Shown here in pieces: positions 1-64,000 of a stretch of DNA of 64,000 nt. The notes under the pieces are model-generated. The model ran no database searches, was not told where the DNA came from, and saw only the letters and a program-made list of their open reading frames with translations. The stretch's first letter is position 1. Each line of letters opens with the position of its first letter. This DNA is from a virus (lineage: Duplodnaviria > Caudoviricetes): positions 1,725 through 65,724 of the IMG/VR virus record IMGVR_UViG_3300020578_000064; one strand, 5' to 3'. Position numbers and translations under genes: made by a program.

Positions 1-1
1 C

Positions 2-187
2 AACGGGGACATGTGGCTGACGGTGAACCCGGTGCCCAACTTCTACATCTACGTCGTGCCGCCCAGCGGGCCGGCGTCATGGGTCTCCGCCACTAGCGGC
101 GGCGGCGTCACGGCGCTCCAGCCGGGGAACGGCGTGACCGCGAACGCCTCCAACGAGATTGACATCATCGACCAAGGACCCTTCTAA
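2..187 (+). CDS. 3' end of a tail-fibre-like protein (partial, starts before window)
   Basis: Open frame NGDMWLTVNPVPNFYIYV...IDIIDQGPF* ending TAA 185-187. GDMW and C-terminal DxGxF resemble fibre motifs of the neighbouring genes. Confidence 0.6.
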   Translation, partial: NGDMWLTVNPVPNFYIYVVPPSGPASWVSATSGGGVTALQPGNGVTANASNEIDIIDQGPF

Positions 188-193
188 CAAGCC

Positions 194-2275
194 ATGGCAG
201 TCAAGATTCAACACCTTCGCTCGGACGTAGCGAGCAAGAGGCCAACGGCCGCCGGCTTGCTGGCGGGCGAGGTCGCACTCAACATCGACAGCGGGACCCC
301 CGGGGCCTTCTTCAAGGACGAGAGCAACAACATCATTAAACTCGGCCCGACCGAGGTGGGCAGCTCGGCGCCGAACGCCACGCCCGCGTCGGGCGGCTCG
401 GCCGGCAACACGACCGGCGAGTTCTGGTACGACACCGCCAACACAGGCGGCAACAGCCAGGCCGCGCTGAAGATCTACAATGGCACCGCCTTCGCGTACG
501 TCGGCAAGGTGACGATCGGCAGCACGAGCGTCGAGCTCGGCGCCGCGGCCACCACGACCATCAGCGGCCTGAACACGCTGACCTCTGCGAGCCTCAACGC
601 GACGTCCGACATCGACCTGGAGAACCAGGCGGACCTGCGCTTCTTCGAGGCCACCGCCAACGGCTCGAACTACGTCGGGTTCCAGGCCCCCGCGAGCATC
701 GCCGGCGACGTCCTCTGGACCCTCCCGGCCGCGGACGGCTCCGCCGACCAGGTCCTGTCGACCAACGGCGCCGGCGTCCTGAGTTGGCAGGAGGCCCGCA
801 CCAACGACATCAGCCAGGGCAACAGCTCGGTGACGGTCACCGACACCGGCGCCAACGGCAACATCGCGTTCGTGACCGAGGGCACGACCGCCTGGAACAT
901 CAACAGCAGCGGGCACCTGGTCCCCGGCTCTGACTCCACGTTCAACATCGGGGCCAGCGGCACCGAGGTCGCCAACGCATACATCGACAACGTCTACCTG
1001 ACGAGCCTCACGGCCTCGGGCACCCTGACGCTGAACGGCGACGTCGACCTGGGTAATGCGACCTCAGACACCGTGACCTTCACGGGCCGGGTCGACTCGG
1101 CGATCAATCCATCGTCCGATAATGCTCAAACGCTCGGCACCGCGGCCCTGCGCTGGAGCGAAGTCCGCGCCGTTACTCTCTACGGAACCGTCAACGAGGT
1201 CACCGTCGTCAAGTCGATCACCGGCGACACGGGCACCGCGACGCCGACGTCCCAGACCTTCCAGATCTCCGGCGGCACCGGCCTGACGTCAACGGCCGGC
1301 AGCACGACCGTCACGATCAACCTGGACAACACCGCCGTCACCCCGGCGGCCTACGGCTCGGCCTCGTCCGTCGCGACCTTCACGGTCGACGCCCAGGGCA
1401 GGCTGACCGCCGCGGCCAACGCGACGATCGACATCCTGCACACGCAGGTCTCCGACTTCGACGCCGGCGTCCAGACGAACCGCCTCGACCAGATGGCGGC
1501 CCCGACCGCATCGGTCTCGCTGAACAGCCAGAAGATCACCAACCTGGCCGACCCGGCGTCCGCGCAGGACGCCGCGACGAAGAACTACGTCGACCAGGTC
1601 GCCCAGGGTCTCGACGTCAAGGCCTCGGTCCGCGCGGCCACCACGGCCAACATCACGCTGAGCGGCACCCAGACGGTCGACGGCGTGGCCCTCTCCGTCG
1701 ACGACCGCGTGCTGGTGAAGAACCAGAGCACGCAGTCCGGGAACGGCATCTACCTCGTGAAGGCCGGCGCGTGGGCGCGCTCCAGCGACGCCGACACGTG
1801 GGACGAGCTCGTCTCCGCGTTCGTGTTCGTCGAGAGCGGCTCGTCCAACGCCGACAACGGCTACGTCTGCACGGTCGACCCGGGCGGCACGCTGGGCACG
1901 ACGGCCGTGACCTGGGACCAGTTCTCCGGCGCGGGCCAGATCACCGCGGGCAACGGCCTGTCGAAGACCGGCAACACGCTCGACGTCAACGTCGACAGCG
2001 TCACGCTGGACATCGTCTCCGACAACCTCCAGATCAAGTCGACCTATGTCGGCCAGAGCAGCATCACGACTCTCGGCACGATCACGACCGGCACCTGGAA
2101 CGGCACGATCGTCGGGACGACCTACGGCGGAACCGGAGCGAACGGCTCCAGCGTCGCGGCCTCCCGCGCTCTGATGGCTCCCAACGGCTCGTCCGGCGCG
2201 GTGACCTACCGCGAGATCCTCACCAGCGACATCGCCCCGGTCACGGGAGGCAGCTTCGACGCCGGGACGTACTGA
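194..2275 (+). CDS. tail fibre protein
   Basis: 693 aa, Gly/Ser/Thr-rich. N-terminal IQHLRS...KRP...GEVALN...PGAFF...KLGP module, LRFFE..NYVGFQAP..WTLP repeat, KITNLADP..QDAATKNYVD and DVKASVRAATTANITLSG..VDGV..DRVLVKNQ fibre motifs. Confidence 0.8.
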   Translation: MAVKIQHLRSDVASKRPTAAGLLAGEVALNIDSGTPGAFFKDESNNIIKLGPTEVGSSAPNATPASGGSAGNTTGEFWYDTANTGGNSQAALKIYNGTAFAYVGKVTIGSTSVELGAAATTTISGLNTLTSASLNATSDIDLENQADLRFFEATANGSNYVGFQAPASIAGDVLWTLPAADGSADQVLSTNGAGVLSWQEARTNDISQGNSSVTVTDTGANGNIAFVTEGTTAWNINSSGHLVPGSDSTFNIGASGTEVANAYIDNVYLTSLTASGTLTLNGDVDLGNATSDTVTFTGRVDSAINPSSDNAQTLGTAALRWSEVRAVTLYGTVNEVTVVKSITGDTGTATPTSQTFQISGGTGLTSTAGSTTVTINLDNTAVTPAAYGSASSVATFTVDAQGRLTAAANATIDILHTQVSDFDAGVQTNRLDQMAAPTASVSLNSQKITNLADPASAQDAATKNYVDQVAQGLDVKASVRAATTANITLSGTQTVDGVALSVDDRVLVKNQSTQSGNGIYLVKAGAWARSSDADTWDELVSAFVFVESGSSNADNGYVCTVDPGGTLGTTAVTWDQFSGAGQITAGNGLSKTGNTLDVNVDSVTLDIVSDNLQIKSTYVGQSSITTLGTITTGTWNGTIVGTTYGGTGANGSSVAASRALMAPNGSSGAVTYREILTSDIAPVTGGSFDAGTY

Positions 2276-2297
2276 CGGGCCGGAGCACTTACAATCT

Positions 2298-2303
2298 GGG
2301 TAA
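2298..2303 (+). promoter_or_regulatory. GGGTAA motif, putative SigF-type promoter element (first copy; others listed in findings)
   Basis: Intergenic GGGTAAGTCAC; the same 11-mer recurs at 49785. Confidence 0.55.
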
Positions 2304-2310
2304 GTCACGG

Positions 2311-2334
2311 GGGAGCTAAATAGCTCCCTCTTTT
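2311..2334 (+). terminator. hairpin with short T-tract (possible intrinsic terminator)
   Basis: GGGAGCT-AAAT-AGCTCCC followed by TCTTTT, in an intergenic gap. Confidence 0.5.
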
Positions 2335-2359
2335 CGTAAGCCCCTACATAGGGCCAAGC

Positions 2360-3436
2360 ATGGCAGTAAACTTCCTGCTGAAGAGGTCGTCGGTGGCGAA
2401 CAAGCGCCCGACGGCAGCCCAGCTAGACATAGGCGAGCTCTCGCTGAACTACGACCAGGGTACTCCGGGTCTCTTCTTCGAGGACGACGCCGGCAACGTG
2501 CGCAAGATCGGGCCCACCGAGGTGGGCGGCACGGCGCCGAACGTCTCCCCGGCCGGGCAGTCCGGCAATAGTATTGGTGAAATGTGGCTCGACAACTCGG
2601 GCACGCATCTGCTAAAAATCTGGGACGGGTCAGCCTGGTACGTGGCGGGAGCCACAACGATCGGTTCCACCGCGATCAGCCTCGGCTCCTCGTCGACGAC
2701 GCTCACCGGCCTGACGTCGGTCACGTCGACGAACTACACGGTCTCGACCGCGATCGACCTGTCGAACCAGGCTGATCTGCGATTTTACGAGGCGACGGCG
2801 AACGGGGCCAACTACGTCGGATTCCAGGCCCCAGCCTCGATCGGCTCCGACGTCCTGTGGACGCTCCCGGCCACGGACGGGACATCCGGCCAAGTCTTAA
2901 AGACCGATGGCTCCGGGGCCCTGGGCTGGGTGAGTCCGGGTGCCGCCTCAGCTGGTGGCTCGAACACACAGGTTCAGTACAACAGCAGCGGGACCCTGGC
3001 CGGCTCGGCCAACTTCACCTTCGACGGGTCCAACGTCCAGATCGGCTCCCAGGGGGATCTGAGGCTAGCTGATTCGGACTCATCCCACTACGTGGCTCTG
3101 CAAGCGCCGGCTACCGTCACTTCCAGTATCACATTCACGCTGCCGGGGACTGACGGGACAAACGGGCAGGCCCTCATCACCAACGGCAGCGGCGTACTAA
3201 GCTTCACAGACGTCAGCAGCGATGTAGCGTATAGCAAGAAGGTCATCACCGCCTCGACGACTCTGTTCAGCGGGTACTACGCGGTCAGCTTCTATGAGGT
3301 AGACATAGACGCGGGGGTAATCGTTACGATCCCCGTTGATACAACCTGGACGGTCGACAACTTGGCTGACACAGGCGGCGGCGGCGGTGGAACCAGCACC
3401 GCTCTCACGGTCCAAGCATGGCTCGGAAGCCTCTAA
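2360..3436 (+). CDS. tail fibre protein (paralog of 194-2275)
   Basis: Same N-terminal KRP/GEL/PGLFF/KIGP module and two YV..QAP...TLP..DG repeats. Confidence 0.75.
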   Translation: MAVNFLLKRSSVANKRPTAAQLDIGELSLNYDQGTPGLFFEDDAGNVRKIGPTEVGGTAPNVSPAGQSGNSIGEMWLDNSGTHLLKIWDGSAWYVAGATTIGSTAISLGSSSTTLTGLTSVTSTNYTVSTAIDLSNQADLRFYEATANGANYVGFQAPASIGSDVLWTLPATDGTSGQVLKTDGSGALGWVSPGAASAGGSNTQVQYNSSGTLAGSANFTFDGSNVQIGSQGDLRLADSDSSHYVALQAPATVTSSITFTLPGTDGTNGQALITNGSGVLSFTDVSSDVAYSKKVITASTTLFSGYYAVSFYEVDIDAGVIVTIPVDTTWTVDNLADTGGGGGGTSTALTVQAWLGSL

Positions 3437-3448
3437 CCCTCTAAGAAC

Positions 3449-3700
3449 ATGGCATACGGAACACTCCGCGCGGACACCATCGAGAGCACCGCCGGCCTTA
3501 CGCTCACTCAGAGCGGCACAGGTAAAACCATAACACTCGCGGGTAACTTCACGACGTCCGGCGCCTACGCGTGCACCCTCACGCTGACCGCCGCGACTAA
3601 CGTGACCCTCCCGACAAGCGGCACCCTGGCCACTACAGCCCAGGTCTCCAGCACGGCCAAGGCCACCGCGATCGGCCTCGACTTCATCTTCGGATTCTGA
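3449..3700 (+). CDS. small virion/fibre-associated protein
   Basis: 83 aa; TLTAATNVTLPTSGTL motif shared with 4343-6064. Confidence 0.6.
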   Translation: MAYGTLRADTIESTAGLTLTQSGTGKTITLAGNFTTSGAYACTLTLTAATNVTLPTSGTLATTAQVSSTAKATAIGLDFIFGF

Positions 3701-3704
3701 CGCG

Positions 3705-4343
3705 ATGCCCACACAGGTACAGTTCAGGCGCGGCACCACCTCCGAGAACCTCGCCTTCGCGGGTGCTCCGGGGGAGGTCACCGTCGACACCACCCTCAAC
3801 ACGATCAGGGTGCACAACGGCGCGACGGCCGGGGGCTTCGAGCTGGCCTCTTGCGTGGCCACGCAGACCCTGTCCAACAAGGTGCTGCAGAGCCCGCTGA
3901 TGTACACCCCGTCCGTCACCGGTGACGGGATGAACTTCCAGGGCTCGACCAGCGGAGTCATGCGCCTCAAGGCCCAGGCCGTGACGAGCACCGCGGTGAC
4001 GCTCCTGCCCGCTGACGGCGGCACGCTGCTGTCGACCGGATCGGTCGGGCTCGTGACGAGCTCGATGATCCAGGACCAGACGATCGTCAACGATGACATC
4101 AGCCTGACCGCCGCCATCGCCTCGTCGAAGATCAACTTCAACAGCGACGTCCTGCCAGCGACCGACAACGCGTTCAACCTGGGCTCGCCGGCGAAGAGGT
4201 TCGCCAACGTCTACACGGGCGACCTCCACCTCCGGAACGAGCGCGGCGACTGGACGATCGTGGAGGAGGAGAGCGCGCTCACGATCCGCAACAACAAGAC
4301 CGGCAAGCGCTACGAATTCATGCTCAAGGAGATCGAGGACTGA
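3705..4343 (+). CDS. tail fibre protein with Mtd-N-like N-terminus
   Basis: MPTQVQFRRGTT...GAPGEVTVDT..TIRVHNG.TAGG N-terminus; C-terminal ANVYTGDLHLRNERGDWT module. Confidence 0.75.
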   Translation: MPTQVQFRRGTTSENLAFAGAPGEVTVDTTLNTIRVHNGATAGGFELASCVATQTLSNKVLQSPLMYTPSVTGDGMNFQGSTSGVMRLKAQAVTSTAVTLLPADGGTLLSTGSVGLVTSSMIQDQTIVNDDISLTAAIASSKINFNSDVLPATDNAFNLGSPAKRFANVYTGDLHLRNERGDWTIVEEESALTIRNNKTGKRYEFMLKEIED

Positions 4344-6064
4344 TGGCGAACCGATTCCCCCTCACGCTGGACCCCCAGGCCCAGCAGATCCGTGAGATCT
4401 CGGTCGGAGACAGCCTCGACCTGACCGGCAACACCCTGTCGTCCGACCTGATCCCGCTCGCCGGCAACACCTACAGCCTCGGCGGCCTCGGGTTCCAGTG
4501 GCTGGACATGCACGCCCAGAACATCTACGGGATGCTCCAGACCGGCTCCCAGCCCGTCATCTTCGAGGTCGGCACGATCAGCGCTGGCCAGTGGCAGGGC
4601 AGCGTCGTCGACACGCAGTACGGCGGGACCGGCGGGGCGATCGTGCCGGCGGCCGGCGGAGTCGTGTACTCGACCGCGTCGCAGCTGAGCGTGGCGCCGG
4701 CCGGCGCGGGCGGGCAGGTCCTGCGGTCCAACGGCATCTCCGCTCCTTCCTGGACTAGCTCGCTAAACCTAACCGACCTGACGATCTCGTCCTCGCTCGA
4801 CATGCTCGACCGGCAGTCGATCAGGTTCTACGAGGGCGGCGGCGGCCCGAACTACGTCGCGCTCCGCGCGCCGCTGACGCTCGCCGGCGACTACACGCTC
4901 AACCTCCCCGCCTCTGACGGCACCTCGGGGCAGGTGCTGGTGACCGATGGCTCCGGCAATCTCGGGTGGGCGGGCAATGCCGGCTCCTTCATTGCGGAGG
5001 GCGATTCTGAGGTGCGGGTCTCGGACCCGTCCTCGGCTCCGAGCGGGATGATCAGTTTTAAGACCGACGGGGTCACGCGCTGGGAGTTCATAACCTCGGG
5101 GGACCTGATCCCGTCGACCGCTAGCGTCTACGACATAGGGCAGCCCGCCCAAAGGGTGTCCAACGTGTACGCCGACAGCTTTATCGGCACCCTGCTGACG
5201 GCCTCGCAGACCAATATCACGACCCTCGGCACGATCACCGGGGGCACCTGGCAAGCAGGCATCATCGACCCGCTGTATGGCGGGACCGGGGTAGCTAACC
5301 CCTCGGGACGGACGATCACCCTCGGCGGCTCGATCGTCACCTCCAGCGCTTTCCAGACCTCCGGGAACTTCGGGATCACCCTGACGGCGACCGGCGCGAC
5401 TAACGTCACGCTCCCCACGAGCGGCACGCTCGTGTCCTCGTCGGTGACCTCGCTGACGAGCCTCCAGACCGTGGGCACGCTACTCTCCCTCACGGTCAGC
5501 GGCAGCGCGAACTTCCAGGCTGATACGACGATCGGCTCATCACCGGCGAACACCCTGACGCTGAACTCGAGGGTTGGCACGGACATCGTACCCAGCGCGG
5601 ACAACACCAAGGATCTAGGTGCGGCTGGCTACCGCTTCGCCGAGGTCTACGGGGCGCTCGCCTACATCAACGAGGTGCGTCTGCCCGACCAGGGCGTCGT
5701 GAAATTCTACGAGGACGACACGCAGGGCTCCGACTACGTTGGCTTCCAGGCCGGCTCCAACCTGACGAGCACCGTCGTCTGGACCCTCCCCAACGGCGAT
5801 GGCAACGCCGGCACGGTGCTCAAGACCGACGGGGTTGGCGTCCTCACGTTCTCCAACTCCACCCGCGATTGGCTGCCCGAGGCCGACAACACGTACAACC
5901 TGGGCAGCGCCACCAACCGCTGGGCCAACGTGTACACCGGCGACCTCCACCTCAAGAACGACAGGGGCGACTGGACCCTGATCGAGGAGGAGGACGCCCT
6001 GACGATCAGGAACAATAAGACCGGCAAGGTGTTCAACATCATGATGACCCCGAGGGAGGCCTGA
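4343..6064 (+). CDS. tail fibre protein
   Basis: 573 aa; D.IP..DN.YxLG repeats, two RFYE/KFYE..YV..TLP repeats, C-terminal YTGDLHLKNDRGDWT module; TGATG coupling with neighbours. Confidence 0.75.
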   Translation: MANRFPLTLDPQAQQIREISVGDSLDLTGNTLSSDLIPLAGNTYSLGGLGFQWLDMHAQNIYGMLQTGSQPVIFEVGTISAGQWQGSVVDTQYGGTGGAIVPAAGGVVYSTASQLSVAPAGAGGQVLRSNGISAPSWTSSLNLTDLTISSSLDMLDRQSIRFYEGGGGPNYVALRAPLTLAGDYTLNLPASDGTSGQVLVTDGSGNLGWAGNAGSFIAEGDSEVRVSDPSSAPSGMISFKTDGVTRWEFITSGDLIPSTASVYDIGQPAQRVSNVYADSFIGTLLTASQTNITTLGTITGGTWQAGIIDPLYGGTGVANPSGRTITLGGSIVTSSAFQTSGNFGITLTATGATNVTLPTSGTLVSSSVTSLTSLQTVGTLLSLTVSGSANFQADTTIGSSPANTLTLNSRVGTDIVPSADNTKDLGAAGYRFAEVYGALAYINEVRLPDQGVVKFYEDDTQGSDYVGFQAGSNLTSTVVWTLPNGDGNAGTVLKTDGVGVLTFSNSTRDWLPEADNTYNLGSATNRWANVYTGDLHLKNDRGDWTLIEEEDALTIRNNKTGKVFNIMMTPREA

Positions 6065-7245
6065 TGCTACTCGACTCCATCACGCGGATCGAGCAGTTCA
6101 TGACGAACGCGCTCCTGTCCTCGCCGCTCGTGCCGCTTGGGGTCAACGTCGTCCGCCTGGCCGACGTCTCTGACGAGGAGGGCATCCTCCAGATGGTCAA
6201 CTCGATGGTCGTGCGCTACACGGACTCGAGCGTGAACGTCGTGAGCAGGGCGCCGCTGGCGATGGAACGCAGCCTGAACTTCGAGATCAATATCGCCTGC
6301 CAGAGCTACCTGAGCAACTCGGGGCACGACTTCGCCGTGCAGCTGCTGGCGGCGGCGCACGAGACGCTGATCAACCAGGTCCCGTGTGCGACCGGCCTCG
6401 AGGTGCTCGAGCCGTTCGTGATGACGAGCGAGCAGTTCACCGGCCTCACCGACTCGACGCACTACACCTACACGCAGCGCTGGACGCTGACGATCCAGGA
6501 CTACTACCGCGGCATCGCCCTCGACCCGTGCGTCGCGAAGGGCAACTGCAGTAAGCTATTCCCGGCGAACCTGACCCAGCGGCTGCTCCCGGGGGAATTC
6601 CTGGCCGACGGGCGCATCACGGCGCCGGTGCTTCCGCCGCCGAACGAGTCGATCAGCTACGACAAGGACTACGCCGGCGTCGAGCTCAACGAGTCCGGCG
6701 ACCTCGTCTACAAGTGGGACCCGGAGAAGGTGTTCATGACGGCGGGCGAGGTCGCCAACTGCGAGATCGTCTACACCGGCACCACCGACGAGTCCGGCCA
6801 GTTCTACATCTTCAACCTCAGGTGCGGCGGGGAGTTCGTGCGGTTCTTCTTCGGCGCGGACACGGGCAAGCGAATCATGCAGCTCCCCGGCACGCTGTAC
6901 AGGTCGCCGAACCAGCGGGTCTCGCTCGAGCGCGTGTCGGAGCCGGGGGAGGGCATCGTCCCGATCAAGCAGATGCCGCGGAACGGCTACGGCTATGTAG
7001 TGGCGACCAAGACCTACATCTACAAGGACCCGACAGATACCGACGCCATCGCGATCCTCGTCGCGAACGGCGACCTGTTCCCCACCGAGGAGGGCACCGT
7101 ACTCAGCACGGGCTCCGCATCGTATTATCGCATCGGTGGCACACCGATCGGGCAAGCGTGGATCGACGTCAGGGACTTCAGGTTGCTCAACCCGCGCGAG
7201 TACCTGCCGCAGATCGACCGGGACGGCCCGGAGATCTCCGAGTAG
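6064..7245 (+). CDS. hypothetical structural protein (N-terminus possibly tail-terminator-like)
   Basis: 393 aa, translationally coupled to the fibre gene. The function is a guess from context. Confidence 0.5.
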   Translation: MLLDSITRIEQFMTNALLSSPLVPLGVNVVRLADVSDEEGILQMVNSMVVRYTDSSVNVVSRAPLAMERSLNFEINIACQSYLSNSGHDFAVQLLAAAHETLINQVPCATGLEVLEPFVMTSEQFTGLTDSTHYTYTQRWTLTIQDYYRGIALDPCVAKGNCSKLFPANLTQRLLPGEFLADGRITAPVLPPPNESISYDKDYAGVELNESGDLVYKWDPEKVFMTAGEVANCEIVYTGTTDESGQFYIFNLRCGGEFVRFFFGADTGKRIMQLPGTLYRSPNQRVSLERVSEPGEGIVPIKQMPRNGYGYVVATKTYIYKDPTDTDAIAILVANGDLFPTEEGTVLSTGSASYYRIGGTPIGQAWIDVRDFRLLNPREYLPQIDRDGPEISE

Positions 7246-7259
7246 GGTAAGAGCCGTCG

Positions 7260-7475
7260 ATGAGGACTGTTGCGCTAGTGGATCTGTCAGATCTCAGCAG
7301 CGAGGTGGACCCCAGGCGCTACAGGCGCATGCGGCGGACGCACATCAACATGCTGGCGTCGGAGGTCCCCGAGTCGTTCCTCCTCCGCTTCGAGAGCGAG
7401 GAGACGGCGCTCGAGGAGCTGCTCGACGCCATCTACGGTACAATGGAGGCCGAGGACGATGAACAACGGGCGTGA
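7260..7475 (+). CDS. hypothetical protein
   Basis: 71 aa with typical codon usage; preceded by GGGTAA at 7245. Confidence 0.6.
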   Translation: MRTVALVDLSDLSSEVDPRRYRRMRRTHINMLASEVPESFLLRFESEETALEELLDAIYGTMEAEDDEQRA

Positions 7476-7644
7476 CATCCTCTGGAAGGAGTACTACGCC
7501 GCGGTGAAGGCCGGCAACGCCGACCGGGCCGCGCTGATCCTCAGGAAACTACACTCCGGCCCGACCCAGTCCCACGGGTCGGCGTACTCGCCCAACGGGG
7601 CGGTCCAGCCGGGCGGATGCAAACGATGCAGGAGGTCGATGTGA
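7459..7644 (+). CDS. hypothetical protein with C-terminal CxxC
   Basis: 61 aa, overlaps neighbours in an operon-like arrangement; ends CKRCRRSM. Confidence 0.55.
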   Translation: MNNGRDILWKEYYAAVKAGNADRAALILRKLHSGPTQSHGSAYSPNGAVQPGGCKRCRRSM

Positions 7645-7937
7645 CAGAGGGACGCAACGAGCGGATCGTCGAGCAGAAGAGCAAGCTCGCGGAAAAAGTC
7701 CTCAAGGTGGCCGAGCAGGCACTCGGGGACATCGAGGCCACGATGGGCGAGGCGCCCATCCGCGACCTGATCAGCATCTTCAACAGCTCGATCAAGGTCC
7801 ACCGCGACCTGATGAGCGACATCGTCGCCATCCAGGAGATCGAGACCAAGGCCGAGAAGGAGCTGGCGAAGGACCGGGAGTACACCTCCAAGGTCGACGA
7901 CCTGCTCAAGAAGCTGGGCCAGGGCAAGCAGGAATGA
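7641..7937 (+). CDS. putative terminase small subunit
   Basis: Helical ~98-aa protein directly upstream of TerL with ATGA overlap; GTG start at 7641 after GGAGG. Confidence 0.5.
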   Translation: MTEGRNERIVEQKSKLAEKVLKVAEQALGDIEATMGEAPIRDLISIFNSSIKVHRDLMSDIVAIQEIETKAEKELAKDREYTSKVDDLLKKLGQGKQE

Positions 7938-9619
7938 GGCCCATCATCACCCACGCGTCGCAGCTGGAGGAGCACTCGAGCTGGCGCGTGTACAAGCGCG
8001 GCCTGCGCGAGCTCGAGCTCATGGAGGCGCCTAAGAGCGTGCTGCAGGAGTTCAGGTTCCGCGCGGCGCGCTCTTGCTTTCTGGCGTTCGCCGACATCAT
8101 GCTCGACGGCAAGCTCCAGGTCGCCGACTTCCACGAGATCATCGGGTCGGCGTTCGAGGACGTGGCCCAGCTCAGGTACCAGAGGCTGATCGTCAGCTGC
8201 GCGCCGCGATCCGGCAAGTCGATGCTCGCGCAGCTGTTCGTCGCGTGGCTCCTCGGCCACGACGAGCAGACGCAGCACATCATCGCGTCGTACGGCCAGC
8301 AGCTGTCGAACAAGTTCAACCGCGGGATCAACGGCTATCTGCGGCACAAGAACTTCGTCAGGATCTTCCCGGAGTGGTCCGGCTTCCACGCGGACTCGAA
8401 GTACGACATGAAGGGCGGCGGGTACATCCTCGCGACGTCCGTCGGCGGGGTGCTGACCGGCTTCACCGCCGGCACGCCGCACGAGGACAGCCCGGGCGTC
8501 GGCGCGATGGTGATCGACGACCCGCTGAAGGGATCGGACTCCCGCGCCGCGTTCGAGGAGCTCGAGGACTGGTGGGGCGAGCAGGCCTCCACCCGGCGCA
8601 CCAACCGCTGGGCCCAGCTGATCATCGGCACCCGGTTCGGCGAGAAGGACCTCCACGGCATCCTGATGGACGGCGACGGCCTGTGGGACCCGGAGGACAA
8701 CCCGCGCGGGTGGCGGTGGGTGAACATCGAGGCCCTCTGCGAGAACGAGGCCACGGACCTCCTCGGCAGGCGCAACGGCGAGTCGCACTGGCCCGGCAAC
8801 GGGACGTTCACGGTCGACATGCTCCTCTCGCAGAAGAGGATCATGGGCTCCGACAAGTTCTCGGCGCTCTACCAGGGCAGGCCCGCGGCGCAGGAGGGCT
8901 CGATCGTCAAGGCGGGTTGGATCAGCGTGAGGGCGCCCGGGGACTGCCCGGAGTTCGACGTCACCTACCTGTCGCTCGACACGGCGTTCTCCGAGAAGCA
9001 GAGCGCGGACGAGAGCGTGATCGCCGTGATGGGCTACTCGCGGGCCGACAAGGACAGCATCTACGTGCGCGAGATCATCAGCGGGCGGTGGGGCTTCCCT
9101 GACCTGCTGGCGATGCTCGAGCAGACCAGGAAGTACTACGGCGCGAGATTCCTCACGATCGAGCAGGCGGCCAGCGGCCAGTCGCTGATCCAGATGCTCG
9201 AGAGGGAGAGCAAGATCCACATCCACGGCTTCAAGCCGCTCAGGTCCAAGACGATACGCCTCCAGACCGTGTCGCCCCTGTGGGAGGCCGGCAGGGTGCA
9301 CCTCGTCGAGGGCGCGTGGACGCAGGACTTCATCAAGGAGCTCACGGCCTTCCCGTTCGTGCCGCACGACGACCGGACCGACGCGGTCGTCTGGGGGCTC
9401 ACGTACTACATGTTCCACCTCGACGGCGGCACCTCTGGCGACACGCTCCAGGCGATCGTCGGGGCGAGGGGCAAGTCGGCGGGCAGGGGGCACGTGACGC
9501 GGGACTTCTCCGAGCTGAAGGGCGGCAAGCGCGAGCTGCTGTCGTACGGCGAGAGGTCGCTGTACTTCGGGAAGGGCGGCAAGCGCGGCGGGCTTACGTT
9601 CGACACCGGCATGGACTAG
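7934..9619 (+). CDS. terL: terminase large subunit
   Basis: Walker A APRSGKS, Walker B MVIDDP, IIGTRF motif III, LYQGRP linker, RNase H-like SLDTA...IEQAASG...HDDRTDA. Confidence 0.92.
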   Translation: MRPIITHASQLEEHSSWRVYKRGLRELELMEAPKSVLQEFRFRAARSCFLAFADIMLDGKLQVADFHEIIGSAFEDVAQLRYQRLIVSCAPRSGKSMLAQLFVAWLLGHDEQTQHIIASYGQQLSNKFNRGINGYLRHKNFVRIFPEWSGFHADSKYDMKGGGYILATSVGGVLTGFTAGTPHEDSPGVGAMVIDDPLKGSDSRAAFEELEDWWGEQASTRRTNRWAQLIIGTRFGEKDLHGILMDGDGLWDPEDNPRGWRWVNIEALCENEATDLLGRRNGESHWPGNGTFTVDMLLSQKRIMGSDKFSALYQGRPAAQEGSIVKAGWISVRAPGDCPEFDVTYLSLDTAFSEKQSADESVIAVMGYSRADKDSIYVREIISGRWGFPDLLAMLEQTRKYYGARFLTIEQAASGQSLIQMLERESKIHIHGFKPLRSKTIRLQTVSPLWEAGRVHLVEGAWTQDFIKELTAFPFVPHDDRTDAVVWGLTYYMFHLDGGTSGDTLQAIVGARGKSAGRGHVTRDFSELKGGKRELLSYGERSLYFGKGGKRGGLTFDTGMD

Positions 9620-9660
9620 CCGCCGGGTAAGACCGCCGCTGGACTCCGAACAGGGGAGCC

Positions 9661-10461
9661 ATGTATGGCACAGACCAAGGGGGTGATCCGCATGATCGCC
9701 TAGAGTTCGTCCTAGTCGAATCTCGAACCTTTGTCGCGAACAACCTAATGCCAACCGCAAGAGAGAAACGCAAAGTACGGCGCCAGATGGAAGACGTCGT
9801 CCACCGCGAGCGCGGTATGGACCTCACCCCCTTCAGGGCTATGACCTGGAGGCAGGACGAGTTCTGGAACACGATGGGCAAGAACGCCGTCACGCTGGCC
9901 CACGGCCACGCCGGCACCGGGAAGACCCTCCTGGCCCTGTGGAAAGGAATGACGCTCGTCCAGCAGGGGGAGGTGGAGAGAGTGGTCTACATCCGGAGCG
10001 ATGTGGGCGTGGAATTCCAACGTGGCCGGGGCGCGCTGCCCGGCGACTTCAACGAGAAGGTGAGGCCGCTGCTCGGCCCGGTGCTCGACAACCTGCCCGT
10101 CATGATGCGCAACCAGGGCGCCGCGGACTACGTGATCTCGAAGGGGATCATCGAGCCCGTGCTGCTCGAGGACGTCCGCGGGAGGTCCTTCAACGACTGC
10201 TTCATCGTGGTCGACGAGGCGCAGAACATGCTCCCGTCCCACGTCAAGACGTGCCTGACCCGGCTGGGGCAGGAGTCGCGGATGGCGATCGTTGGGGACA
10301 CCAAGCAGTCCGACCTGGAGGTGTTCCGCCGGGACAACGGGCTGCTCGACGCCGTGTACCGCCTCAGGGACATGCGCGACGTTGGCATCGTCCAGTTCGA
10401 GAAGGAGGACATAGTGAGAAACTCGGTGATCGCGCACATCCTCGACAGATACGATGACTAG
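9661..10461 (+). CDS. phoH: PhoH family ATPase
   Basis: GHAGTGKT, GALPGD..EK, RGRSF...IVVDEAQN, LTRLG, GDTKQSD, DIVRN. Alternative start at 9748. Confidence 0.93.
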   Translation: MYGTDQGGDPHDRLEFVLVESRTFVANNLMPTAREKRKVRRQMEDVVHRERGMDLTPFRAMTWRQDEFWNTMGKNAVTLAHGHAGTGKTLLALWKGMTLVQQGEVERVVYIRSDVGVEFQRGRGALPGDFNEKVRPLLGPVLDNLPVMMRNQGAADYVISKGIIEPVLLEDVRGRSFNDCFIVVDEAQNMLPSHVKTCLTRLGQESRMAIVGDTKQSDLEVFRRDNGLLDAVYRLRDMRDVGIVQFEKEDIVRNSVIAHILDRYDD

Positions 10462-11227
10462 GGCCGACAGGTACACAACCGCGTTCGGCGACGGGTCCCG
10501 GGAGGTTCTCGGGGCCCTTTTCGACTTCGCCGCGTGCGAGAGGGCCGACGGGTCCCGCTACGGGATCGCCGACGGCAGGCAGTGCAGGAAGGGCCGCGAG
10601 GTCGACATCGAGGGGGCCGAGTGGGAGTACCTCACGAAGGGTAACTACGGGGCCGTCGAGATCGACCGCAAGCAGGGGCTGATCCGCAAGACCAACGTGC
10701 CCGGCCGCAGCTTCGGCGAGCACGAGGCCGAGCTGCAGAAGATCATGGGCGACGCGGGCCACAGCCCCAAGCTCCACAGGGCCTCCGACAGCGAGATCGT
10801 CATGGACCTGGCGCCCGGGCGGACGATCTGGAAGGACTACAGGCCGTCCGAGGGCGAGAAGGGCGTGAGGTTCAACGAGGCGCAGGCCACGGCGGCGGCG
10901 AAGGCCGTGCTGTTCCTGCACCGCAAGGGCTTCTACCACGGCGACATGCACAGCCTGCAGTGGATGGTCGACGGCGACAGGCCGATGCTGATCGACTTCG
11001 GGCTGAGCGGCCGGACGTCCGGCGACCCGAGGAGGGCGCTGCAGGACTGGACCAAGGGCGCGCAATTCATGAACCTGGACGCCGTCGGCGGCGAGGGCGG
11101 CAGGCGCGTCCGGGACTACGTCGAGCGGTACGGGGAGGCCGGGGCGTCGAAGCCGGCGAAGGACCGGCAGGCCAAGCAGGAGCAGGTCGCCAGGGAGTAC
11201 CTGGACTGGGTCGGCTCGCTCGGGTAA
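10454..11227 (+). CDS. protein kinase-like protein with N-terminal DFA-Cys module
   Basis: DFAACERADGSRYG...QCRKG, then KGNYGAV, IRK, EHEAE, HGDMHSLQ, LIDFG. Confidence 0.8.
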   Translation: MTRADRYTTAFGDGSREVLGALFDFAACERADGSRYGIADGRQCRKGREVDIEGAEWEYLTKGNYGAVEIDRKQGLIRKTNVPGRSFGEHEAELQKIMGDAGHSPKLHRASDSEIVMDLAPGRTIWKDYRPSEGEKGVRFNEAQATAAAKAVLFLHRKGFYHGDMHSLQWMVDGDRPMLIDFGLSGRTSGDPRRALQDWTKGAQFMNLDAVGGEGGRRVRDYVERYGEAGASKPAKDRQAKQEQVAREYLDWVGSLG

Positions 11228-11270
11228 ACCCTACGAGGCGGGCTCCCGTCCCGCGTTAAAGCAGACGACC

Positions 11271-12539
11271 ATGAGAAAGGATCGCTTCACCGACGAGGCG
11301 CTGCGCAACGCGCGGGCGCTCGCCGAATTAAAGATGCAGGACTCGGAGCAGTTCTCCGAGGCTTACGACTTCGCCCGCTGCCAGCGCCCGGACGGCAGCT
11401 TCTACGGCACCAGCGGCCAGTGCCGCAAGGGCACCGAGGCCGGCGCGGCGCCCCCGCGCGAGGGCACCGGCGCGCGCGGTGGTCGGGTCGCAGCCGAGAA
11501 GGCCAAGGCCGAGGGCAAGAAGGGTGTGGAGATCCGCAAGGCGCGGCGTGAGGGCACCAAGGCCGCGGTAGAGGCTGCCCGCGCGGCGGGAGGCGCCAAG
11601 ACGTCGGCCAAGAATGCTCGCGCGCGCATGCTCAAGGACGAGCTGAGCAAGATCAGGGACAGACTCAAGGGCAAGTCCCCCGAGGAGATCAACAGGGCCA
11701 TCGCCGAGGCATCCAAGCGCGCGAGCGCGCGCGCCGCGGCCGGAGAGGGCAAAGCTGCCAAGAAGGCCCCAGTCAGGGTGGGCAAGACCGGCGAGCGCGC
11801 CGAAAATGTGAGATCCAGGGCCCAGGAGGCCTACAATAAGGCGCGCGCGATCGGCAAGAGGGAGGCCGAGGCCGTCGCCAGGCTGAGGAAGGACCCGCAG
11901 AACAAGGACCTCCTCCGCCAGGTGCAGATGCTCCGTACCGAGCGGGCGAACGAGGACGCCAGGTACAACAGCCTCACCAAGAAGGCCAAGAAGCTCGAGA
12001 GGGAGCAAGGCAAGGCCCCGATCATCAAGGAACGCGCCGAGCGGACCGAGACGGCGAAGATGGGCCGCACGGCGAGCCAGCTGACGCCGAAGGAGCAGGC
12101 CGCCCGGGCCGAGCGCCAGAAGGCGAACGAGGCCAACCGCCAGGCCCAGGCGGGCGCGGCCGGTGCGGCGAGACGGGCGGGCTCTGACGCTAAGCGCGAG
12201 GAGCGCCGCCAGCGCGACAACGAGCTCCGCGGGATGATCCGCGACAAGATGGCCGACCAGAGGGGCCGCAAGGGCGAGCTCGACAGGCTCGAGCGGGCGT
12301 ACAAGGACCAGGCCAGGAAGGTCAAGGCCGAGCCCACCAAGGAGGGCAAGGCCCGCCTTAAGGAGGTCGCGCGCCAGCTCCGCGAGCGGGAGCGCTTCTT
12401 CAATCGCGGCGAGCGCGAGCTCGAGAAGATGGGCCGCGAGCGCATGCGCATCGCCCAGCAGAACGAGCGCGAGCGCATGACCCCTGCCCAGCGCGCCGAG
12501 GCGGCACGCGTCCGCAAGATCATCAAGGAGCGCGGCTGA
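11271..12539 (+). CDS. basic Arg/Lys/Ala-rich coiled-coil protein with DFA-Cys module
   Basis: FSEAYDFARCQRPDGSFYGTSGQCRKG followed by a highly charged helical region. Confidence 0.75.
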   Translation: MRKDRFTDEALRNARALAELKMQDSEQFSEAYDFARCQRPDGSFYGTSGQCRKGTEAGAAPPREGTGARGGRVAAEKAKAEGKKGVEIRKARREGTKAAVEAARAAGGAKTSAKNARARMLKDELSKIRDRLKGKSPEEINRAIAEASKRASARAAAGEGKAAKKAPVRVGKTGERAENVRSRAQEAYNKARAIGKREAEAVARLRKDPQNKDLLRQVQMLRTERANEDARYNSLTKKAKKLEREQGKAPIIKERAERTETAKMGRTASQLTPKEQAARAERQKANEANRQAQAGAAGAARRAGSDAKREERRQRDNELRGMIRDKMADQRGRKGELDRLERAYKDQARKVKAEPTKEGKARLKEVARQLRERERFFNRGERELEKMGRERMRIAQQNERERMTPAQRAEAARVRKIIKERG

Positions 12540-12540
12540 C

Positions 12541-13413
12541 ATGGCGCGAGTCCACGACAGCATCTTCGACAACTTCAGCGAGGAGGCGCTCGAGGCGCTG
12601 GACTTCGCCCGCTGCCAGCGGGCCGACGGCTCGTTCTACGGGACGTCGGGCCAGTGCCGCAAGGGCAAGGAGGCGGGCGACAAGCCGGCCGAGCAGACGA
12701 GGGCCAAGGCGACGAAGTCCGGCGGAGTGAGCAACGAGCAGGCGATGAAGCTCCGCGCCTCCCTCACCAAGCAGATCGGCGACGCCGCGAAGTCGGGCGA
12801 TCTGGGCAAGACCAACAACCTGATGCAAGCCCTCGCGGCCGTCGAAGGCCAGCTCAAGGCCAGGGGCGTCAATCTTTCCGGCGGCGGGGCAATGGCCGAC
12901 GCCAAGGCCGACCGGATGTCCGTGCTCAAAGAGCGAATCGCCGCCGCCAAGGCGTCCGGCGACAAGAAGAAGCTGAAAGATCTACGGAACGAACTCCAGG
13001 GCCTGCAACGCAACGCGAAGGTCGAGGCCGAAGCCCGGCGCACCGGCCGGACGTTCGACGACGTGGCCCGCGAGCGAGCCGCCAGGGCGGACGCCAAGAT
13101 CAAGGCACGCATCGCGGCCAGGTATCCCCGGATGTTCGCAAACAAGCCAGGGGCGGCCAAGGGCGGCGCAATGGCCGACGCCAAGGCCGGCGAGCGCGAG
13201 GTCGCCCGCGGCGAGAAGTTCATCGGCCGCGCCCGCGCCGCGATGAAGAGGCTCTCCAACGAGCGCAACGTCGCCCAGATGCGCCTGCAGATCGGCCGCG
13301 TGAACCAGATCGACGAGGCCATGAAGCGCCTCAGGAAGAAGGCCGAGCAGGTCGGCGGGCGGCTCGACGAGCTGACCGGCACCAAGGGCCAGGGCAAGTA
13401 CTACGTGAGCTGA
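12541..13413 (+). CDS. basic helical protein with DFA-Cys module
   Basis: FSEEALEALDFARCQRADGSFYGTSGQCRKG; internal GGAMADAKA duplication. Confidence 0.75.
   Translation: MARVHDSIFDNFSEEALEALDFARCQRADGSFYGTSGQCRKGKEAGDKPAEQTRAKATKSGGVSNEQAMKLRASLTKQIGDAAKSGDLGKTNNLMQALAAVEGQLKARGVNLSGGGAMADAKADRMSVLKERIAAAKASGDKKKLKDLRNELQGLQRNAKVEAEARRTGRTFDDVARERAARADAKIKARIAARYPRMFANKPGAAKGGAMADAKAGEREVARGEKFIGRARAAMKRLSNERNVAQMRLQIGRVNQIDEAMKRLRKKAEQVGGRLDELTGTKGQGKYYVS
12889..13189 (+). repeat. 22-nt direct repeat GCAATGGCCGACGCCAAGGCCG (12889-12910 and 13168-13189)
   Basis: Exact copies within one CDS. Confidence 0.7.
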
Positions 13414-13832
13414 TGAACAACTTCGGACGCATCAACCCAGAGGCCCTCGAGTGGGCCGAGAACCCGGAGTGGGCCGAGAAGTACGGGGACATCGACTTCC
13501 GCCCGCCCCAGTCCGTCGCGGACGCGGCGGCCCGCGGGCTCGAGCTGCGCAAGAAGACCGGCCGCGGCGGCTTCAGCACGAAGCAGGCGGCCGAGGAGGG
13601 CGTCGGCTCCGGCGTCCAGCGCGCCGCGTCGCTGAAGAACCGCCAGAGCCTGTCCCCCGCTACGATAGGGCGCATGGTGAGCTTTTTCGCCCGCCACTCC
13701 GCGTACAAGAAGAACCACACGATGAGCCCCCCGTCCAACAGCCTCATCTCCTGGCTGCTCTGGGGCGGCGACCCGGGCAGGGCCTGGGCCGAGAAGGTCA
13801 AGGCGCAGATGGACCGTGCGGATGAAAAATGA
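13413..13832 (+). CDS. conserved phage protein (type seen near head-morphogenesis genes)
   Basis: True start is ATG 13413 (TGATG overlap). PPQSV..AA.RGLE...LS..TI.RM.SFFARH...ISWLLWGGD.G.AWA motif. Confidence 0.7.
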   Translation: MNNFGRINPEALEWAENPEWAEKYGDIDFRPPQSVADAAARGLELRKKTGRGGFSTKQAAEEGVGSGVQRAASLKNRQSLSPATIGRMVSFFARHSAYKKNHTMSPPSNSLISWLLWGGDPGRAWAEKVKAQMDRADEK

Positions 13833-15037
13833 AGCGCACCCACCTAATCTTTTCGGAGGACGCCCTCGCGGTGCTCGACTTCGCGCGGTGCCAGCGTGCG
13901 GACGGCTCGTACTACGGGACCGGCGGCCAGTGCAGGAAGGGTAAGGAGGTCGGCCCGCGCGAGATGAAGATCCTCAGGGACGCCGCCGCCAAGGGCAACA
14001 AGAAGGCCCAGATAGCTCTCGAGGTGGTCGAGGGGCGGAAGAGCAAGGAGGACGCCATCAAGGAGCTCCGGGCCATCAACGCCAAGCCGGCCGCGGCGCC
14101 AGCCGCCCCCAAGGAGGAGGCGCCCAAGAAGGAGGAGCCGGCGAAGCCCGCCAAGATCGAACTGTCCATGGACGGCCTCAAGGGCGCGCCGGACGGCTCG
14201 GAGGTACAGGTCGGCGACGATACCTACGTCAAGAAGGACGGGAAATACTTCTGGAAGAAGGCCGACGGGACGCTCGGCGGCCTCGACTACAGCCCCAAGG
14301 AGATCTACGAGGAGGCGGCCCTGAAGGGCGTGGCCGTCAAGCCGGGAGGGGGCGACCCTAGGTCGCTGGCCGGCCGGTACGAGAGCGCCAAGACCCTGGG
14401 CGAGGGCGGCTTCGCGCAGGTCCGCCGCACGGAGGACGGCACCGTCATCAAGAAGGGCGAGCTCGGGCCCGAGGAGGTCGCGGCCCAGAAGAAGCTCGAG
14501 GGCGTGGACGGCGTCCCCAAGATCAAGGGCAACGAGGGCAACCTCATCGAGATGGAACTCGCCAGGGGCAGGGCGATCATGGATACCGACCTGCTGTATG
14601 ACGGCCCGAGCAAGGCGTCAGCCAAGGCGGCGGACGAGCTGGTCCGGCTGAACCGCGACATGCACAAGCGCGGCGTGAGCCACGGCGACCAGCACGACGG
14701 CAACTTCTTCTACGACAGCGCGACGGGCAAGGGCGGCCTGATCGACTTCGGTATGGCCAAGACGTCGCCGGTGTCGGCGCTGCAGGAGGGCCTCACCCTC
14801 GGCTCGAGCGGGGACTTCAAGAGCGGCAGCATGCTGTCGGACCTGGCCGGCCCGAGGTCCGGCAGCGGGCCCAGGTCCAACGCCGGCCCGATGCTCGCCA
14901 GGTTCGAGCAGAATCAGGAGGCCGTCGCCAAGCAGATGAAGGCCGACGGCTTCGACCCGGCCCAGCCGCTCGACCGCCAGGGCATCTCGCGCTCGCAGGC
15001 CGAAAAGTACATCGACAGCCTCTACGAGGGAGTGTGA
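13829..15037 (+). CDS. protein kinase-like protein with DFA-Cys module
   Basis: DFARCQRADGSYYGTGGQCRKG; LGEGGFAQV, VIKKG, HGDQHDGN, LIDFG. Confidence 0.82.
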   Translation: MKRTHLIFSEDALAVLDFARCQRADGSYYGTGGQCRKGKEVGPREMKILRDAAAKGNKKAQIALEVVEGRKSKEDAIKELRAINAKPAAAPAAPKEEAPKKEEPAKPAKIELSMDGLKGAPDGSEVQVGDDTYVKKDGKYFWKKADGTLGGLDYSPKEIYEEAALKGVAVKPGGGDPRSLAGRYESAKTLGEGGFAQVRRTEDGTVIKKGELGPEEVAAQKKLEGVDGVPKIKGNEGNLIEMELARGRAIMDTDLLYDGPSKASAKAADELVRLNRDMHKRGVSHGDQHDGNFFYDSATGKGGLIDFGMAKTSPVSALQEGLTLGSSGDFKSGSMLSDLAGPRSGSGPRSNAGPMLARFEQNQEAVAKQMKADGFDPAQPLDRQGISRSQAEKYIDSLYEGV

Positions 15038-15038
15038 C

Positions 15039-15191
15039 ATGAGCAACTACGTCAAGGTGATGGAGCAGTACAAGATCGCTCGCCGCGCCGGGCGCGACGA
15101 CGACGCCAGGGCGCTGCTCGAGAAGGCCCGCAAGATGGTAAAAGCAAAGAAAGTGTCCGAAGACGAGATGATCGCGGGGGCCTACATCTGA
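15039..15191 (+). CDS. 50-aa helical protein following a kinase (not in ORF track)
   Basis: MSNYVKVMEQYKIARRAGRDDDARALLEKARKMVKAKKVSEDEMIAGAYI; fills the gap exactly, TGATG coupling; paralog at 18934. Confidence 0.8.
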   Translation: MSNYVKVMEQYKIARRAGRDDDARALLEKARKMVKAKKVSEDEMIAGAYI

Positions 15192-16531
15192 TGGCGCGCC
15201 TGAAGCAGCACGGCGGCTGGAACCCGAGCCTCGAGACGAGAGCCAGGGGGGTACTCGCGCTCCGCTACTCCGAGCCGGCCGGCTCGCTCGAGTTCGCCAA
15301 GGCCGGGACAGGTATCCCGTGCGGCGAGAGCTTCATCTCGTCCGCTAAGGAGTGCAGGCTCGATGCCGGCGAGCGCAAGAGGCTGATCGACAGCCTCGGC
15401 GCCTCCGGCGAGACCAGGAAGAAGCTCGAGGAGCTCGACGACAAGCAGCTCAGCCGCGTGGCCGAGGGCGTCAAGAAGAAGCTCAGCGTCGAGCAGGCCG
15501 TGAGGGCATCCAACACCGTCGACACGCTATCCGCGACGGTCTCGGGCGGCAGGCAGGCCGCCGGCGTGACCCTGCAGGACCCGGGCGAGGCCGCGAAGTA
15601 CGTCAAGTTCTACGAGAGCGGCGGCGACCGGACCTACAGGCCGCCCCACGACACCTCTGAGGCCGAGGTCAATTTTGTCATCGACAGGATGAAGGCCGAG
15701 AAGACCTGGGGCAAGGTGAGCGGCAAGCTCGACGGCAAGGGGACCCCCGAGGCCGGCATGCGCGCCGAGGCGTGGGGCGACCAGCCCAAGGACGCCCGCG
15801 CCAAGGCCGTCCTCAAGTCTCTCATGGACAACGACTTCAAGGACGTCAACGGCAAGTTCCTGCCCTGGAGCACAGGCATGCAGCTCGACCACAGGCTGGC
15901 GGGCTCGATGGGCGGCAAGGACTCGCCCAACAACTGGATCTGGGTGAGCACCGCCACGAACCAGACGAAGGGTAACATCGAGGCCGGCGTCCGCGCCAAG
16001 GGCCTCACGGGTAAGGCGGCGGAGGACTACCTCAACACGCAGCTGCTCAAGAAGCTCAGGGAGAACGCCGCGATGTCAGCGGACGAGGTGGCCAGGGTCA
16101 AGGGCGCCGGCAGCGCGGCGGCGGCCGAAAAGGCCCAGCGCCGCCAGGCGCTCAAGGAGAACATGCCGCTGATGACGCAGAAGCAGATCGGCGACATGCT
16201 GGCCACGGCGAAGATGGGCGAGATCAAGGACATGCTGCAGGCGTCGGTCCAGGGCAGCGCCGGGGCCGCGTGGGTCAAGAAGGGCGGGTCGAGGGGCCAG
16301 ACGGCGTACCCGACCGTGGGCGAGGGCAGGGCGCTCGTCCGCATGCGCTGGGGCTTCAAGCTCGAGGAGTCCGACCTCAAGAGCATCGGCCAGGCGATCG
16401 CGAGCTCCAAGAACGACTCGCGCCCGCGGTCGGAGATCCTGAAGGACGTGGAGGCCCGCTTCGGCCCCACCAGCGGCCTGACGGCCGCGGAGCGGGTGGC
16501 GATCCTGAACGCGGCCGGAGGGGAGGGCTGA
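15191..16531 (+). CDS. HNH-nuclease-domain protein with variant Cys module
   Basis: EFA...CGESFISSAKECR at the N-terminus; QLDHRLAGSMGGKDSPNNWIWVSTATNQTKG is an HNH-type motif. Confidence 0.72.
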   Translation: MARLKQHGGWNPSLETRARGVLALRYSEPAGSLEFAKAGTGIPCGESFISSAKECRLDAGERKRLIDSLGASGETRKKLEELDDKQLSRVAEGVKKKLSVEQAVRASNTVDTLSATVSGGRQAAGVTLQDPGEAAKYVKFYESGGDRTYRPPHDTSEAEVNFVIDRMKAEKTWGKVSGKLDGKGTPEAGMRAEAWGDQPKDARAKAVLKSLMDNDFKDVNGKFLPWSTGMQLDHRLAGSMGGKDSPNNWIWVSTATNQTKGNIEAGVRAKGLTGKAAEDYLNTQLLKKLRENAAMSADEVARVKGAGSAAAAEKAQRRQALKENMPLMTQKQIGDMLATAKMGEIKDMLQASVQGSAGAAWVKKGGSRGQTAYPTVGEGRALVRMRWGFKLEESDLKSIGQAIASSKNDSRPRSEILKDVEARFGPTSGLTAAERVAILNAAGGEG

Positions 16532-16532
16532 C

Positions 16533-18893
16533 ATGGACAAGCTAACGCAGCACGGCGGCTTCGACCCGTCGCTCGAGAGCGAGGTGCGCGACGCGCTGCT
16601 CGCCGAGTTCACGGAGGGCGGCGGCGCCGGGGACTTCGACTTCGCGCAGGTCTGCCAGCGGCCCGACGGCAGCGTCTACGGGACGCAGGGCCAGTGCCGC
16701 AAGGGCACGCCCATCTCCTACCGCCCGGGCGACCGCCAGGGCGACGTGTACAACAAGGGCCGCGCGGCCGGCATGAGGGTCGAGTCGATCCTCGACGAGA
16801 ACAAACGCCTCCGCGAGGAGAAGGGTCTCAAGATGGTCAAGGGCCCAGAGGCTGTACAGTCGCTGGTCCGCAGGCTGAACGAGCGGATGGGCGTGACGCA
16901 GAGGCCCGCCGACGTCAAGGGCGTGAAGACCCCGGAGCAGGCGGCAAAGGCCATCAAGGGCGCCGAGCCCAAGAAGGAGAAGCTCACCGGCGTCGTCAAC
17001 GAGAAGTTCCTCAACGTTCGCAACGCGCGCGAACTCCAGAAGATCCTCGACGAGCGGCAGCTCAACGCGGGCCAGAGGAAGAAGATCGAGGAGGCCCTGG
17101 CCGCGAGGGCCAGCGAGGTCGGGCGCGTCCGCGGCATGGGCAACGAAACGCTGGACCGCCGCGTCCGCGGGCTCGAGCAGGAGCGCTACCTGGCCGGGCC
17201 GTATTATGATGTTGTTCGCAAAGTGCTGGAGCGCGCCAAACTCGGCCGCGACCCGGACCAGATCAAGCGGGCCCAGGAGGCCTTCGATAGGGTACGGGCC
17301 GAGGACATGTCCCGCTTCAGGAAGGATCGCGAGGCCAGGGGCGAGCAGATGGCGCGCCGCAAGGGTGAGGCAGCCGCGCCGGTCAAGGAGACCAAGAAGC
17401 CCGCGAAGGCGGCCCAGGAAAAGCCCTCGATGCAGGTCAACAAGCGGTTCCTGAAGAAGGAGACCACGCAGAAGCTGCAGGAGTACCTGGACAACCGCAA
17501 GCTCTACGCCTACCAGCGGAAGGCCATCGAGGCCGAGCTGAAACGGCGCGAGCAGGGCGGCAGGGGCGCCGAGCCCAAACCGGCCGCGAAGCCGCGCGAC
17601 GCGCAGGCGCGCAAGGCGGCCATCGAGGATGTCAACAGGCAGATTGAGGCAATCAGACGCAGGCGCAACGAGCCGGCGTACCAGAAGCCGGACCAGAAGG
17701 CGTTCCTCGACAGCCTCGAGAAGGGCCTGATCCGCAAGCGCATGGACATCGAGGCCGGCGTCGCGCCAGTCAAGGCGGGGGCGAAGGACGCCAGCACCGC
17801 CGTCCTGATGAAGCGCGCGGCGCAGCCGGGGTCGGCTGGCAGGGAGGCCCGGCGCGAGCTTGGTCAGAAGCTACGGGAGAAGAATGCAAAGCTCGCCGCC
17901 CAGCCCGAGATAGCCTCGGCCAAGCCAAAGCAAATCAACCAGAAGTTCCTCGCTCAGCCGACCGACAAGCTGCAGGCGGTGCTCCGCCGCGGGGACCTCG
18001 GCGCGGCCCAGCGCCGGAAGATCGAGGAGGAGCTCGGCGGCCGCGGGGTGACACCCGCCGGCCCCGTGAAGGTCACTGCTGGTATGACGACCGCCACAGC
18101 CGTGAAGGCCGGCTGGAAGCTCGACCGGGCGGTAAAAGACTACGATCCGATCGCTACCTACGGCCAGACCAACAATCGGCTGCTGGCCAAAGGAGCGTTC
18201 GGCGCTGCCTACCGCACCGACGGCCCGCCGCCCGGCGTCATCAAGCAGGGCAAGATCGGAGAGCACGAGGCCGAGGTGTGGCAGAAGCTCCAGAGCACCG
18301 GCCGCGTCCCCGAGTTCCACGGGGCAGTCGTCAGTCCGAACATGCGCGTTGTCGGCGCCGGCTATGGCGGCCACGTGAAGGAGGGCCAGGGCTACCTCGG
18401 CATCGGCGAGGCCAAGGGCGTCCCGGTCGGCCAGTACAACCCCCGCTCGGCCGCCGAGAAGAACAAGGTCCTCGAGGAGTACATCCGGACCCGCCGCGAC
18501 ATCCACCTGGCCGGCGTCGCCCACAACGACATGCACGGCAACAACGTCTTCTACGACAAGGCGACCGGCCGCATGCAGGCGATCGACTTCGGCCTGGCGC
18601 AGCCCAGCTACAAGGCCGCCCTCATGGAGGCCTTCGGCACGAACCAGGGCGACTGGCAGTCCGAGCGGTTCATCGGCCGCTACAAGGCGAGCGGCGGCGA
18701 GGCCCCGGCCTACTACCGCTTCCGCCGCAACCAGGAGAGGGTCAACCGCGCGCTCGAGGAGCTCGACATCGACACCAACCGCATGCGCGGCATGGGCATC
18801 CGGAACAAGCCGGAGCACATCGACCGGGTCCTCGACGGCATGTCGGAGACGGCCGCCAAAGCGTACGTCGAGATGCTGTACGACGGCGTCTAG
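16533..18893 (+). CDS. large protein: DFA-Cys module, three helical repeats, C-terminal protein kinase
   Basis: DFAQVCQRPDGSVYGTQGQCRKG; LAKGAFGAAY, VIKQG, EHEAE, HNDMHGNN, IDFG. Confidence 0.82.
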   Translation: MDKLTQHGGFDPSLESEVRDALLAEFTEGGGAGDFDFAQVCQRPDGSVYGTQGQCRKGTPISYRPGDRQGDVYNKGRAAGMRVESILDENKRLREEKGLKMVKGPEAVQSLVRRLNERMGVTQRPADVKGVKTPEQAAKAIKGAEPKKEKLTGVVNEKFLNVRNARELQKILDERQLNAGQRKKIEEALAARASEVGRVRGMGNETLDRRVRGLEQERYLAGPYYDVVRKVLERAKLGRDPDQIKRAQEAFDRVRAEDMSRFRKDREARGEQMARRKGEAAAPVKETKKPAKAAQEKPSMQVNKRFLKKETTQKLQEYLDNRKLYAYQRKAIEAELKRREQGGRGAEPKPAAKPRDAQARKAAIEDVNRQIEAIRRRRNEPAYQKPDQKAFLDSLEKGLIRKRMDIEAGVAPVKAGAKDASTAVLMKRAAQPGSAGREARRELGQKLREKNAKLAAQPEIASAKPKQINQKFLAQPTDKLQAVLRRGDLGAAQRRKIEEELGGRGVTPAGPVKVTAGMTTATAVKAGWKLDRAVKDYDPIATYGQTNNRLLAKGAFGAAYRTDGPPPGVIKQGKIGEHEAEVWQKLQSTGRVPEFHGAVVSPNMRVVGAGYGGHVKEGQGYLGIGEAKGVPVGQYNPRSAAEKNKVLEEYIRTRRDIHLAGVAHNDMHGNNVFYDKATGRMQAIDFGLAQPSYKAALMEAFGTNQGDWQSERFIGRYKASGGEAPAYYRFRRNQERVNRALEELDIDTNRMRGMGIRNKPEHIDRVLDGMSETAAKAYVEMLYDGV

Positions 18894-18933
18894 CCCGCAT
18901 AATACCACGAAGAGCACCGACACCACACACACC

Positions 18934-19089
18934 ATGGCCAGCAAGTACGTGGAGCTGATGACCAAGCGCAAGGCCGCCCTGTTCAAGGGCGACGAGGCGG
19001 AGGCCGAGCGGCTCCTCACACTAGCCGAGCAGCTCGCAGAGCGCGGCAAGGTATCCGACGACGAATTTTTGGCGGCAGCCTACCTATGA
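18934..19089 (+). CDS. 51-aa helical protein following a kinase (not in ORF track)
   Basis: MASKYVELMTKRKAALFKGDEAEAERLLTLAEQLAERGKVSDDEFLAAAYL; ATGA overlap with the next gene; paralog of 15039. Confidence 0.8.
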   Translation: MASKYVELMTKRKAALFKGDEAEAERLLTLAEQLAERGKVSDDEFLAAAYL

Positions 19090-19709
19090 CAGACAGAGCA
19101 CCAGAGCAGCGCGTCGTCGACTACCTGGAGTCGAACGGCTATAGGCCGGACGCGATCATCCGCTACCTCGAGGCGATGGTCGAGAAGGAGTGGGCGCAGA
19201 GCGACTTCGCCGAGTGCGGGCCCGGGGAGAAGATGACCTTCGGCGTCTGCCGCAAGATCGGGGAGGCCCCGGCCGCGCAGCCCGCCCAGCAGGGCGCGGC
19301 GCCGTCGCAGCCCCAGGCGCAGCAGCCCGGGCAGCCGGCGGCCGCAGGCCAGCAGCCGAAGCCGAAGGAGCAGCCCAAGTCCCCCATGGAGGAGAAGCTC
19401 GAGAAGGCTGCCAAGTCGCAGGGCTCCGACCCGACCAACAACAAGAAGGTCGTGATCGACGGTAAGGCATACGGCTGGGCGATCCAGGGTGGCAAGCCGA
19501 TCATGGTCGAGTGGGGCTCCGTGGCCGGCGAGAAGAAGGTAGGGCCTAAGCCCGCGAAGCCAAAACGCCAGGGGCGCGGCGGCGGGTCCCGCGCCGGCGG
19601 CGGCGGCAACGCCAGCCGGATCGAGGGCCTGGAGAGGGCGCTCGAGGGCCAGGTCAACGAGGCCGGGCGCCAGGCTATCATGGACCAGATCAAGGAGCTG
19701 GGCGGGTAA
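19086..19709 (+). CDS. hypothetical protein with degenerate DFA-Cys module
   Basis: SDFAECGPGEKMTFGVCRK followed by a Q/P/A-rich linker. Confidence 0.7.
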   Translation: MTDRAPEQRVVDYLESNGYRPDAIIRYLEAMVEKEWAQSDFAECGPGEKMTFGVCRKIGEAPAAQPAQQGAAPSQPQAQQPGQPAAAGQQPKPKEQPKSPMEEKLEKAAKSQGSDPTNNKKVVIDGKAYGWAIQGGKPIMVEWGSVAGEKKVGPKPAKPKRQGRGGGSRAGGGGNASRIEGLERALEGQVNEAGRQAIMDQIKELGG

Positions 19710-19739
19710 GACACGTGGGTACCAACCCACGGAAACAAC

Positions 19740-20516
19740 ATGTCCGGATTCGGAAGCTTCTCCCAGGAGGCCTACGAGCAGCTCCAGCAGGCCTACGCCG
19801 CCCAGCTGCAGAAGGCCGAGGAGACGGAGGAGCAGGGCGTCAAGGTCGGCTCCGACACGCTCGGCGTCGAGACCGCACCGGTGCGGTCCGCGTGGCTCGA
19901 CAAGACCGGCCTCTGGCAGTACCCCGACGGGCGCGGCGAGAGGCAGGACGTCGAGCAGAAGCAGCAGGACCTGCTGGCCGCGCTCCGCGACAGCGAGGGC
20001 AACCTCCCGGCCGACGACGACGAACTCGAGCTGTCGGACATGTCCGACGAGGAGCTCGACGCCATGATCGACGAGGTGCTCGCCGAGATCGACGGCGAGG
20101 GGGAAGCCGACCCCGGCGATGACGGGGACGACGACGCCGACCCGGAGTTTGACGCGCTGGTCCAGCGGATGCTCGAGGGCATCGACGAGGACACGACCGA
20201 CGAGGAGATCGACGCGATGCTCGACGAGCTGCTCGGCCCCGCGGACGACGAGGAAGAAGAGGACGAAAGCGAGGAACCCGATGGCGACGGCGAGCCGGAG
20301 CCCGAGCCCGACGCCGACGACATCGCGGCCAGGATCGCCGAGCTCAAGGCCGAGCTGGCGGCGCTGACCGAAGACGGCGAGGAAGAGGAGGAGGAGGAGG
20401 AGGAGGACGAGGACTACGCGCCCGAGGAAACCCAGGGCGAAGAGGAGGAAACCGAGCCCGACGTAACCGAAGACGAAACCGAGGAGGAGGACCCCTCTGA
20501 TGATGAACCTAACTGA
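19740..20516 (+). CDS. extremely acidic protein (possible scaffold/core protein)
   Basis: D/E-dominated, with one short coiled coil (IAARIAELKAELAAL). Confidence 0.65.
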   Translation: MSGFGSFSQEAYEQLQQAYAAQLQKAEETEEQGVKVGSDTLGVETAPVRSAWLDKTGLWQYPDGRGERQDVEQKQQDLLAALRDSEGNLPADDDELELSDMSDEELDAMIDEVLAEIDGEGEADPGDDGDDDADPEFDALVQRMLEGIDEDTTDEEIDAMLDELLGPADDEEEEDESEEPDGDGEPEPEPDADDIAARIAELKAELAALTEDGEEEEEEEEEDEDYAPEETQGEEEETEPDVTEDETEEEDPSDDEPN

Positions 20517-20988
20517 CACGCTGGTGGGGCAGGTGATCCCCGTCGGCGACCTGCTCAAGAAGAACAAGGAGCGCCGCGAGAGGGTCGAGGCCCTCATCCC
20601 CAAGGACCGCGACAACTACGTCGTCGGCGACGACGTGATGCGCGAGATCATGGGCCGCAAGCGCGCCCGGATGGAGCAGTCCCGCCAGAACCGGGTCAAC
20701 TACCAGGAGGAGGCCTACGGTGTCAACCACCGCGAGTGGTCCGGCGACATGCGCAAGGCCCTCCAGGACGGCAAGATGAAGGGCGGTTTCGCCGGCCCGG
20801 ACATGTCGTTCCCGATCGCGTCGCCCGGCGACGTGTCGGCGGCCTGGTCCTCCGTGGGCCGCGCCAAGGACCCGGACGCGGTGATGCGCGCAATCATCCG
20901 CATTGCGAAGGAGCACGGCTGGGAGCAGGGCCTCCCGAAGACCGTGCGCGACCGTATGAGGGCCGGGAAGTCCGGCCTCCCAGAGTAA
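20500..20988 (+). CDS. hypothetical protein (SFPI..xDV.AA motif seen in phage head-region proteins)
   Basis: FAGPDMSFPIASPGDVSAAW...IIRIAK..G..LP. Confidence 0.6.
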   Translation: MMNLTDTLVGQVIPVGDLLKKNKERRERVEALIPKDRDNYVVGDDVMREIMGRKRARMEQSRQNRVNYQEEAYGVNHREWSGDMRKALQDGKMKGGFAGPDMSFPIASPGDVSAAWSSVGRAKDPDAVMRAIIRIAKEHGWEQGLPKTVRDRMRAGKSGLPE

Positions 20989-21004
20989 CACGCAGGAGGG
21001 CGCC

Positions 21005-21469
21005 ATGCCTACTTTCCTAGAACCCCTCTACCCCGCCCTCGCGGGCATCATCATCGGCGTCGCCACCATGGGCGCCAGGAAGGTGCTCGAGAAGGTCAAC
21101 GCGCGCAAGTACGCGCCCCTGCTGGCCAAGGTCTACGACGTCGTCGACCCGCTGCTGGACAAGTACTACACAGGCTGGAGCGGCAGCACGATCGACACCG
21201 TGCTCGAGCTGGCCTTCTACTCCGTCGGCGACGGCGAGCTGACCAGGGAGGAGGCCCAGCGGGCCGTCCAACTGGCGAAGGAGCGGTTCCTGCCGGACGT
21301 CGCCAAGGCCAAGCAGCTCGACCCGTCGACCCCCGAGGGCCGCAAGTCCCTGGAGATCGCCGAGATGGTGCTGAAAATGGAGGAGGGCGTCGACAAGGAC
21401 AAGCTCGTCGACCTGGCGAAGGCGTCCGTCCCACTCGGGCCCGCCGAGCGGCTGCTCGGGCTGTTCTGA
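21005..21469 (+). CDS. hypothetical protein with N-terminal TM helix
   Basis: Hydrophobic residues ~8-23; strong AGGAGG ribosome-binding site. Confidence 0.65.
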   Translation: MPTFLEPLYPALAGIIIGVATMGARKVLEKVNARKYAPLLAKVYDVVDPLLDKYYTGWSGSTIDTVLELAFYSVGDGELTREEAQRAVQLAKERFLPDVAKAKQLDPSTPEGRKSLEIAEMVLKMEEGVDKDKLVDLAKASVPLGPAERLLGLF

Positions 21470-21493
21470 CGCGAGGCGGAGCCGGACAGCCCC

Positions 21494-21808
21494 ATGATCG
21501 AGATGATCAGCGGAATCGTTATCCCAGTCGTCATCTCCATCTTCGGAGCTGCCGGCTGGGCCGCCGACCGCAACGGAAAACACATCGACCGGCGATTCTC
21601 CGAGATCGTCGAGCTCGTGGCCAGGAACGAGGGCCACATTGAAAAAATCGAGAGGGAGCTCCGCGACCTCGAGATCAACCTGCCGCAGAAGTTCGTCATG
21701 CGCGAGGAGTTCGTCCACCGCATGAGCGACGGCGCGAAGAAGATGGACTACCTTGTCGAGCAGGTCGACGCCATCAAGAACATGCTGATGTTCGGGAGGG
21801 AGAAGTGA
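21494..21808 (+). CDS. TM + coiled-coil protein (holin/XhlA-like candidate)
   Basis: N-terminal hydrophobic helix, coiled coil, LPQKFVMREEF motif. Confidence 0.55.
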   Translation: MIEMISGIVIPVVISIFGAAGWAADRNGKHIDRRFSEIVELVARNEGHIEKIERELRDLEINLPQKFVMREEFVHRMSDGAKKMDYLVEQVDAIKNMLMFGREK

Positions 21809-21972
21809 CGCGCGACATCTGCGCCCGGAGCAAGTCCTCCGGGAAGACGTGGGAGCAGCGCCGCAACTCCCTCAGGAGGAACCTGAACGCCCAGGGCTTC
21901 GCGCCCGACGCCGTCGAGAAGGTGCTCGCGATGCTCTTCTCGGCATGCACCAAGAAAATGCCCGAGGCCTGA
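21805..21972 (+). CDS. hypothetical 55-aa protein (not in ORF track)
   Basis: GTG start with GTGA overlap; MTRDICARSKSSGKTWEQRRNSLRRNL...MPEA*; fills the gap. Confidence 0.5.
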   Translation: MTRDICARSKSSGKTWEQRRNSLRRNLNAQGFAPDAVEKVLAMLFSACTKKMPEA

Positions 21973-21975
21973 CCA

Positions 21976-22524
21976 ATGCCAGTTAAGAAAGGAAAAGGCT
22001 GCGTAGCCGACGTGATGCGCGAGTGGAAGGCGGGGACGCTGCACTCGGGCGAGAAGGGAAAGGTCGTCAAGGACCAGAAGCAAGCGGTCGCCATCGCCCT
22101 GTCGATGTGCGGCGCCAGCAAGCAGCAGGCCAAGTCGTACGAGGAGTACGCGCTAGGCCTCGTCACCGAGATGAAGGACTCCTACGCCGAGAGGGGCTGC
22201 AAGCGCCAGGCGATGGCGATCGGGTACCCGACGCCCACGTTCTCGGAGGAGGACACGCGCATGGCCTTCGCCCAGCTGCGCAAGCTGCAGGCGGACACCT
22301 CGCACCTCATCATGATGATGGAGTCCGAGATGATGGCCGGGCGCATGCCGGAGATCGAGGCGTGGATGGAGGCCAAGATCACCCTGGCCGCCGACTACAT
22401 GTCCGCCGTGCACGACTACGCGATGTACGGCCCGGGTCTGGAGGTCGAGGAGGAGGACGAAGAGGAGGAGCCGGAGGGCTACTCCGCGTTCAACAGGTTC
22501 GGGTACGCCGAGGGAAAGGGCTGA
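21976..22524 (+). CDS. DUF6496-like protein
   Basis: VMREWKAGTLHSG..VVKDQKQAVAIALS; second motif IEAWMEAKITLAADYMSAVHDY. Confidence 0.65.
   Translation: MPVKKGKGCVADVMREWKAGTLHSGEKGKVVKDQKQAVAIALSMCGASKQQAKSYEEYALGLVTEMKDSYAERGCKRQAMAIGYPTPTFSEEDTRMAFAQLRKLQADTSHLIMMMESEMMAGRMPEIEAWMEAKITLAADYMSAVHDYAMYGPGLEVEEEDEEEEPEGYSAFNRFGYAEGKG
22512..22518 (+). other. putative -1 ribosomal frameshift heptamer G GGA AAG
   Basis: In-frame X XXY YYZ one sense codon before the TGA of 21976-22524; the -1 frame is open to 22979. Confidence 0.6.
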
Positions 22525-22979
22525 AGCCGGACTACGCCAAGGGTCTCACGAAGAGTGAGCAGGCCGTCGCGAAGCGCGAGGCCGAGGAGACCCAGGAGAA
22601 GGCGCGGTCCGGCGAGAAGGCTGGCAAGGTGTACGAGGACTGGAAGTCCGACAAGGCGTACCGCAAGCGCAAGGGCGGCGAGATGCCCAAGTCGAAGGCC
22701 ACCGAGGCCTACGAGCGCATGTACGGCAAGAAGGACTCCGAGGACATGGGCGAGGACGGCACGTCCGCGTCCCTGAAGGAGAAGGCCGAGAAGTCCGGCA
22801 TCCCGCTCGGCGTGCTCAGGCGCGTGTACGAGCGCGGTATGGCGGCGTGGCGGTCCGGGCACAGGCCCGGCGTGGCGCCGCAGCAGTGGGCCATGGGCCG
22901 CGTGAACTCGTTCATCACGGGCTCCGGCGGCGCGAGGAAGGCGGACGCCGACCTCTGGAAGCGCGCGAAGAAGAAGTAG
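22521..22979 (+). CDS. DUF5824-like domain (no canonical start; frameshift extension or CTG start)
   Basis: KPDYAKGLTK...SLKEKAEKSGIPLGVLRRVYERGMAAWRSGHRPG..QQWAMGRVNSF...ADADLWK. Confidence 0.7.
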   Translation: MKPDYAKGLTKSEQAVAKREAEETQEKARSGEKAGKVYEDWKSDKAYRKRKGGEMPKSKATEAYERMYGKKDSEDMGEDGTSASLKEKAEKSGIPLGVLRRVYERGMAAWRSGHRPGVAPQQWAMGRVNSFITGSGGARKADADLWKRAKKK

Positions 22980-23034
22980 ACGCACCGGGCGGCAGCCGGG
23001 TAAAAGATAGAGCAACCACGCGCCGGCGGTTGCC

Positions 23035-23199
23035 ATGCCAAAGTCGTTCCAGGACGCCTTCGATGAGTGGAAGGCGGACAAGCGGTACCAGATCGGGGAC
23101 GACATAGGCTGGGAGTTCGCCGACGACAAGGAGGCCGGCCCTACGCCGGCCGCTCGTTCTTCAACGCCCGACGCAGATGGCCCAACGCATACAGCATAA
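23035..23199 (+). CDS. hypothetical 54-aa protein (not in ORF track)
   Basis: MPKSFQDAFDEWKADKRYQIGDDIGWEFADD...; GGGTAA at 22998 upstream. Confidence 0.5.
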   Translation: MPKSFQDAFDEWKADKRYQIGDDIGWEFADDKEAGPTPAARSSTPDADGPTHTA

Positions 23200-26100
23200 G
23201 CGCTCCTCGATCCTGGGGAAGCGCCCGGCCGAGCAGTATTTGGAACCCGGGGAGCTGGCGCTCAACACCAACGCCAGCGACCCGGGCCTCTTCTTTGAGA
23301 CCAACAACGGCGAGATCGCCAAAGCGGGCCCGACGTCGATCGGCCCGCAGCCGCCGGCCAGCGAGGTGGGCTACGGCTCTGGTGAGTCGTGGTACGACAC
23401 CGGCAACGGCACGTTCAACCTGTGGGTGCCCGCCATGAACAGGTGGATGCCCGTGTCGTCCCCGATGTTCGGGGGCGCCGTGACTGCCATCTTTGTCGGC
23501 TCCGAGTTCCCCCAGGCCACTGACGACCTGTCGAACGACGGCTACGCTCGCCCGTTCGTTACCCTCAACCGGGCCATGATCGAGGTCGCCCGCAGGTCGA
23601 TCCTGCGGGGGCGCCCCGACGACGCCTTCAACGCCCGCTTCTCCGTCTTCCTACTGCCGGGCAGGAACGTCGTCTACAATGAGCCCGGTCTGACCTTCTC
23701 CGAGTTCGAGGCGCAGACGGACGTCTTCGTCGAGGACCAGGCGGTGACGCAGAGGCACCTGTCATACTTCAACCCGCCAGAGGGCGGGCTGGTCGTCCCC
23801 CGCGGCACGACTATCTTCGGCCTCGACCTCCGCAAGACCCTGATCACGCCGACGTACTACCCGGCCTGGTCCAGGGCGGCCTTCGAGAACGAGCCCGAGA
23901 CCATCGCGGCCAGGTCCGCCATCCTCAAGTGGACGGGCAACTCGTACCTCACCTCGTTCACCTTCCGCGACAAGATCGCCGACTGCTCGGTGACCGAGAT
24001 CCTTGGCCAGAGCTTCGAGGTGGCCGTGCTCATGTCGCTGCGCCCGCACGGCTACCGCACGCTGGTGACCGCGCTCGAGGACGAGGACGAGATCCTGGAC
24101 GGCGACCGCGTCACGCTCACGTACCCCGATGGCGTCAGCCGCTCCTACGCGGGCGTCCCGACGCTCCCCCAGGGCGAGTACTACGCCGACCCGATCGACG
24201 CCTACAAGTTCCGCCTGCGCAAGGTGCAGACGGGCCTCGCCGTGATTCGCAGCGAGCTGCCCGAGACACCGGTGCCCGGCGCGACGCCTGGGCTGTTCCT
24301 CAATCTCAGGATGACGCTGGGGACGGCCCACCGCCTGACCGCCATCCAGTTCGCCACGGACCTCGAGCTCGACGGGCTGTATGACAAGGTGCAGAGGGCC
24401 TTCTCGACGCTCAGCTTCTCGGGCACGGCATCGAACGCCGAGATCGCGCCCGGGGAGACGATCATCACGGCGAGCACTCCCGAGGTGCCCAACGTCGAGA
24501 CCAACTCGGTCGAGAATTCCTCCCCATACGCGTTCAACGTGTCGCTGCGCTCGCAGTGGGGCATCAGCGGCATGCGCGTCAACGGCGAGGCGGTCAGGGG
24601 CTTCAAGTCCGCCCTGAGCTGCAACTTCACGGTCGTCTCGGTCAACAACGATCCCGACGTGTACGAGGTGTACGACGACGAGGAGTGGTCGTCTTTGCGC
24701 GACGCGTACGCCGAGTCGATAGGCTTCCCGGTCTCCGAGACGACCAGGGAGCAGGCGATGAACTACCTCATCACCGCGGTCAAGACGGACGACATCCGGT
24801 TCTTCTACCGCTTGGCGCTGGACATCCCCGGCCAGGACGGCAAGTCGTCCGGCCTGCCGTCCGACGTCTCGGACACCAGGCACTTCGCCACGAAGGCCAC
24901 GAGCAACGGCTTCGTGCAGATCGTGTCCTCCTTCGCCATCGGCCTGGCGATGAACTATTGGGCGCGCAGCGGCGGCGAGATCGCTGTGACGAACGCCAAC
25001 TCCAACTTCGGCGGGGTCGCCCTGCGCGCGGAGGGCTTTGCGGGCATCGGCACCACCGGCGGGGCCCTCGAGCCCGACCGCGGGTTCACGGTGCAGGGCG
25101 TCAGGCGGCCGGCGATCGTGACGCAGGAGATGGTCGAGAACAGTACCATCAAGCGCTTCATCAACACCAGGATCTCGAGCACGACCACCACCTCGATCGT
25201 CTTCCAGGAGCCCTTCTACGCCCCGACGATCGCGCCGTATACGCTCCGGGACCAGACGTACGTCTACGTCCAGGACACCCGCAACGGCACGGAGTACAAG
25301 GCCAGGATCGACGGCGACAACGGCACGTCCAACCCGGTCACGCCGGACGGGCACATGCTCCACGTCGACGCAGGCACCAACGAGATCCACTCCGCCATCC
25401 AGGCCGGGCTCAGCCCGGACTTCCTCTCGGTCCCGTACGTCAAGCGCTTCGAGGACCCCAGGCCCGCCATCGACCGCCAGTACAGCCTCTGGGTGCAGAA
25501 CACCTCGCAGTTCCACCGCCCGCCGCAGGCCCAGTTCATCCTGCGCTTTGCCGAGAAGCCTCAGACCGGCGTGGCCAACCTCGTCCGCCCGAACACCCAG
25601 CTCGACCCCGGGCAGAAGGGCGGCTGGGCGCACGTGTTCCAGGTGGCCGACGCCAGGACCAAGCGCGAGGGCGACAATCCCAACGGCGTCGAGCCGCTGA
25701 TCACGCCGGTCGTCGGCACCGAGAGCTACTACGTGACCATCTCGCTGGTCGACGGGTTCCGGCCGTGGGTGTCGACGTCCGACAACGGGTACGCTGACGG
25801 CGTCAACATCCCCTACGCGAACGGCCAGTACTCCACGTACAACAGCCGCCTGTTCTACCCGCAGACGAACGATCTGGCGGCTGGCATGTTCAAGCGGGCG
25901 CCGATCAACGACCTGTCGGTGTGGGCCAGGTCGAAGAACTTCGAGTACTGCTCGCCGATCGACGAGGCCTGGATCAGCGCGGAGTCCCTCAGCGAGATGG
26001 CGTCCGACCCCTACACGTCGGCCTACCCCCAGAACGCCACCTACCCGCGCGGGCTGCAGTACGAGCTCCCCGACATGGTGGTCAACTACGTCATCGACGA

Positions 26101-26635
26101 GGACGACAGCACCGCGACGCTCGGCATCGTCACCAACGGCGTGGTAGACCCGTCGAAGTACGACCCGTGGTGGTCGCCGTCGAAGCTCTCGATGGCCCGC
26201 CTCCTGAGGCTCATCGGGTACGAGTACTCGGAGATCGACACCATGCTGCGCCCGCAGCTGTGGTCCAACCGCAACATGCCCACGTCGGCGATGCCCGCCG
26301 TGACCGGCTCGGGCTACGCGCTGTCCACCGGGACGTGGCCGGTCGAGTTCAACCGTCCGTCCGTGATCCGCTGCGGCAACCACACGTGGGAGTGGTGCGG
26401 CTACATCAACTACACCAAGGGCCTGCCGCAGTACCAGACCACCCAGCTGTCGCTGCGCGAGCGCTTCGACTTCATGCAGACCGCCCTGTGGGGCGGCCAG
26501 GTCTACTCGACCGGCACGAACGAGAAGGGCGAGTACGTCTTCTCGGGTAAGACAGTGGCTGCCGGGACCGGCGACATCCTGCTGAACACGAACATCCCGC
26601 TCGTGCCAGTTGCGCCACCGGCCCCGTACGGATAA
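23177..26635 (+). CDS. large tail/baseplate-associated structural protein
   Basis: Fibre N-terminal module (IQHKRS..KRP..GELALN..PGLFF), then ATDD.SNDG..RPF.T, VPRGT.IFG.DLRKT, SPYAFN.S.RS, SGGEIAVTNANSNFG motifs typical of large cyanophage virion proteins. Confidence 0.7.
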   Translation: MAQRIQHKRSSILGKRPAEQYLEPGELALNTNASDPGLFFETNNGEIAKAGPTSIGPQPPASEVGYGSGESWYDTGNGTFNLWVPAMNRWMPVSSPMFGGAVTAIFVGSEFPQATDDLSNDGYARPFVTLNRAMIEVARRSILRGRPDDAFNARFSVFLLPGRNVVYNEPGLTFSEFEAQTDVFVEDQAVTQRHLSYFNPPEGGLVVPRGTTIFGLDLRKTLITPTYYPAWSRAAFENEPETIAARSAILKWTGNSYLTSFTFRDKIADCSVTEILGQSFEVAVLMSLRPHGYRTLVTALEDEDEILDGDRVTLTYPDGVSRSYAGVPTLPQGEYYADPIDAYKFRLRKVQTGLAVIRSELPETPVPGATPGLFLNLRMTLGTAHRLTAIQFATDLELDGLYDKVQRAFSTLSFSGTASNAEIAPGETIITASTPEVPNVETNSVENSSPYAFNVSLRSQWGISGMRVNGEAVRGFKSALSCNFTVVSVNNDPDVYEVYDDEEWSSLRDAYAESIGFPVSETTREQAMNYLITAVKTDDIRFFYRLALDIPGQDGKSSGLPSDVSDTRHFATKATSNGFVQIVSSFAIGLAMNYWARSGGEIAVTNANSNFGGVALRAEGFAGIGTTGGALEPDRGFTVQGVRRPAIVTQEMVENSTIKRFINTRISSTTTTSIVFQEPFYAPTIAPYTLRDQTYVYVQDTRNGTEYKARIDGDNGTSNPVTPDGHMLHVDAGTNEIHSAIQAGLSPDFLSVPYVKRFEDPRPAIDRQYSLWVQNTSQFHRPPQAQFILRFAEKPQTGVANLVRPNTQLDPGQKGGWAHVFQVADARTKREGDNPNGVEPLITPVVGTESYYVTISLVDGFRPWVSTSDNGYADGVNIPYANGQYSTYNSRLFYPQTNDLAAGMFKRAPINDLSVWARSKNFEYCSPIDEAWISAESLSEMASDPYTSAYPQNATYPRGLQYELPDMVVNYVIDEDDSTATLGIVTNGVVDPSKYDPWWSPSKLSMARLLRLIGYEYSEIDTMLRPQLWSNRNMPTSAMPAVTGSGYALSTGTWPVEFNRPSVIRCGNHTWEWCGYINYTKGLPQYQTTQLSLRERFDFMQTALWGGQVYSTGTNEKGEYVFSGKTVAAGTGDILLNTNIPLVPVAPPAPYG

Positions 26636-26676
26636 GATATTTCTAACTTCACCTTGGCCTTCGCAGGCGTCATGCA

Positions 26677-28353
26677 GTGACCACTAACATCCAGCTTCTG
26701 CGGTCTTCGGTCGCCCAGAAAAGACCGAACCCCGCCTCGCTGCTTGATGGTCAGCCCGCAGTCAACATCAACGTTGACGAGCCCGGACTGTTCTTCAAAG
26801 CGACGGACGGCACACTCTTCAAGGTAGGCCCCGCGGCGATCACGTCGAGCGGGTCCCCACCGAACGCCTCCGCTGTCGGCCCCGTCGGCAACGTGAAGGG
26901 CGAGCTCTGGCTCGACGGCCGCGCGGCGTACTCGAACGCCGTGATGAAGATCTACAACGGCACCCAGTGGGTCCCGGCGAGCGGCTTCCAGGTCAACGAC
27001 ACGACCGGCAACTTCACACTGTCGAAGGCCCTGACCGTCTCGACGCTGATCGCGAACGGCTCCGGCGCCAACAGCTACGTCCGCGTGCCCCAGGGCCCGA
27101 ACACCGACGAGTCGCTGATCCCGGCCGTCGCGGGCATGATCCGCTTCGACACGACCCTCGACGTCTTCCGCGGCTACGACGGCACGAGCTGGTCCGACCT
27201 CGGCACCGGCAACATTGCGGGCAACCTGACGGTCGGCGGCAACGGCACGATCGCCGGCAACCTGACGGTCGACGGCAGCACGACGCTCGGCAACGACTGC
27301 ACGAGCGACATCATCACCGTCAACGGCACGGCGAACTTCAACTGCAACGTGACGGTCGGCAACGCCTCGACCGACACGCTGACTGTCGCCTCGATCACGG
27401 ACTTCCAGAACGCCGTCCGCCTGTCCAACCAGAACGACCTCCGCTTCCACAGCGGCTCGGTCGGCGCGTCCAACTACGTGGGCTTCCAGGCGCCCGGCGC
27501 CATCTCCAGCAACGTGCTGTGGACTCTGCCCGCCACCGACGGCACCCTCGGCCAGGCCCTCGTCACCAACGGCTCCGGCGTCCTCAGCTGGGGAGCCTCC
27601 GGCGGCGGTGGCGCGCAGGTCTCGGTCAGCGACACCGCCCCGACCTCGCCGGCGCCCCAGGAGGGGGACCTCTGGTTCAACTCCTCCTCCGGCCGCCTGT
27701 ACGTCTTCTACGAGGACGGCACCAGCGACCAGTGGATCGACGCGGCGCCCAACAGCTCCGGCGTGGCGGCCGTGCGCGTCATCGACGACATCTCCAGCTC
27801 GTTCGACGGCGTCACGACGACGTTCAACCTGGCGATTGGCAGCTTCGCGTTCACGCCTGTGAACCCGCAGCAGCTCATCGTCCACAAGGCGGGCGTCTAC
27901 CAGAACCCCTCGACGGCTTACACCGTGGTCGGCTCGACCATCGTGTTCGCGGCCGGCAACATCCCCACCTTCGGCCAGAGCTTCTCGGCCGTGGTACTCG
28001 GGGCTGCGATCACGCAGAACACGGTGGCCGACCTCTCGATCAACACCCTGAAGCTGGCCAACCTGGCCGTGACCGATGCCAAGATCGCCAACAACGCGAT
28101 CACGGGCGCCAAGATCGCGGTCGGCGCCATCCAGACGTCGAAGATCAACATCGACGGCAACCTGCTCCCGAACACCGACAACGCGTTCAACCTGGGCTCG
28201 CCGTCGTTCCGTTTCGCGAACATCTACACGGGTGACCTTCACCTGCAGAACGATCGCGGCTCGTGGACGGTGATCGAGGAGGAGGAGTTCCTGACCCTCA
28301 GGAACAACAAATCGGGTAAAACCTTCAAAATCGTTATGGAGGCCATTGACTGA
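26677..28353 (+). CDS. tail fibre protein
   Basis: N-terminal KRP module, GMIRFDT..FRGYDG, NYVGFQAP repeat, GDLWFNS, C-terminal YTGDLHL module. Confidence 0.78.
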   Translation: MTTNIQLLRSSVAQKRPNPASLLDGQPAVNINVDEPGLFFKATDGTLFKVGPAAITSSGSPPNASAVGPVGNVKGELWLDGRAAYSNAVMKIYNGTQWVPASGFQVNDTTGNFTLSKALTVSTLIANGSGANSYVRVPQGPNTDESLIPAVAGMIRFDTTLDVFRGYDGTSWSDLGTGNIAGNLTVGGNGTIAGNLTVDGSTTLGNDCTSDIITVNGTANFNCNVTVGNASTDTLTVASITDFQNAVRLSNQNDLRFHSGSVGASNYVGFQAPGAISSNVLWTLPATDGTLGQALVTNGSGVLSWGASGGGGAQVSVSDTAPTSPAPQEGDLWFNSSSGRLYVFYEDGTSDQWIDAAPNSSGVAAVRVIDDISSSFDGVTTTFNLAIGSFAFTPVNPQQLIVHKAGVYQNPSTAYTVVGSTIVFAAGNIPTFGQSFSAVVLGAAITQNTVADLSINTLKLANLAVTDAKIANNAITGAKIAVGAIQTSKINIDGNLLPNTDNAFNLGSPSFRFANIYTGDLHLQNDRGSWTVIEEEEFLTLRNNKSGKTFKIVMEAID

Positions 28354-28748
28354 TGGCTATCAACTTCCCCGCAGCTACAGTGGTGGGGCAGACGTACACT
28401 GACCCGGCCTCGGGCAATACGTACGTGGCAGTCGCAGTTGGCCCCCCGGCCCAGTGGGTCGGCTCCGGTAGCACCAATAACCTGGACGGAACCTACTTCC
28501 GCGTCGACGCAACCAACGGCCCCCTGGGCAGCACGGTCACAGTGGATGGCAACATTCTGCCGAACACAGACAACGTCCGCAACCTCGGATCCACCTCACA
28601 GCGCTTCGCGAACATCTTCACGGGTGACCTTCACCTCAAGAATGACCGCGGCGACTGGACGATGATCGAGGAGGATCAATTCCTCACCCTGCGGAGCAAC
28701 AAGACCGGCAAAGTGTTCAAGCTCCTCATGGAAGAGGTCCAAGACTAA
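28353..28748 (+). CDS. short fibre-like protein
   Basis: MAINFPA...GQTY N-terminus; C-terminal FTGDLHLKNDRGDWT module. Confidence 0.7.
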   Translation: MAINFPAATVVGQTYTDPASGNTYVAVAVGPPAQWVGSGSTNNLDGTYFRVDATNGPLGSTVTVDGNILPNTDNVRNLGSTSQRFANIFTGDLHLKNDRGDWTMIEEDQFLTLRSNKTGKVFKLLMEEVQD

Positions 28749-29077
28749 TGGCGATCATCAGCACCACATCCCTCATCTCGTCCGTCAACGGTCAGAACCG
28801 TCTGGTGGTCGACAACGCCGGCAACGTCGAGATCCTTGGCAACAGCTCCCAGGCCGGCACCCTCAAGATCTTTGAGGACAGCGACAACGGCACGAACTAC
28901 GTCGCCCTGCAGGCACCCGCGTCCATCGCTTCGAACGTGACGTTCAAGCTCCCCAACGCGGACGGCTCGGCCGGCCAGGCGATCATCACTGACGGCGCCG
29001 GCAACCTGAGCTTCTCGAGCAGCCCCATCTCGACGACAGGCAAGTCGATCGCGATGACCCTGATCTTCGCCATCTGA
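28748..29077 (+). CDS. short fibre-like protein
   Basis: NGTNYVALQAPAS..FKLPNADG repeat; ends TTGKSIAMTLIF. Confidence 0.7.
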   Translation: MAIISTTSLISSVNGQNRLVVDNAGNVEILGNSSQAGTLKIFEDSDNGTNYVALQAPASIASNVTFKLPNADGSAGQAIITDGAGNLSFSSSPISTTGKSIAMTLIFAI

Positions 29078-29117
29078 TCAACCCCTTCCCCCACTAGATT
29101 TCACAGAGGACCAGAAA

Positions 29118-29510
29118 GTGGCCATCAACATCGTTAACGTCACCAACATCAACGGGAAGACGCTCGGCGCCGCGCTGACCGCCGCCGCACCCTCCCCCGC
29201 CCAGTCCGTCCTGACCAACCCGGCCGCGCCCGCCGCCGAGAAGCTGCTGAAGGTCAACTCCGTGTACGTCGCGAACGTGGACGGCACGTCTGCCGTCGAC
29301 GTGACCTGCTTCTTCTTCGACGCGAGCGCCACCCCGGCCGCCTCCAGCTACAAGGTCGCGAACACGATCTCCGTGCCCGCCGACTCCACCCTGGTGCTGG
29401 TAGACAAGACCGCCCCCCTCTACCTGGAGCAGGGCGACAAGCTGGACTTCATCACCTCCGACGCGACAAACGGCCTGGAAGTGGTGATCAGCTACGAAGA
29501 GATCAGCTGA
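29118..29510 (+). CDS. conserved beta-rich virion protein
   Basis: NIVNV..INGKT...KVNSVYVANVDG...TISVPADSTL...YLEQGD...ISYEEIS. Confidence 0.7.
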   Translation: MAINIVNVTNINGKTLGAALTAAAPSPAQSVLTNPAAPAAEKLLKVNSVYVANVDGTSAVDVTCFFFDASATPAASSYKVANTISVPADSTLVLVDKTAPLYLEQGDKLDFITSDATNGLEVVISYEEIS

Positions 29511-29544
29511 GATAGCTGACCGCACGAAACCCCGAGTCTAAACA

Positions 29545-30060
29545 ATGGCAGACCTGTACTCGCTACAGGGCCAGGAGCCGGAGCCGCTGCCCGAGAAGGT
29601 GCGGCTCCCCGACTCTGGCCTGACGCGCACGACCAAAGACATCACGCCCGAGCTGCTGGCATTCGCCGGCTGGTCGGGGCCCTACGAGCGTCCGACGGAC
29701 TTCGACGAGCGCACCCACAGGTGCGTGTGGTCGCCGGACGACATGGCGTACACAGTCGTCGAGAGGAGCTCGATCGACCTGCGGAACGCCAGGAATAGCG
29801 CTATTGCCCAGATGCGCCTCGAGCGCGATGATCTGCTGAATCTCAGCGATAGGCGCATCATGCCGTGGCTCGAGAAAAGCCTGCCCGCGCCCGAGGCGTG
29901 GCAGCGCTACCGCCAAGCCCTGAGGGACCTCCCACAGAGTACCGAAGACCCTTTCCAGATCCTCTGGCCGCGCGAGCCGATGCCGCACGAGATAGAGGAG
30001 GCCGCGCCGGCGCCAGAGGCGCCCAAGCCGCGCGCGCCGCGCCGCCGTAAGACCACCTGA
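29545..30060 (+). CDS. tail fibre assembly chaperone
   Basis: MRLERDDLLNLSD...WQRYRQALRDLPQ...PFQILWP..P motif. Confidence 0.8.
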   Translation: MADLYSLQGQEPEPLPEKVRLPDSGLTRTTKDITPELLAFAGWSGPYERPTDFDERTHRCVWSPDDMAYTVVERSSIDLRNARNSAIAQMRLERDDLLNLSDRRIMPWLEKSLPAPEAWQRYRQALRDLPQSTEDPFQILWPREPMPHEIEEAAPAPEAPKPRAPRRRKTT

Positions 30061-30077
30061 CCCGAGCAGAAGCCCCC

Positions 30078-30473
30078 ATGGCGTTCACGGTACAGCACAT
30101 CCGCTCCGGCGACTACGGGAGGCGCCCGACGCCGGACACGCTCGCCACGGGCCAGCTGGCTGTCAACTATAACACGCAGTCCACGGGCCTGTTCTTCAAG
30201 ACGGACACGGGCGCCCTCGTGAAGGTGGGCCCGACGTTCGTCGGCAACGACCCGCCGCCGCAGACCAACTACCTGGAGAGGTCCGTCGGCGAGATGTGGC
30301 TCGACACGAGCACGAACCCGACGCCGCTGCTGAAGGTCTGGCTCGCGACGGGCTGGGCGACCGTGAGCTCGCAGGTGACCCAGACGAGCGTCTTCATCCC
30401 GCCCACGACAACCACCGGGCTGCCTTCAGGTGCCGTTTGGAACAACAACGGGATCCTGACGATCGTTCCCTGA
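30078..30473 (+). CDS. protein consisting of the fibre N-terminal module alone
   Basis: VQHIRS...RRP...GQLAVN...GLFFK...KVGP...GEMWLD. Confidence 0.7.
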   Translation: MAFTVQHIRSGDYGRRPTPDTLATGQLAVNYNTQSTGLFFKTDTGALVKVGPTFVGNDPPPQTNYLERSVGEMWLDTSTNPTPLLKVWLATGWATVSSQVTQTSVFIPPTTTTGLPSGAVWNNNGILTIVP

Positions 30474-30482
30474 GGAGGATAG

Positions 30483-32192
30483 ATGTCAACCCAGATCCAG
30501 TTCCTCAGGACTGACCAGGTGCAGCTCAGGCCGGATCCCAACGTCCTGGCCAACGGCATGCCCCTGCTCAACTTCAACGAGCAGGAGCCAGGCCTATTCT
30601 TCAAAGCTCGCGACGGCTCGCTGTTCAAGGTCGGGCCGACGGCCGTGGGCCAGCTCGCCCCCAACTCCGGCGCGAACGGCTACCCCGGCAACACCGTCGG
30701 CGAGATGTGGCTCGACACGGCCGGCCAGTCGCCGATGCTGAAGGTGTTCGACGGCAACGCGTGGCTCCCCAGCTCGGACCCCGGCGGCGTGTCCAGCGTC
30801 GGTCTGTCGATGCCGACGGCCGTGTTCGAGGTCGAGAACGGCCCGATCACGACGGCCGGGACCCTCGAGGTCAACCTGATCCCGCAGGTCCGCAACCGCT
30901 TCCTGGGCGGCCCGGTCGAGGGCGCCGCCGCGGTGCCCACGTTCCGCGGTCTAGCCAACGAGGACATCCCGCCGCTCGACGGCAGCAAGATAGCCTCGGG
31001 CTTCGTCAACCAGGCTCGGATTCCGTCGCTCGACGCGACCAAGATCACGTCAGGCGTGTTCAACTCGGCCCGCATCCCAGGCATCGACGCGACCAAGATC
31101 ATCACCGGCGTCCTCCCGTACGCGCACGGCGGCACGGGCGTCAGCGGCACGCCCATGGGCGGCGAACTGCTCATCGGCGGCGTCTCGACCGGCTGGAACA
31201 AGGCCACGCTGACGCCCGGGAACGGCATCGCGATCCAGAACGGCGCGGGCAGCATCATGATCCGCGCCAACCCCGCCGGCGCCACCGGCGCGGTGCAATT
31301 CAACAACGGCGGCCTGGTCGGCGGGTCGAACACCTTCACATTCGACGGCGCCGCAAACATCCTCGACCTGACGGGCACCCTGAACGTCGAGGGCTCGGTG
31401 CTGCTGGAGTACGGGGCGTCCGCGTCCCCGGTTGAGTTCAAGTCGTCGACCGGCCTCGGCGTAGCCCTGAGGTCCCCGGCCGTGGTCCCCACGGCGTACG
31501 CCCTGACGCTGCCAGCCTCCATCCCGTCATCGTCCACGGACCTCCTGCTGAAGTCCGACGGGTCCGGCAATCTCTCCCTCTCGGACGCCATCAGGGTGGA
31601 CACCTTGCGCGTCCGCGAGCTACTCGAGGTCGAGAACCCGTTCACGGGCTTCGGTACGACCATCCGCGCGGCCACCGGCCTGGCGGCCGACTACGACCTA
31701 ACCCTGCCCGGCTCCCTGGGTTCAGGCGGCTTCGTCAAGACGACGGGCTCGGGCGAGCTCTCGGTCGACCCGGACGTCACCTGCTCCACGGTGACCGCCC
31801 CGGTCCTCGTGCAGTCGACTAACAGCCCCGGCCGGGACTTCGTCACCGGGGTTGCATCCCTGAGCGTGTCCTCGAACGGCACCTACACGCTCCTGGACAT
31901 CCCGGCGAGCGGCAGCGCGGCGAGCGTCAGCTTCACCGTGTTCGTCCACGACGAGACCGCGGCGGTCGGCACCGGCACCCTGACCGTGTCCTACAACGCG
32001 CACTACAACGGCTCGGCCGCCGCCATCAGCGCGGCGGGGAACAAGGTTGACAGCTGGTCGGGCACGGAGCCCACCTTCGCCGTGGACTACAGCGGCACGA
32101 ACTTCAGGATCCGCACGACCACGGCCAGCGGCAGTAACGAGTTGCGCTTCATGGTCAACTACAATTACGTGATCAACGTCGCCCCGGTCTAA
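30483..32192 (+). CDS. tail fibre protein
   Basis: N-terminal module plus three IPxLD.SKI/TKI.SG repeats; GAVQFNNGG. Confidence 0.75.
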   Translation: MSTQIQFLRTDQVQLRPDPNVLANGMPLLNFNEQEPGLFFKARDGSLFKVGPTAVGQLAPNSGANGYPGNTVGEMWLDTAGQSPMLKVFDGNAWLPSSDPGGVSSVGLSMPTAVFEVENGPITTAGTLEVNLIPQVRNRFLGGPVEGAAAVPTFRGLANEDIPPLDGSKIASGFVNQARIPSLDATKITSGVFNSARIPGIDATKIITGVLPYAHGGTGVSGTPMGGELLIGGVSTGWNKATLTPGNGIAIQNGAGSIMIRANPAGATGAVQFNNGGLVGGSNTFTFDGAANILDLTGTLNVEGSVLLEYGASASPVEFKSSTGLGVALRSPAVVPTAYALTLPASIPSSSTDLLLKSDGSGNLSLSDAIRVDTLRVRELLEVENPFTGFGTTIRAATGLAADYDLTLPGSLGSGGFVKTTGSGELSVDPDVTCSTVTAPVLVQSTNSPGRDFVTGVASLSVSSNGTYTLLDIPASGSAASVSFTVFVHDETAAVGTGTLTVSYNAHYNGSAAAISAAGNKVDSWSGTEPTFAVDYSGTNFRIRTTTASGSNELRFMVNYNYVINVAPV

Positions 32193-32938
32193 AAGTCGAG
32201 GTCTACCTCCTCGTCGCTCGTCTTCGCGAACGACCCGATCCTCCCGCTGGGCGTCTCGTATCCCGAGGCGCCCTTCGACCTATTGGCCGCCGCGCAGACG
32301 GCTATCAGCCTGGCGTTGTCCCCGTGGTACAGCGGCCAGGCGTCGTTGTACTTTGCCTCCTTGAAACGCTTAAGGTTCGGCGGGCCGACGAGGGCCATGT
32401 CGCAGTAGGTGAGGCCGAGCAGCTCGAGCCACTCGTCCGCGATCTGCACGAACGGCTTGCCGAGGTGGTCGATGTCGACGCGCATCCCCGGCCTCAGCTG
32501 CCGCCCCGTCACGTAGCACTCGATCGGGTACTGGAGCGTCTTGCGGTACGCCCTGAGCTGGCAGTCCACGAGCTGGCGCATGGCCGACCGGACGGCGGTC
32601 ACGTGCTTCCGCTCGAGGTTCGGGGCCCGCTTGGTCACCCTCGGCGGGTACAGCTGGTCCACGAGCTGGTTCTTCGGGACGGGCTGCTTGAACCCGTCCT
32701 GCCTGCGCAGCACCACCATCCGCACCTTCCTGGGCCCGCACGGGAAGTTCTCGACGACGACCTCGGTGCCTTCCTCGTTCGCCACCTTCGAGAACCGGTC
32801 GGCGAGGCGGCACGCCGTGATGATGAAGTCCCGCGGCTTCCCTATGATCTTGGAGCCCGCTCGGTACTGGTTGACGATGCGGGACAGCTTGTCCGAGAAC
32901 TCGCCCTTGTTGAGGCCGAAGGTCTCCTTTCCGATCAT
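32189..32938 (-). CDS. putative HNH-like endonuclease (DCL/DUF3223-like)
   Basis: CYVTG...DIDHLGKPF...WPLYH...LIAVCAAANRSKG; the only convincing minus-strand gene. Confidence 0.6.
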   Translation of the reverse strand: MIGKETFGLNKGEFSDKLSRIVNQYRAGSKIIGKPRDFIITACRLADRFSKVANEEGTEVVVENFPCGPRKVRMVVLRRQDGFKQPVPKNQLVDQLYPPRVTKRAPNLERKHVTAVRSAMRQLVDCQLRAYRKTLQYPIECYVTGRQLRPGMRVDIDHLGKPFVQIADEWLELLGLTYCDMALVGPPNLKRFKEAKYNDAWPLYHGDNARLIAVCAAANRSKGASGYETPSGRIGSFAKTSDEEVDLDF

Positions 32939-32970
32939 GGCGTCTCTACCGGCCCTGCCGGCGGCGTATA

Positions 32971-33492
32971 ATGGTCGCGTATAAAGCGAGGAACGATGGA
33001 CCCGTGAGCCACTTCTCCCCCGTACCGCCGGGGAGCAGGAAGTACGCTCCGAACTACAGGCAGGAGCTCGAGCACCTGGAGGCGCAACTCGTGAGGGTCA
33101 GCGGCCGGGTCAAAGAGTTCCGTGACCACGCCGAGCGCGCGGACCTCCGCTCGCTCCTGCTGGTGAACCTGATCATAACCCCTGTCCCGAGGGGCAGATC
33201 GATCAAGCTGTCCCACCTCTGGGTGCTCGAGAAGCACATCAGACGCACCGGGATAGAGCCGAAGCAGGGCCGGCGGATCACCTTCGTCGGCTCGGTGTAC
33301 GCGTACTTCAGACTCGGCGGCAAGTCCAAGCAGCGAGGGCTGCTCGGGTCGCACGACTTCTCGATCCTCCCCATGCACAGGGAGCAGATCGAGGCATTCA
33401 AACCAGGCATCAAACAACGCTATGAAATTGAAGACGAGGCCGACGGAGGAAGACCTCCTGGAGGTCAAGAGGCAGCAAGCCTCCTGGGCTAA
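32971..33492 (+). CDS. hypothetical protein
   Basis: 173 aa; start and end uncertain; TATAAT near 32967. Confidence 0.5.
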   Translation: MVAYKARNDGPVSHFSPVPPGSRKYAPNYRQELEHLEAQLVRVSGRVKEFRDHAERADLRSLLLVNLIITPVPRGRSIKLSHLWVLEKHIRRTGIEPKQGRRITFVGSVYAYFRLGGKSKQRGLLGSHDFSILPMHREQIEAFKPGIKQRYEIEDEADGGRPPGGQEAASLLG

Positions 33493-34048
33493 GGAGAGGC
33501 TGGCCGACCCGCGGACGCTGATCGTCGACGTCGAGACGACCGGCATCCTGTCGAAGGACCCCGAGACCGAGATCTGCCAGCTCTCGATGATCAACACGGA
33601 GGGCCGCCCGGTCCTCTCGATGCTGATCCAGCCAAACCGGCCCATCCCGCTGGAGGTGACGAAGATCCACGGCATCGACCAGCGGATGGTGGCGCACTGC
33701 CCGCCGTTCCAGGTCGTCGCCGACCTCGTCGCGGGGCTGATCCAGGGGCGCCACGTCGTCGCCTACAACGCCGCGTTCGACGTGCACCTGCTCACGCACA
33801 TGCTGACCAAGTACGGCTTCGAGGTCCCCGACTTCGAGACGTCCTGCGCGATGGAGGCCTACTCCGCGTGGTGCGGCGAGTGGATGAGCAGCAAGAAGGA
33901 CTGGAAGTGGCAGCGGCTCCCGAAACTCGCCTACGGCAGCGCGCACGACTCCCTCGTGGACTGCGCGTCGACGCTGCTGCTGCTCAAGAAGATGGCCGGC
34001 GACTTCAGCGACGAGCCGGCGCCCGAGGAACTCGACCTGGACTTCTGA
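33422..34048 (+). CDS. DEDDh 3'-5' exonuclease (DnaQ-like)
   Basis: IVDVETTG, IHGI, AYNAAFD, AHDSLVDC. Confidence 0.9.
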   Translation: MKLKTRPTEEDLLEVKRQQASWAKERLADPRTLIVDVETTGILSKDPETEICQLSMINTEGRPVLSMLIQPNRPIPLEVTKIHGIDQRMVAHCPPFQVVADLVAGLIQGRHVVAYNAAFDVHLLTHMLTKYGFEVPDFETSCAMEAYSAWCGEWMSSKKDWKWQRLPKLAYGSAHDSLVDCASTLLLLKKMAGDFSDEPAPEELDLDF

Positions 34049-34052
34049 CGCC

Positions 34053-34152
34053 ATGATGAGACTCCTAGAGTGGCTGCTCCGCGGCCACGTGCACTCGGTT
34101 CTACCTCCGGTGCAAGAAGTGCGGCTGGGTCCGCAAAATTGACTGCAAATGA
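34053..34152 (+). pseudogene. frameshifted small Zn-finger-like gene
   Basis: MMRLLEWLLRGHVH in one frame; RFYLRCKKCGWVRKIDCK* in another, ending in an ATGA overlap with the halogenase. Confidence 0.4.
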
Positions 34153-35702
34153 CGACAGAACTCAAGAGGATAGTCATCGTCGGCGGCGGGTCCGCAGGTT
34201 GGATGACCGCGGCAACGCTGCTGCGTTCGTGCCCAACGGTAGAGATTACGGTCGTTGAGAGCCCCGACGTGCCTGTGATCGGCGTCGGCGAGAGCACGCT
34301 GGGGCAGTTCAAGCTCTGGGCGCGGTACGTCGGCATCGAAGAGCGCGAATTCGTCCCGGCAACGGACGCGTCGTTCAAGCTCAGCATCAGGTTCACGGAC
34401 TTCAACGGGGTCGGGACCGGCTCCTTCCACTACCCGTTCGGGACGCCAGCGATCGAGCGCGGCACCTACGAGCCCAACGACTGGTTCGTGGCCGACGCTC
34501 TCGGCGCTGGTGGCAACCCGTCCTACGCCAGGGCGATGTTCCCGGCCACGGCCCTCGCCGAGCGCAACCGGATCAGCGGCGGGAGCGGCGGCGACCTCGC
34601 GCCGTACGACTACAATCTGGACGCAGCTTACCACTTCGACGCCGTGCGATTCGGCGCGTGGCTCGGGCAGAAGCACTGCGTCCCCGAGGGTGTAAGGCGC
34701 ATCGAGGGCACTGTAAAAGGTCACAGGCTCGGCGGGAACGGCATCGATGCGCTGATCATGGACGACGGCTCGGAGATCGCCGCAGACCTATATGTTGATT
34801 GCACCGGCTGGCGCAGCCTTCTGATCGGTGGGGCGATGTCCGAGCCCTTTAAGTCCTACCGGGGCATCCTCCCTAACAACAAGGCGTGGGCCGCGAGACT
34901 ACCGTACACCGACAAGGCCGCGCAATTGGAGCCATTCACGGACTGCACCGCGCTCGGCAACGGCTGGGTGTGGAACACGCCACTGTGGTCCCGGATCGGG
35001 TCGGGTTATGTGTACAGCGACGGGTACGTCTCTGATGACCAGGCCCTCACCGAGTTCATAGATCATCTGCGCGCAAAAGGCATCGAGCGGCCTGAGGACC
35101 TCAGCTTCCGCAAGCTCGGCATGAGGATCGGCATCCACGAGCGAACGTGGGTCAAGAATGTGGTCGCCATAGGGCTATCGGCTGGGTTCATCGAGCCCCT
35201 GGAGAGCAACGGGCTGCTGACGATCCACGAGTTCGCGCTGCTGCTCGGCGAGACGCTCGCGCGCAGATCGTTCAACCAGTGGGACCGCGACGCGTACAAC
35301 CAGAGAGTCTCGCAGCTGTTCGACGAGTTCGCGGCCTTCGTCTCCTTCCACTACGCGCTCAGCTCCAGGGACGACACGGAGTACTGGCGCGACGCGACCG
35401 AGCGCACGAGGCTCTCGGCCGGGCTCGATCTGGGCCGCGCCTCGTTCTCGAGCTACGCGGACTCGAGGCTGTTCTCGCGACGCTGGAACGAGTCGGCCGG
35501 CGGGATCTGCGTCTTCGCAGGCATGGGGCACAACCACCTACCGCGGCCGTTCCTCGAGCTAGAGGGCACGCGGACCGGCCTGGACTTCGAGAGCCTGGCC
35601 CGCAGGAGCTCGGCCTTCGCGTCCGATCGCTATAATCGCTGGGCGCGGGCCGCCGAGCGGTCGCCGCGCCTGATCGACTTCCTGAGAACCTACCACGAGT
35701 AA
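34149..35702 (+). CDS. flavin-dependent (tryptophan halogenase family) halogenase
   Basis: IVGGGSAGWMTA, IGVGEST, ASFKLSI (catalytic Lys position), AYHFDA, GWVWNTP, FIEPLESNG. Confidence 0.9.
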   Translation: MTTELKRIVIVGGGSAGWMTAATLLRSCPTVEITVVESPDVPVIGVGESTLGQFKLWARYVGIEEREFVPATDASFKLSIRFTDFNGVGTGSFHYPFGTPAIERGTYEPNDWFVADALGAGGNPSYARAMFPATALAERNRISGGSGGDLAPYDYNLDAAYHFDAVRFGAWLGQKHCVPEGVRRIEGTVKGHRLGGNGIDALIMDDGSEIAADLYVDCTGWRSLLIGGAMSEPFKSYRGILPNNKAWAARLPYTDKAAQLEPFTDCTALGNGWVWNTPLWSRIGSGYVYSDGYVSDDQALTEFIDHLRAKGIERPEDLSFRKLGMRIGIHERTWVKNVVAIGLSAGFIEPLESNGLLTIHEFALLLGETLARRSFNQWDRDAYNQRVSQLFDEFAAFVSFHYALSSRDDTEYWRDATERTRLSAGLDLGRASFSSYADSRLFSRRWNESAGGICVFAGMGHNHLPRPFLELEGTRTGLDFESLARRSSAFASDRYNRWARAAERSPRLIDFLRTYHE

Positions 35703-35705
35703 AGC

Positions 35706-35906
35706 ATGTCATACGCAGACAGGCGCGACCGCGCCATCGGGATCCTGATGGAGGAGATCCGGAAGGTCCCCGGCCAGGTCGAGGCCATCATCTGGGGCTG
35801 CGGCTCCGAACTCCACGAGATCTCCGAGGAGACCTATGAGTGGCTCGCCACGCTCAGACGCTTCCCTGTTCAACCGAGGCGGGAGGGCGGCGATGGGGAT
35901 GTTTGA
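35706..35906 (+). CDS. hypothetical protein
   Basis: 66 aa, fills the gap. Confidence 0.5.
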   Translation: MSYADRRDRAIGILMEEIRKVPGQVEAIIWGCGSELHEISEETYEWLATLRRFPVQPRREGGDGDV

Positions 35907-36297
35907 CTGGGTCAGGTGCGCCGCGCCGCTCGACGACCGCGTCGGGCCGGCCGACGTTTTCCAGTGCAAGGACCTCGACTGCTGCATGGACACGTACTGG
36001 GTGGACCCGGCGGGGCGGCTTTGGCGCCTCGACGAGTCCGGCACGTACGACATCGTGGAGGAGAGCGAGGAGGACATCCGACGCGCGAGGGAGAACCGGG
36101 AGTGGCTCCCGCCGTTCCGCCCGGTCCCCAACGGCAACCACGGTCGCGTCCTGCCGCACAGGCTGACCCGCACGATCTGCATCTACCCGTCGGACTGGCG
36201 GTCGAAGTGCAGGGACAGGCTACACCACTCGGACTGGCCCGAGTACGAACTGACATTCAGAGACGGAGAGCTCATCCTCACGCAATGCTTAAAGTAA
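35893..36297 (+). CDS. conserved phage hypothetical protein
   Basis: MGMFDWVRC...FQCKDLDCCMDTYWVDPAG.LW motif; start ATG 35893. Confidence 0.65.
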   Translation: MGMFDWVRCAAPLDDRVGPADVFQCKDLDCCMDTYWVDPAGRLWRLDESGTYDIVEESEEDIRRARENREWLPPFRPVPNGNHGRVLPHRLTRTICIYPSDWRSKCRDRLHHSDWPEYELTFRDGELILTQCLK

Positions 36298-37022
36298 CCG
36301 ACGAAGCTATCACGAATGACTCCGAGTGGATCGTCCGCGGATCGACAAAGGTGCGGCTTGTCAACGCGACTCCAAACCTTGATGAGACTGTGGCTTACGT
36401 GGCACGTGTATCAAGCAAGGCTCAGGAGAATCCATCCGTCGCCGGACTCCTCCGGTACTGCGCCAGGCACGGGCACTGGAGCGTCTTCGAGCAGGGGGCG
36501 GTGACCGTCGAGGTCGTCACCCCGCTAGCCATCTCCGTCCAGGCCCTGCGCCACCGGAGCTTCTGCTTCCAGCAGTTCAGCGGCCGGTACCAGGACCACA
36601 CCGCCATGGCCGAGGTGACTGAGGGGCTCGAGTGCACGATGCTCAACATGTTCTACATGCCGCAGGCCGCGCGCCTTCAGGACGAGAGGAACAGGCAAAA
36701 TAGCATCCACTCCGACGACGAGGCGCTCACCGAGTCCATGCGCGACGACTTCCGCATGGCGTACGAGACGGCCGTCGCCTGCTACACGTCGCTGATCGAC
36801 AAGGGGATCGCTAAGGAGCTGGCCAGGTTCGTGCTGCCGCAGGGGGTGTACACCCGCCTCTACGTCACCGGCAACCCGCGCTCTTTCATCCACTACTGCA
36901 ACGTCCGCGGCGAGGAGGGCGTCGTGCAGTGGGAGCACATCGAGATGGCCGACGCCATCAGGGCGGCGTTCGCGCAGGCTTGCCCGACGATCGCCGGATC
37001 TATCTGGGGCGCCGACGCGTAA
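36285..37022 (+). CDS. thyX: FAD-dependent thymidylate synthase ThyX
   Basis: ARVSS, HGHWSVFEQ, QALRHRSFCFQQFSGRY, RNRQNS, IAKELARFVLP; start ATG 36285. Confidence 0.93.
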   Translation: MLKVTDEAITNDSEWIVRGSTKVRLVNATPNLDETVAYVARVSSKAQENPSVAGLLRYCARHGHWSVFEQGAVTVEVVTPLAISVQALRHRSFCFQQFSGRYQDHTAMAEVTEGLECTMLNMFYMPQAARLQDERNRQNSIHSDDEALTESMRDDFRMAYETAVACYTSLIDKGIAKELARFVLPQGVYTRLYVTGNPRSFIHYCNVRGEEGVVQWEHIEMADAIRAAFAQACPTIAGSIWGADA

Positions 37023-37046
37023 GATAGGCGGGTATAGAGAGATACA

Positions 37047-38003
37047 ATGGCGCTGCGAGAGGAGTCCTTCAAGCTGGACTCCGATCCGGCGCCCCTCGTC
37101 GTCTTCGACTTCATGGTCGCGGCCTGGGGCGTGTTCGGCTACCTGCAATCCATCGAGCACCTCTACACCGAGGAGATGCTCCAGAAGATCACCAAGGCGC
37201 TGTGGGCGATCAAGGTGAACCGCGGCCCGGACATGCTCCCGCGCCACGGCTACAACGTCGTTGTCGTGTCCGACAAGCGGTATGAGGCCCACGGGACGTA
37301 CTGGCGCGGCGTCGAGATCAACAAGGACGAGCGCATGGAGATCGTCTGGGAGGAGTACTGCGAGGGCAAGGGCACCGACGTGTCCACCGTGGCGACGGGC
37401 TACAAGGGCAACCGCCGCGAGAAGGACGACAACTTCTACCAGGTCGTGGAGACCGGCTGGGAGTACTGCCAGCGGTACTTCCCGTGCTTCAAGGAGGAGG
37501 GGCTCGAGGCCGACGACTGGGCGGGCGCGATCTTCCGCATCTCGCGCGACACCCGCGGCGTGTGCCACGACCGGCAGGTCCTCCTGAGCACGATCGACCG
37601 CGACTGGTCGATGCTCGTCGACGAGTCGCACCGGGTCTACTGGGCCAACACGCGCATCCCGGGGCCGAAGGAGCGGATCCAGGAGCGGCTGGCCGGCGAG
37701 GACCAGGTGCTGCTCCACACCGAGATGAAGTTAGGAGTAAAAATAAAGCACCCGCGCTTCCTGGCGCACGCCAAGCAGGAGCAGGGCGACCTCGGCGACA
37801 ACCTGCCGCCGGGCTCCCCGCTCGAGTACTTCGACCTCTGCGAGCCCCACCCCAAGTACCGGGTGGAGGCGCTGGAGGACTACCCCAAGCTCGTGGAGGC
37901 CGTGAACGACCCGGCCCCGAACGTGATGCACGAGCACATGGACAAGGCGCTGGCGGCCTTCAGGAAGATCGGGCTGGAACCGCCCCCGTACTCCTTCTGC
38001 TAG
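37047..38003 (+). CDS. 5'-3' exonuclease / phage RNase H (FEN family)
   Basis: VVFDF, YWR, YKGNR, LEADDW, TIDRDW, GDLGDNL. Confidence 0.82.
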   Translation: MALREESFKLDSDPAPLVVFDFMVAAWGVFGYLQSIEHLYTEEMLQKITKALWAIKVNRGPDMLPRHGYNVVVVSDKRYEAHGTYWRGVEINKDERMEIVWEEYCEGKGTDVSTVATGYKGNRREKDDNFYQVVETGWEYCQRYFPCFKEEGLEADDWAGAIFRISRDTRGVCHDRQVLLSTIDRDWSMLVDESHRVYWANTRIPGPKERIQERLAGEDQVLLHTEMKLGVKIKHPRFLAHAKQEQGDLGDNLPPGSPLEYFDLCEPHPKYRVEALEDYPKLVEAVNDPAPNVMHEHMDKALAAFRKIGLEPPPYSFC

Positions 38004-38004
38004 A

Positions 38005-39345
38005 ATGCCGAACTTCCTGGCAGGCCTATCGAGTTCGACCTCGCAGAGCGCGCTGAACGCCGCTGGGTCCGCATTCGGCGTGGGTAACGTCGGGAGCATC
38101 GCGGGCGCCGGCGCCGGCGCGGTGACCGCCCTGAGCAACTCGAGCTCGCAGTCGCTGACCAACGCGGGCTTCAACGCCGCGATCGCGCTGACCAGCGGCT
38201 CGTCCCTCGGGACAGTGGCCTCCGGAGCACTCACGAGCCTCACCGGCGTCAGCTTCGGCCCGCTCGGCGGGATCGTCGACGGCCTGCTCGGCGGCGGGTC
38301 GACCGGCACTAAGCCGATCGCCCTCCACACGGAGTTCGCGGCCGGCCCGGCCGAGATGGGCAGGGCGTACGGCGAGCAGGACCTGGTCTTCTACCTGCTG
38401 AGAGCCGACCAGGGCGCGGCGTCCGCCGAGACGAAGATCGAGGACAAGCAGGCCGCCGCCGGCGGCGGGCAGCTCGGGACCCTCGGGACGCTGGCGTCGG
38501 TCGCCACCGCGGCCGGGGCGATCACCGGCAACGCGATCGTCCAGAACGTCGCGACCGGCCTCGCGTTCGCCAAGGCGGCGACCGGGCTGTTCGGCGGCGG
38601 CGCCGGGGGAGCCGCGGCCGCGCTGGCGGGCGGCGGCGGCGGCGGGCCGGGCAACATCGCCGCGAAGGACATCCAGAACTCTGACCTCTCGTCGGTCATC
38701 CCGACGGAGTGGTACTTCATCACGCCGCCGCAGGACGTGAGCTGGTCCAAGGACTCGAAGAACGGGCTCGTGGAGACCTACGGCACCAACGCGCCGTACG
38801 TCACCTACGGGTCGACCGGCCTACGAAAGCTCTCCCTCGGCAACGCGATGATCGAGGGCTTCTCCAACGGCAAGATGGTCGAGGGCAACGTGACCGCGCT
38901 CGAGGTGGCCATGAACATGGTCCTGCAGAACGGCTACACCGCGCCGTACTGCTGGAAGCTGTACTGCGGCCCGACGAAGGAGTACGGGACGTTCATCATC
39001 TCCTCCGTGAAGGTGAAGGAGGCGATGAGGGACATGGCCGGCTACGCCACGAGGGCGTTCGTCGACGTGGACCTGATCGAGGTCCCGTCGTACCAGGTGG
39101 CCGGCGGGATCGACCTGGCCAGCGGCAGCACGCTCGGGGCCGGCCTGTCGTCCGCGGCGAAGGCCGCGTCGGCGAACAGCGCGTCGTCGCAGAACGCGGC
39201 GGCGGCCGGCGCGGCGGCGCCAAATCCCGCTAGCTCCAGCACGGCGGCCACGGCCGCGGCGGCGAACAAGCCGGCGGCGGCGGCCCCGAGGCCATCGGCG
39301 CTGCCGGGGCAGGGGGGCGTCCCCAACATCGCGACAGGACAGTAG
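38005..39345 (+). CDS. tail tube-initiator/baseplate-like protein with Gly/Ala-rich arms
   Basis: PQDVSWSK...YVTYGSTGLRKLSL...FIISSVKVKE..RD..G..TRAFVDVDLIE pattern; adjacent to the tape measure gene. Confidence 0.55.
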   Translation: MPNFLAGLSSSTSQSALNAAGSAFGVGNVGSIAGAGAGAVTALSNSSSQSLTNAGFNAAIALTSGSSLGTVASGALTSLTGVSFGPLGGIVDGLLGGGSTGTKPIALHTEFAAGPAEMGRAYGEQDLVFYLLRADQGAASAETKIEDKQAAAGGGQLGTLGTLASVATAAGAITGNAIVQNVATGLAFAKAATGLFGGGAGGAAAALAGGGGGGPGNIAAKDIQNSDLSSVIPTEWYFITPPQDVSWSKDSKNGLVETYGTNAPYVTYGSTGLRKLSLGNAMIEGFSNGKMVEGNVTALEVAMNMVLQNGYTAPYCWKLYCGPTKEYGTFIISSVKVKEAMRDMAGYATRAFVDVDLIEVPSYQVAGGIDLASGSTLGAGLSSAAKAASANSASSQNAAAAGAAAPNPASSSTAATAAAANKPAAAAPRPSALPGQGGVPNIATGQ

Positions 39346-39357
39346 GGGCGCTGAGCA

Positions 39358-42300
39358 ATGGCTGACAAGGAGATCAGATTAGTTGGGTCGTTTAAGGACG
39401 ACATCACGCCGAAGCTGGCCAGGCTGTCGAGGGAGATCGACGCGCTGACGAAGAGCTTCACGAAGATGCAGGGCAAGCTGCGCCCGATCGCCCGCGACCT
39501 CGGCGTCATGGCGATGGCCTCCCAGCGCCTCGGCGACGGGCTCAAGTCGCAGCGCACCGGGTTTGAGACCAACATCCGGGCGATGCAGCAGTACCGCTCC
39601 GAGATGGGCAAGGTCTCACGCGCGCAGCGAGCCATCAAGCCGACGGCGCTGCCAGCGCCGAGGATGCCCCGCGGCGGCGGTGGCGGTGGCGCGGCCCCCA
39701 GGGTCAGAGGCGGCGGCGGGGGCGGAGCCGGCATCGGCGAGATCGCGATCGGCAGCGCCATCGGCGGCGTGATGACGAGCGCCATCGTCGCCGGCTTCCA
39801 GACCGGCGTGCAGCTGATGTCGAAGCCGTTCGAGATGTTCGGGCGGGCGTTCGCCGAGCGCGTCGGCGACGAGATGGAGGACATCAAGTCCGCCGGCGGC
39901 ATGTTCGCGCTCGACAAGAAGTCGAAGACGCCGCTGTTCTCGTCCTTCGAGGACGCGATGACGATGCAGGAGGGCTTGAACAGGTCCCTCGCGAAGTCCG
40001 CCGCGGCGCTGCCAGGCGCGACGAACGACTATGTGCGGGCGGCCAGGGGCCTGACCGACACGGTGATGGGCGCGTTCGGCAAGAACGAGGAGGCCTTCAA
40101 GAAGTTCGCGACCGAGCTCGGGGCCAAGGAGGGCGCGACGTCCGAGGAGGCGATCACGAAGGTCCTCCAGCGCTTCACCGAGCAGACGGTGCTGCTGGGC
40201 CAGGGCCAGACGGGCGGCATGCCGCTGACGATGCTCATGGAGCAGCTCGTCACGCGCGAGTCCGTCAGCATCTCGGCGATGCAGGCCCGCTACGCGCAGC
40301 TCAGGAGCAACCCGCTCCTGGCCAACATGCTGCAGGACGCGGAGAAGGAGATCAACGCGAGCGCCGCCGGCACCGCCGAGCGCTTCAAGGCGGTGATGAA
40401 GGCGCTGGACAACGCGCTGCCGCAGGAGGTCGTTAACAAGATGCGCCGGTCGGTCAGCGGACTGATCGAGGCGACCCGCTCCGCGTTTCTCGACCCAGAC
40501 ACCGGCCTGTTCGGCCTGTCTCGCGAGCTCGACGTGACGGTGCCGAAGGTCGACCAGTTCGGCCGGTACCTGAACGCACAGGGCAAGGTAGTCCCGCTGG
40601 TCAGCCAGGCCGTGCAGGAGAACACGTCCCTCTTCAAGATCATGAAGGAGACGCTGGCGAACTTCGCCGTGCCGATCCTCGAGCTGCTCGGGGTGCTGCC
40701 CCAGATCTTCGACCCGTTCAGGCAGATAGCCGAGCAGTTCCGCGAGCTGAGGGAGGTCTCCAACCGCTTCTACCTGGCCTTCAACACGTACACCAACGGC
40801 TTCGAGGATCAGGCGAATAGCTTCTTCGACGCGGCGGCCAAGACCACCGACCCGCAGATCAAGACCAAGCTCGAGAGGCAGGCCAACCTGCTGAAGGAGC
40901 AGGCCAGCGGCCGGGGCGCGCTCGGCGCCCTCAACAAGGCGATGCTCGACTTCGGCGAGATCAGCCAGAAGGAGTACGCAAAGAACGTCAAGGAGCTCAC
41001 CGACTTTGACCCGAAGGCGATCGAGAAGTTCGGCGAAAAGGGCATGGCCGAGATGGCCAAGCGCCTGCTGACCTCGCTCGTCAACTCCGACATGGTGGCC
41101 GCGATCGTCGAGACCATCGGTGCAGCGCTCGGCGCGGCCGTCGACACGCTCTTCACGGCGATCGACAACATGCTCGGTGGCATCGAGAGCAAGACGGGCA
41201 GCAAGCTGATCGACGCCTTCGGCCGCGGCTTCAGCAAGATCATCACGCCCGAGCGGGCCGCCCAGATCGGCCAGATCATCGAGCGGCTGATGCAGAAGCT
41301 GTTCAACATGGCGGGCGACGTCCTCATCAACAAGGTCATCCCGGCCATCGGCAGGGGCATCCTGATGGGCATCCAGGCAGCGTGGAACGCCGGCCCGCTC
41401 GGCAAGTTCCTCGTGGTCGTGGGTGTCCTCGGCACGTTCCAGAAGGCCGTGCTCGCGGCCCAGGCCGCCCTGCAGACGATGGCGGCCGTGAGGGCGATGC
41501 CGGGCGGGGCAGCCGCGTCGCTCACCGGGGGCATGATGGGGCCCGGGCGCATGAAGGGACGCCCGCAGGTCCTCGCCCGCCGAGGGATGGAGAAGGGGCG
41601 CAACCTGCTCGCAGCCGCCACGAAGGCACCCGCCGGCTCGGTGGCCGGCCTAGCGCAGGCGGGCGGGGCGACCGGCAAGGCGATAAACCTGTTCGGCGGC
41701 GCGGCGGCCAAGAACTTCATGGCCGGGCTCAAGGCGGTCGGGCCGAAGCTGCTCGCCTTCGGCGGCGTCCTGGCCGGCATCATCGCGCTATTCGAGGGCA
41801 AGGGCATCGCGGGCGCGCTGGCCGCGGGCCTCGGGGCCGCCGGCGGCTCCGCGATCGGCGCCGCCATCGGCACCGTCATCTTCCCCGGTATCGGCACCGC
41901 GCTCGGAGCGGCCATCGGGGGCTGGGTCGGCACGATGGAGGTGTTCACGCGGCCGCTGACCGACGTGTTCTCCGCGATCGGCGACACGCTAGGCCCGACG
42001 CTGCAGGGCCTCGGCGATACCTTGGGGTCGATCCTCAGCTCGCTCTGGCAGGCTTTCAGCGCGTTCTTCCCGTCTATCGGCGGCGCGACCAACGCCATGG
42101 ACGGCGTTACGGCGACCATCATCGCGATCAAGATCGTCCTCACGCCGATCGTCGCGGCCTTCCAGCTACTCGAGCAGGTCGTCAACGTCCTCCTCGTCGC
42201 CTTCCGCGGGCTGGAGACCGGCATCATCGGTTTGAGGCTGTTGCTGGCCAAGGCGAACCCGTTCGGCGATAAGCAGGCGCAGGCCCAGCTCGAGAAGGAG

Positions 42301-43266
42301 TACCAGGCGTCGCTGAAGCGGACGAACGAGGCGGTCAGCAGGTTCGGCAAGGCGTTCGAGCGCCACAAGAAGTACTACGAGACCAAGCCCGCCGGCGCAC
42401 CCACTACCACCAAGCCCGCCGGCACGCCCACTACCGCCAAGCCCGCCGCAGCCGCCCCCAGGATGGCGGACATCCGCGGGAGCGCGACGCCAGGCAGCGC
42501 CACGCCCGCCGGCGCGCAGACGTCCCTGCCCCAGCAGATCCAGCAGACCCTGACCAACCTCGACGTGGCGATGCTGCCCGTCCAGAAGTGGTTCCAGAAC
42601 CTGCCGTACAACCTGGGCATGGCGATCGGCTCGTCGATCGCTTCGATGCAGGTCGCGATTGCGAATTTGAAGAACTGGTTTTTCTCGCTGGGGCCACAGA
42701 TAGGGCAGGGAACAAACAAGGCGATGGCATCGATCAGGGCGTCGATAGCGAGCTTCTCGGCCTGGCTCGGGAACCCCGCGTCCTGGGCAACACTGTGGAC
42801 CAACATAAAGGCGGGCTTCACGAACGGCCTGAGCCAGATCGCCAGCTTCCTGCGGGGCTTTATCAGTAATTTCATGTCCGGCCTCCGCGCCGGTCAGGCG
42901 ACCGGGGCGAAGCCGCCTGCCGCCAAGCCTAAGTATGATGGGAAGGGCCGCTCCATGCCGCTCTACCAGGCCATCGCCACAGAGATGAAGCACAAGCCTC
43001 CCGGCTCTTCGCTCGTCATCGCCAACTCCTCCGAGAGGGTCATCCCGGCGTACAGCGGCTACGGCTACCGCGAGATGGACATGTCGACACTCAGGGCCGC
43101 GTCCGCCGCAGGCGGGTACGGCGGCTCGAGCTTCGACGTGAGCAGGGTCGAGGTCACAGTCGTGGACAACACGGGCAATATAGCCTCGGTGGCCGACCAG
43201 GTCGCCGAGGTGTTCCTCACCCAGATGTACAAGGCGTCGCTCTCCGTCGACGGCCGCGCAGGATAA
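39358..43266 (+). CDS. tape measure protein
   Basis: 1302 aa, Ala/Gly-rich and helical, with GAAIGTVIFPGIGTALGAAIGG hydrophobic segments and periodic W/F near the C-terminus. Confidence 0.8.
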   Translation: MADKEIRLVGSFKDDITPKLARLSREIDALTKSFTKMQGKLRPIARDLGVMAMASQRLGDGLKSQRTGFETNIRAMQQYRSEMGKVSRAQRAIKPTALPAPRMPRGGGGGGAAPRVRGGGGGGAGIGEIAIGSAIGGVMTSAIVAGFQTGVQLMSKPFEMFGRAFAERVGDEMEDIKSAGGMFALDKKSKTPLFSSFEDAMTMQEGLNRSLAKSAAALPGATNDYVRAARGLTDTVMGAFGKNEEAFKKFATELGAKEGATSEEAITKVLQRFTEQTVLLGQGQTGGMPLTMLMEQLVTRESVSISAMQARYAQLRSNPLLANMLQDAEKEINASAAGTAERFKAVMKALDNALPQEVVNKMRRSVSGLIEATRSAFLDPDTGLFGLSRELDVTVPKVDQFGRYLNAQGKVVPLVSQAVQENTSLFKIMKETLANFAVPILELLGVLPQIFDPFRQIAEQFRELREVSNRFYLAFNTYTNGFEDQANSFFDAAAKTTDPQIKTKLERQANLLKEQASGRGALGALNKAMLDFGEISQKEYAKNVKELTDFDPKAIEKFGEKGMAEMAKRLLTSLVNSDMVAAIVETIGAALGAAVDTLFTAIDNMLGGIESKTGSKLIDAFGRGFSKIITPERAAQIGQIIERLMQKLFNMAGDVLINKVIPAIGRGILMGIQAAWNAGPLGKFLVVVGVLGTFQKAVLAAQAALQTMAAVRAMPGGAAASLTGGMMGPGRMKGRPQVLARRGMEKGRNLLAAATKAPAGSVAGLAQAGGATGKAINLFGGAAAKNFMAGLKAVGPKLLAFGGVLAGIIALFEGKGIAGALAAGLGAAGGSAIGAAIGTVIFPGIGTALGAAIGGWVGTMEVFTRPLTDVFSAIGDTLGPTLQGLGDTLGSILSSLWQAFSAFFPSIGGATNAMDGVTATIIAIKIVLTPIVAAFQLLEQVVNVLLVAFRGLETGIIGLRLLLAKANPFGDKQAQAQLEKEYQASLKRTNEAVSRFGKAFERHKKYYETKPAGAPTTTKPAGTPTTAKPAAAAPRMADIRGSATPGSATPAGAQTSLPQQIQQTLTNLDVAMLPVQKWFQNLPYNLGMAIGSSIASMQVAIANLKNWFFSLGPQIGQGTNKAMASIRASIASFSAWLGNPASWATLWTNIKAGFTNGLSQIASFLRGFISNFMSGLRAGQATGAKPPAAKPKYDGKGRSMPLYQAIATEMKHKPPGSSLVIANSSERVIPAYSGYGYREMDMSTLRAASAAGGYGGSSFDVSRVEVTVVDNTGNIASVADQVAEVFLTQMYKASLSVDGRAG
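42382..42450 (+). repeat. 27-nt tandem repeat (about 2.5 copies) encoding TKPAGxPT[TA]
   Basis: ACCAAGCCCGCCGGCGCACCCACTACC / ACCAAGCCCGCCGGCACGCCCACTACC / GCCAAGCCCGCC. Confidence 0.75.
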
Positions 43267-43269
43267 GAC

Positions 43270-44574
43270 ATGTCGATCACGCCAGGCCTCCTGATCCAGC
43301 CGTTCGTCTGGGTCAAGTGGGGCGACACGGACCTCACGCAGTACCCCGTCGGCAGCGGCCTCGAGCCCGTCGTCCACAACGTCTCCATCTCCATCCCGGA
43401 GAAGGAGAGCGTCCCCACGTGCGAGTTCTCCTTCTCGCCCAACCCGCCGGGCTTCGCCGCGTTCCAGAAGTGCGTGACGGCCGACAAGGACAAGCCGATC
43501 ACGGTCACCATCGGGTACCAGGGCGGCGAGGAGTTCAAGATGAAGTTCTTCTTCACCGGCCTGACCTTCTCCACCGGCATCGACACGTCGGCGAGGGTGT
43601 TCCTCACGGTCGCCACCAAGGGCGCGTGGACCGACAACCGCATCTCCTTCACGATGACCGAGAAGGAGAAGACCACGCTGACCGCCTTCCCGGACTTCCT
43701 CAAGAAGAAGATCGGCGACGCGGGCAAGGACATCAAGATCGAGTTCGCCGGCCAGCTGAAGGACGACGCGGGCAAGATCGAGGTGCAGCTCAACGTCATC
43801 CAGCAGACCCCGATGCAGATCATCGAGGGGCTGGCGAGGGCGATGGGCTTCGTGATCTCGAACGGCGACGCGGTCATGGAGGGCGGCCCGATCGTCCTGA
43901 GCTACTCGCCGAACTACGACCCGGACAAGAAGAAGGACGCGCCGATCGTGCTCGGGAAGGCCGGGGCGCCCAAGCCGGCCGAGCGCAAGTGCTACATCCT
44001 CGGGCCGAACCTCGTCGAGACGTTCGCCCGCGAGATGAAGTTCACGACGAGCATCTCGGGCTTCGACATCGGCAAGTCGTTCAAGGAGCCGACGTCGTTC
44101 GACTCCGACAGCAAGGACATCCTCGACACCAAGACCGAGGCGGCGAAGAAGAAGACCGAGGGCACCAACAAGCAGGGCACCACGGGCAACGCCACCGGCA
44201 AGACGCCGGCGCAGAAGGGCACGAAGAAGACGGCCGGGGTCGAGAAGGAGGCGCGCTCGAAGAAGGACCAGATCGGCAACATCAAGGCGAGCGCCGACTT
44301 CTTCATGGTCCCGTACGTCGTCGGCATCAAGCCGAGGGACTTCATCGCCGTGCCGTCGCTCACCTTCCCGTGCCTCTACGTCGAGGACTGGGTGGTCGAG
44401 CAGGTGACCTACACCCAGGGCGACGACGGCCAGGTCCGCGTGAGCGTCGAGTGCACGCGCGAGTTCATCGGCACCGAGAACATGATGGACAAGAAGGCGG
44501 TCGACGAGGTCAAGAAGATCGCCGACTCCCTCCAGGCCACGTCCGCGTGGCAGTCGATGTACTGGGCCGCCTGA
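43270..44574 (+). CDS. putative baseplate hub protein
   Basis: Follows the tape measure gene; beta-rich, ITVTIGY, GIKPRD...WVVEQVTY pattern. Confidence 0.5.
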   Translation: MSITPGLLIQPFVWVKWGDTDLTQYPVGSGLEPVVHNVSISIPEKESVPTCEFSFSPNPPGFAAFQKCVTADKDKPITVTIGYQGGEEFKMKFFFTGLTFSTGIDTSARVFLTVATKGAWTDNRISFTMTEKEKTTLTAFPDFLKKKIGDAGKDIKIEFAGQLKDDAGKIEVQLNVIQQTPMQIIEGLARAMGFVISNGDAVMEGGPIVLSYSPNYDPDKKKDAPIVLGKAGAPKPAERKCYILGPNLVETFAREMKFTTSISGFDIGKSFKEPTSFDSDSKDILDTKTEAAKKKTEGTNKQGTTGNATGKTPAQKGTKKTAGVEKEARSKKDQIGNIKASADFFMVPYVVGIKPRDFIAVPSLTFPCLYVEDWVVEQVTYTQGDDGQVRVSVECTREFIGTENMMDKKAVDEVKKIADSLQATSAWQSMYWAA

Positions 44575-44579
44575 CCGGG

Positions 44580-44606
44580 CTCACCGTGGGGGTCCGCCGC
44601 TATGAT
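44580..44606 (+). promoter_or_regulatory. putative early/middle promoter CTCACC-N15-TATGAT
   Basis: Same architecture at 50319-50345 (CTCACC-N15-TACAAT); both lie just after a stop codon. Confidence 0.45.
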
Positions 44607-44666
44607 GGTCTCGAGCGCCACCGGCAACAGGGCCGGAAGTAGAGCGCTCTACACGAGAGACCAAAC

Positions 44667-45632
44667 GTGAAGAACGTCAAGATCAATGTAGCGCTGGACG
44701 AGCGCAACCGCGCGCGCCTCGAGACCAAGTCGTACGACCGGGCCTACGTGGACGTGCCGAACCGCGCGCTGCCCGCGGCCCTCAAAGAGGAGCTGGAAGT
44801 CATCCACGAGGCACTGACCGGCAACGAGCTCCCCGAGGAGGGCAGCACGTTCACCGTCCGCGCGGACGCCGCCGGCACCTTCAAGCGGCTCTACAGCCCG
44901 ACCGTCTTCTCCACCGAGGAGAAGGGGCTGATCATCCGCTGGGGCACCGACGACATCCCCCTGGCCGTGACCAACGGCAAGATCGGCGCGCCGACCGCCG
45001 ACAAGAAGGCGAAGTTCGCCTTCAAGGAGGAGCAGATCGGCAAGTACGGCGAGACCGTGCTCTCCGTGAGCATCGCCAAGGACGGCACCCTCTACACGAT
45101 GCCCTTCCCCGTGAAGGCGGCCGACTGGGAGGCGGGCGTCAGCCCTGACGTGCTCGACGTCCTGCTGGACGAGAACCCCGACGCCATCGCCGAGCAGATC
45201 GCGGTGGCCGGCGACCCGACCAAGCGCGGCGAGGGCAGCGGCCCGCGCCTGCAGGGGCACATCATCAAGGTCAGCGAGCTGCCCATCGGCAGCTACACCG
45301 TGACCGGCTACAAGTCCCGCGAGACCTCCTACGGCATCGACTACATGATCCAGGCCATGGTCGAGGAGCCATTCGTGGCCACGACCCGCGTCAAGGACGA
45401 GGCGACCGAGGAGTGGGGCGACGCCGAGGTCGAGGTGAGCGGCTTCGCCATCGTGAAGCCCAACACCCAGCTCAAGAAGCTGCTGGCCGCAGAGCCGATC
45501 ATCGACGAGACCAACCCCGCGACCCTGGCCGTGCTCGACCACGGCGAGTGGAACGGCTACAAGACCGCGAAGGTGAGCCTCAAGTGCACCGCCTTCAAGC
45601 AAGACGACGGCTCGTTCGACATCGACTTCTGA
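44667..45632 (+). CDS. probable highly expressed protein, possibly ssDNA-binding
   Basis: Strong codon bias, own promoter and terminator, acidic aromatic tail DDGSFDIDF. The SSB role is inference. Confidence 0.5.
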   Translation: MKNVKINVALDERNRARLETKSYDRAYVDVPNRALPAALKEELEVIHEALTGNELPEEGSTFTVRADAAGTFKRLYSPTVFSTEEKGLIIRWGTDDIPLAVTNGKIGAPTADKKAKFAFKEEQIGKYGETVLSVSIAKDGTLYTMPFPVKAADWEAGVSPDVLDVLLDENPDAIAEQIAVAGDPTKRGEGSGPRLQGHIIKVSELPIGSYTVTGYKSRETSYGIDYMIQAMVEEPFVATTRVKDEATEEWGDAEVEVSGFAIVKPNTQLKKLLAAEPIIDETNPATLAVLDHGEWNGYKTAKVSLKCTAFKQDDGSFDIDF

Positions 45633-45651
45633 TCCCGGACAGTCTGACACC

Positions 45652-45680
45652 GAGGGGCCGCGCGCCCCTCTTTTCTTTTT
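45652..45680 (+). terminator. intrinsic terminator
   Basis: GAGGGGC-CGCGC-GCCCCTC followed by TTTTCTTTTT. Confidence 0.8.
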
Positions 45681-45687
45681 CCAAGCA

Positions 45688-47151
45688 ATGCCGCACAGGA
45701 TAGTCATACTCGGGTCGGGGACAGCCGGCGCCGTAGCGGCCTCGTACATCAAGTCGTACTGGGGTGACGCGGTCGAGGTCACGCAGATCTACGATCACAA
45801 CAGGCCGTGCATCGGCGTGGGCGAGAGCACCACGCCCCACATCTTCCATTTCCTCCAGCGCGTCGGGCTGACGTTCGAGGACCTGGTGAAGGGCACCAGC
45901 TCCACGGTGAAGCTCGGGATCAGATTCAAGGACTGGCTCGGGGACGGCGCCTCCTACTATCACAACTTCCTGCAGGGCGAGGGGCGTTACGACGACATGT
46001 CGTCGGAGTTCGCGTCCGAGGTCGCCGCCGGGTCAGACGAGGGCCTGACATTTCAGGACTGGCGGGTGGCCGAGGAGAACATGGTGCCGCACTCCTGCTA
46101 CAAGGACGCCAACTTCGCCGCGCACCTTGACTCCCAGGAGTTCAGCCGCTTCGTCGAGCGGTGGATGGGGGACTCGATCCGGGTGATCGACGGGGTCGTC
46201 GAGCACGTCTCAGTCGAGGGAGGGGAGATCAAGAGCCTGCGCCTGGCGGACGGGTCGATCGTGACCGCCGACTTCTTCCTGGACGCGTCCGGCCTGGCGA
46301 GGACCCTGATCGGCCGGCTGGACGGCGGGTGGGCCGACAGATCGGACTACCTGCCCGTCGACCGGGCGATCCCGAACCCGGTGCCGCACTCCAAGAGCAC
46401 GTACGAGCCGTACACGCTGGCCGAGGCGACCAGGCACGGGTGGATCTGGCAGGTCCCGCTGCAGCACAGGTACGGCACGGGTTACGTGTACTCCTCCAAG
46501 TTCACGAGCGACGACGAGGCCAGGGCCGACTTCTCCGGCTGGCTAGAGCGCAACCACGGCGTCGGCCTGACCTCGGACAGGCTGATCGAGTTCGGCTGCG
46601 GATACTACGAGCGCCCATGGTCCGGCAACTGCCTGGCCGTGGGGCTCGCCGCGGGATTCGTCGAGCCGCTGGAGTCGACGAGCATCCACATCACCACGAT
46701 GCAGCTCGACCACTTCTGCGCCAGGTACACGCTGCGCAACCTCAAGTACGACCGCGACAACTATAACAGGCACTTCGCGGCGGTCTGGGCGGACACGTGC
46801 GACTTCATCAGGTTCCACTACCACACGCGCCGCCGCGACTCGCCGTTCTGGCGGCACATAGCCGACACGACGCCCGAGTGGCTGTCCGACATGGCCGAGA
46901 AGCTCTCGTCGGACGTCGTCAACAAGTACCACTTCAGGGCCAACCTGATGGTCTTCTCCGAGATCAACTGGTGCCCGGTGGCGCTTGGGCTCGGCCTATG
47001 CGACCGGGGCGCCGCGCGGCGGTACCTGGATCTGCGGGGGATAGCGGCCCACGCCGAGCGCGAGCGCTCGAGAAAGAGCGTCGTGAGAGAGCTCGACAGG
47101 GCCGTAGCGCGCGATCACGGCGAGTTCATCTCGTTCCTCAGGGGGCGCTAG
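45688..47151 (+). CDS. second flavin-dependent halogenase
   Basis: ILGSGTAG, IGVGESTT, STVKLGIRF, GWIWQVPLQHRYGTGYVYSS, FVEPLESTS. Confidence 0.9.
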   Translation: MPHRIVILGSGTAGAVAASYIKSYWGDAVEVTQIYDHNRPCIGVGESTTPHIFHFLQRVGLTFEDLVKGTSSTVKLGIRFKDWLGDGASYYHNFLQGEGRYDDMSSEFASEVAAGSDEGLTFQDWRVAEENMVPHSCYKDANFAAHLDSQEFSRFVERWMGDSIRVIDGVVEHVSVEGGEIKSLRLADGSIVTADFFLDASGLARTLIGRLDGGWADRSDYLPVDRAIPNPVPHSKSTYEPYTLAEATRHGWIWQVPLQHRYGTGYVYSSKFTSDDEARADFSGWLERNHGVGLTSDRLIEFGCGYYERPWSGNCLAVGLAAGFVEPLESTSIHITTMQLDHFCARYTLRNLKYDRDNYNRHFAAVWADTCDFIRFHYHTRRRDSPFWRHIADTTPEWLSDMAEKLSSDVVNKYHFRANLMVFSEINWCPVALGLGLCDRGAARRYLDLRGIAAHAERERSRKSVVRELDRAVARDHGEFISFLRGR

Positions 47152-47153
47152 CC

Positions 47154-47405
47154 GTGTTCAACGCGTGGTACGTGGCGGCGCTCATCATCGCCTCGTTTGC
47201 CGTCCTCTACCCGGAGGACGCCGCCAACCTGCTCCAGCTGGTGGCCCTGGCGCCGAGGCTGCTCAAACTGTGGCTCTCCCAGAGGCTGATGATGGCCAGG
47301 CTCTGGCCGAGGCTGGCGCTGGACGGCTTCCTCATGAGGCGGAGGATGTCGCGGCTCAACCGGCGCCATAATAACAACGAAACAACCAACACGAAGGACA
47401 ACTGA
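47154..47405 (+). CDS. small membrane protein
   Basis: GTG start; hydrophobic N-terminal half; TGATG coupling to the next gene. Confidence 0.45.
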   Translation: MFNAWYVAALIIASFAVLYPEDAANLLQLVALAPRLLKLWLSQRLMMARLWPRLALDGFLMRRRMSRLNRRHNNNETTNTKDN

Positions 47406-49345
47406 TGACGGACAGGTTCAGCGGGAAGTCGTTCACCGACCCGCAGAGCGACAACATCCGGAAGACGGCCAAGGCGCGCAAGTTCTCGACCAAGAAGGAC
47501 GAGGCCGGCGACGAGAAGAAGGCCCCGGCCAACCTATCCGAGCTCTACAACAAGGGCGTCGAGCACCTGCGCACGTTCAACTTCCACATCGAGCTGTGCG
47601 AGACGGGCGACCACATCAAGCACCGGATCCTGCGGCCCGCGGCGCCGACGCAGATCGCCGGCGTCAACTACCCGGCCAGCTTCCAGCCGCTGCAGGACAT
47701 CTCGACGCTCGAGGACTTCCAGCGGATCGAGCGCGCGTTCGAGTCGGCCGAGACCGAGGTCCGCGACTTCTGGACGCCGATGTTCCGCCCCAAGGGCGGC
47801 GAGACCGACCTCGGCAACTTCGCCGACAGGCTGCTGGCGATGAAGCGCATCCAGCAGAACATCAACATCCACGAGACGCTGGACTACGGCCACACGTTCG
47901 ACCCGGACGGCAGCCTCTGCGGCTTCGGCTTCGTGCGCAACCCCCGCGTGTGGGTTCCCGCGAGGGAGTGGTTCGACGAGCGGCTCCGCGCGGTGACGCT
48001 GCGGGACGTCTTCACCATCTTCCCCGAGGCGGAGGTCGAGATGCTGAAGATGATCCTCGGGCGCGTGGGCGTCGGCCGGGCCAACCACCTGCCGCCGAAC
48101 TTTCCCAAGCCGATCGACCACACCGCCCGGATGGCGGCGGTCATCGTCGGCAAGGACGCCGGCCTCGGCAAGTCGACGATCTTCAACGGGCTCACCGCGG
48201 CCCTGTCCAAGTGCGGCTTCAGCACCCACACGTTCAAGTCCACCGAGGACCGGTTCGGCCTGAAGGCCGCGGCGCTGGCCAACGTCGCCTACAAGGACGA
48301 CACGGCCATGAAGTCGCTCAAGCAGTTCCTGGCCGCCGAGGAGACGAAGATCCTCATCACCAACGGCCTGTTCCAGACCGAGGAGAAGTTCCAGAACGCC
48401 GAGCAGATCTGGCCGCAGTGCGTGCTGATCGTCAACTCGAACGACTGGGACGCGCACTTCGCGTACGACCTAGACCCCGGCATCATCGACCGCATCAAGA
48501 TCCTCTCAACGTACCGCGAGTATGAGGTGCTCAAGAATCGCAAATTTCTGGCGGGCACTGCTTCTGACGGCACTCCTGACCTGCGCCCTCGTGCTCACAT
48601 CCCCTTCCTGGCTGACAAGCTCGGCGTCTCTGCTGACGCTCTGTATCTTTGGTGCCTTCGCCTTGCGACTGATCGCTTCTGGGAGATCATAAACGACACC
48701 GAGGACCCGACGGTCAACCGGCTGCAGGTCGAGGTGCGCTACTGGACGACCCGCCAGCGCATCCGCTTCAAGGCCGACACCTCGCAGGCGCTCGTCAACG
48801 CGATGGCGATCTGCGCGGCCATCCGCACCGGCGACGGCTCCTACACGATGCCCGAGCTCACGCCGGACGTGCTCTCGAGGCACCTCGCGGACTTCCTGTT
48901 CATCGGCATCGACAAGAGCGGCAAGAAGCTCATGAGCGCCATGAAGGCGAAGTGGGAGGAGGCCGGGCGGCCGTCGACCCACTACTACCAGGGCCTCCGC
49001 GAGATCCGGTGGGAGTCGGTGCAGCTCGCGATCGACACCTACACCAACTCGCAGCACTACGGCGGAAAGACGCCGGCGGAGATGGTCAAGGAGGTCATGG
49101 GCAAGCTGGTCATGCGCGACGGCTTCAAGATCTCGACCGGCATCAGCTACGTGATCGAGGACTGGAACACCTGCCGCTACGCCCTCGGCGAGATCACGGA
49201 GGAGGCCCGCGCCCTGCGCGACGCCCTCTCGGAGGCCCAGCGCGAGCGCCTCTGCGACCGCAGCATCGCCCCGACCCGCGACTGGCTGTCGAACCCCAAC
49301 TACTCGCCCGACCGGGCCGAGGAACTGCGCCCGGACATGGACTGA
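47405..49345 (+). CDS. P-loop NTPase, probable SF3/D5-like replicative helicase
   Basis: GKDAGLGKST Walker A, YKDD Walker B, EEKF...LIVNSN, IIDRIK. Confidence 0.65.
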   Translation: MTDRFSGKSFTDPQSDNIRKTAKARKFSTKKDEAGDEKKAPANLSELYNKGVEHLRTFNFHIELCETGDHIKHRILRPAAPTQIAGVNYPASFQPLQDISTLEDFQRIERAFESAETEVRDFWTPMFRPKGGETDLGNFADRLLAMKRIQQNINIHETLDYGHTFDPDGSLCGFGFVRNPRVWVPAREWFDERLRAVTLRDVFTIFPEAEVEMLKMILGRVGVGRANHLPPNFPKPIDHTARMAAVIVGKDAGLGKSTIFNGLTAALSKCGFSTHTFKSTEDRFGLKAAALANVAYKDDTAMKSLKQFLAAEETKILITNGLFQTEEKFQNAEQIWPQCVLIVNSNDWDAHFAYDLDPGIIDRIKILSTYREYEVLKNRKFLAGTASDGTPDLRPRAHIPFLADKLGVSADALYLWCLRLATDRFWEIINDTEDPTVNRLQVEVRYWTTRQRIRFKADTSQALVNAMAICAAIRTGDGSYTMPELTPDVLSRHLADFLFIGIDKSGKKLMSAMKAKWEEAGRPSTHYYQGLREIRWESVQLAIDTYTNSQHYGGKTPAEMVKEVMGKLVMRDGFKISTGISYVIEDWNTCRYALGEITEEARALRDALSEAQRERLCDRSIAPTRDWLSNPNYSPDRAEELRPDMD

Positions 49346-49430
49346 AGAAATGACAGCATCGACACCGACTGGGCCGCGGGTAAGCTCAACGGAATCCCCC
49401 TCGCGGGGGACCGTTGAAGACCGCGAAACA

Positions 49431-49781
49431 ATGGACGCATACGCCTACGAGCAGGACAAACAGGCCCGACTGCTCGCCGAGCTCGAGGCCGAGGGCTACA
49501 CGCTGGCCGACGACCCGGCCGGCCTCTACGGCCTGATCGGCACCAGCGCGGACGTCACGGCCTGGTGCGAGATGTGGACCCCGAGGCTGCTCTGCAAGCT
49601 GTTCGTCGAGGGCACGCAGGAGCAGGAGCACTCGTTCCACCTCGTCCCGCTGCACCAGATCGTCAAGTGGCTGTACCAGGTGCCGCAGCCGGGCGAGACC
49701 TTCGCGGGCCGCTTCGTCATCGGCGTGCGGCGAGTCAGCGACAACCAGTACGTGCCGGCGCTCCGGCTCCCGCTGAAGTAG
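49431..49781 (+). CDS. hypothetical protein
   Basis: Start ATG 49431 preferred, downstream of GGGTAA (49378) and a hairpin. Confidence 0.6.
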   Translation: MDAYAYEQDKQARLLAELEAEGYTLADDPAGLYGLIGTSADVTAWCEMWTPRLLCKLFVEGTQEQEHSFHLVPLHQIVKWLYQVPQPGETFAGRFVIGVRRVSDNQYVPALRLPLK

Positions 49782-49816
49782 GCGGGGTAAGTCACACCGC
49801 GAACCAACGAGGCAAC

Positions 49817-50317
49817 ATGCAGGACGCAACCGCGATCATCGACGGCATCAAGGGCTCGGTGGAGGCGGTGGGCCGCTCCGACCGCGACGGCATCTCACTC
49901 GACAACGTGTCGTTCAGGGTGGACGCCCGCGAGCTCGACGTGCCGCACGATTCGGAGCTCGGGACCGCCGGCGAGGTGGCCGACCTCCTCTACCAGACGT
50001 GGACCGAGGAGCCCAGCTACGACGTGTTCCTCGTGCACTACGAGCCGGCCTTCCCGAACTGCGTGGCCCTGCAGACGCTCAGAATGGAGCACAGGGCCGG
50101 CGGGACCGAACTCGACCTCGTCGTCACTCTCTCGCGCTCCGACGTTGTGAGGGAGCTCCCGCACGACGTGCTCGTGTGCGAGCTCTTCCTCCACGCCGTC
50201 GCGGCCGCGACCTGCGCTAGGCCCGGCCTCGTCACGTTCAACGTGGCCCGCGCCGTGGTAGGATGGGACGACGCGGCGCTAGCCGAGGAGCCGTACGAGA
50301 TCGAGATCCCGATGTGA
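49817..50317 (+). CDS. truncated/degenerate thymidylate-synthase-fold protein
   Basis: PNCVALQTL...ELDLVVTLSRSDV..ELPHDVL...FLHAVA...RPGLVTFNV follows the ThyA C-terminal pattern; 166 aa. Confidence 0.55.
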   Translation: MQDATAIIDGIKGSVEAVGRSDRDGISLDNVSFRVDARELDVPHDSELGTAGEVADLLYQTWTEEPSYDVFLVHYEPAFPNCVALQTLRMEHRAGGTELDLVVTLSRSDVVRELPHDVLVCELFLHAVAAATCARPGLVTFNVARAVVGWDDAALAEEPYEIEIPM

Positions 50318-50368
50318 GCTCACCGGCGCCGCGCCCCGGTACAATCAACCAGTAGAGACAAAACCACG

Positions 50369-50881
50369 ATGCCATTCGACTACGTGGAGTTCGTCAACGA
50401 CGGATTCTCCGCCCAGCAGAAGTACGCCGAGCGGATCGGCGAGATGGGCCCCAAGGACTTCGCCATGGTCGACATGGTGAACCAGTTCGGCGGCGACGCC
50501 GCGGACATGAACGAGGTCCGGTACCGCAAGGTCATCGAGCACTTCGGCCACCTGATCGAGGAGGCCATCGAGGCCCGCGTGTACGTGCCGCGCCGCAGCT
50601 GGAAGAACGGCGAGCGCAGCTACCTCGACGGCCCCGAGCTGCGGAGGGAGTTCGTGGCCGAGATGTACGACATCCTGCTGTTCCACCGCGCCATCCTGGC
50701 CTACGCCGGCGTAACCGGCGAGGAGTTCGCCGAGGTCGCCGCGGAGAAGCAGGCCTACAACCAGACCCGCAAGGACCACAACGTCAACGGCGACGAGCCC
50801 GTCAGCGCCAGCCCGAGCGAGGAGCTCGCCGGCGCCTGCGCGTCGGCCGGCTTCGCCAATAACAATTACGACCGCGACTGA
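50369..50881 (+). CDS. all-alpha dNTP pyrophosphatase (dimeric dUTPase/MazG-like)
   Basis: HLIEEAIEA...RSWK...EFVAEMYDILLF...K..YN.TR. Confidence 0.75.
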   Translation: MPFDYVEFVNDGFSAQQKYAERIGEMGPKDFAMVDMVNQFGGDAADMNEVRYRKVIEHFGHLIEEAIEARVYVPRRSWKNGERSYLDGPELRREFVAEMYDILLFHRAILAYAGVTGEEFAEVAAEKQAYNQTRKDHNVNGDEPVSASPSEELAGACASAGFANNNYDRD

Positions 50882-51024
50882 TGCAGGACACTTTCATCGT
50901 CAAGCTGATCAACCAGGGGCGGACCATCAGCGTGGCCGTCCAGGCCACCTCCCAGCAGGAGGCCAAGCGCGTCGCCGAGGGCATGTACTCCGGCTACCGC
51001 GCGATGACCGCGCAGCGGGGCTGA
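50881..51024 (+). CDS. hypothetical 47-aa protein (not in ORF track)
   Basis: MQDTFIVKLINQGRTISVAVQATSQQEAKRVAEGMY...; TGATG coupling. Confidence 0.6.
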   Translation: MQDTFIVKLINQGRTISVAVQATSQQEAKRVAEGMYSGYRAMTAQRG

Positions 51025-51026
51025 CC

Positions 51027-51230
51027 ATGGCCATCTCACAGCCCGTGCTCGAGCCCCTGCGTGAGGCCGAGAAGCAACTGCGCGAGGCGCTGGCAGCGTC
51101 GGCCCGCGTCGAGAAGGCGCACGTCCCGGCCGTCATCTCCGAGCTCATCGTAAAGATCAACACCCTGATCGACATGACCGAGTTCCTGGAGGACATCTCC
51201 GAGAGCGCCAAACTACCCAAGCGCTACTGA
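51027..51230 (+). CDS. hypothetical protein
   Basis: 67 aa helical; MAISQPV...LREALA..ARVEK. Confidence 0.6.
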   Translation: MAISQPVLEPLREAEKQLREALAASARVEKAHVPAVISELIVKINTLIDMTEFLEDISESAKLPKRY

Positions 51231-51637
51231 TGAAGATCTATCGGAAGACCCCGGGCATAACCGTGCAGCTCCGGCGCGCCACCGACGAGGACCTCCTCGA
51301 GATGGAGATCAAGTACCCGGAGGACCGCCTGCTGCCCACGATGTCCGCGATGGAGAGCTACGTGCTCATCGTCGGGGAGGACAGGTACAGGCGGCCCGTC
51401 GGCTTCGTCGAGTACTACTCGCGCGACGGCGAGCTGGTCGTGACCGGCCTCTGGGTCGCCCCCGACCACAGGGGCAACGGCTACGGGACGATGATGCTCG
51501 AGCTGGCCGAGGCCACCGAGCGCCCGGACATGATCCGGGTGATCGTCACCCCGCAGTCCGAGAGCTTTTACGTCCAGCGCGGCTTCGCGCCGGACAACGG
51601 GATGCACGTGATGACCAAGGTGTGCGGCTATGACTAA
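51230..51637 (+). CDS. GNAT acetyltransferase
   Basis: LWVAPDHRGNGYGTMML acetyl-CoA motif; FYVQRGF. Confidence 0.85.
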   Translation: MKIYRKTPGITVQLRRATDEDLLEMEIKYPEDRLLPTMSAMESYVLIVGEDRYRRPVGFVEYYSRDGELVVTGLWVAPDHRGNGYGTMMLELAEATERPDMIRVIVTPQSESFYVQRGFAPDNGMHVMTKVCGYD

Positions 51638-51887
51638 GACCTGCGACTACGGGTTCGAGGCGATGACCGGCCTGCTGCGCGGCAGCGGCGAGGGCTGCCT
51701 CATCGAGAGCTTCGTCCGCGTCGAGTACGGTGAGGCGTTTCTGCTCTCCGCGTGGGACGCCTTCCGCGATCTCGGCGAGTACTTCGATGAGGTGTACGAG
51801 TCCGAGCGCGCTATGCTCAACCAGTTCGTCCTCATGCTCGAGGACGAAGTCGGGCTCAAGGACATGGGACTTCCGGTATGTCTCTGA
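51630..51887 (+). CDS. hypothetical protein
   Basis: 85 aa acidic; overlaps neighbours. Confidence 0.55.
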   Translation: MTKTCDYGFEAMTGLLRGSGEGCLIESFVRVEYGEAFLLSAWDAFRDLGEYFDEVYESERAMLNQFVLMLEDEVGLKDMGLPVCL

Positions 51888-52336
51888 CCCAGTGGGACCT
51901 GCGGTTTTTCGACGTGGCGGTGCTCGTCTCGTCCTGGAGCAAGGATCCGGGGACGACAGTCGGGGCGGTGTTAGTTAATGATAGGAAAATCCTCGCTACC
52001 GGCTATAATGGGTTTCCGTCGGGGATTGACGACAATCCGGAACGCTATGCGGATCGGGAGGTAAAACTCGCCTACACCGTCCACGCGGAGGTGAACGCGC
52101 TGCTTAACGCGGCTAAAAACGGAGCTAAGACGGAGGGATCCACCCTGTACGCCACATTCCACCCGTGCGTCAACTGCGCGGCGGCGATCATACAGGGCGG
52201 GATCAGGAGGATTGTGTGTCCGTCGGTAGAATCGGCTCCCAAGAGATGGCACGATAGCTTCTACAGGGCCAGGGACCTCATGCTGGAGGCCGGTATCGAG
52301 ATCATCCATCACGAGGAGACCGACGATGAGCGATGA
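51878..52336 (+). CDS. dCMP deaminase
   Basis: WSKDP.T.VGAV, TGYNGFP, HAEVNA, PCVNC. Confidence 0.92.
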   Translation: MSLTQWDLRFFDVAVLVSSWSKDPGTTVGAVLVNDRKILATGYNGFPSGIDDNPERYADREVKLAYTVHAEVNALLNAAKNGAKTEGSTLYATFHPCVNCAAAIIQGGIRRIVCPSVESAPKRWHDSFYRARDLMLEAGIEIIHHEETDDER

Positions 52337-52574
52337 GGAGGGCCTCAGCCGCATCTGCCCCAAGTGCGGGGCTAAATTCCTGGGCGGCAGGCTGTACTGG
52401 GCCACCGGCAAACCGGGCGACCCGAAAGACCTGGCCGGCCTGGTCTGCCAGAACTGGGGCGACGCGACCTGCATCAACCACGCCCGGCACGAGGCCGGCG
52501 GCGACACGTGGCAGAAGCGGTTCGAGTTCATGAACCTCATGACGTCCGAGCTGGACCTGCAGCCGATCGACTGA
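52326..52574 (+). CDS. Cys-rich cyanophage-type hypothetical protein
   Basis: CPKCGA...LYWATG...DLAGLVC...CIN...GGDTW. Confidence 0.7.
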   Translation: MSDEEGLSRICPKCGAKFLGGRLYWATGKPGDPKDLAGLVCQNWGDATCINHARHEAGGDTWQKRFEFMNLMTSELDLQPID

Positions 52575-52637
52575 GCCGGAAGGCGAACCGTCACGCGGCC
52601 CGCCACGGACCAGCTCCGGGCGGGTTATGATGTCTGT

Positions 52638-53252
52638 ATGACGAAACAAACCATGCCCGACAAGCCCGAGAACGAGATCATCGCCGACGCCCAGGCCGGG
52701 GACCGCCGGGCCGAGCGCCAGATCCTCAAGAAGTACGAGCGCCTCGTGCACAAGCTCGCGTGGAAGTACGCCTTCACCGCGACCTCCCACACGCACGACG
52801 ACCTCACGCAGGAGGGCTACATCGGGCTGATCAGCGCGATCAAGTCCTACGACCCGACCCGCGGCGCGAAGTTCATGACGTGGGCCTACTACCACGTCCG
52901 CGGCGCGATCACGTCCTGCGGCCGCTCTGACCGCCACCAGCCGAAGTACCCCTACTCCCTCGAGGACTGCCCCCGCGCCTACAACGTGGAGGACCCCACG
53001 CAGGAGATCGAGGTGAAGATGGACATGCCGACCGAGTTCGTCCGCGTCGTCGTCGCCGAGTGCTGCGGCGGCCTGCACACCAAGCGCGCGAAGGTCGTCG
53101 CCGACCGCTTCGGCCTGTTCGGCAACGCCGAGCTGCGCAACTGCGAGGCGGCGCAGAAGTACGGCATGACCAAGTACGCCGTCAACGCGCACGTTTACGC
53201 CTTCAAGAAGAAGGCCGCCGAGCGCTTCCCCGAGCTGGAGATGTACGTATGA
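52638..53252 (+). CDS. RNA polymerase sigma factor (sigma70 family, regions 2 and 4)
   Basis: DDLTQEGYIGLISAIKSYDPTRGAKFMTWAY; VADRFGL plus C-terminal HTH; TATGAT at 52626. Confidence 0.88.
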   Translation: MTKQTMPDKPENEIIADAQAGDRRAERQILKKYERLVHKLAWKYAFTATSHTHDDLTQEGYIGLISAIKSYDPTRGAKFMTWAYYHVRGAITSCGRSDRHQPKYPYSLEDCPRAYNVEDPTQEIEVKMDMPTEFVRVVVAECCGGLHTKRAKVVADRFGLFGNAELRNCEAAQKYGMTKYAVNAHVYAFKKKAAERFPELEMYV

Positions 53253-53542
53253 GGGTCTGGAAGATCTCCGACCACGACTGCCCCATCTGCGCGCAGATGG
53301 CCACGTTCGACGCGGCGCTCGCAGCCGAGTTCGAGTGGGGCTTCGGCGTGATCAACTACGACTTCCTGTCCGAGTACTCCGACATCCGCGACTACATCCG
53401 CGCGACCCTCGTCGCGCCGGACGGCACCGTCGACATCCCGATCTACGTGATCGAGGGTGAGGACGGGCGCATCGTCGGGGCTGTGCAGGGCCAGAACACG
53501 AAGGGCGAACTGCGCCGCAAGCTGATGGAGGCCGCGGGCTGA
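53249..53542 (+). CDS. thioredoxin-like protein
   Basis: Start ATG 53249; CPIC motif, DIPIYVI cis-Pro region. Confidence 0.7.
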   Translation: MRVWKISDHDCPICAQMATFDAALAAEFEWGFGVINYDFLSEYSDIRDYIRATLVAPDGTVDIPIYVIEGEDGRIVGAVQGQNTKGELRRKLMEAAG

Positions 53543-53733
53543 TGTCGTCGATCGTGCAGGTGATCCTCACGCGCCTCTCCGACGGCGCCGAGTTCGAGGG
53601 CATGGCGTGGTGCGACGGCGGCCGGTACGAGGCCATCTGGAACGAGAGCGGGCTCAGGCACGTCTTCCACTTCCGCGAGGACGGAAGGCAGATCGGCCAG
53701 AACAGGTACACGATGCGCCGCGCCGACACGTGA
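53542..53733 (+). CDS. hypothetical protein
   Basis: 63 aa; TGATG coupling. Confidence 0.55.
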   Translation: MSSIVQVILTRLSDGAEFEGMAWCDGGRYEAIWNESGLRHVFHFREDGRQIGQNRYTMRRADT

Positions 53734-53822
53734 ACCGGCACGCCGACGAGTCTACGCGGCCAGAATCGCTACAGAATAGTGAAGATCCAAGCGGATCTCG
53801 ACCAGTCAAAACACAGAACTTC

Positions 53823-54677
53823 ATGAAAGCAATCGCAACCGCCGCCCTGGCCGCCGCGACCCTGACCGCGCCCGCGATGGCCCAGGTGACCAGCGTCGGC
53901 CAGCTGAGCGACGTCCAGCCCACCGAGTGGTCCTACCAGGCCGTGAGCAACCTGGTGAGCCGCTACGGCTGCGTCGCCGGCTTCCCCAACGGCACCTTCC
54001 AACCCGGCCAGCCCGCGACCCGCGCGCAGCTCGCCGCCCTGGTGAACGCCTGCGTCGACCGCATCTCCGAGTTCCAGGACGCCAAGGACGCCCAGCTCGC
54101 CGCGGCCCTGAAGGCACAGGCCGCCAAGTGGGACGGCACCGCGGCTAAGGTGAACGCCATCCAGGCCGGCATCGACGCCAAGAACAACGGCGTGGGCAAC
54201 TACCTCGGCCTCGGCGTCGCCCTGAACAAGCAGGGCGTGGACGGCGGCGGCTACGGCGCCGGCCGCACCATCTCCGGCGGCACCCTGCAGGCCCGCTACA
54301 AGGTGGCCAGCAAGCTCGGCGGCGACGTCTCGATCCGCCCCTACCTGAACGCCGCGGCCGGCCCCAACGGCAACATCGGCACCGCCGGCGGCGCGCTCGT
54401 CTCCTACGACCGCAGCATCGCCAAGAAGGGCGGCGTGAGCTCCGCCAACATCTACGGCGGCGTCGGCTACCAGGTGCCCTTCGTGAACGGCTCGCAGGCC
54501 AACGAGCAATCGGCCATCGGCGACCGCGGCCAGGCGGTGTTCGTCCTCGGCGCCGAGGGCCGCATCACCAACTCCCTCGTGGGTTTCGCGGACCTGAAGT
54601 TCCCCACCACCAACGCGGGCGTCCAGGGCACCGCCTACAGCCCAGTATTCACCACCGGCCTCGGCTTCAAGTTCTGA
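53823..54677 (+). CDS. SLH-domain outer-membrane beta-barrel protein (cyanobacterial porin-like N-terminus)
   Basis: Signal peptide; DVQPTEWSYQAVSNLVSRYGCVAGFPNGTF...TRAQLAALVNAC SLH; ends FTTGLGFKF. Confidence 0.82.
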   Translation: MKAIATAALAAATLTAPAMAQVTSVGQLSDVQPTEWSYQAVSNLVSRYGCVAGFPNGTFQPGQPATRAQLAALVNACVDRISEFQDAKDAQLAAALKAQAAKWDGTAAKVNAIQAGIDAKNNGVGNYLGLGVALNKQGVDGGGYGAGRTISGGTLQARYKVASKLGGDVSIRPYLNAAAGPNGNIGTAGGALVSYDRSIAKKGGVSSANIYGGVGYQVPFVNGSQANEQSAIGDRGQAVFVLGAEGRITNSLVGFADLKFPTTNAGVQGTAYSPVFTTGLGFKF

Positions 54678-54853
54678 TGACCACCACCGAGCAGATCGTC
54701 GAGGCTTTCGAGCAGTGGCGGGCGGAGGACGGGAAGTTCACCGACAAGGGTAACAAGGCGGCCGGCACCAGGGCCCGCAAGGCTCTCCTGGAGCTCGGCA
54801 AGCTGGCCAAGGCCCGCAGGGCCGAGATCAGCGAGTCCAAGGCGGAAGCCTGA
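54677..54853 (+). CDS. histone H1-like (Hc1 family) protein (not in ORF track)
   Basis: MTTTEQIVEAFEQWRAEDGKFTDKGNKAAGTRARKALLELGKLAKARRAEI; KGNKAAGTRARK signature. Confidence 0.8.
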   Translation: MTTTEQIVEAFEQWRAEDGKFTDKGNKAAGTRARKALLELGKLAKARRAEISESKAEA

Positions 54854-54870
54854 GGCCTAGCGCCGCGATT

Positions 54871-54892
54871 AGGGAGCCTCCGGGCTCCCTTT
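54871..54892 (+). terminator. hairpin terminator
   Basis: AGGGAGCC-TCCG-GGCTCCCT followed by TT. Confidence 0.6.
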
Positions 54893-54946
54893 GAATTCGC
54901 GTTAAGTTTTGTAACGCACAATCGAAGTACCCACGTCTCACACCAG

Positions 54947-55141
54947 ATGACAGTAACGACCAACGACCGCGGGCAGCAGAACATGTGGGCGAAGGAGCCC
55001 ACGATGTACTACGAGAACTACGGCATGCTGACCCCCAACGAGGTCAAGGAGCGCACCAACGGGCGCTGGGCCATGATGGGCATCGTCGCCGGGGCGATCT
55101 CCTACGCGATCACCGGCAAACTCTTCTTCGGTATCTACTGA
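54947..55141 (+). CDS. hli: high-light-inducible protein
   Basis: NMWAKEPTMY...ERTNGRWAMMG chlorophyll-binding helix. Confidence 0.9.
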   Translation: MTVTTNDRGQQNMWAKEPTMYYENYGMLTPNEVKERTNGRWAMMGIVAGAISYAITGKLFFGIY

Positions 55142-55254
55142 TGGGCTTCAACGAGAACAGCGAGAAACTCAACGGCCGCCTGGCCATGATCAGCATCGTG
55201 GCCGCGATGGGCGCCTACCTGCTGACAGGCCAGATCATCCCCGGCGTGTGGTGA
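55141..55254 (+). CDS. hli: high-light-inducible protein (short type)
   Basis: MGFNENSEKLNGRLAMISIVAAMGAYLLTGQIIPGVW. Confidence 0.92.
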   Translation: MGFNENSEKLNGRLAMISIVAAMGAYLLTGQIIPGVW

Positions 55255-55574
55255 CCGGCGTGGACGAGCTCTACGGCATCTGGTGGCCCCCGGCCGACGC
55301 GATGGGCGACCTCGCGGTCGACACCGACTCGCCGGACGGCGAGTGGACGCTCTCCGCGCCCGACGGCACCGAGTGCGCCGCGTGGCTCGCCCACTACAAT
55401 TCCACCGACGAACTCAGGGCGCGCTTCAACGAGGCGTTCGTCGCGCTCCTGACAGACCACTTGAACACACTGGAGAAGCATGGCGGTAAAGTCGAAGTCC
55501 CCGACGGGGGCGAGGCTGATCGAGAGCAAACCCAAGAAAACCTGCCTGGGCAGCTCGCACAACACCAAGCTTAG
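55248..55574 (+). CDS. hypothetical protein
   Basis: Acidic ORF; its 3' end overlaps the next gene by about 95 nt. Confidence 0.45.
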   Translation: MVTGVDELYGIWWPPADAMGDLAVDTDSPDGEWTLSAPDGTECAAWLAHYNSTDELRARFNEAFVALLTDHLNTLEKHGGKVEVPDGGEADREQTQENLPGQLAQHQA

Positions 55575-55626
55575 CGCGACGTCCCGCAACGGGAGGAAGA
55601 AGCGCTACCGCGGCCAAGGCCGATGA
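55480..55626 (+). CDS. small basic cyanophage protein (not in ORF track)
   Basis: MAVKSKSPTGARLIESKPKKTCLGSSHNTKLSATSRNGRKKRYRGQGR; PKKT...SRN..KRYRGQG motif. Confidence 0.75.
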   Translation: MAVKSKSPTGARLIESKPKKTCLGSSHNTKLSATSRNGRKKRYRGQGR

Positions 55627-55814
55627 ACTACGAGTGCCTGCGGGACGTGGGCGGCTCGGAGGAGTGGGTGTCGTGCACGGTCGTCGACTCGTACACCTCG
55701 CCCACGCACTGGTTCGTCAGATGCGAGCTCGGGCCCGACAGCGACCACGTCTGGCTGCCCACCGACAAGATCCGGCGGATCAACCTCGGAAACACCAACG
55801 AACCGTCGTACTAG
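55623..55814 (+). CDS. hypothetical protein
   Basis: 63 aa; ATGA overlap. Confidence 0.55.
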   Translation: MNYECLRDVGGSEEWVSCTVVDSYTSPTHWFVRCELGPDSDHVWLPTDKIRRINLGNTNEPSY

Positions 55815-55868
55815 ACTCGCCGGCCGGCCGCTGGCGCAACATACCAAAGACTCGCAAAACAACAAGCG

Positions 55869-56441
55869 ATGAACCTCTTCGTAGTCGATCGCGACCCGGT
55901 CAGGGCGGCAGAGTGCCTGCCCTCCAAGCTTGTGGTCAAGATGCCCCTGGAGACGTGCCAGATGCTGGCCGTCAACATGGGGCCTCTCTATCTCGACTGG
56001 GGGCAGCTCCGCCGGAAGGACGGCCTGCCGTACGGCCACAAGGGCTTCCGCAACCACCCGAGCACGGTGTGGGGGCGCGAGCGGCCCGAGAACGCGGCGT
56101 GGATGATAACTCACGGCCTCGCCCTCTGCGGCGAGTACCTCCGACGCTACGGGAAGCTCCACGCGTGCTTCGTCGGCCTGACCGACGCGAGGCGACTATT
56201 CGAGACGAACACGGGCCTCGCCCTCTCGGCGTGGCGCGAGGTGCAGACCTTCGCGCGGGCGATGCCGGAGGAGTTAAAGTTCGACCGCGCCATCGACGAC
56301 GTGACTGCGTACCGTCGTTACGTAAATGGGCACAAGCACTACGCAGAGTGGAAACGCCGCCCGGAGGCCAAGCCCTCCTGGTGGGATGAAGAACTATTCT
56401 CCCGATGTCTATCACGGACCACCGCGACCCGTACAAGTTGA
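55869..56441 (+). CDS. pyrimidine-dimer DNA glycosylase family protein
   Basis: MNLFVVD.DP..AA...VVKMPLETCQML...NHPSTVW...HGLALC.EY..RYGKLH. Confidence 0.75.
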   Translation: MNLFVVDRDPVRAAECLPSKLVVKMPLETCQMLAVNMGPLYLDWGQLRRKDGLPYGHKGFRNHPSTVWGRERPENAAWMITHGLALCGEYLRRYGKLHACFVGLTDARRLFETNTGLALSAWREVQTFARAMPEELKFDRAIDDVTAYRRYVNGHKHYAEWKRRPEAKPSWWDEELFSRCLSRTTATRTS

Positions 56442-57382
56442 ACGGCTCGTTCGAGTACCCCGAGTACTACGAGCGCTTCCAGAAGGCCATAGCGTCCGTG
56501 TGGAGGCCCGAGGAGGTCTCCATGGCGCACGACGTCTACGACTGGCAGGAGGCCACGCCCGAGGAGAAGGCCGTCATCGGCGGCATCCTCCGCGGCTTCA
56601 CGCAGCTCGAGCTGCACGTCGCCTGCTACTGGGGCGACGTCATCACGAGGCTGTTCCCGAAGCACGAGGTCCACGCGATGGCGCGGGCCTTCAGCTCTAG
56701 CGAGGCCGTCCACGCCGCCGCCTACTCGCACCTGTCCGACACCCTCGGGCTCGACGAGTTCGAGGCCTTCCTCGGCGACCCCGCCGCGAGGGCGAAGATC
56801 GACTACTTCGTCAACCAGGCCGACCCCATCGTCTCGCTGGGCGTGTTCAGCGGCGCCGGCGAGGGCGTCAGCCTGTTCTCGTCGTTCGCGGCGCTTCTAT
56901 CGTTCAATCTCGACGGGAGGTTCAAGGGTGTCGCGCAGATCATCTCGTGGTCGGCCCTCGACGAGCAGCAGCACTCCGACGGCGGGTGCTCCCTCTTCCG
57001 CGAGCTCGACCGCGAGGGCCGGGTCACCGCGGAGCAGAAGGCCGCCGTCGTGGCAGGATTTGAGGCGGTCCTCGCTAACGAGGACGCCTTCCTCAAGAAG
57101 ATCTTCAACGGGTACCAGCTCAAATGTATCCATCGGGAAGACCTTTGGCATTATCTTCGCCACAGGGCTAATGACCGCCTTCGCCTGCTGGGCGTTGACC
57201 ACTCCTTCGAATACGACCGAGCTAAGGCGGACAGCATCCGCCGCTGGTTCGAGCCGGTTCTGAAGGGGCAGGTGTCCAACGATTTCTTCGCCCTCCAGAA
57301 GGAGGGCAGCATGTACGTAGCAAAACCATCACAAGCGTTCGAGCGAGTCAATTGGAAGACACTGGATCTGGAGCTGGCGTGA
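56405..57382 (+). CDS. nrdB: class I ribonucleotide reductase beta subunit
   Basis: WRPEEV, FTQLE, EAVHAAAY, EGVSLFSSF, DEQQH, DFF. Confidence 0.93.
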   Translation: MSITDHRDPYKLNGSFEYPEYYERFQKAIASVWRPEEVSMAHDVYDWQEATPEEKAVIGGILRGFTQLELHVACYWGDVITRLFPKHEVHAMARAFSSSEAVHAAAYSHLSDTLGLDEFEAFLGDPAARAKIDYFVNQADPIVSLGVFSGAGEGVSLFSSFAALLSFNLDGRFKGVAQIISWSALDEQQHSDGGCSLFRELDREGRVTAEQKAAVVAGFEAVLANEDAFLKKIFNGYQLKCIHREDLWHYLRHRANDRLRLLGVDHSFEYDRAKADSIRRWFEPVLKGQVSNDFFALQKEGSMYVAKPSQAFERVNWKTLDLELA

Positions 57383-59280
57383 TCGAGGCGCAGGTTCCCG
57401 AATGGCTGAACGAGGAGGGCCTCGAGACCCTCTCGCGAGGCTACCTCTACCAGGGCGAAACGCCGCGCGGCATGCACCGCAGGCTCGCGTCCTACGCCGC
57501 CAAGATCCTCGACCGCCCCGACCTTGAGGCCGACTTCTTCGAGATCTTCTGGCGAGGCTGGCTCGGCCCCGCGACGCCTGTGGCGTCGAACTTCGGCACG
57601 AACCGCGGCCTGCCCATTTCCTGCTATTCGGTCCACCTCGGGGATAGTGTCAACTCCATCTACTCGCACCTCAAGGAGGTGGCCCAGCTCTCGAAGAATG
57701 GGGGCGGTGTGGGCGTCTATCTTGGCGACGTTCGCCCTAGTGGCAGCCCCATCAGCTCCGGAGGGAAGTCGACGGGCGTTGTCCCCTGGGCACAGCAGTA
57801 CGATCTTGCGTCGCGTGTTGTCTCTCAGGGTGGCGTTCGGCGTGGCTCATTCGCGATCTACCTCCCGATAGACCACCCCGACGTCCCCGAGCTGTTGCAG
57901 GCCAAGGACCACTCGAAGGGCGACCCGCGGCGCTTCATCGACTCGAACATCGGCCTGACGGTCACCGACGAGTGGATCGAGTCCATGCTCGCCGGCGACG
58001 AGGGGAAGCAGGAGCTCTTCAGCGAGGTCCTGAAGACCCGCCTGATCAGCGGTTCGCCGTACATCGTCTACATCGACAACGTCAACCGGCAGAACCCCGA
58101 CTGCTACAAGCAGCGGGGGCTCGAGGTTTCGACGTCCAACCTCTGCAGCGAGATCACGCTGCACACCGACGACGACCACACCTTCGTGTGCGTCCTGTCC
58201 TCACTCAACCTGGCGAAGTACGACGAATGGCGGGAATGGCGTGGTACGTCCTCTCTCAGCGTGCCGCAACTTTCGATCTACTTCCTCGACGCGGTCGTCG
58301 GGGACTTCATCCACAAGGCGGGCCGCATCAGGAGCATGGGCCGGTCCGTCCGGTTCGCCAAGAAGTCCAGGGCACTTGGCCTGGGCACGATGGGCTTGCA
58401 CTTGCTCTACCAGCGGCGTGGTCTGCCCTTCGCCTCCGACGGCGCCCGTGAGCTCAACGTCGAGGTCCACCGCTTCATCAAGGAGGAGGCGGTCAAAGCC
58501 AGCCAGCAGCTGGCCAGGGACTTCGGCGAGCCCGAGTGGTGCGCCGGGTCCGGCATGCGCCACACCCACCTGCTCGCGGTGGCCCCGACGCGCACGAACT
58601 CCGTGATCAGCGGCGCGTTTTCACAGGGCATCGAGCCGATCGACGCGAACTACTTCGTGGCCAAGCAGGCCAAGGGCACGTTCGTCCGCAAGAACCCGAT
58701 GCTCGAGGAGATCTTCTGCAGGAAGGGCATCAAGGAGACCGTCTGGGATCACATCCTCGAGGAGAAGGGCTCCGTCCAGAAGCTCGACTGCCTGACCGCC
58801 GAGGAGAAGGAGGTGTTCCGCACCGCCCGCGAGATCGACCAGTTCGAGATCGTGAAGCAGGCCGCGGACCGGACGCCGTACGTGTGCCAGGCCCAGTCGC
58901 TCAACCTGTTCGTCGACCCGGAGATCCCGGCCGAGGAGCTGGTCAGGCTGCACCTGGCCGCGTGGAAGAACGGTGTCAAGTCGCTGTACTACCTCCGGAG
59001 CACGTCGCTCGTGGCCAAGAAAGATTCGTCCGCGCCCCGGGCGAAGATAATCACCCGTGACGACTGTCCCTACTGCAAGAAGCTCAAGGCGCAACTCAAG
59101 AGAGACGGCGTCACCTACCACGAGATCGACAGGTCCGTGGTCGAGGAGTTCCCTTACAAGACCGTCCCCCAGGTGTGGGTCGACGGCGAGCACGTGGGCG
59201 GCTACACCGACTACATGCAGAGATTTCATGCTGACAACGGCTCCGGCGGCGAGAATGAGTGCAAAGCCTGTGAGGGGTAG
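57379..59280 (+). CDS. nrdA: class I ribonucleotide reductase alpha subunit with fused glutaredoxin
   Basis: GTG 57379; GLPISC, SNLCSEI, VCVLSSLNL, APTRTNS, SLYYLRS; then CPYC...TVPQVWVDGEHVGGY and a terminal CKAC. Confidence 0.93.
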   Translation: MIEAQVPEWLNEEGLETLSRGYLYQGETPRGMHRRLASYAAKILDRPDLEADFFEIFWRGWLGPATPVASNFGTNRGLPISCYSVHLGDSVNSIYSHLKEVAQLSKNGGGVGVYLGDVRPSGSPISSGGKSTGVVPWAQQYDLASRVVSQGGVRRGSFAIYLPIDHPDVPELLQAKDHSKGDPRRFIDSNIGLTVTDEWIESMLAGDEGKQELFSEVLKTRLISGSPYIVYIDNVNRQNPDCYKQRGLEVSTSNLCSEITLHTDDDHTFVCVLSSLNLAKYDEWREWRGTSSLSVPQLSIYFLDAVVGDFIHKAGRIRSMGRSVRFAKKSRALGLGTMGLHLLYQRRGLPFASDGARELNVEVHRFIKEEAVKASQQLARDFGEPEWCAGSGMRHTHLLAVAPTRTNSVISGAFSQGIEPIDANYFVAKQAKGTFVRKNPMLEEIFCRKGIKETVWDHILEEKGSVQKLDCLTAEEKEVFRTAREIDQFEIVKQAADRTPYVCQAQSLNLFVDPEIPAEELVRLHLAAWKNGVKSLYYLRSTSLVAKKDSSAPRAKIITRDDCPYCKKLKAQLKRDGVTYHEIDRSVVEEFPYKTVPQVWVDGEHVGGYTDYMQRFHADNGSGGENECKACEG

Positions 59281-59305
59281 GGGCTGGAAGCCGCTGAACA
59301 GGCGC

Positions 59306-60004
59306 ATGGGCCTGCAGCCTGGCGACTCCCTGCCAGACCGTCGGAAGGACCGGCGCAAGAAGTACCCGCCGCTGACCGCCGAGCAGCAGAGGCTGGTCGA
59401 GGAGCACCGCTGGATCGCGGGCCGCCTGGCCCACAGCGCGAAGGCGATGACCGGCGGCTACACCGGCTGCTTCTCGCGGCAGGATCTCGAGTCCGTGGCC
59501 TACTTCGCCCTGTGCGTGGCCGCGACCCGGTTCGACCCGTCGCTGGGCTGGAAGTTCAGCACGTTCGCGTGGAACACCGCGCGCGGCTACATCCAGCACG
59601 CGCTCCGCGACCACAGCCGCATGGTCCGCGTCCCGCGCTGGATCATGCCGATCCGGGCGGAGGTGCGGCAGATGCTCGTCGACGGCTCGACCTACGACGA
59701 GATCGGCGAGGAGCTCGGCCTGACGCACCAGCAGGTGCTCATGTGCGAGGAGTCTTGGCAGGAGATCCACTCCTCCTACGACCACACACCCGACGAGTGG
59801 CGCCCGAAGGAGTTCATCTACGAGATCGACGAGGCCCGCGCCATGATCGGCGAGGAGGTGCTCCAGGCGCTAGGGAACCTGCCCGACCAGGACCTCGAGC
59901 TGCTGCTCGCGCACGTCGAGGGCCTGCTCGAGGACGAGCGGGAGATCGCCAGGGCCGACGAGCTGCTCAAGTACCTGCGGGCGATCGTCGCCGAGCACGG
60001 GTAA
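59306..60004 (+). CDS. SigF/SigB-like RNA polymerase sigma factor
   Basis: QDLESVA..ALC.AATRFDPSLGWKFSTFA...RGYIQHALRDHSRMVRVPR; TYDEIGEELG. Start uncertain. Confidence 0.85.
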   Translation: MGLQPGDSLPDRRKDRRKKYPPLTAEQQRLVEEHRWIAGRLAHSAKAMTGGYTGCFSRQDLESVAYFALCVAATRFDPSLGWKFSTFAWNTARGYIQHALRDHSRMVRVPRWIMPIRAEVRQMLVDGSTYDEIGEELGLTHQQVLMCEESWQEIHSSYDHTPDEWRPKEFIYEIDEARAMIGEEVLQALGNLPDQDLELLLAHVEGLLEDEREIARADELLKYLRAIVAEHG

Positions 60005-60103
60005 GAACTCGCGTCGCCGGGCCCGCCCCGTCGGCGCTAAAGCATTGGAAACAGGGCCCGCCCGCCGGGTAAAACCCCCACAAATAGAGGCATCCGCACG
60101 CTG

Positions 60104-62614
60104 ATGGCGACTGTACGCATCTCTCAATTAACCGCAATCACGGCGCCCACGGATGATGACGTACTCATCATCAACGACGCCGACACGAACACGCGAAAGA
60201 TCACGTTCGCGAACCTGACCCAGAACCTGGTCAACACCACCGCCGCGACCCAGACCAAGTCCGGCGCGTTCACGGTCAACGGGACGCTGACCGCGGGCGG
60301 CAACTTCGTCGTAGACACCAATACCTTCTTCGTCGACGCCACCTCGAACCGCGTCGGCGTGCGGACGATCTCGCCGAACACCGAGCTCGACATCGACGGC
60401 ACGGTCCACATCCGCAACAGCAACACGCTGCAGTTCGGCGACGCCAACGACTCCAACTACGTGAGCCTGGGCGCCCCCAGCGTGATCGCCGCCAACTTTG
60501 CGCTTACCCTCCCGGCCGCGCTGCCCTCGGCGAACAACCTCGTCTGGTCCAGCAACTCCGGTCAGCTCGGCTACACCGCCGGCATCGCCTACGACAGCGG
60601 CACCCAGGCGATGAGCCTCGGCCAGGCTTACTTCACCAACCAGGGCTCGGTCCGCTTCTACGAGCAGAGCGTCAACGGCTCCGATTACGTGGGCTTCACC
60701 GCCCCGGCCAACCTCTCCTCGACCACGGGCTACACGCTCCCCTCGACGTACCCCGCCGCCAGCGGCCACGTTCTCGCCTCCACGACCGGCGGCGTCCTCT
60801 CCTGGGTCAGCAACGGTGCCGGCGCGGCCGGCAACGCCGGCGACGTGCAGTTCAGCGACGGCGCCACGCTGACCGCCAACAGCAACTTCAACTTCAACAA
60901 CGGCAGCCAGACCCTCAGCGTGCCGAACGTGAGCGTCGGCGCCCTGCTCGAGGCCAACGGCAACGTCTACCTCGGCAACAGCTCCGGCGACGACATCCAG
61001 GTCAACGGCTCGATCGCGACCGACGTGCTGCCCAAGACCACGGGCACCCTGGACCTCGGCTCCAACCTGCTCCACTACGCGCAGGCCCACGTCGACGACC
61101 TCTACGTCTACGGCAGCGTCGAGCTCGGCAACGCGCTGAGCGACACCGTCGGGATCAACGGCGTGGTCGACTCCAACATCGTCCCCGACGCCTCGCTCTC
61201 GCGCAACCTGGGCTCGCTGACGAACTACTGGAACACGCTGTACCTCCAGACGCTCGAGCTCGCCGGCAACGCGACCCTCGGCAATAACGCGGGCGACCTG
61301 ATCACCTTCAACGGCGAGATCACCGGCAACCTGATCCCGAACACGACGAACACGATAAGCCTGGGCAGCGCGACGCGCATCCTGGCGAACGTCCACACGA
61401 ACCAGCTGAGCACCTACGGCACCACAACCCTCGGCGATACGAACGCCGACTCCGTCGTGATCAACGGTGTGCTCCAGAGCAACCTGGTTCCCTCCGGCTC
61501 GTTCACCCTCGGCACCACGGGCAGCCGCTGGTCACAGGTGAACGCCGCCTCCGGCGACTTCTCCGGCACCGTGGCGGCCAACGCCATCAACGTCACATCC
61601 CAGATCGACCTCGGCACGTCGCTGATCAGGCCGGTCGCCCCGAGCAGCCACGGCCCCGGGCCCCTCACCAACGAGGTGGTGTTCGAGTTCAACGCCGCCA
61701 CCGGCCAGGGCGCCATCGTCGAGTGCCTGCTGGTGGACTCGGCCAACAACGACGTCTACATGGCGACGTTCACGATCCTGCACGACGGCGCGTCGGCCTA
61801 CATCTCCAGCGGCTCCGGCGTCATCGCCGACGGCTGGGGCGGCACAAACCCGACCTTCAACGCCAACTACAGCGCGGGCACGGGCCCCGGCGGCGCCGAC
61901 ATGCTGCAGCTGCGCTGCTCCACGGCGGATGCCATCAGCTACAGCTTCGCCGGAAGCGTGCGCATCTTCGACGGCCTCGTCGGCCCCGCGATCACGATCG
62001 TGACGCAGCCTGTGAACGTGTCGATCGTCGAGGGCGACGTCCCGGCCGTGTTCAACACGACCGCCATCACCAACGACAGCGGCACGATCAGCTACCAATG
62101 GCAGGTTGACGACGGCGTCAACCCGATCACCAACCTGACGAACGTCGCGCCGTACTCCAACGTCACCACCTCCGTGCTGACCGTGACGACTACGAGCACC
62201 GCGGAGAACGGCTACCAGTACCGCTGCCGCGTGTCGAGCAGTGGCACCGCGTCGCCCGCGTTCACGAACCTCGTGAACCTGAACGTTGCCGCCGCGGCGA
62301 TCACCGTGACCACGAGTCCCGTGAACGCGACCGTCGCCACCGGCAGCCCCCACACCTTCACGGCGGCGGGCACAACCAACGAGACCCTGGCCACCGTCAC
62401 CTTCCAGTGGGAGGTGGACACGGGCTCCGGCTTCGCCCCGGTCCTCAACGGCGGCACGGGCGGCGGCGGCAACTACAGCGGCGCCACCACGAGCTCTTTG
62501 GCGATCGACGACGTCACCGGCCTCAACGGTGACATCTACCGCTGCGTGATCACCTCCACCTCCGCCATCGCGCCGACGGCCAACACGGCCTCCGCGACGC
62601 TGACGGTCGTCTGA
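60104..62614 (+). CDS. fibre/adhesin-like virion protein with C-terminal Ig-like domains
   Basis: VRISQL N-terminus, TFFVDATSNRVGV, LG...D...NG...IP repeats, two ITI.TQP...YQWQ...YRC.V Ig-like repeats. Confidence 0.78.
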   Translation: MATVRISQLTAITAPTDDDVLIINDADTNTRKITFANLTQNLVNTTAATQTKSGAFTVNGTLTAGGNFVVDTNTFFVDATSNRVGVRTISPNTELDIDGTVHIRNSNTLQFGDANDSNYVSLGAPSVIAANFALTLPAALPSANNLVWSSNSGQLGYTAGIAYDSGTQAMSLGQAYFTNQGSVRFYEQSVNGSDYVGFTAPANLSSTTGYTLPSTYPAASGHVLASTTGGVLSWVSNGAGAAGNAGDVQFSDGATLTANSNFNFNNGSQTLSVPNVSVGALLEANGNVYLGNSSGDDIQVNGSIATDVLPKTTGTLDLGSNLLHYAQAHVDDLYVYGSVELGNALSDTVGINGVVDSNIVPDASLSRNLGSLTNYWNTLYLQTLELAGNATLGNNAGDLITFNGEITGNLIPNTTNTISLGSATRILANVHTNQLSTYGTTTLGDTNADSVVINGVLQSNLVPSGSFTLGTTGSRWSQVNAASGDFSGTVAANAINVTSQIDLGTSLIRPVAPSSHGPGPLTNEVVFEFNAATGQGAIVECLLVDSANNDVYMATFTILHDGASAYISSGSGVIADGWGGTNPTFNANYSAGTGPGGADMLQLRCSTADAISYSFAGSVRIFDGLVGPAITIVTQPVNVSIVEGDVPAVFNTTAITNDSGTISYQWQVDDGVNPITNLTNVAPYSNVTTSVLTVTTTSTAENGYQYRCRVSSSGTASPAFTNLVNLNVAAAAITVTTSPVNATVATGSPHTFTAAGTTNETLATVTFQWEVDTGSGFAPVLNGGTGGGGNYSGATTSSLAIDDVTGLNGDIYRCVITSTSAIAPTANTASATLTVV

Positions 62615-62682
62615 CCCTGAGTGCACGGCCGGGTGGGCCCGTCTAAGATAGGTCCGGCCCGGCCAATACCAACTCTGTTAAA

Positions 62683-62871
62683 ATGGACACCAAGCAAAAC
62701 CTCGCGAACCTGATCGACGCCTACGCCGCGGCCAAGGGCACCAACAACGAGACCCTGATCCGCCTGTCGGTTGCCCAGCTCCAGGACTTCCTGGCGCACC
62801 ACGACGTGGTCCCACTCGGAGACGTCAATGAGCAAGTGCAGGATACTGAAGGAGCAGGTGTGGCCGGATGA
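62683..62871 (+). CDS. hypothetical protein
   Basis: 62 aa; LIDAYAAAK...N..LI. Confidence 0.6.
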   Translation: MDTKQNLANLIDAYAAAKGTNNETLIRLSVAQLQDFLAHHDVVPLGDVNEQVQDTEGAGVAG

Positions 62872-63058
62872 GGTCCACCCGCGACAGCTGACGAACGACT
62901 GCTTCTTCGTCCACAGGGCGGACGGGCAGGTCGACATAGCCCGGGCTGGTAAGATGGTCGAGATCTTCGACGTCTACCACGACCTGGGCATCTTACTTAG
63001 AAGGATACAGCACGCCGGCGGGCGGCGCAACCCAAAGTTCCAGGAGCCGGAGGTCTAG
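62828..63058 (+). CDS. cyanophage-type hypothetical protein
   Basis: Start ATG 62828; DIARA.KMVEIFD.YHD...GG.RNPK. Confidence 0.65.
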   Translation: MSKCRILKEQVWPDEVHPRQLTNDCFFVHRADGQVDIARAGKMVEIFDVYHDLGILLRRIQHAGGRRNPKFQEPEV

Positions 63059-63062
63059 CCCC

Positions 63063-63260
63063 GTGCCGCGCGAGTGGAATACTCCCAAGCGGGAGGCCTG
63101 GAACGCGCCGATCCACCAGATACTGAAGGCGATCGACGAGCACAACAGGCTGTACTTTGAGGGCCGCGACCCGTGGCACCTCGAGAAGGCGGACGAGCTC
63201 AGGCGCTACCTGCACGAGCTCAAGGCGTGGATTCACCGCCAGGAGGGGCGTGACGGTTGA
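63063..63260 (+). CDS. conserved cyanophage hypothetical protein
   Basis: PREWNTPKREAWNAPIHQILKAIDEH...WHLEKA..LR.YL.ELK.WI. Confidence 0.75.
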   Translation: MPREWNTPKREAWNAPIHQILKAIDEHNRLYFEGRDPWHLEKADELRRYLHELKAWIHRQEGRDG

Positions 63261-63379
63261 AGCACCGTCCTAATGTTTGATTCACGCAACGTTACATTGC
63301 GTAAGATAAGGTCACTGGCGCCGCCGGTGGCCTTTCCTTTTGGCCGTCTGCGGCCCCCTGCTGAAACGGGACGAAACTC

Positions 63380-63480
63380 CTTACCGGGGCTAAGCAGGCT
63401 AAAGACGCCCCTCATGCCGGCCCTAAGGGAGGCCGGGAATACGAACCGCGCGGTCCCTGCCGGGCGCTTCCATATCGATT
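63380..63480 (+). ncRNA. structured psbA 5' leader, PhotoRC-II-like RNA motif candidate
   Basis: Stems GGGGC(63386)/GCCCC(63407) and CCGGCC-CTAAGGGA-GGCCGG (63417-63436) followed by GAATA, upstream of psbA. Family assigned from recollection, not a search. Confidence 0.5.
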
Positions 63481-63484
63481 CTCA

Positions 63485-64000
63485 ATGGCTTCATCTGTAC
63501 TGTCCCGGCGCTCAACTACTTCTGCCTGGGATAACTTCTGCGAGTGGGTGACCTCCACGGACAACCGTCTGTACGTCGGCTGGTTCGGCACCCTGATGAT
63601 TCCGACGCTGCTCGCCGCAACTATTTGCTTCATCGTCGCATTCGTCGCAGCTCCACCCGTTGACATCGACGGGATCCGTGAGCCCGTGGCTGGCTCGCTA
63701 CTCTACGGAAACAACATCATCTCGGGGGCGGTGATCCCGAGCAGCAACGCTATCGGCCTGCACTTCTACCCGATCTGGGAGGCCGCGTCCCTCGACGAGT
63801 GGCTTTACAATGGCGGACCTTTCCAGCTTGTCGTTTTCCACTTTCTCATCGGCATCTACGCTTACATGGGACGGGAGTGGGAACTCTCCTACCGCCTCGG
63901 CATGCGTCCCTGGATCTGCGTTGCTTACAGCGCTCCTGTGGCCGCCGCTTCGGCTGTGTTCCTGGTGTATCCCTTCGGTCAGGGCTCCTTCTCGGACGCC
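63485..64000 (+). CDS. psbA: photosystem II D1 protein (partial, runs off window)
   Basis: [26 protein letters not shown]...[25 protein letters not shown]...[17 protein letters not shown]. Confidence 0.98.

Follow-up and report, generated by a model that had tools for sequence, protein, structure and literature searches.

The window, a 64,000-nucleotide stretch of IMG/VR record IMGVR_UViG_3300020578_000064, belongs to a phage with a Synechococcus virus among its relatives and contains a row of genes in which a common N-terminal peptide with two cysteines is joined to differing enzymes. Its ORFs and translations match the description given in the first-pass annotation. The features of the array (the two-cysteine peptide is called the type-A tag or module; E values beside tags are those of the module HMM described below) and of its borders are as follows.

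7934..9619, + strand: large terminase (TerL; phrog_38, E 6.8e-82; Terminase_6C), given as context and upstream anchor of the array
9661..10461, + strand: PhoH-like ATPase (PF02562, E 7e-54), its 3' end overlapping the 5' end of gene 10454, the first of the array
10454..11227, + strand: type-A tag (residues 15-50; nt 10496-10603; E 1.5e-19) and a small protein-kinase-like domain of Bud32/RIO size
11271..12539, + strand: type-A tag (residues 24-58; nt 11340-11444; E 1.4e-22) and a very basic K/R/A/E-rich tail
12541..13413, + strand: type-A tag (residues 12-46; nt 12574-12678; E 4.4e-23) and a basic tail
13413..13832, + strand: untagged, conserved 139-aa protein within the array (phrog_2859, E 2.9e-11)
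13829..15037, + strand: type-A tag (residues 8-42; nt 13850-13954; E 4.8e-23), linker and APH/ABC1/RIO-like kinase
15039..15191, + strand: small 50-aa protein with C-terminus AGAYI, a paralog of the 18934-19089 product (BLASTP E 1e-9)
15191..16531, + strand: QHGGW leader, Cys-pair hairpin PCGESFISSAKEC ("type C") and weak HNH nuclease motif
16533..18893, + strand: QHGGF leader, type-A tag (residues 26-62; nt 16608-16718; E 3.4e-20), linker and kinase-like domain
18934..19089, + strand: small 51-aa protein with C-terminus AAAYL (43% identity to S-CREM2 gp13)
19086..19709, + strand: 207-aa protein with a conserved Cys-pair hairpin, the pair being kept in orthologs
19740..20516, + strand: extremely acidic protein at the array border (40% D+E, pI 4.1)

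Orthologs of the acidic border protein adjoin arrays in the related loci L003, L004, L018, and L021, and the untagged 13413 protein, whose ATG overlaps the TGA of the preceding gene, is found at the same place in L003 (96% identity) and L004 (78%). The 15039 product belongs to the same family as S-CREM2 gp13. The window TerL and its counterpart in Synechococcus phage S-CBWM1 share 55% identity, which is the sole basis for the cyanobacterial host named in the first-pass annotation. Head genes were not found in the window contig, and no promoter or terminator signal in the window rose above chance. GGGTAA sites, previously taken to fit late expression, are enriched in the window (23 found versus 7.9 expected), but they could not be linked to late transcription; several coincide with gene ends or with in-frame codons for Gly-Lys/Asn.

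The type-A module, located at the N terminus of 10454, 11271, 12541, 13829, and 16533, is approximately 35 aa long; in it an acidic amphipathic helix (FSE..LE.LDF) leads into a 13-residue hairpin that a pair of cysteines closes (C-QRPDGS.YGT.GQ-C-RKG). Using a six-frame regex scan of the window, the full motif was identified in 11271, 12541, 13829, and 16533; the hairpin of 10454 is two residues longer, so that only the DFA..C subpattern matches, and DFAEC was found in 19086. Outside the array the scan returned nothing but a spurious minus-strand G.C[RK][KR]G at 43360, with stops on both sides. From the alignment of the five modules it was found that 16 of 35 columns are invariant, and an HMM built from this alignment matched the same five genes among the window ORFs (E 1.5e-19 to 4.4e-23) and none elsewhere in the window (next ORF, E 3.2), bearing out the claim that five genes share the module. 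At the DNA level, synonymous codons vary among the five copies (Ser TCG or AGC and Arg CGG/CGC/CGT, for example); thus, conservation acts on the peptide and does not stem from recent gene conversion. The module had not been recognized as part of a described system, and indeed it matched no Pfam or PHROG model and its motif strings were not found in the literature searched. Modeled alone, it was not confidently folded (pLDDT 54).

Two further genes, 15191 and 19086, had been listed as carrying divergent versions of the module. Cys 44 and 55 are the only cysteines of the 15191 product, and likewise of the 19086 product, in which the pair (C-x10-C ending in FGVCRK) is kept in three orthologs (L003, L018, and L022). 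The ortholog of 15191 in L003 (40% over 480 aa, E 2e-96) has a canonical type-A module behind the same QHGGW leader, and the leader pattern L.QHGG[WF].PSLE is common to 15191 and 16533, as first described. The type-A profile, however, detects neither gene, and a larger HMM made from 265 unique module segments gave no match in 15191 and E 4.2 (Z=1000) for 19086. The two hairpins are genuine conserved Cys pairs, yet they fall statistically outside the type-A family.

The C-terminal parts of the array proteins comprise three kinase-like domains, one weak HNH, and two very basic tails, with one recognizable domain at most per protein in a Pfam search. Three kinase folds had been proposed. The 13829 product exceeds the curated cutoffs of both APH (27.3 bits; cutoff, 23.2) and ABC1 (26.3 bits; cutoff, 22.9), whereas the kinase scores of 10454 and 16533 are below the cutoffs. 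The 10454 product shares 41% identity with S-TIM5 gp208 (E 7e-43), and 16533, in which a basic, repeat-rich linker of ~480 aa separates tag and kinase, aligns with the S-CREM2 gp14 kinase (E 1e-13) along 281 aa that reach the LYDG sequence at the C terminus. Catalytic-loop and DFG motifs read HGDMHSLQ/IDFG in 10454, HGDQHDGN/IDFG in 13829, and HNDMHGNN/IDFG in 16533, and, for 10454, H162, D164, D181, and G183 are invariant in 21 aligned sequences. In the AlphaFold model of 10454 (pTM 0.74), the kinase core has a pLDDT of 77 to 98 outside the 124-137 loop, while residues 1 to 46 are mostly below 50 and the tag is not packed on the core. A Foldseek comparison with the PDB retrieved at least 500 chains at E ≤ 0.001, and all 50 matches listed were protein kinases (TM 0.38 to 0.50); as modeled, 10454 is a bilobal kinase fold. 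For the HNH motif claimed in 15191, the DH...N...N residues are present and align to the HNH region of S-CBWM1 gp106 (E 0.003), but the HNH_4 match is weak (E 0.011, 16.2 bits against a cutoff of 22), and HNH orthology with S-CREM2 gp12 was not found (E 0.12). The very basic downstream parts are as first reported, with a pI of 10.7 for 11271 (K+R, 27%) and 10.2 for 12541; no Pfam or PHROG family matched the 11271 product, which may be an analogue of a phage internal protein, resembling one in kind.

The first-pass annotation had proposed an HMM search with a catalogue of C-terminal domains and gene context. This search identified 929 type-A clusters (50% identity) among 1.84 billion representatives and two loci in 185,579 prokaryote species; the family is large and nearly restricted to phages. 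S-CBWM1 gp165 is the only type-A protein from a cultured phage. Pfam domains in the best 150 family members were Pkinase (n = 10), APH (n = 8), ABC1 (n = 7), ADPrib_exo_Tox (n = 5), DUF6496 (n = 3), ART (n = 1), and CTP_transf_like (n = 1), and the partners in relatives include kinases, ADP-ribosyltransferases, an NMNAT-like cytidylyltransferase, and HNH. Loci L016 and L014 also contain ART and cytidylyltransferase fusions. In 121 of 126 single-module proteins the module begins no later than residue 40; a second, internal module occurs in 24 of 150 proteins, unlike a strictly N-terminal signal. Arrays lie 3' of terS-TerL-PhoH in L003 to L008, L015, L018, L020, and L021, and all six module copies of a 149.9-kb relative are in a single island at this position. 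The module heads arrays of five to nine genes, whose number and content vary among close relatives, and the mosaic gene L003:7360-7968 matches both ends of 11271 without its middle. Of 172 modules, 130 have an [AGS]-x-E sequence (G-x-E or A-K-E) no more than 24 residues beyond the second Cys, most often at +5 or +10. The close relative G001 encodes a Mu-type portal (PF06074, 225 bits) and a protease of phrog_976.

According to the introduction of PMC10665884, a second-hand source that cites Xu 2018, S-CBWM1 virions contain an APH-, a ChoK-, and a Rio2-like kinase. All three start with a four-Cys motif, [KR]C.KGKSCG..C[IV]x6C (type B), which in two of them lies upstream of the annotated start and is seen on extending the ORF; its cysteines are the only ones of the three kinases. 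The four-Cys motif heads 43 ORFs in 51 IMG/VR loci, arrays among them, with kinase (7/30), HNH (2/30), and also LPD1, a domain associated with polyvalent proteins and seen only in four-Cys-motif relatives, as partners. The type-A module is present in 19 of 20 relatives of the 10454 kinase, and the L014 ortholog has the four-Cys motif in the same position. These orthologs show the two motifs to be interchangeable at the same place, as judged from sequence. No homology between types A and B was detectable (hhalign probability, 2%), so their equivalence is drawn solely from position and context.

Homologs of two array proteins are known from virions. The 16533 product is related to S-CREM2 gp14 and 18934 to gp13 (E 8e-5), and Table 3 of PMC10665884 places S-CREM2 ORFs 12 to 15, gp13 and gp14 included, in the virion proteome, with the authors' caution that abundant regulatory proteins might be contaminants of virion preparations. 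Homologs in T4-like phages begin with MKDLHSFLTE, VKRFDAFLTE, MKKLDQFLTE, or MISFDQFLSE; judged by eye, this resembles the T4 capsid-targeting sequence (CTS) MKTYQEFIAE. Such peptides were seen only in the S-CREM2 and S-CRM01 homologs, and the finding of array-type kinases and small proteins behind them suggests that the same cargo bears a head-type-specific tag. A Cys tag is missing from the virion-cited kinases of S-TIM5 (if gp208 is meant), S-CREM2, and S-CRM01 and is therefore not generally required. Reports of virion enzymes cover T4 Alt (PMC9503650) and cyanophage kinases and NMNAT-like proteins (PMC10665884); as these are the classes fused in the type-A family (kinase, ART, cytidylyltransferase), the fusions count for packaging.

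The seven array proteins contain 14 Cys in 2,810 residues, all within the motifs. Outside the motifs there are none, versus 19.5 expected from the other 43 window genes (0.70% Cys; P(0) = 3e-9). Fibers, tape measure, and a Hoc-like protein together have 13 Cys in 6,041 residues (0.22%), compared with 48 in 3,762 (1.28%) for eight enzymes. Across the type-A family, 130 of 150 members lack Cys outside the module, and the virion proteins S-CREM2 gp12 (869 aa) and S-CRM01 kinase (821 aa) are Cys free. Low-complexity K/A/E tails may partly account for the depletion.

We favor, at a probability of roughly 0.6, the reading that the type-A module is a putative head-loading tag of a new kind. It is favored by the kinds of domain fused to it, the tag swap, the virion homologs and four-Cys kinases, the Cys depletion, and the disordered tag; the position of the arrays beside terminase genes, the N-terminal placement, and the restriction to phages were also counted for it. 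The wider explanation, in which a conserved N-terminal tag would load variable enzymes into the capsid for delivery, is partly supported: the capsid-loading and ejection tag of the first-pass annotation fits every indirect test run, and it is still something we infer. By docking to a scaffold, capsid, or portal component, the module would direct the protein bearing it into procapsids of S-CBWM1-like myoviruses, which have Mu-type portals. Such cargo proteins, a rapidly changing set, would be held in the head and enter the host with the DNA: in the window, three enzymes resembling protein kinases, an HNH-like nuclease, and a pair of very basic proteins like T4 internal proteins, and in relatives additionally ADP-ribosyltransferases and an NMNAT-like cytidylyltransferase. 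In the virion the Cys pair may be joined by a short-range disulfide, or it may supply one half of a shared metal site, and the tag may be removed by cleavage at the nearby G-x-E or A-K-E.

A role unrelated to head loading, in which the module would be a metal- or redox-dependent interaction motif acting in the infected cell, by host targeting (nucleoid, RNA polymerase, or ribosome) or dimerization, appears unlikely. With R/K flanks and a place at the hairpin base, the two Cys could act as a redox switch or contribute half of a shared Zn site, the basic tails could bind nucleic acid, the second internal copies recall a position-independent domain, and the poorly predicted lone module might need a ligand for folding. 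This would leave unexplained the absence of Cys from the rest of the proteins, a trait of virion proteins, as well as the place of the arrays beside packaging genes and the CTS-like N termini of virion-found orthologs in T4-like cyanophages; moreover, a host-targeting domain would be expected in some cellular proteins, from which the module is almost missing.

A slightly lower probability is given to an inactivating propeptide, or a signal for ejection or translocation during infection, with loading through another part of the protein. T4-type prohead proteases cleave after Glu, at sites that resemble the frequent [AGS]-x-E, and autotransporters, which cross narrow channels unfolded, tolerate two cysteines when these lie close together and the protein has no others; by analogy, the lone close pair of the array proteins could fit such a passage. 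However, E is frequent in K/E-rich sequences, so the [AGS]-x-E may be chance, the protease found with the Mu-type portal is not of the T4 gp21 type, and many carriers are nonenzymatic basic tails needing no inhibition. It is very improbable that the module is a functionless peptide, the conserved 5' part of a duplicated family kept as a homology arm for cassette swapping, for all that array content differs between close relatives and mosaic genes such as that in L003 exist. The differing synonymous sites and invariant residues point to selection on the peptide and leave little DNA identity for recombination, the five-copy alignment suggesting a module dN/dS far below 1 with saturated synonymous sites; in addition, the motif persists across all the clusters, and a nonhomologous Cys motif substitutes at the same position.

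The proposed loading tag can be compared with several known systems. In MuF polymorphic toxins of temperate phages, cited earlier as an analogy, a conserved virion-associated N terminus precedes variable C-terminal domains (PMC9503650, PMC5512222), and kinase, ART, CTP_transf, and HNH likewise follow one module here. The analogy is poor: MuF is a folded domain of ~110 residues beside the portal, whereas a 35-aa peptide heads several terminase-side genes; no window protein matched a MuF domain in Pfam, and PF04233 was found in neither of two records (G000 and G001; the contig and the 149.9-kb relative) at E ≤ 0.1. The domains of polyvalent proteins (kinase, ART, nuclease, and peptidase) are presumed to travel with the DNA, and cassette-like loci of small ORFs are remarked on in the same article (Iyer et al. 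2017, PMC5512222), in whose main text the words cysteine, Zn-ribbon, and disulfide were not found. LPD1 in one relative with the four-Cys motif is a point of likeness, but polyvalent proteins are described with 2 to 15 domains per polypeptide, while each effector here has its own gene and tag. The cyanophage virion kinases of S-CBWM1, S-CRM01, S-TIM5, and S-CREM2 include homologs of window kinases (S-TIM5 gp208, S-CREM2 gp14); the passages naming them mention no common N-terminal motif, arrays, or polymorphism.

Encapsulin cargo-loading peptides, likened to the module by description only, illustrate that docking of varied cargo within an HK97-fold shell requires no more than a short, disordered peptide, although they are usually C-terminal, lack Cys, and belong to bacterial nanocompartments. 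In T4, internal proteins IPI to IPIII and Alt have a short N-terminal CTS, are located in the head, and enter with the DNA (bioRxiv 10.1101/2021.01.19.427310; PMC9503650). The T4 CTS is ~10 aa long without Cys, shows no sequence likeness to the ~35-aa module with its Cys-closed hairpin, and was not found among the window N termini; the module, unlike it, can be internal or doubled and heads arrays, and Mu-type portals take the place of the T4-type head (gp20 portal, gp21 protease, gp22 scaffold). T4-type internal proteins lie in mature heads with the tag cleaved after Glu; for the window proteins, packaging and cleavage are predictions from sequence. Nevertheless, in both systems a short N-terminal tag is borne by unrelated proteins, highly basic ones and host-modifying enzymes among them, and in T4-like cyanophages the homologs of window kinases themselves start with CTS-like peptides.

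An HMM of the cysteine-containing N-terminal module that the first-pass annotation had described in five genes of the array (10454, 11271, 12541, 13829, and 16533, named by their start coordinates) matched all five with E values from 1.5e-19 to 4.4e-23, with all other window ORFs at E >= 3, bearing out the shared module. Across the five aligned window copies 16 of 35 columns are invariant, and the consensus of the wider family, designated type A, is [FY]SE..LE.LDF[AT]RCQRPDGS.YGT.GQCRKG, often followed by.[EP].G[AP]KE. The genes 15191 and 19086 had been taken to carry divergent versions of the same module. Their Cys pairs are real and conserved, but they are distinct from type A, as a profile made from 265 module segments detects neither. 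The hairpin of 15191 (type C) is PCGESFISSAKEC, and its ortholog in a close relative (locus L003) has a canonical module behind an identical QHGGW leader; 19086 carries a C-x10-C pair ending in FGVCRK that is kept in three orthologs.

The module profile search and the catalogue of C-terminal domains and gene context that had been proposed as a check revealed a large family with variable enzymes and tails, arranged in arrays after terS-TerL-PhoH. Using a profile of the five window modules against 1.84 billion representatives, 929 clusters were identified at E <= 1e-3 and 227 at E <= 1e-10. Among the best 150 members, 126 contain a single module and 24 a pair, with the module starting no more than 40 residues from the N-terminus in 121 of the 126 single-module proteins. 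Behind the module lie either K/A/P-rich tails (median K+R, 21.5%) or enzymes; Pfam assigned Pkinase (n = 10), APH (n = 8), ABC1 (n = 7), ADPrib_exo_Tox (n = 5), DUF6496 (n = 3), ART (n = 1), and CTP_transf_like (n = 1) within the best 150, the majority of which had no family, and IMG/VR loci added further fusions to ART and a cytidylyltransferase, and weak ones to DUF3626. An N-terminal DUF6496 (E = 5.4e-7) is also encoded at window positions 21976 to 22524, by a gene whose homologs adjoin module genes in two IMG/VR loci (L013 and L014). All 109 homologs found in a set of 5.8 billion proteins are metagenomic, and each is either unnamed or "hypothetical." In cultured phages the module was found only in gp165 of Synechococcus myovirus S-CBWM1, where it precedes a basic tail, and across 185,579 prokaryote species there were two matching loci only, one on a MAG contig and one weak chromosomal match. 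Pfam and PHROGs contain no model for the module, and its motif strings did not occur in the literature searched.

The downstream parts of the window proteins differ. The product of 10454 is a small kinase with 41% identity to S-TIM5 gp208 (E = 7e-43); H162, D164, D181, and G183 are invariant across 21 aligned sequences, and its AlphaFold core has a pLDDT of 77 to 98 apart from the loop at 124 to 137. PDB matches to this model numbered at least 500 at E <= 0.001, and all 50 of those listed were kinases; JGI names Bud32 for 4 of the protein's 19 homologs. The product of 13829 exceeds both the APH and ABC1 cutoffs, and that of 16533 matches the S-CREM2 gp14 kinase (E = 1e-13) as far as a C-terminal LYDG. 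The HNH assignment of 15191 is weak, the HNH region of S-CBWM1 gp106 being matched at E = 0.003; comparison with the S-CREM2 gp12 "Cas9/HNH" virion protein (E = 0.12) did not show homology, and the four-Cys HNH protein of locus L020 gave E = 0.15. The products of 11271 (pI 10.7) and 12541 (pI 10.2) are very basic.

Several smaller genes lie in or beside the array. Paralogous 50-aa products (E = 1e-9) are encoded at 15039 to 15191 and 18934 to 19089, each after a kinase gene and ending in AGAYI and AAAYL, respectively; they are shortened homologs of the 79-aa S-CREM2 gp13 and S-CRM01 g129 and lack the leader of these proteins that resembles the T4 capsid-targeting sequence (CTS). An untagged 139-aa protein (13413 to 13832), at a fixed place inside the array, is far better conserved than its tagged neighbors (96% in L003 and 78% in L004); it is a candidate for an adaptor of the tags or a structural partner to them. 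The basic array is edged by a protein of 40% Asp+Glu (19740 to 20516; pI 4.1), kept at the same spot in relatives, which might serve the basic proteins as a chaperone or counter-ion, or else mimic DNA.

The window derives from a single virus contig of 65.7 kb, with a completeness of approximately 31% as estimated by CheckV and a GC content of 62 to 70% along the window. Nearly all genes lie on the plus strand. The window encodes tail fibers, small and large terminase, PhoH, the array, more fibers, a pair of halogenase-like proteins, a tape measure protein, a primase, and a ribonucleotide reductase; Pfam and PHROG searches of the window found no portal or capsid gene. The halogenase-like genes (34149 to 35702 and 45688 to 47151), which match the tryptophan-halogenase-like phrog_2928 (E = 5.6e-131 and 5.8e-96), are unusual phage cargo. 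The closest cultured phage is S-CBWM1 (139 kb), with 55% TerL identity, and megablast of positions 10000 to 20000 against the phage collection gave no match. On these results, the cyanobacterial host that had been assumed is no more than plausible.

The region from terS to approximately 22.5 kb is one co-oriented, tightly packed gene block. Over positions 7000 to 23500, neither sigma-70-type promoters (1 found versus 0.9 expected) nor terminators (17 found versus 12.5 +/- 3.8 in shuffles) exceeded the numbers in shuffled sequence. The hexamer GGGTAA is enriched in the window (23 sites versus 7.9 +/- 2.6 expected), with 21 of 23 sites on the plus strand, for example:
GGGTAA sites in the window: 2298, 7245, 9625, 11222, 19704, 22998, 49785, 59999, and 60067
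Approximately nine copies lie at gene ends or in gaps 30 to 40 nt ahead of a start codon, with the longer likeness CGGGTAAGAC, and the remaining copies include in-frame Gly-Lys/Asn codons. GGGTAA could be a phage promoter or processing site.

The module is present in 22 IMG/VR loci. In L003 to L008, L015, L018, L020, and L021 (L008 being the same phage as the window), module genes lie directly 3' of terS-TerL-PhoH and ahead of the same acidic protein and fiber genes as in the window, in arrays of 1 to approximately 9 genes with variable content and some mosaic genes. L006 and L007 are the same 16-kb region, present twice on one contig (IMGVR_UViG_3300033604_000031; 40,250 bp) in opposite orientation and with an identical ORF map; the contig either has a long inverted repeat or was misassembled. 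In a 149.9-kb relative with terminal repeats (G001), all six module copies fall within one island at 92.7 to 97.3 kb; its portal is of the Mu type, its protease (704 aa) belongs to phrog_976 and its capsid protein to phrog_1005, and no MuF domain was found in this genome.

A second N-terminal motif with four cysteines (type B) was identified in S-CBWM1, where gp106, encoded by the gene after PhoH, and an APH-like kinase start with [KR]C.KGKSCG[SA][AT]C[IV]x6C. The RIO-like and ChoK-like kinases of this phage have the same start when translation is taken to begin at start codons further upstream:
L001:21702-22652, extended ORF of the RIO-like kinase; the annotated start at locus position 21792 removes the four-Cys motif
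L002:5896-6768, extended ORF of the ChoK-like kinase; the annotated start at locus position 5953 falls at the fourth Cys
The true starts are thus probably upstream of those annotated, which would correct two gene starts in the S-CBWM1 reference annotation (NC_048106). Across 51 IMG/VR loci, 43 distinct ORFs are headed by this motif, and in 34 of them it begins no later than residue 60. Type-B arrays also exist, such as four adjacent genes in L055, and the domains joined to type B are kinases (7 of 30) and HNH (2 of 30) as well as LPD1, LRAT, DnaJ, and a peptidase. A tblastn search of the phage collection with a 46-aa type-B segment gave no match even though S-CBWM1 has the motif, the query being too short for the database, and a search for homologous proteins with residues 1 to 40 of the APH-like kinase of S-CBWM1 returned only a self-match. 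The polyvalent-protein paper (PMC5512222) was rejected as a prior description of the motif, since its main text has no instance of "Cysteine," "Zn-ribbon," "CxC," or "disulfide." Large proteins of up to 1,473 aa with two or three internal copies of a four-Cys variant, KRKC.TGY[SA]CG..CIS..KECR, each after a helix R.DAL..R.DAL, are encoded in L019 (IMGVR_UViG_3300016467_000772), L061, L067 to L069, L075, and L082; one also contains LPD1, and they look like polyvalent proteins assembled from tagged units.

Common descent of types A and B is not claimed (hhalign probability, 2%). Type A heads 19 of 20 relatives of the 10454 kinase, and at the same alignment position the L014 ortholog bears the four-Cys motif; similarly, the L018 ortholog of the 16533 kinase starts with a 15191-type hairpin. 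Thus, three unrelated peptides, alike in nothing but a Cys-closed loop, a basic flank, and their placement at the N-terminus, can be exchanged on one cargo.

Related proteins have been found in virions. In PMC10665884, kinases are reported from S-CRM01 and S-TIM5 virions and NMNAT-like proteins from several cyanophage virions, and three kinases are reported from S-CBWM1 virions; these three have the four-Cys starts, so all virion kinases of S-CBWM1 reported there are tagged. Table 3 of the same paper lists ORF12 (nuclease), ORF13 (small), ORF14 (kinase), and ORF15 in the S-CREM2 virion proteome. The products of 16533 and 18934 are homologs of ORF14 and ORF13, respectively, in an identical kinase-then-small-protein order. 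S-CREM2 and S-CRM01 belong to the T4-like cyanophages of cluster C; the starts of the virion-detected S-CREM2 gp12 to gp14 and S-CRM01 g129 and g130 resemble by eye the T4 CTS (F-[LM]-[TSA]-E), with FASFMAEA close to the N-terminus of gp12; S-CREM2 gp15 and S-CRM01 g131 start with MNFSEF and have a two-Cys hairpin, C-x12-C. One cargo appears, from these comparisons, to bear a head-specific tag, T4-type in T4-type heads and Cys-containing in Mu-portal heads, matching the prediction of a head-specific loading signal.

The best explanation, to which we give a probability of about 0.6, is that the module is a tag loading a polymorphic set of proteins into the head for injection. The seven array proteins contain 14 Cys in 2,810 residues, all in the motif pairs; at the 0.70% rate of the other 43 genes, 19.5 would be expected outside the motifs and none was observed (P(0) = 3e-9). 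For comparison, Cys makes up 0.22% of the window's fibers, tape measure, and Hoc-like protein and 1.28% of eight enzymes. The type-A family has 36 Cys in 32,370 residues outside its modules, with none in 130 of 150 proteins; the S-CBWM1 kinases have none beyond the four in the motif, and S-CREM2 gp12 (869 aa), an S-CRM01 kinase (821 aa), and S-TIM5 gp208 are Cys-free. Enzymes as Cys-poor as structural virion proteins would fit an extracellular life and passage through a narrow channel.

The module alone (70 aa; 62-row alignment) was not confidently folded (mean pLDDT, 54), and in the full-length 10454 model the tag is a low-confidence helix and hairpin apart from the confident kinase core, as would be expected if the peptide depends for its folding on a partner, a metal, or a disulfide. 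A predicted complex of the module with the last 434 residues of the protease/scaffold protein and with the major capsid protein, both of G001, scored 0.13 (mark, 0.32), which counts neither way, and an ESM Atlas search with residues 1 to 60 of the 12541 product was uninformative (best score, 0.75, to unnamed viral clusters). The main rival to the head-loading reading, a motif for intracellular interaction or metal binding, appears distinctly less probable. A propeptide or ejection signal overlaps the head-loading reading and is, on its own, slightly less probable than the main rival; the G-x-E / A-K-E after the module is only a lead toward a protease site. The internal second modules suggest a docking domain working at any position rather than a terminal signal. 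That the module is a mere recombination arm is improbable. The DNA of the five window copies differs at synonymous sites, including swaps between both Ser codon families, which argues for selection on the module peptide.

If the module is a loading tag, the recurrence of kinases and NMNAT-like enzymes in cyanophage virion proteomes would be explained, injected effectors could be predicted in metagenomes by a simple sequence rule (proteins devoid of Cys except in an N-terminal hairpin), and a handle for packaging foreign proteins would be available. The candidate tag spans more than 900 sequence clusters from uncultured relatives of one cultured cyanophage and is found on kinases, ADP-ribosyltransferases, nucleases, and histone-like proteins; as S-CBWM1 is in culture, with Synechococcus sp. 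CBW1002 as host, the idea is directly testable there. A broader and more speculative possibility is that Cys-stapled short peptides (two-Cys type A, four-Cys type B, and lesser hairpins), non-homologous and interchangeable, form a general plug-and-play loading code for Mu-portal heads, by which any tagged protein would dock to a prohead component, perhaps via a shared metal site or virion disulfide, and be injected, with cargo arrays swappable. Were this the case, phages could exchange host-takeover or counter-defense cassettes made up of whole arrays of kinases, ADP-ribosyltransferases, nucleases, enzymes of NAD metabolism, and histone-like proteins; the T4 CTS principle would have been invented a second time, independently, and the code could be put to use as a handle for packaging proteins.

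To our knowledge, little is known of how phages choose head-borne proteins beyond the T4 CTS and MuF fusions. These two systems already show the principle of a tag joined to variable head cargo; what is new here is the tags themselves, their interchangeability, the arrays, and the Cys-free rule.
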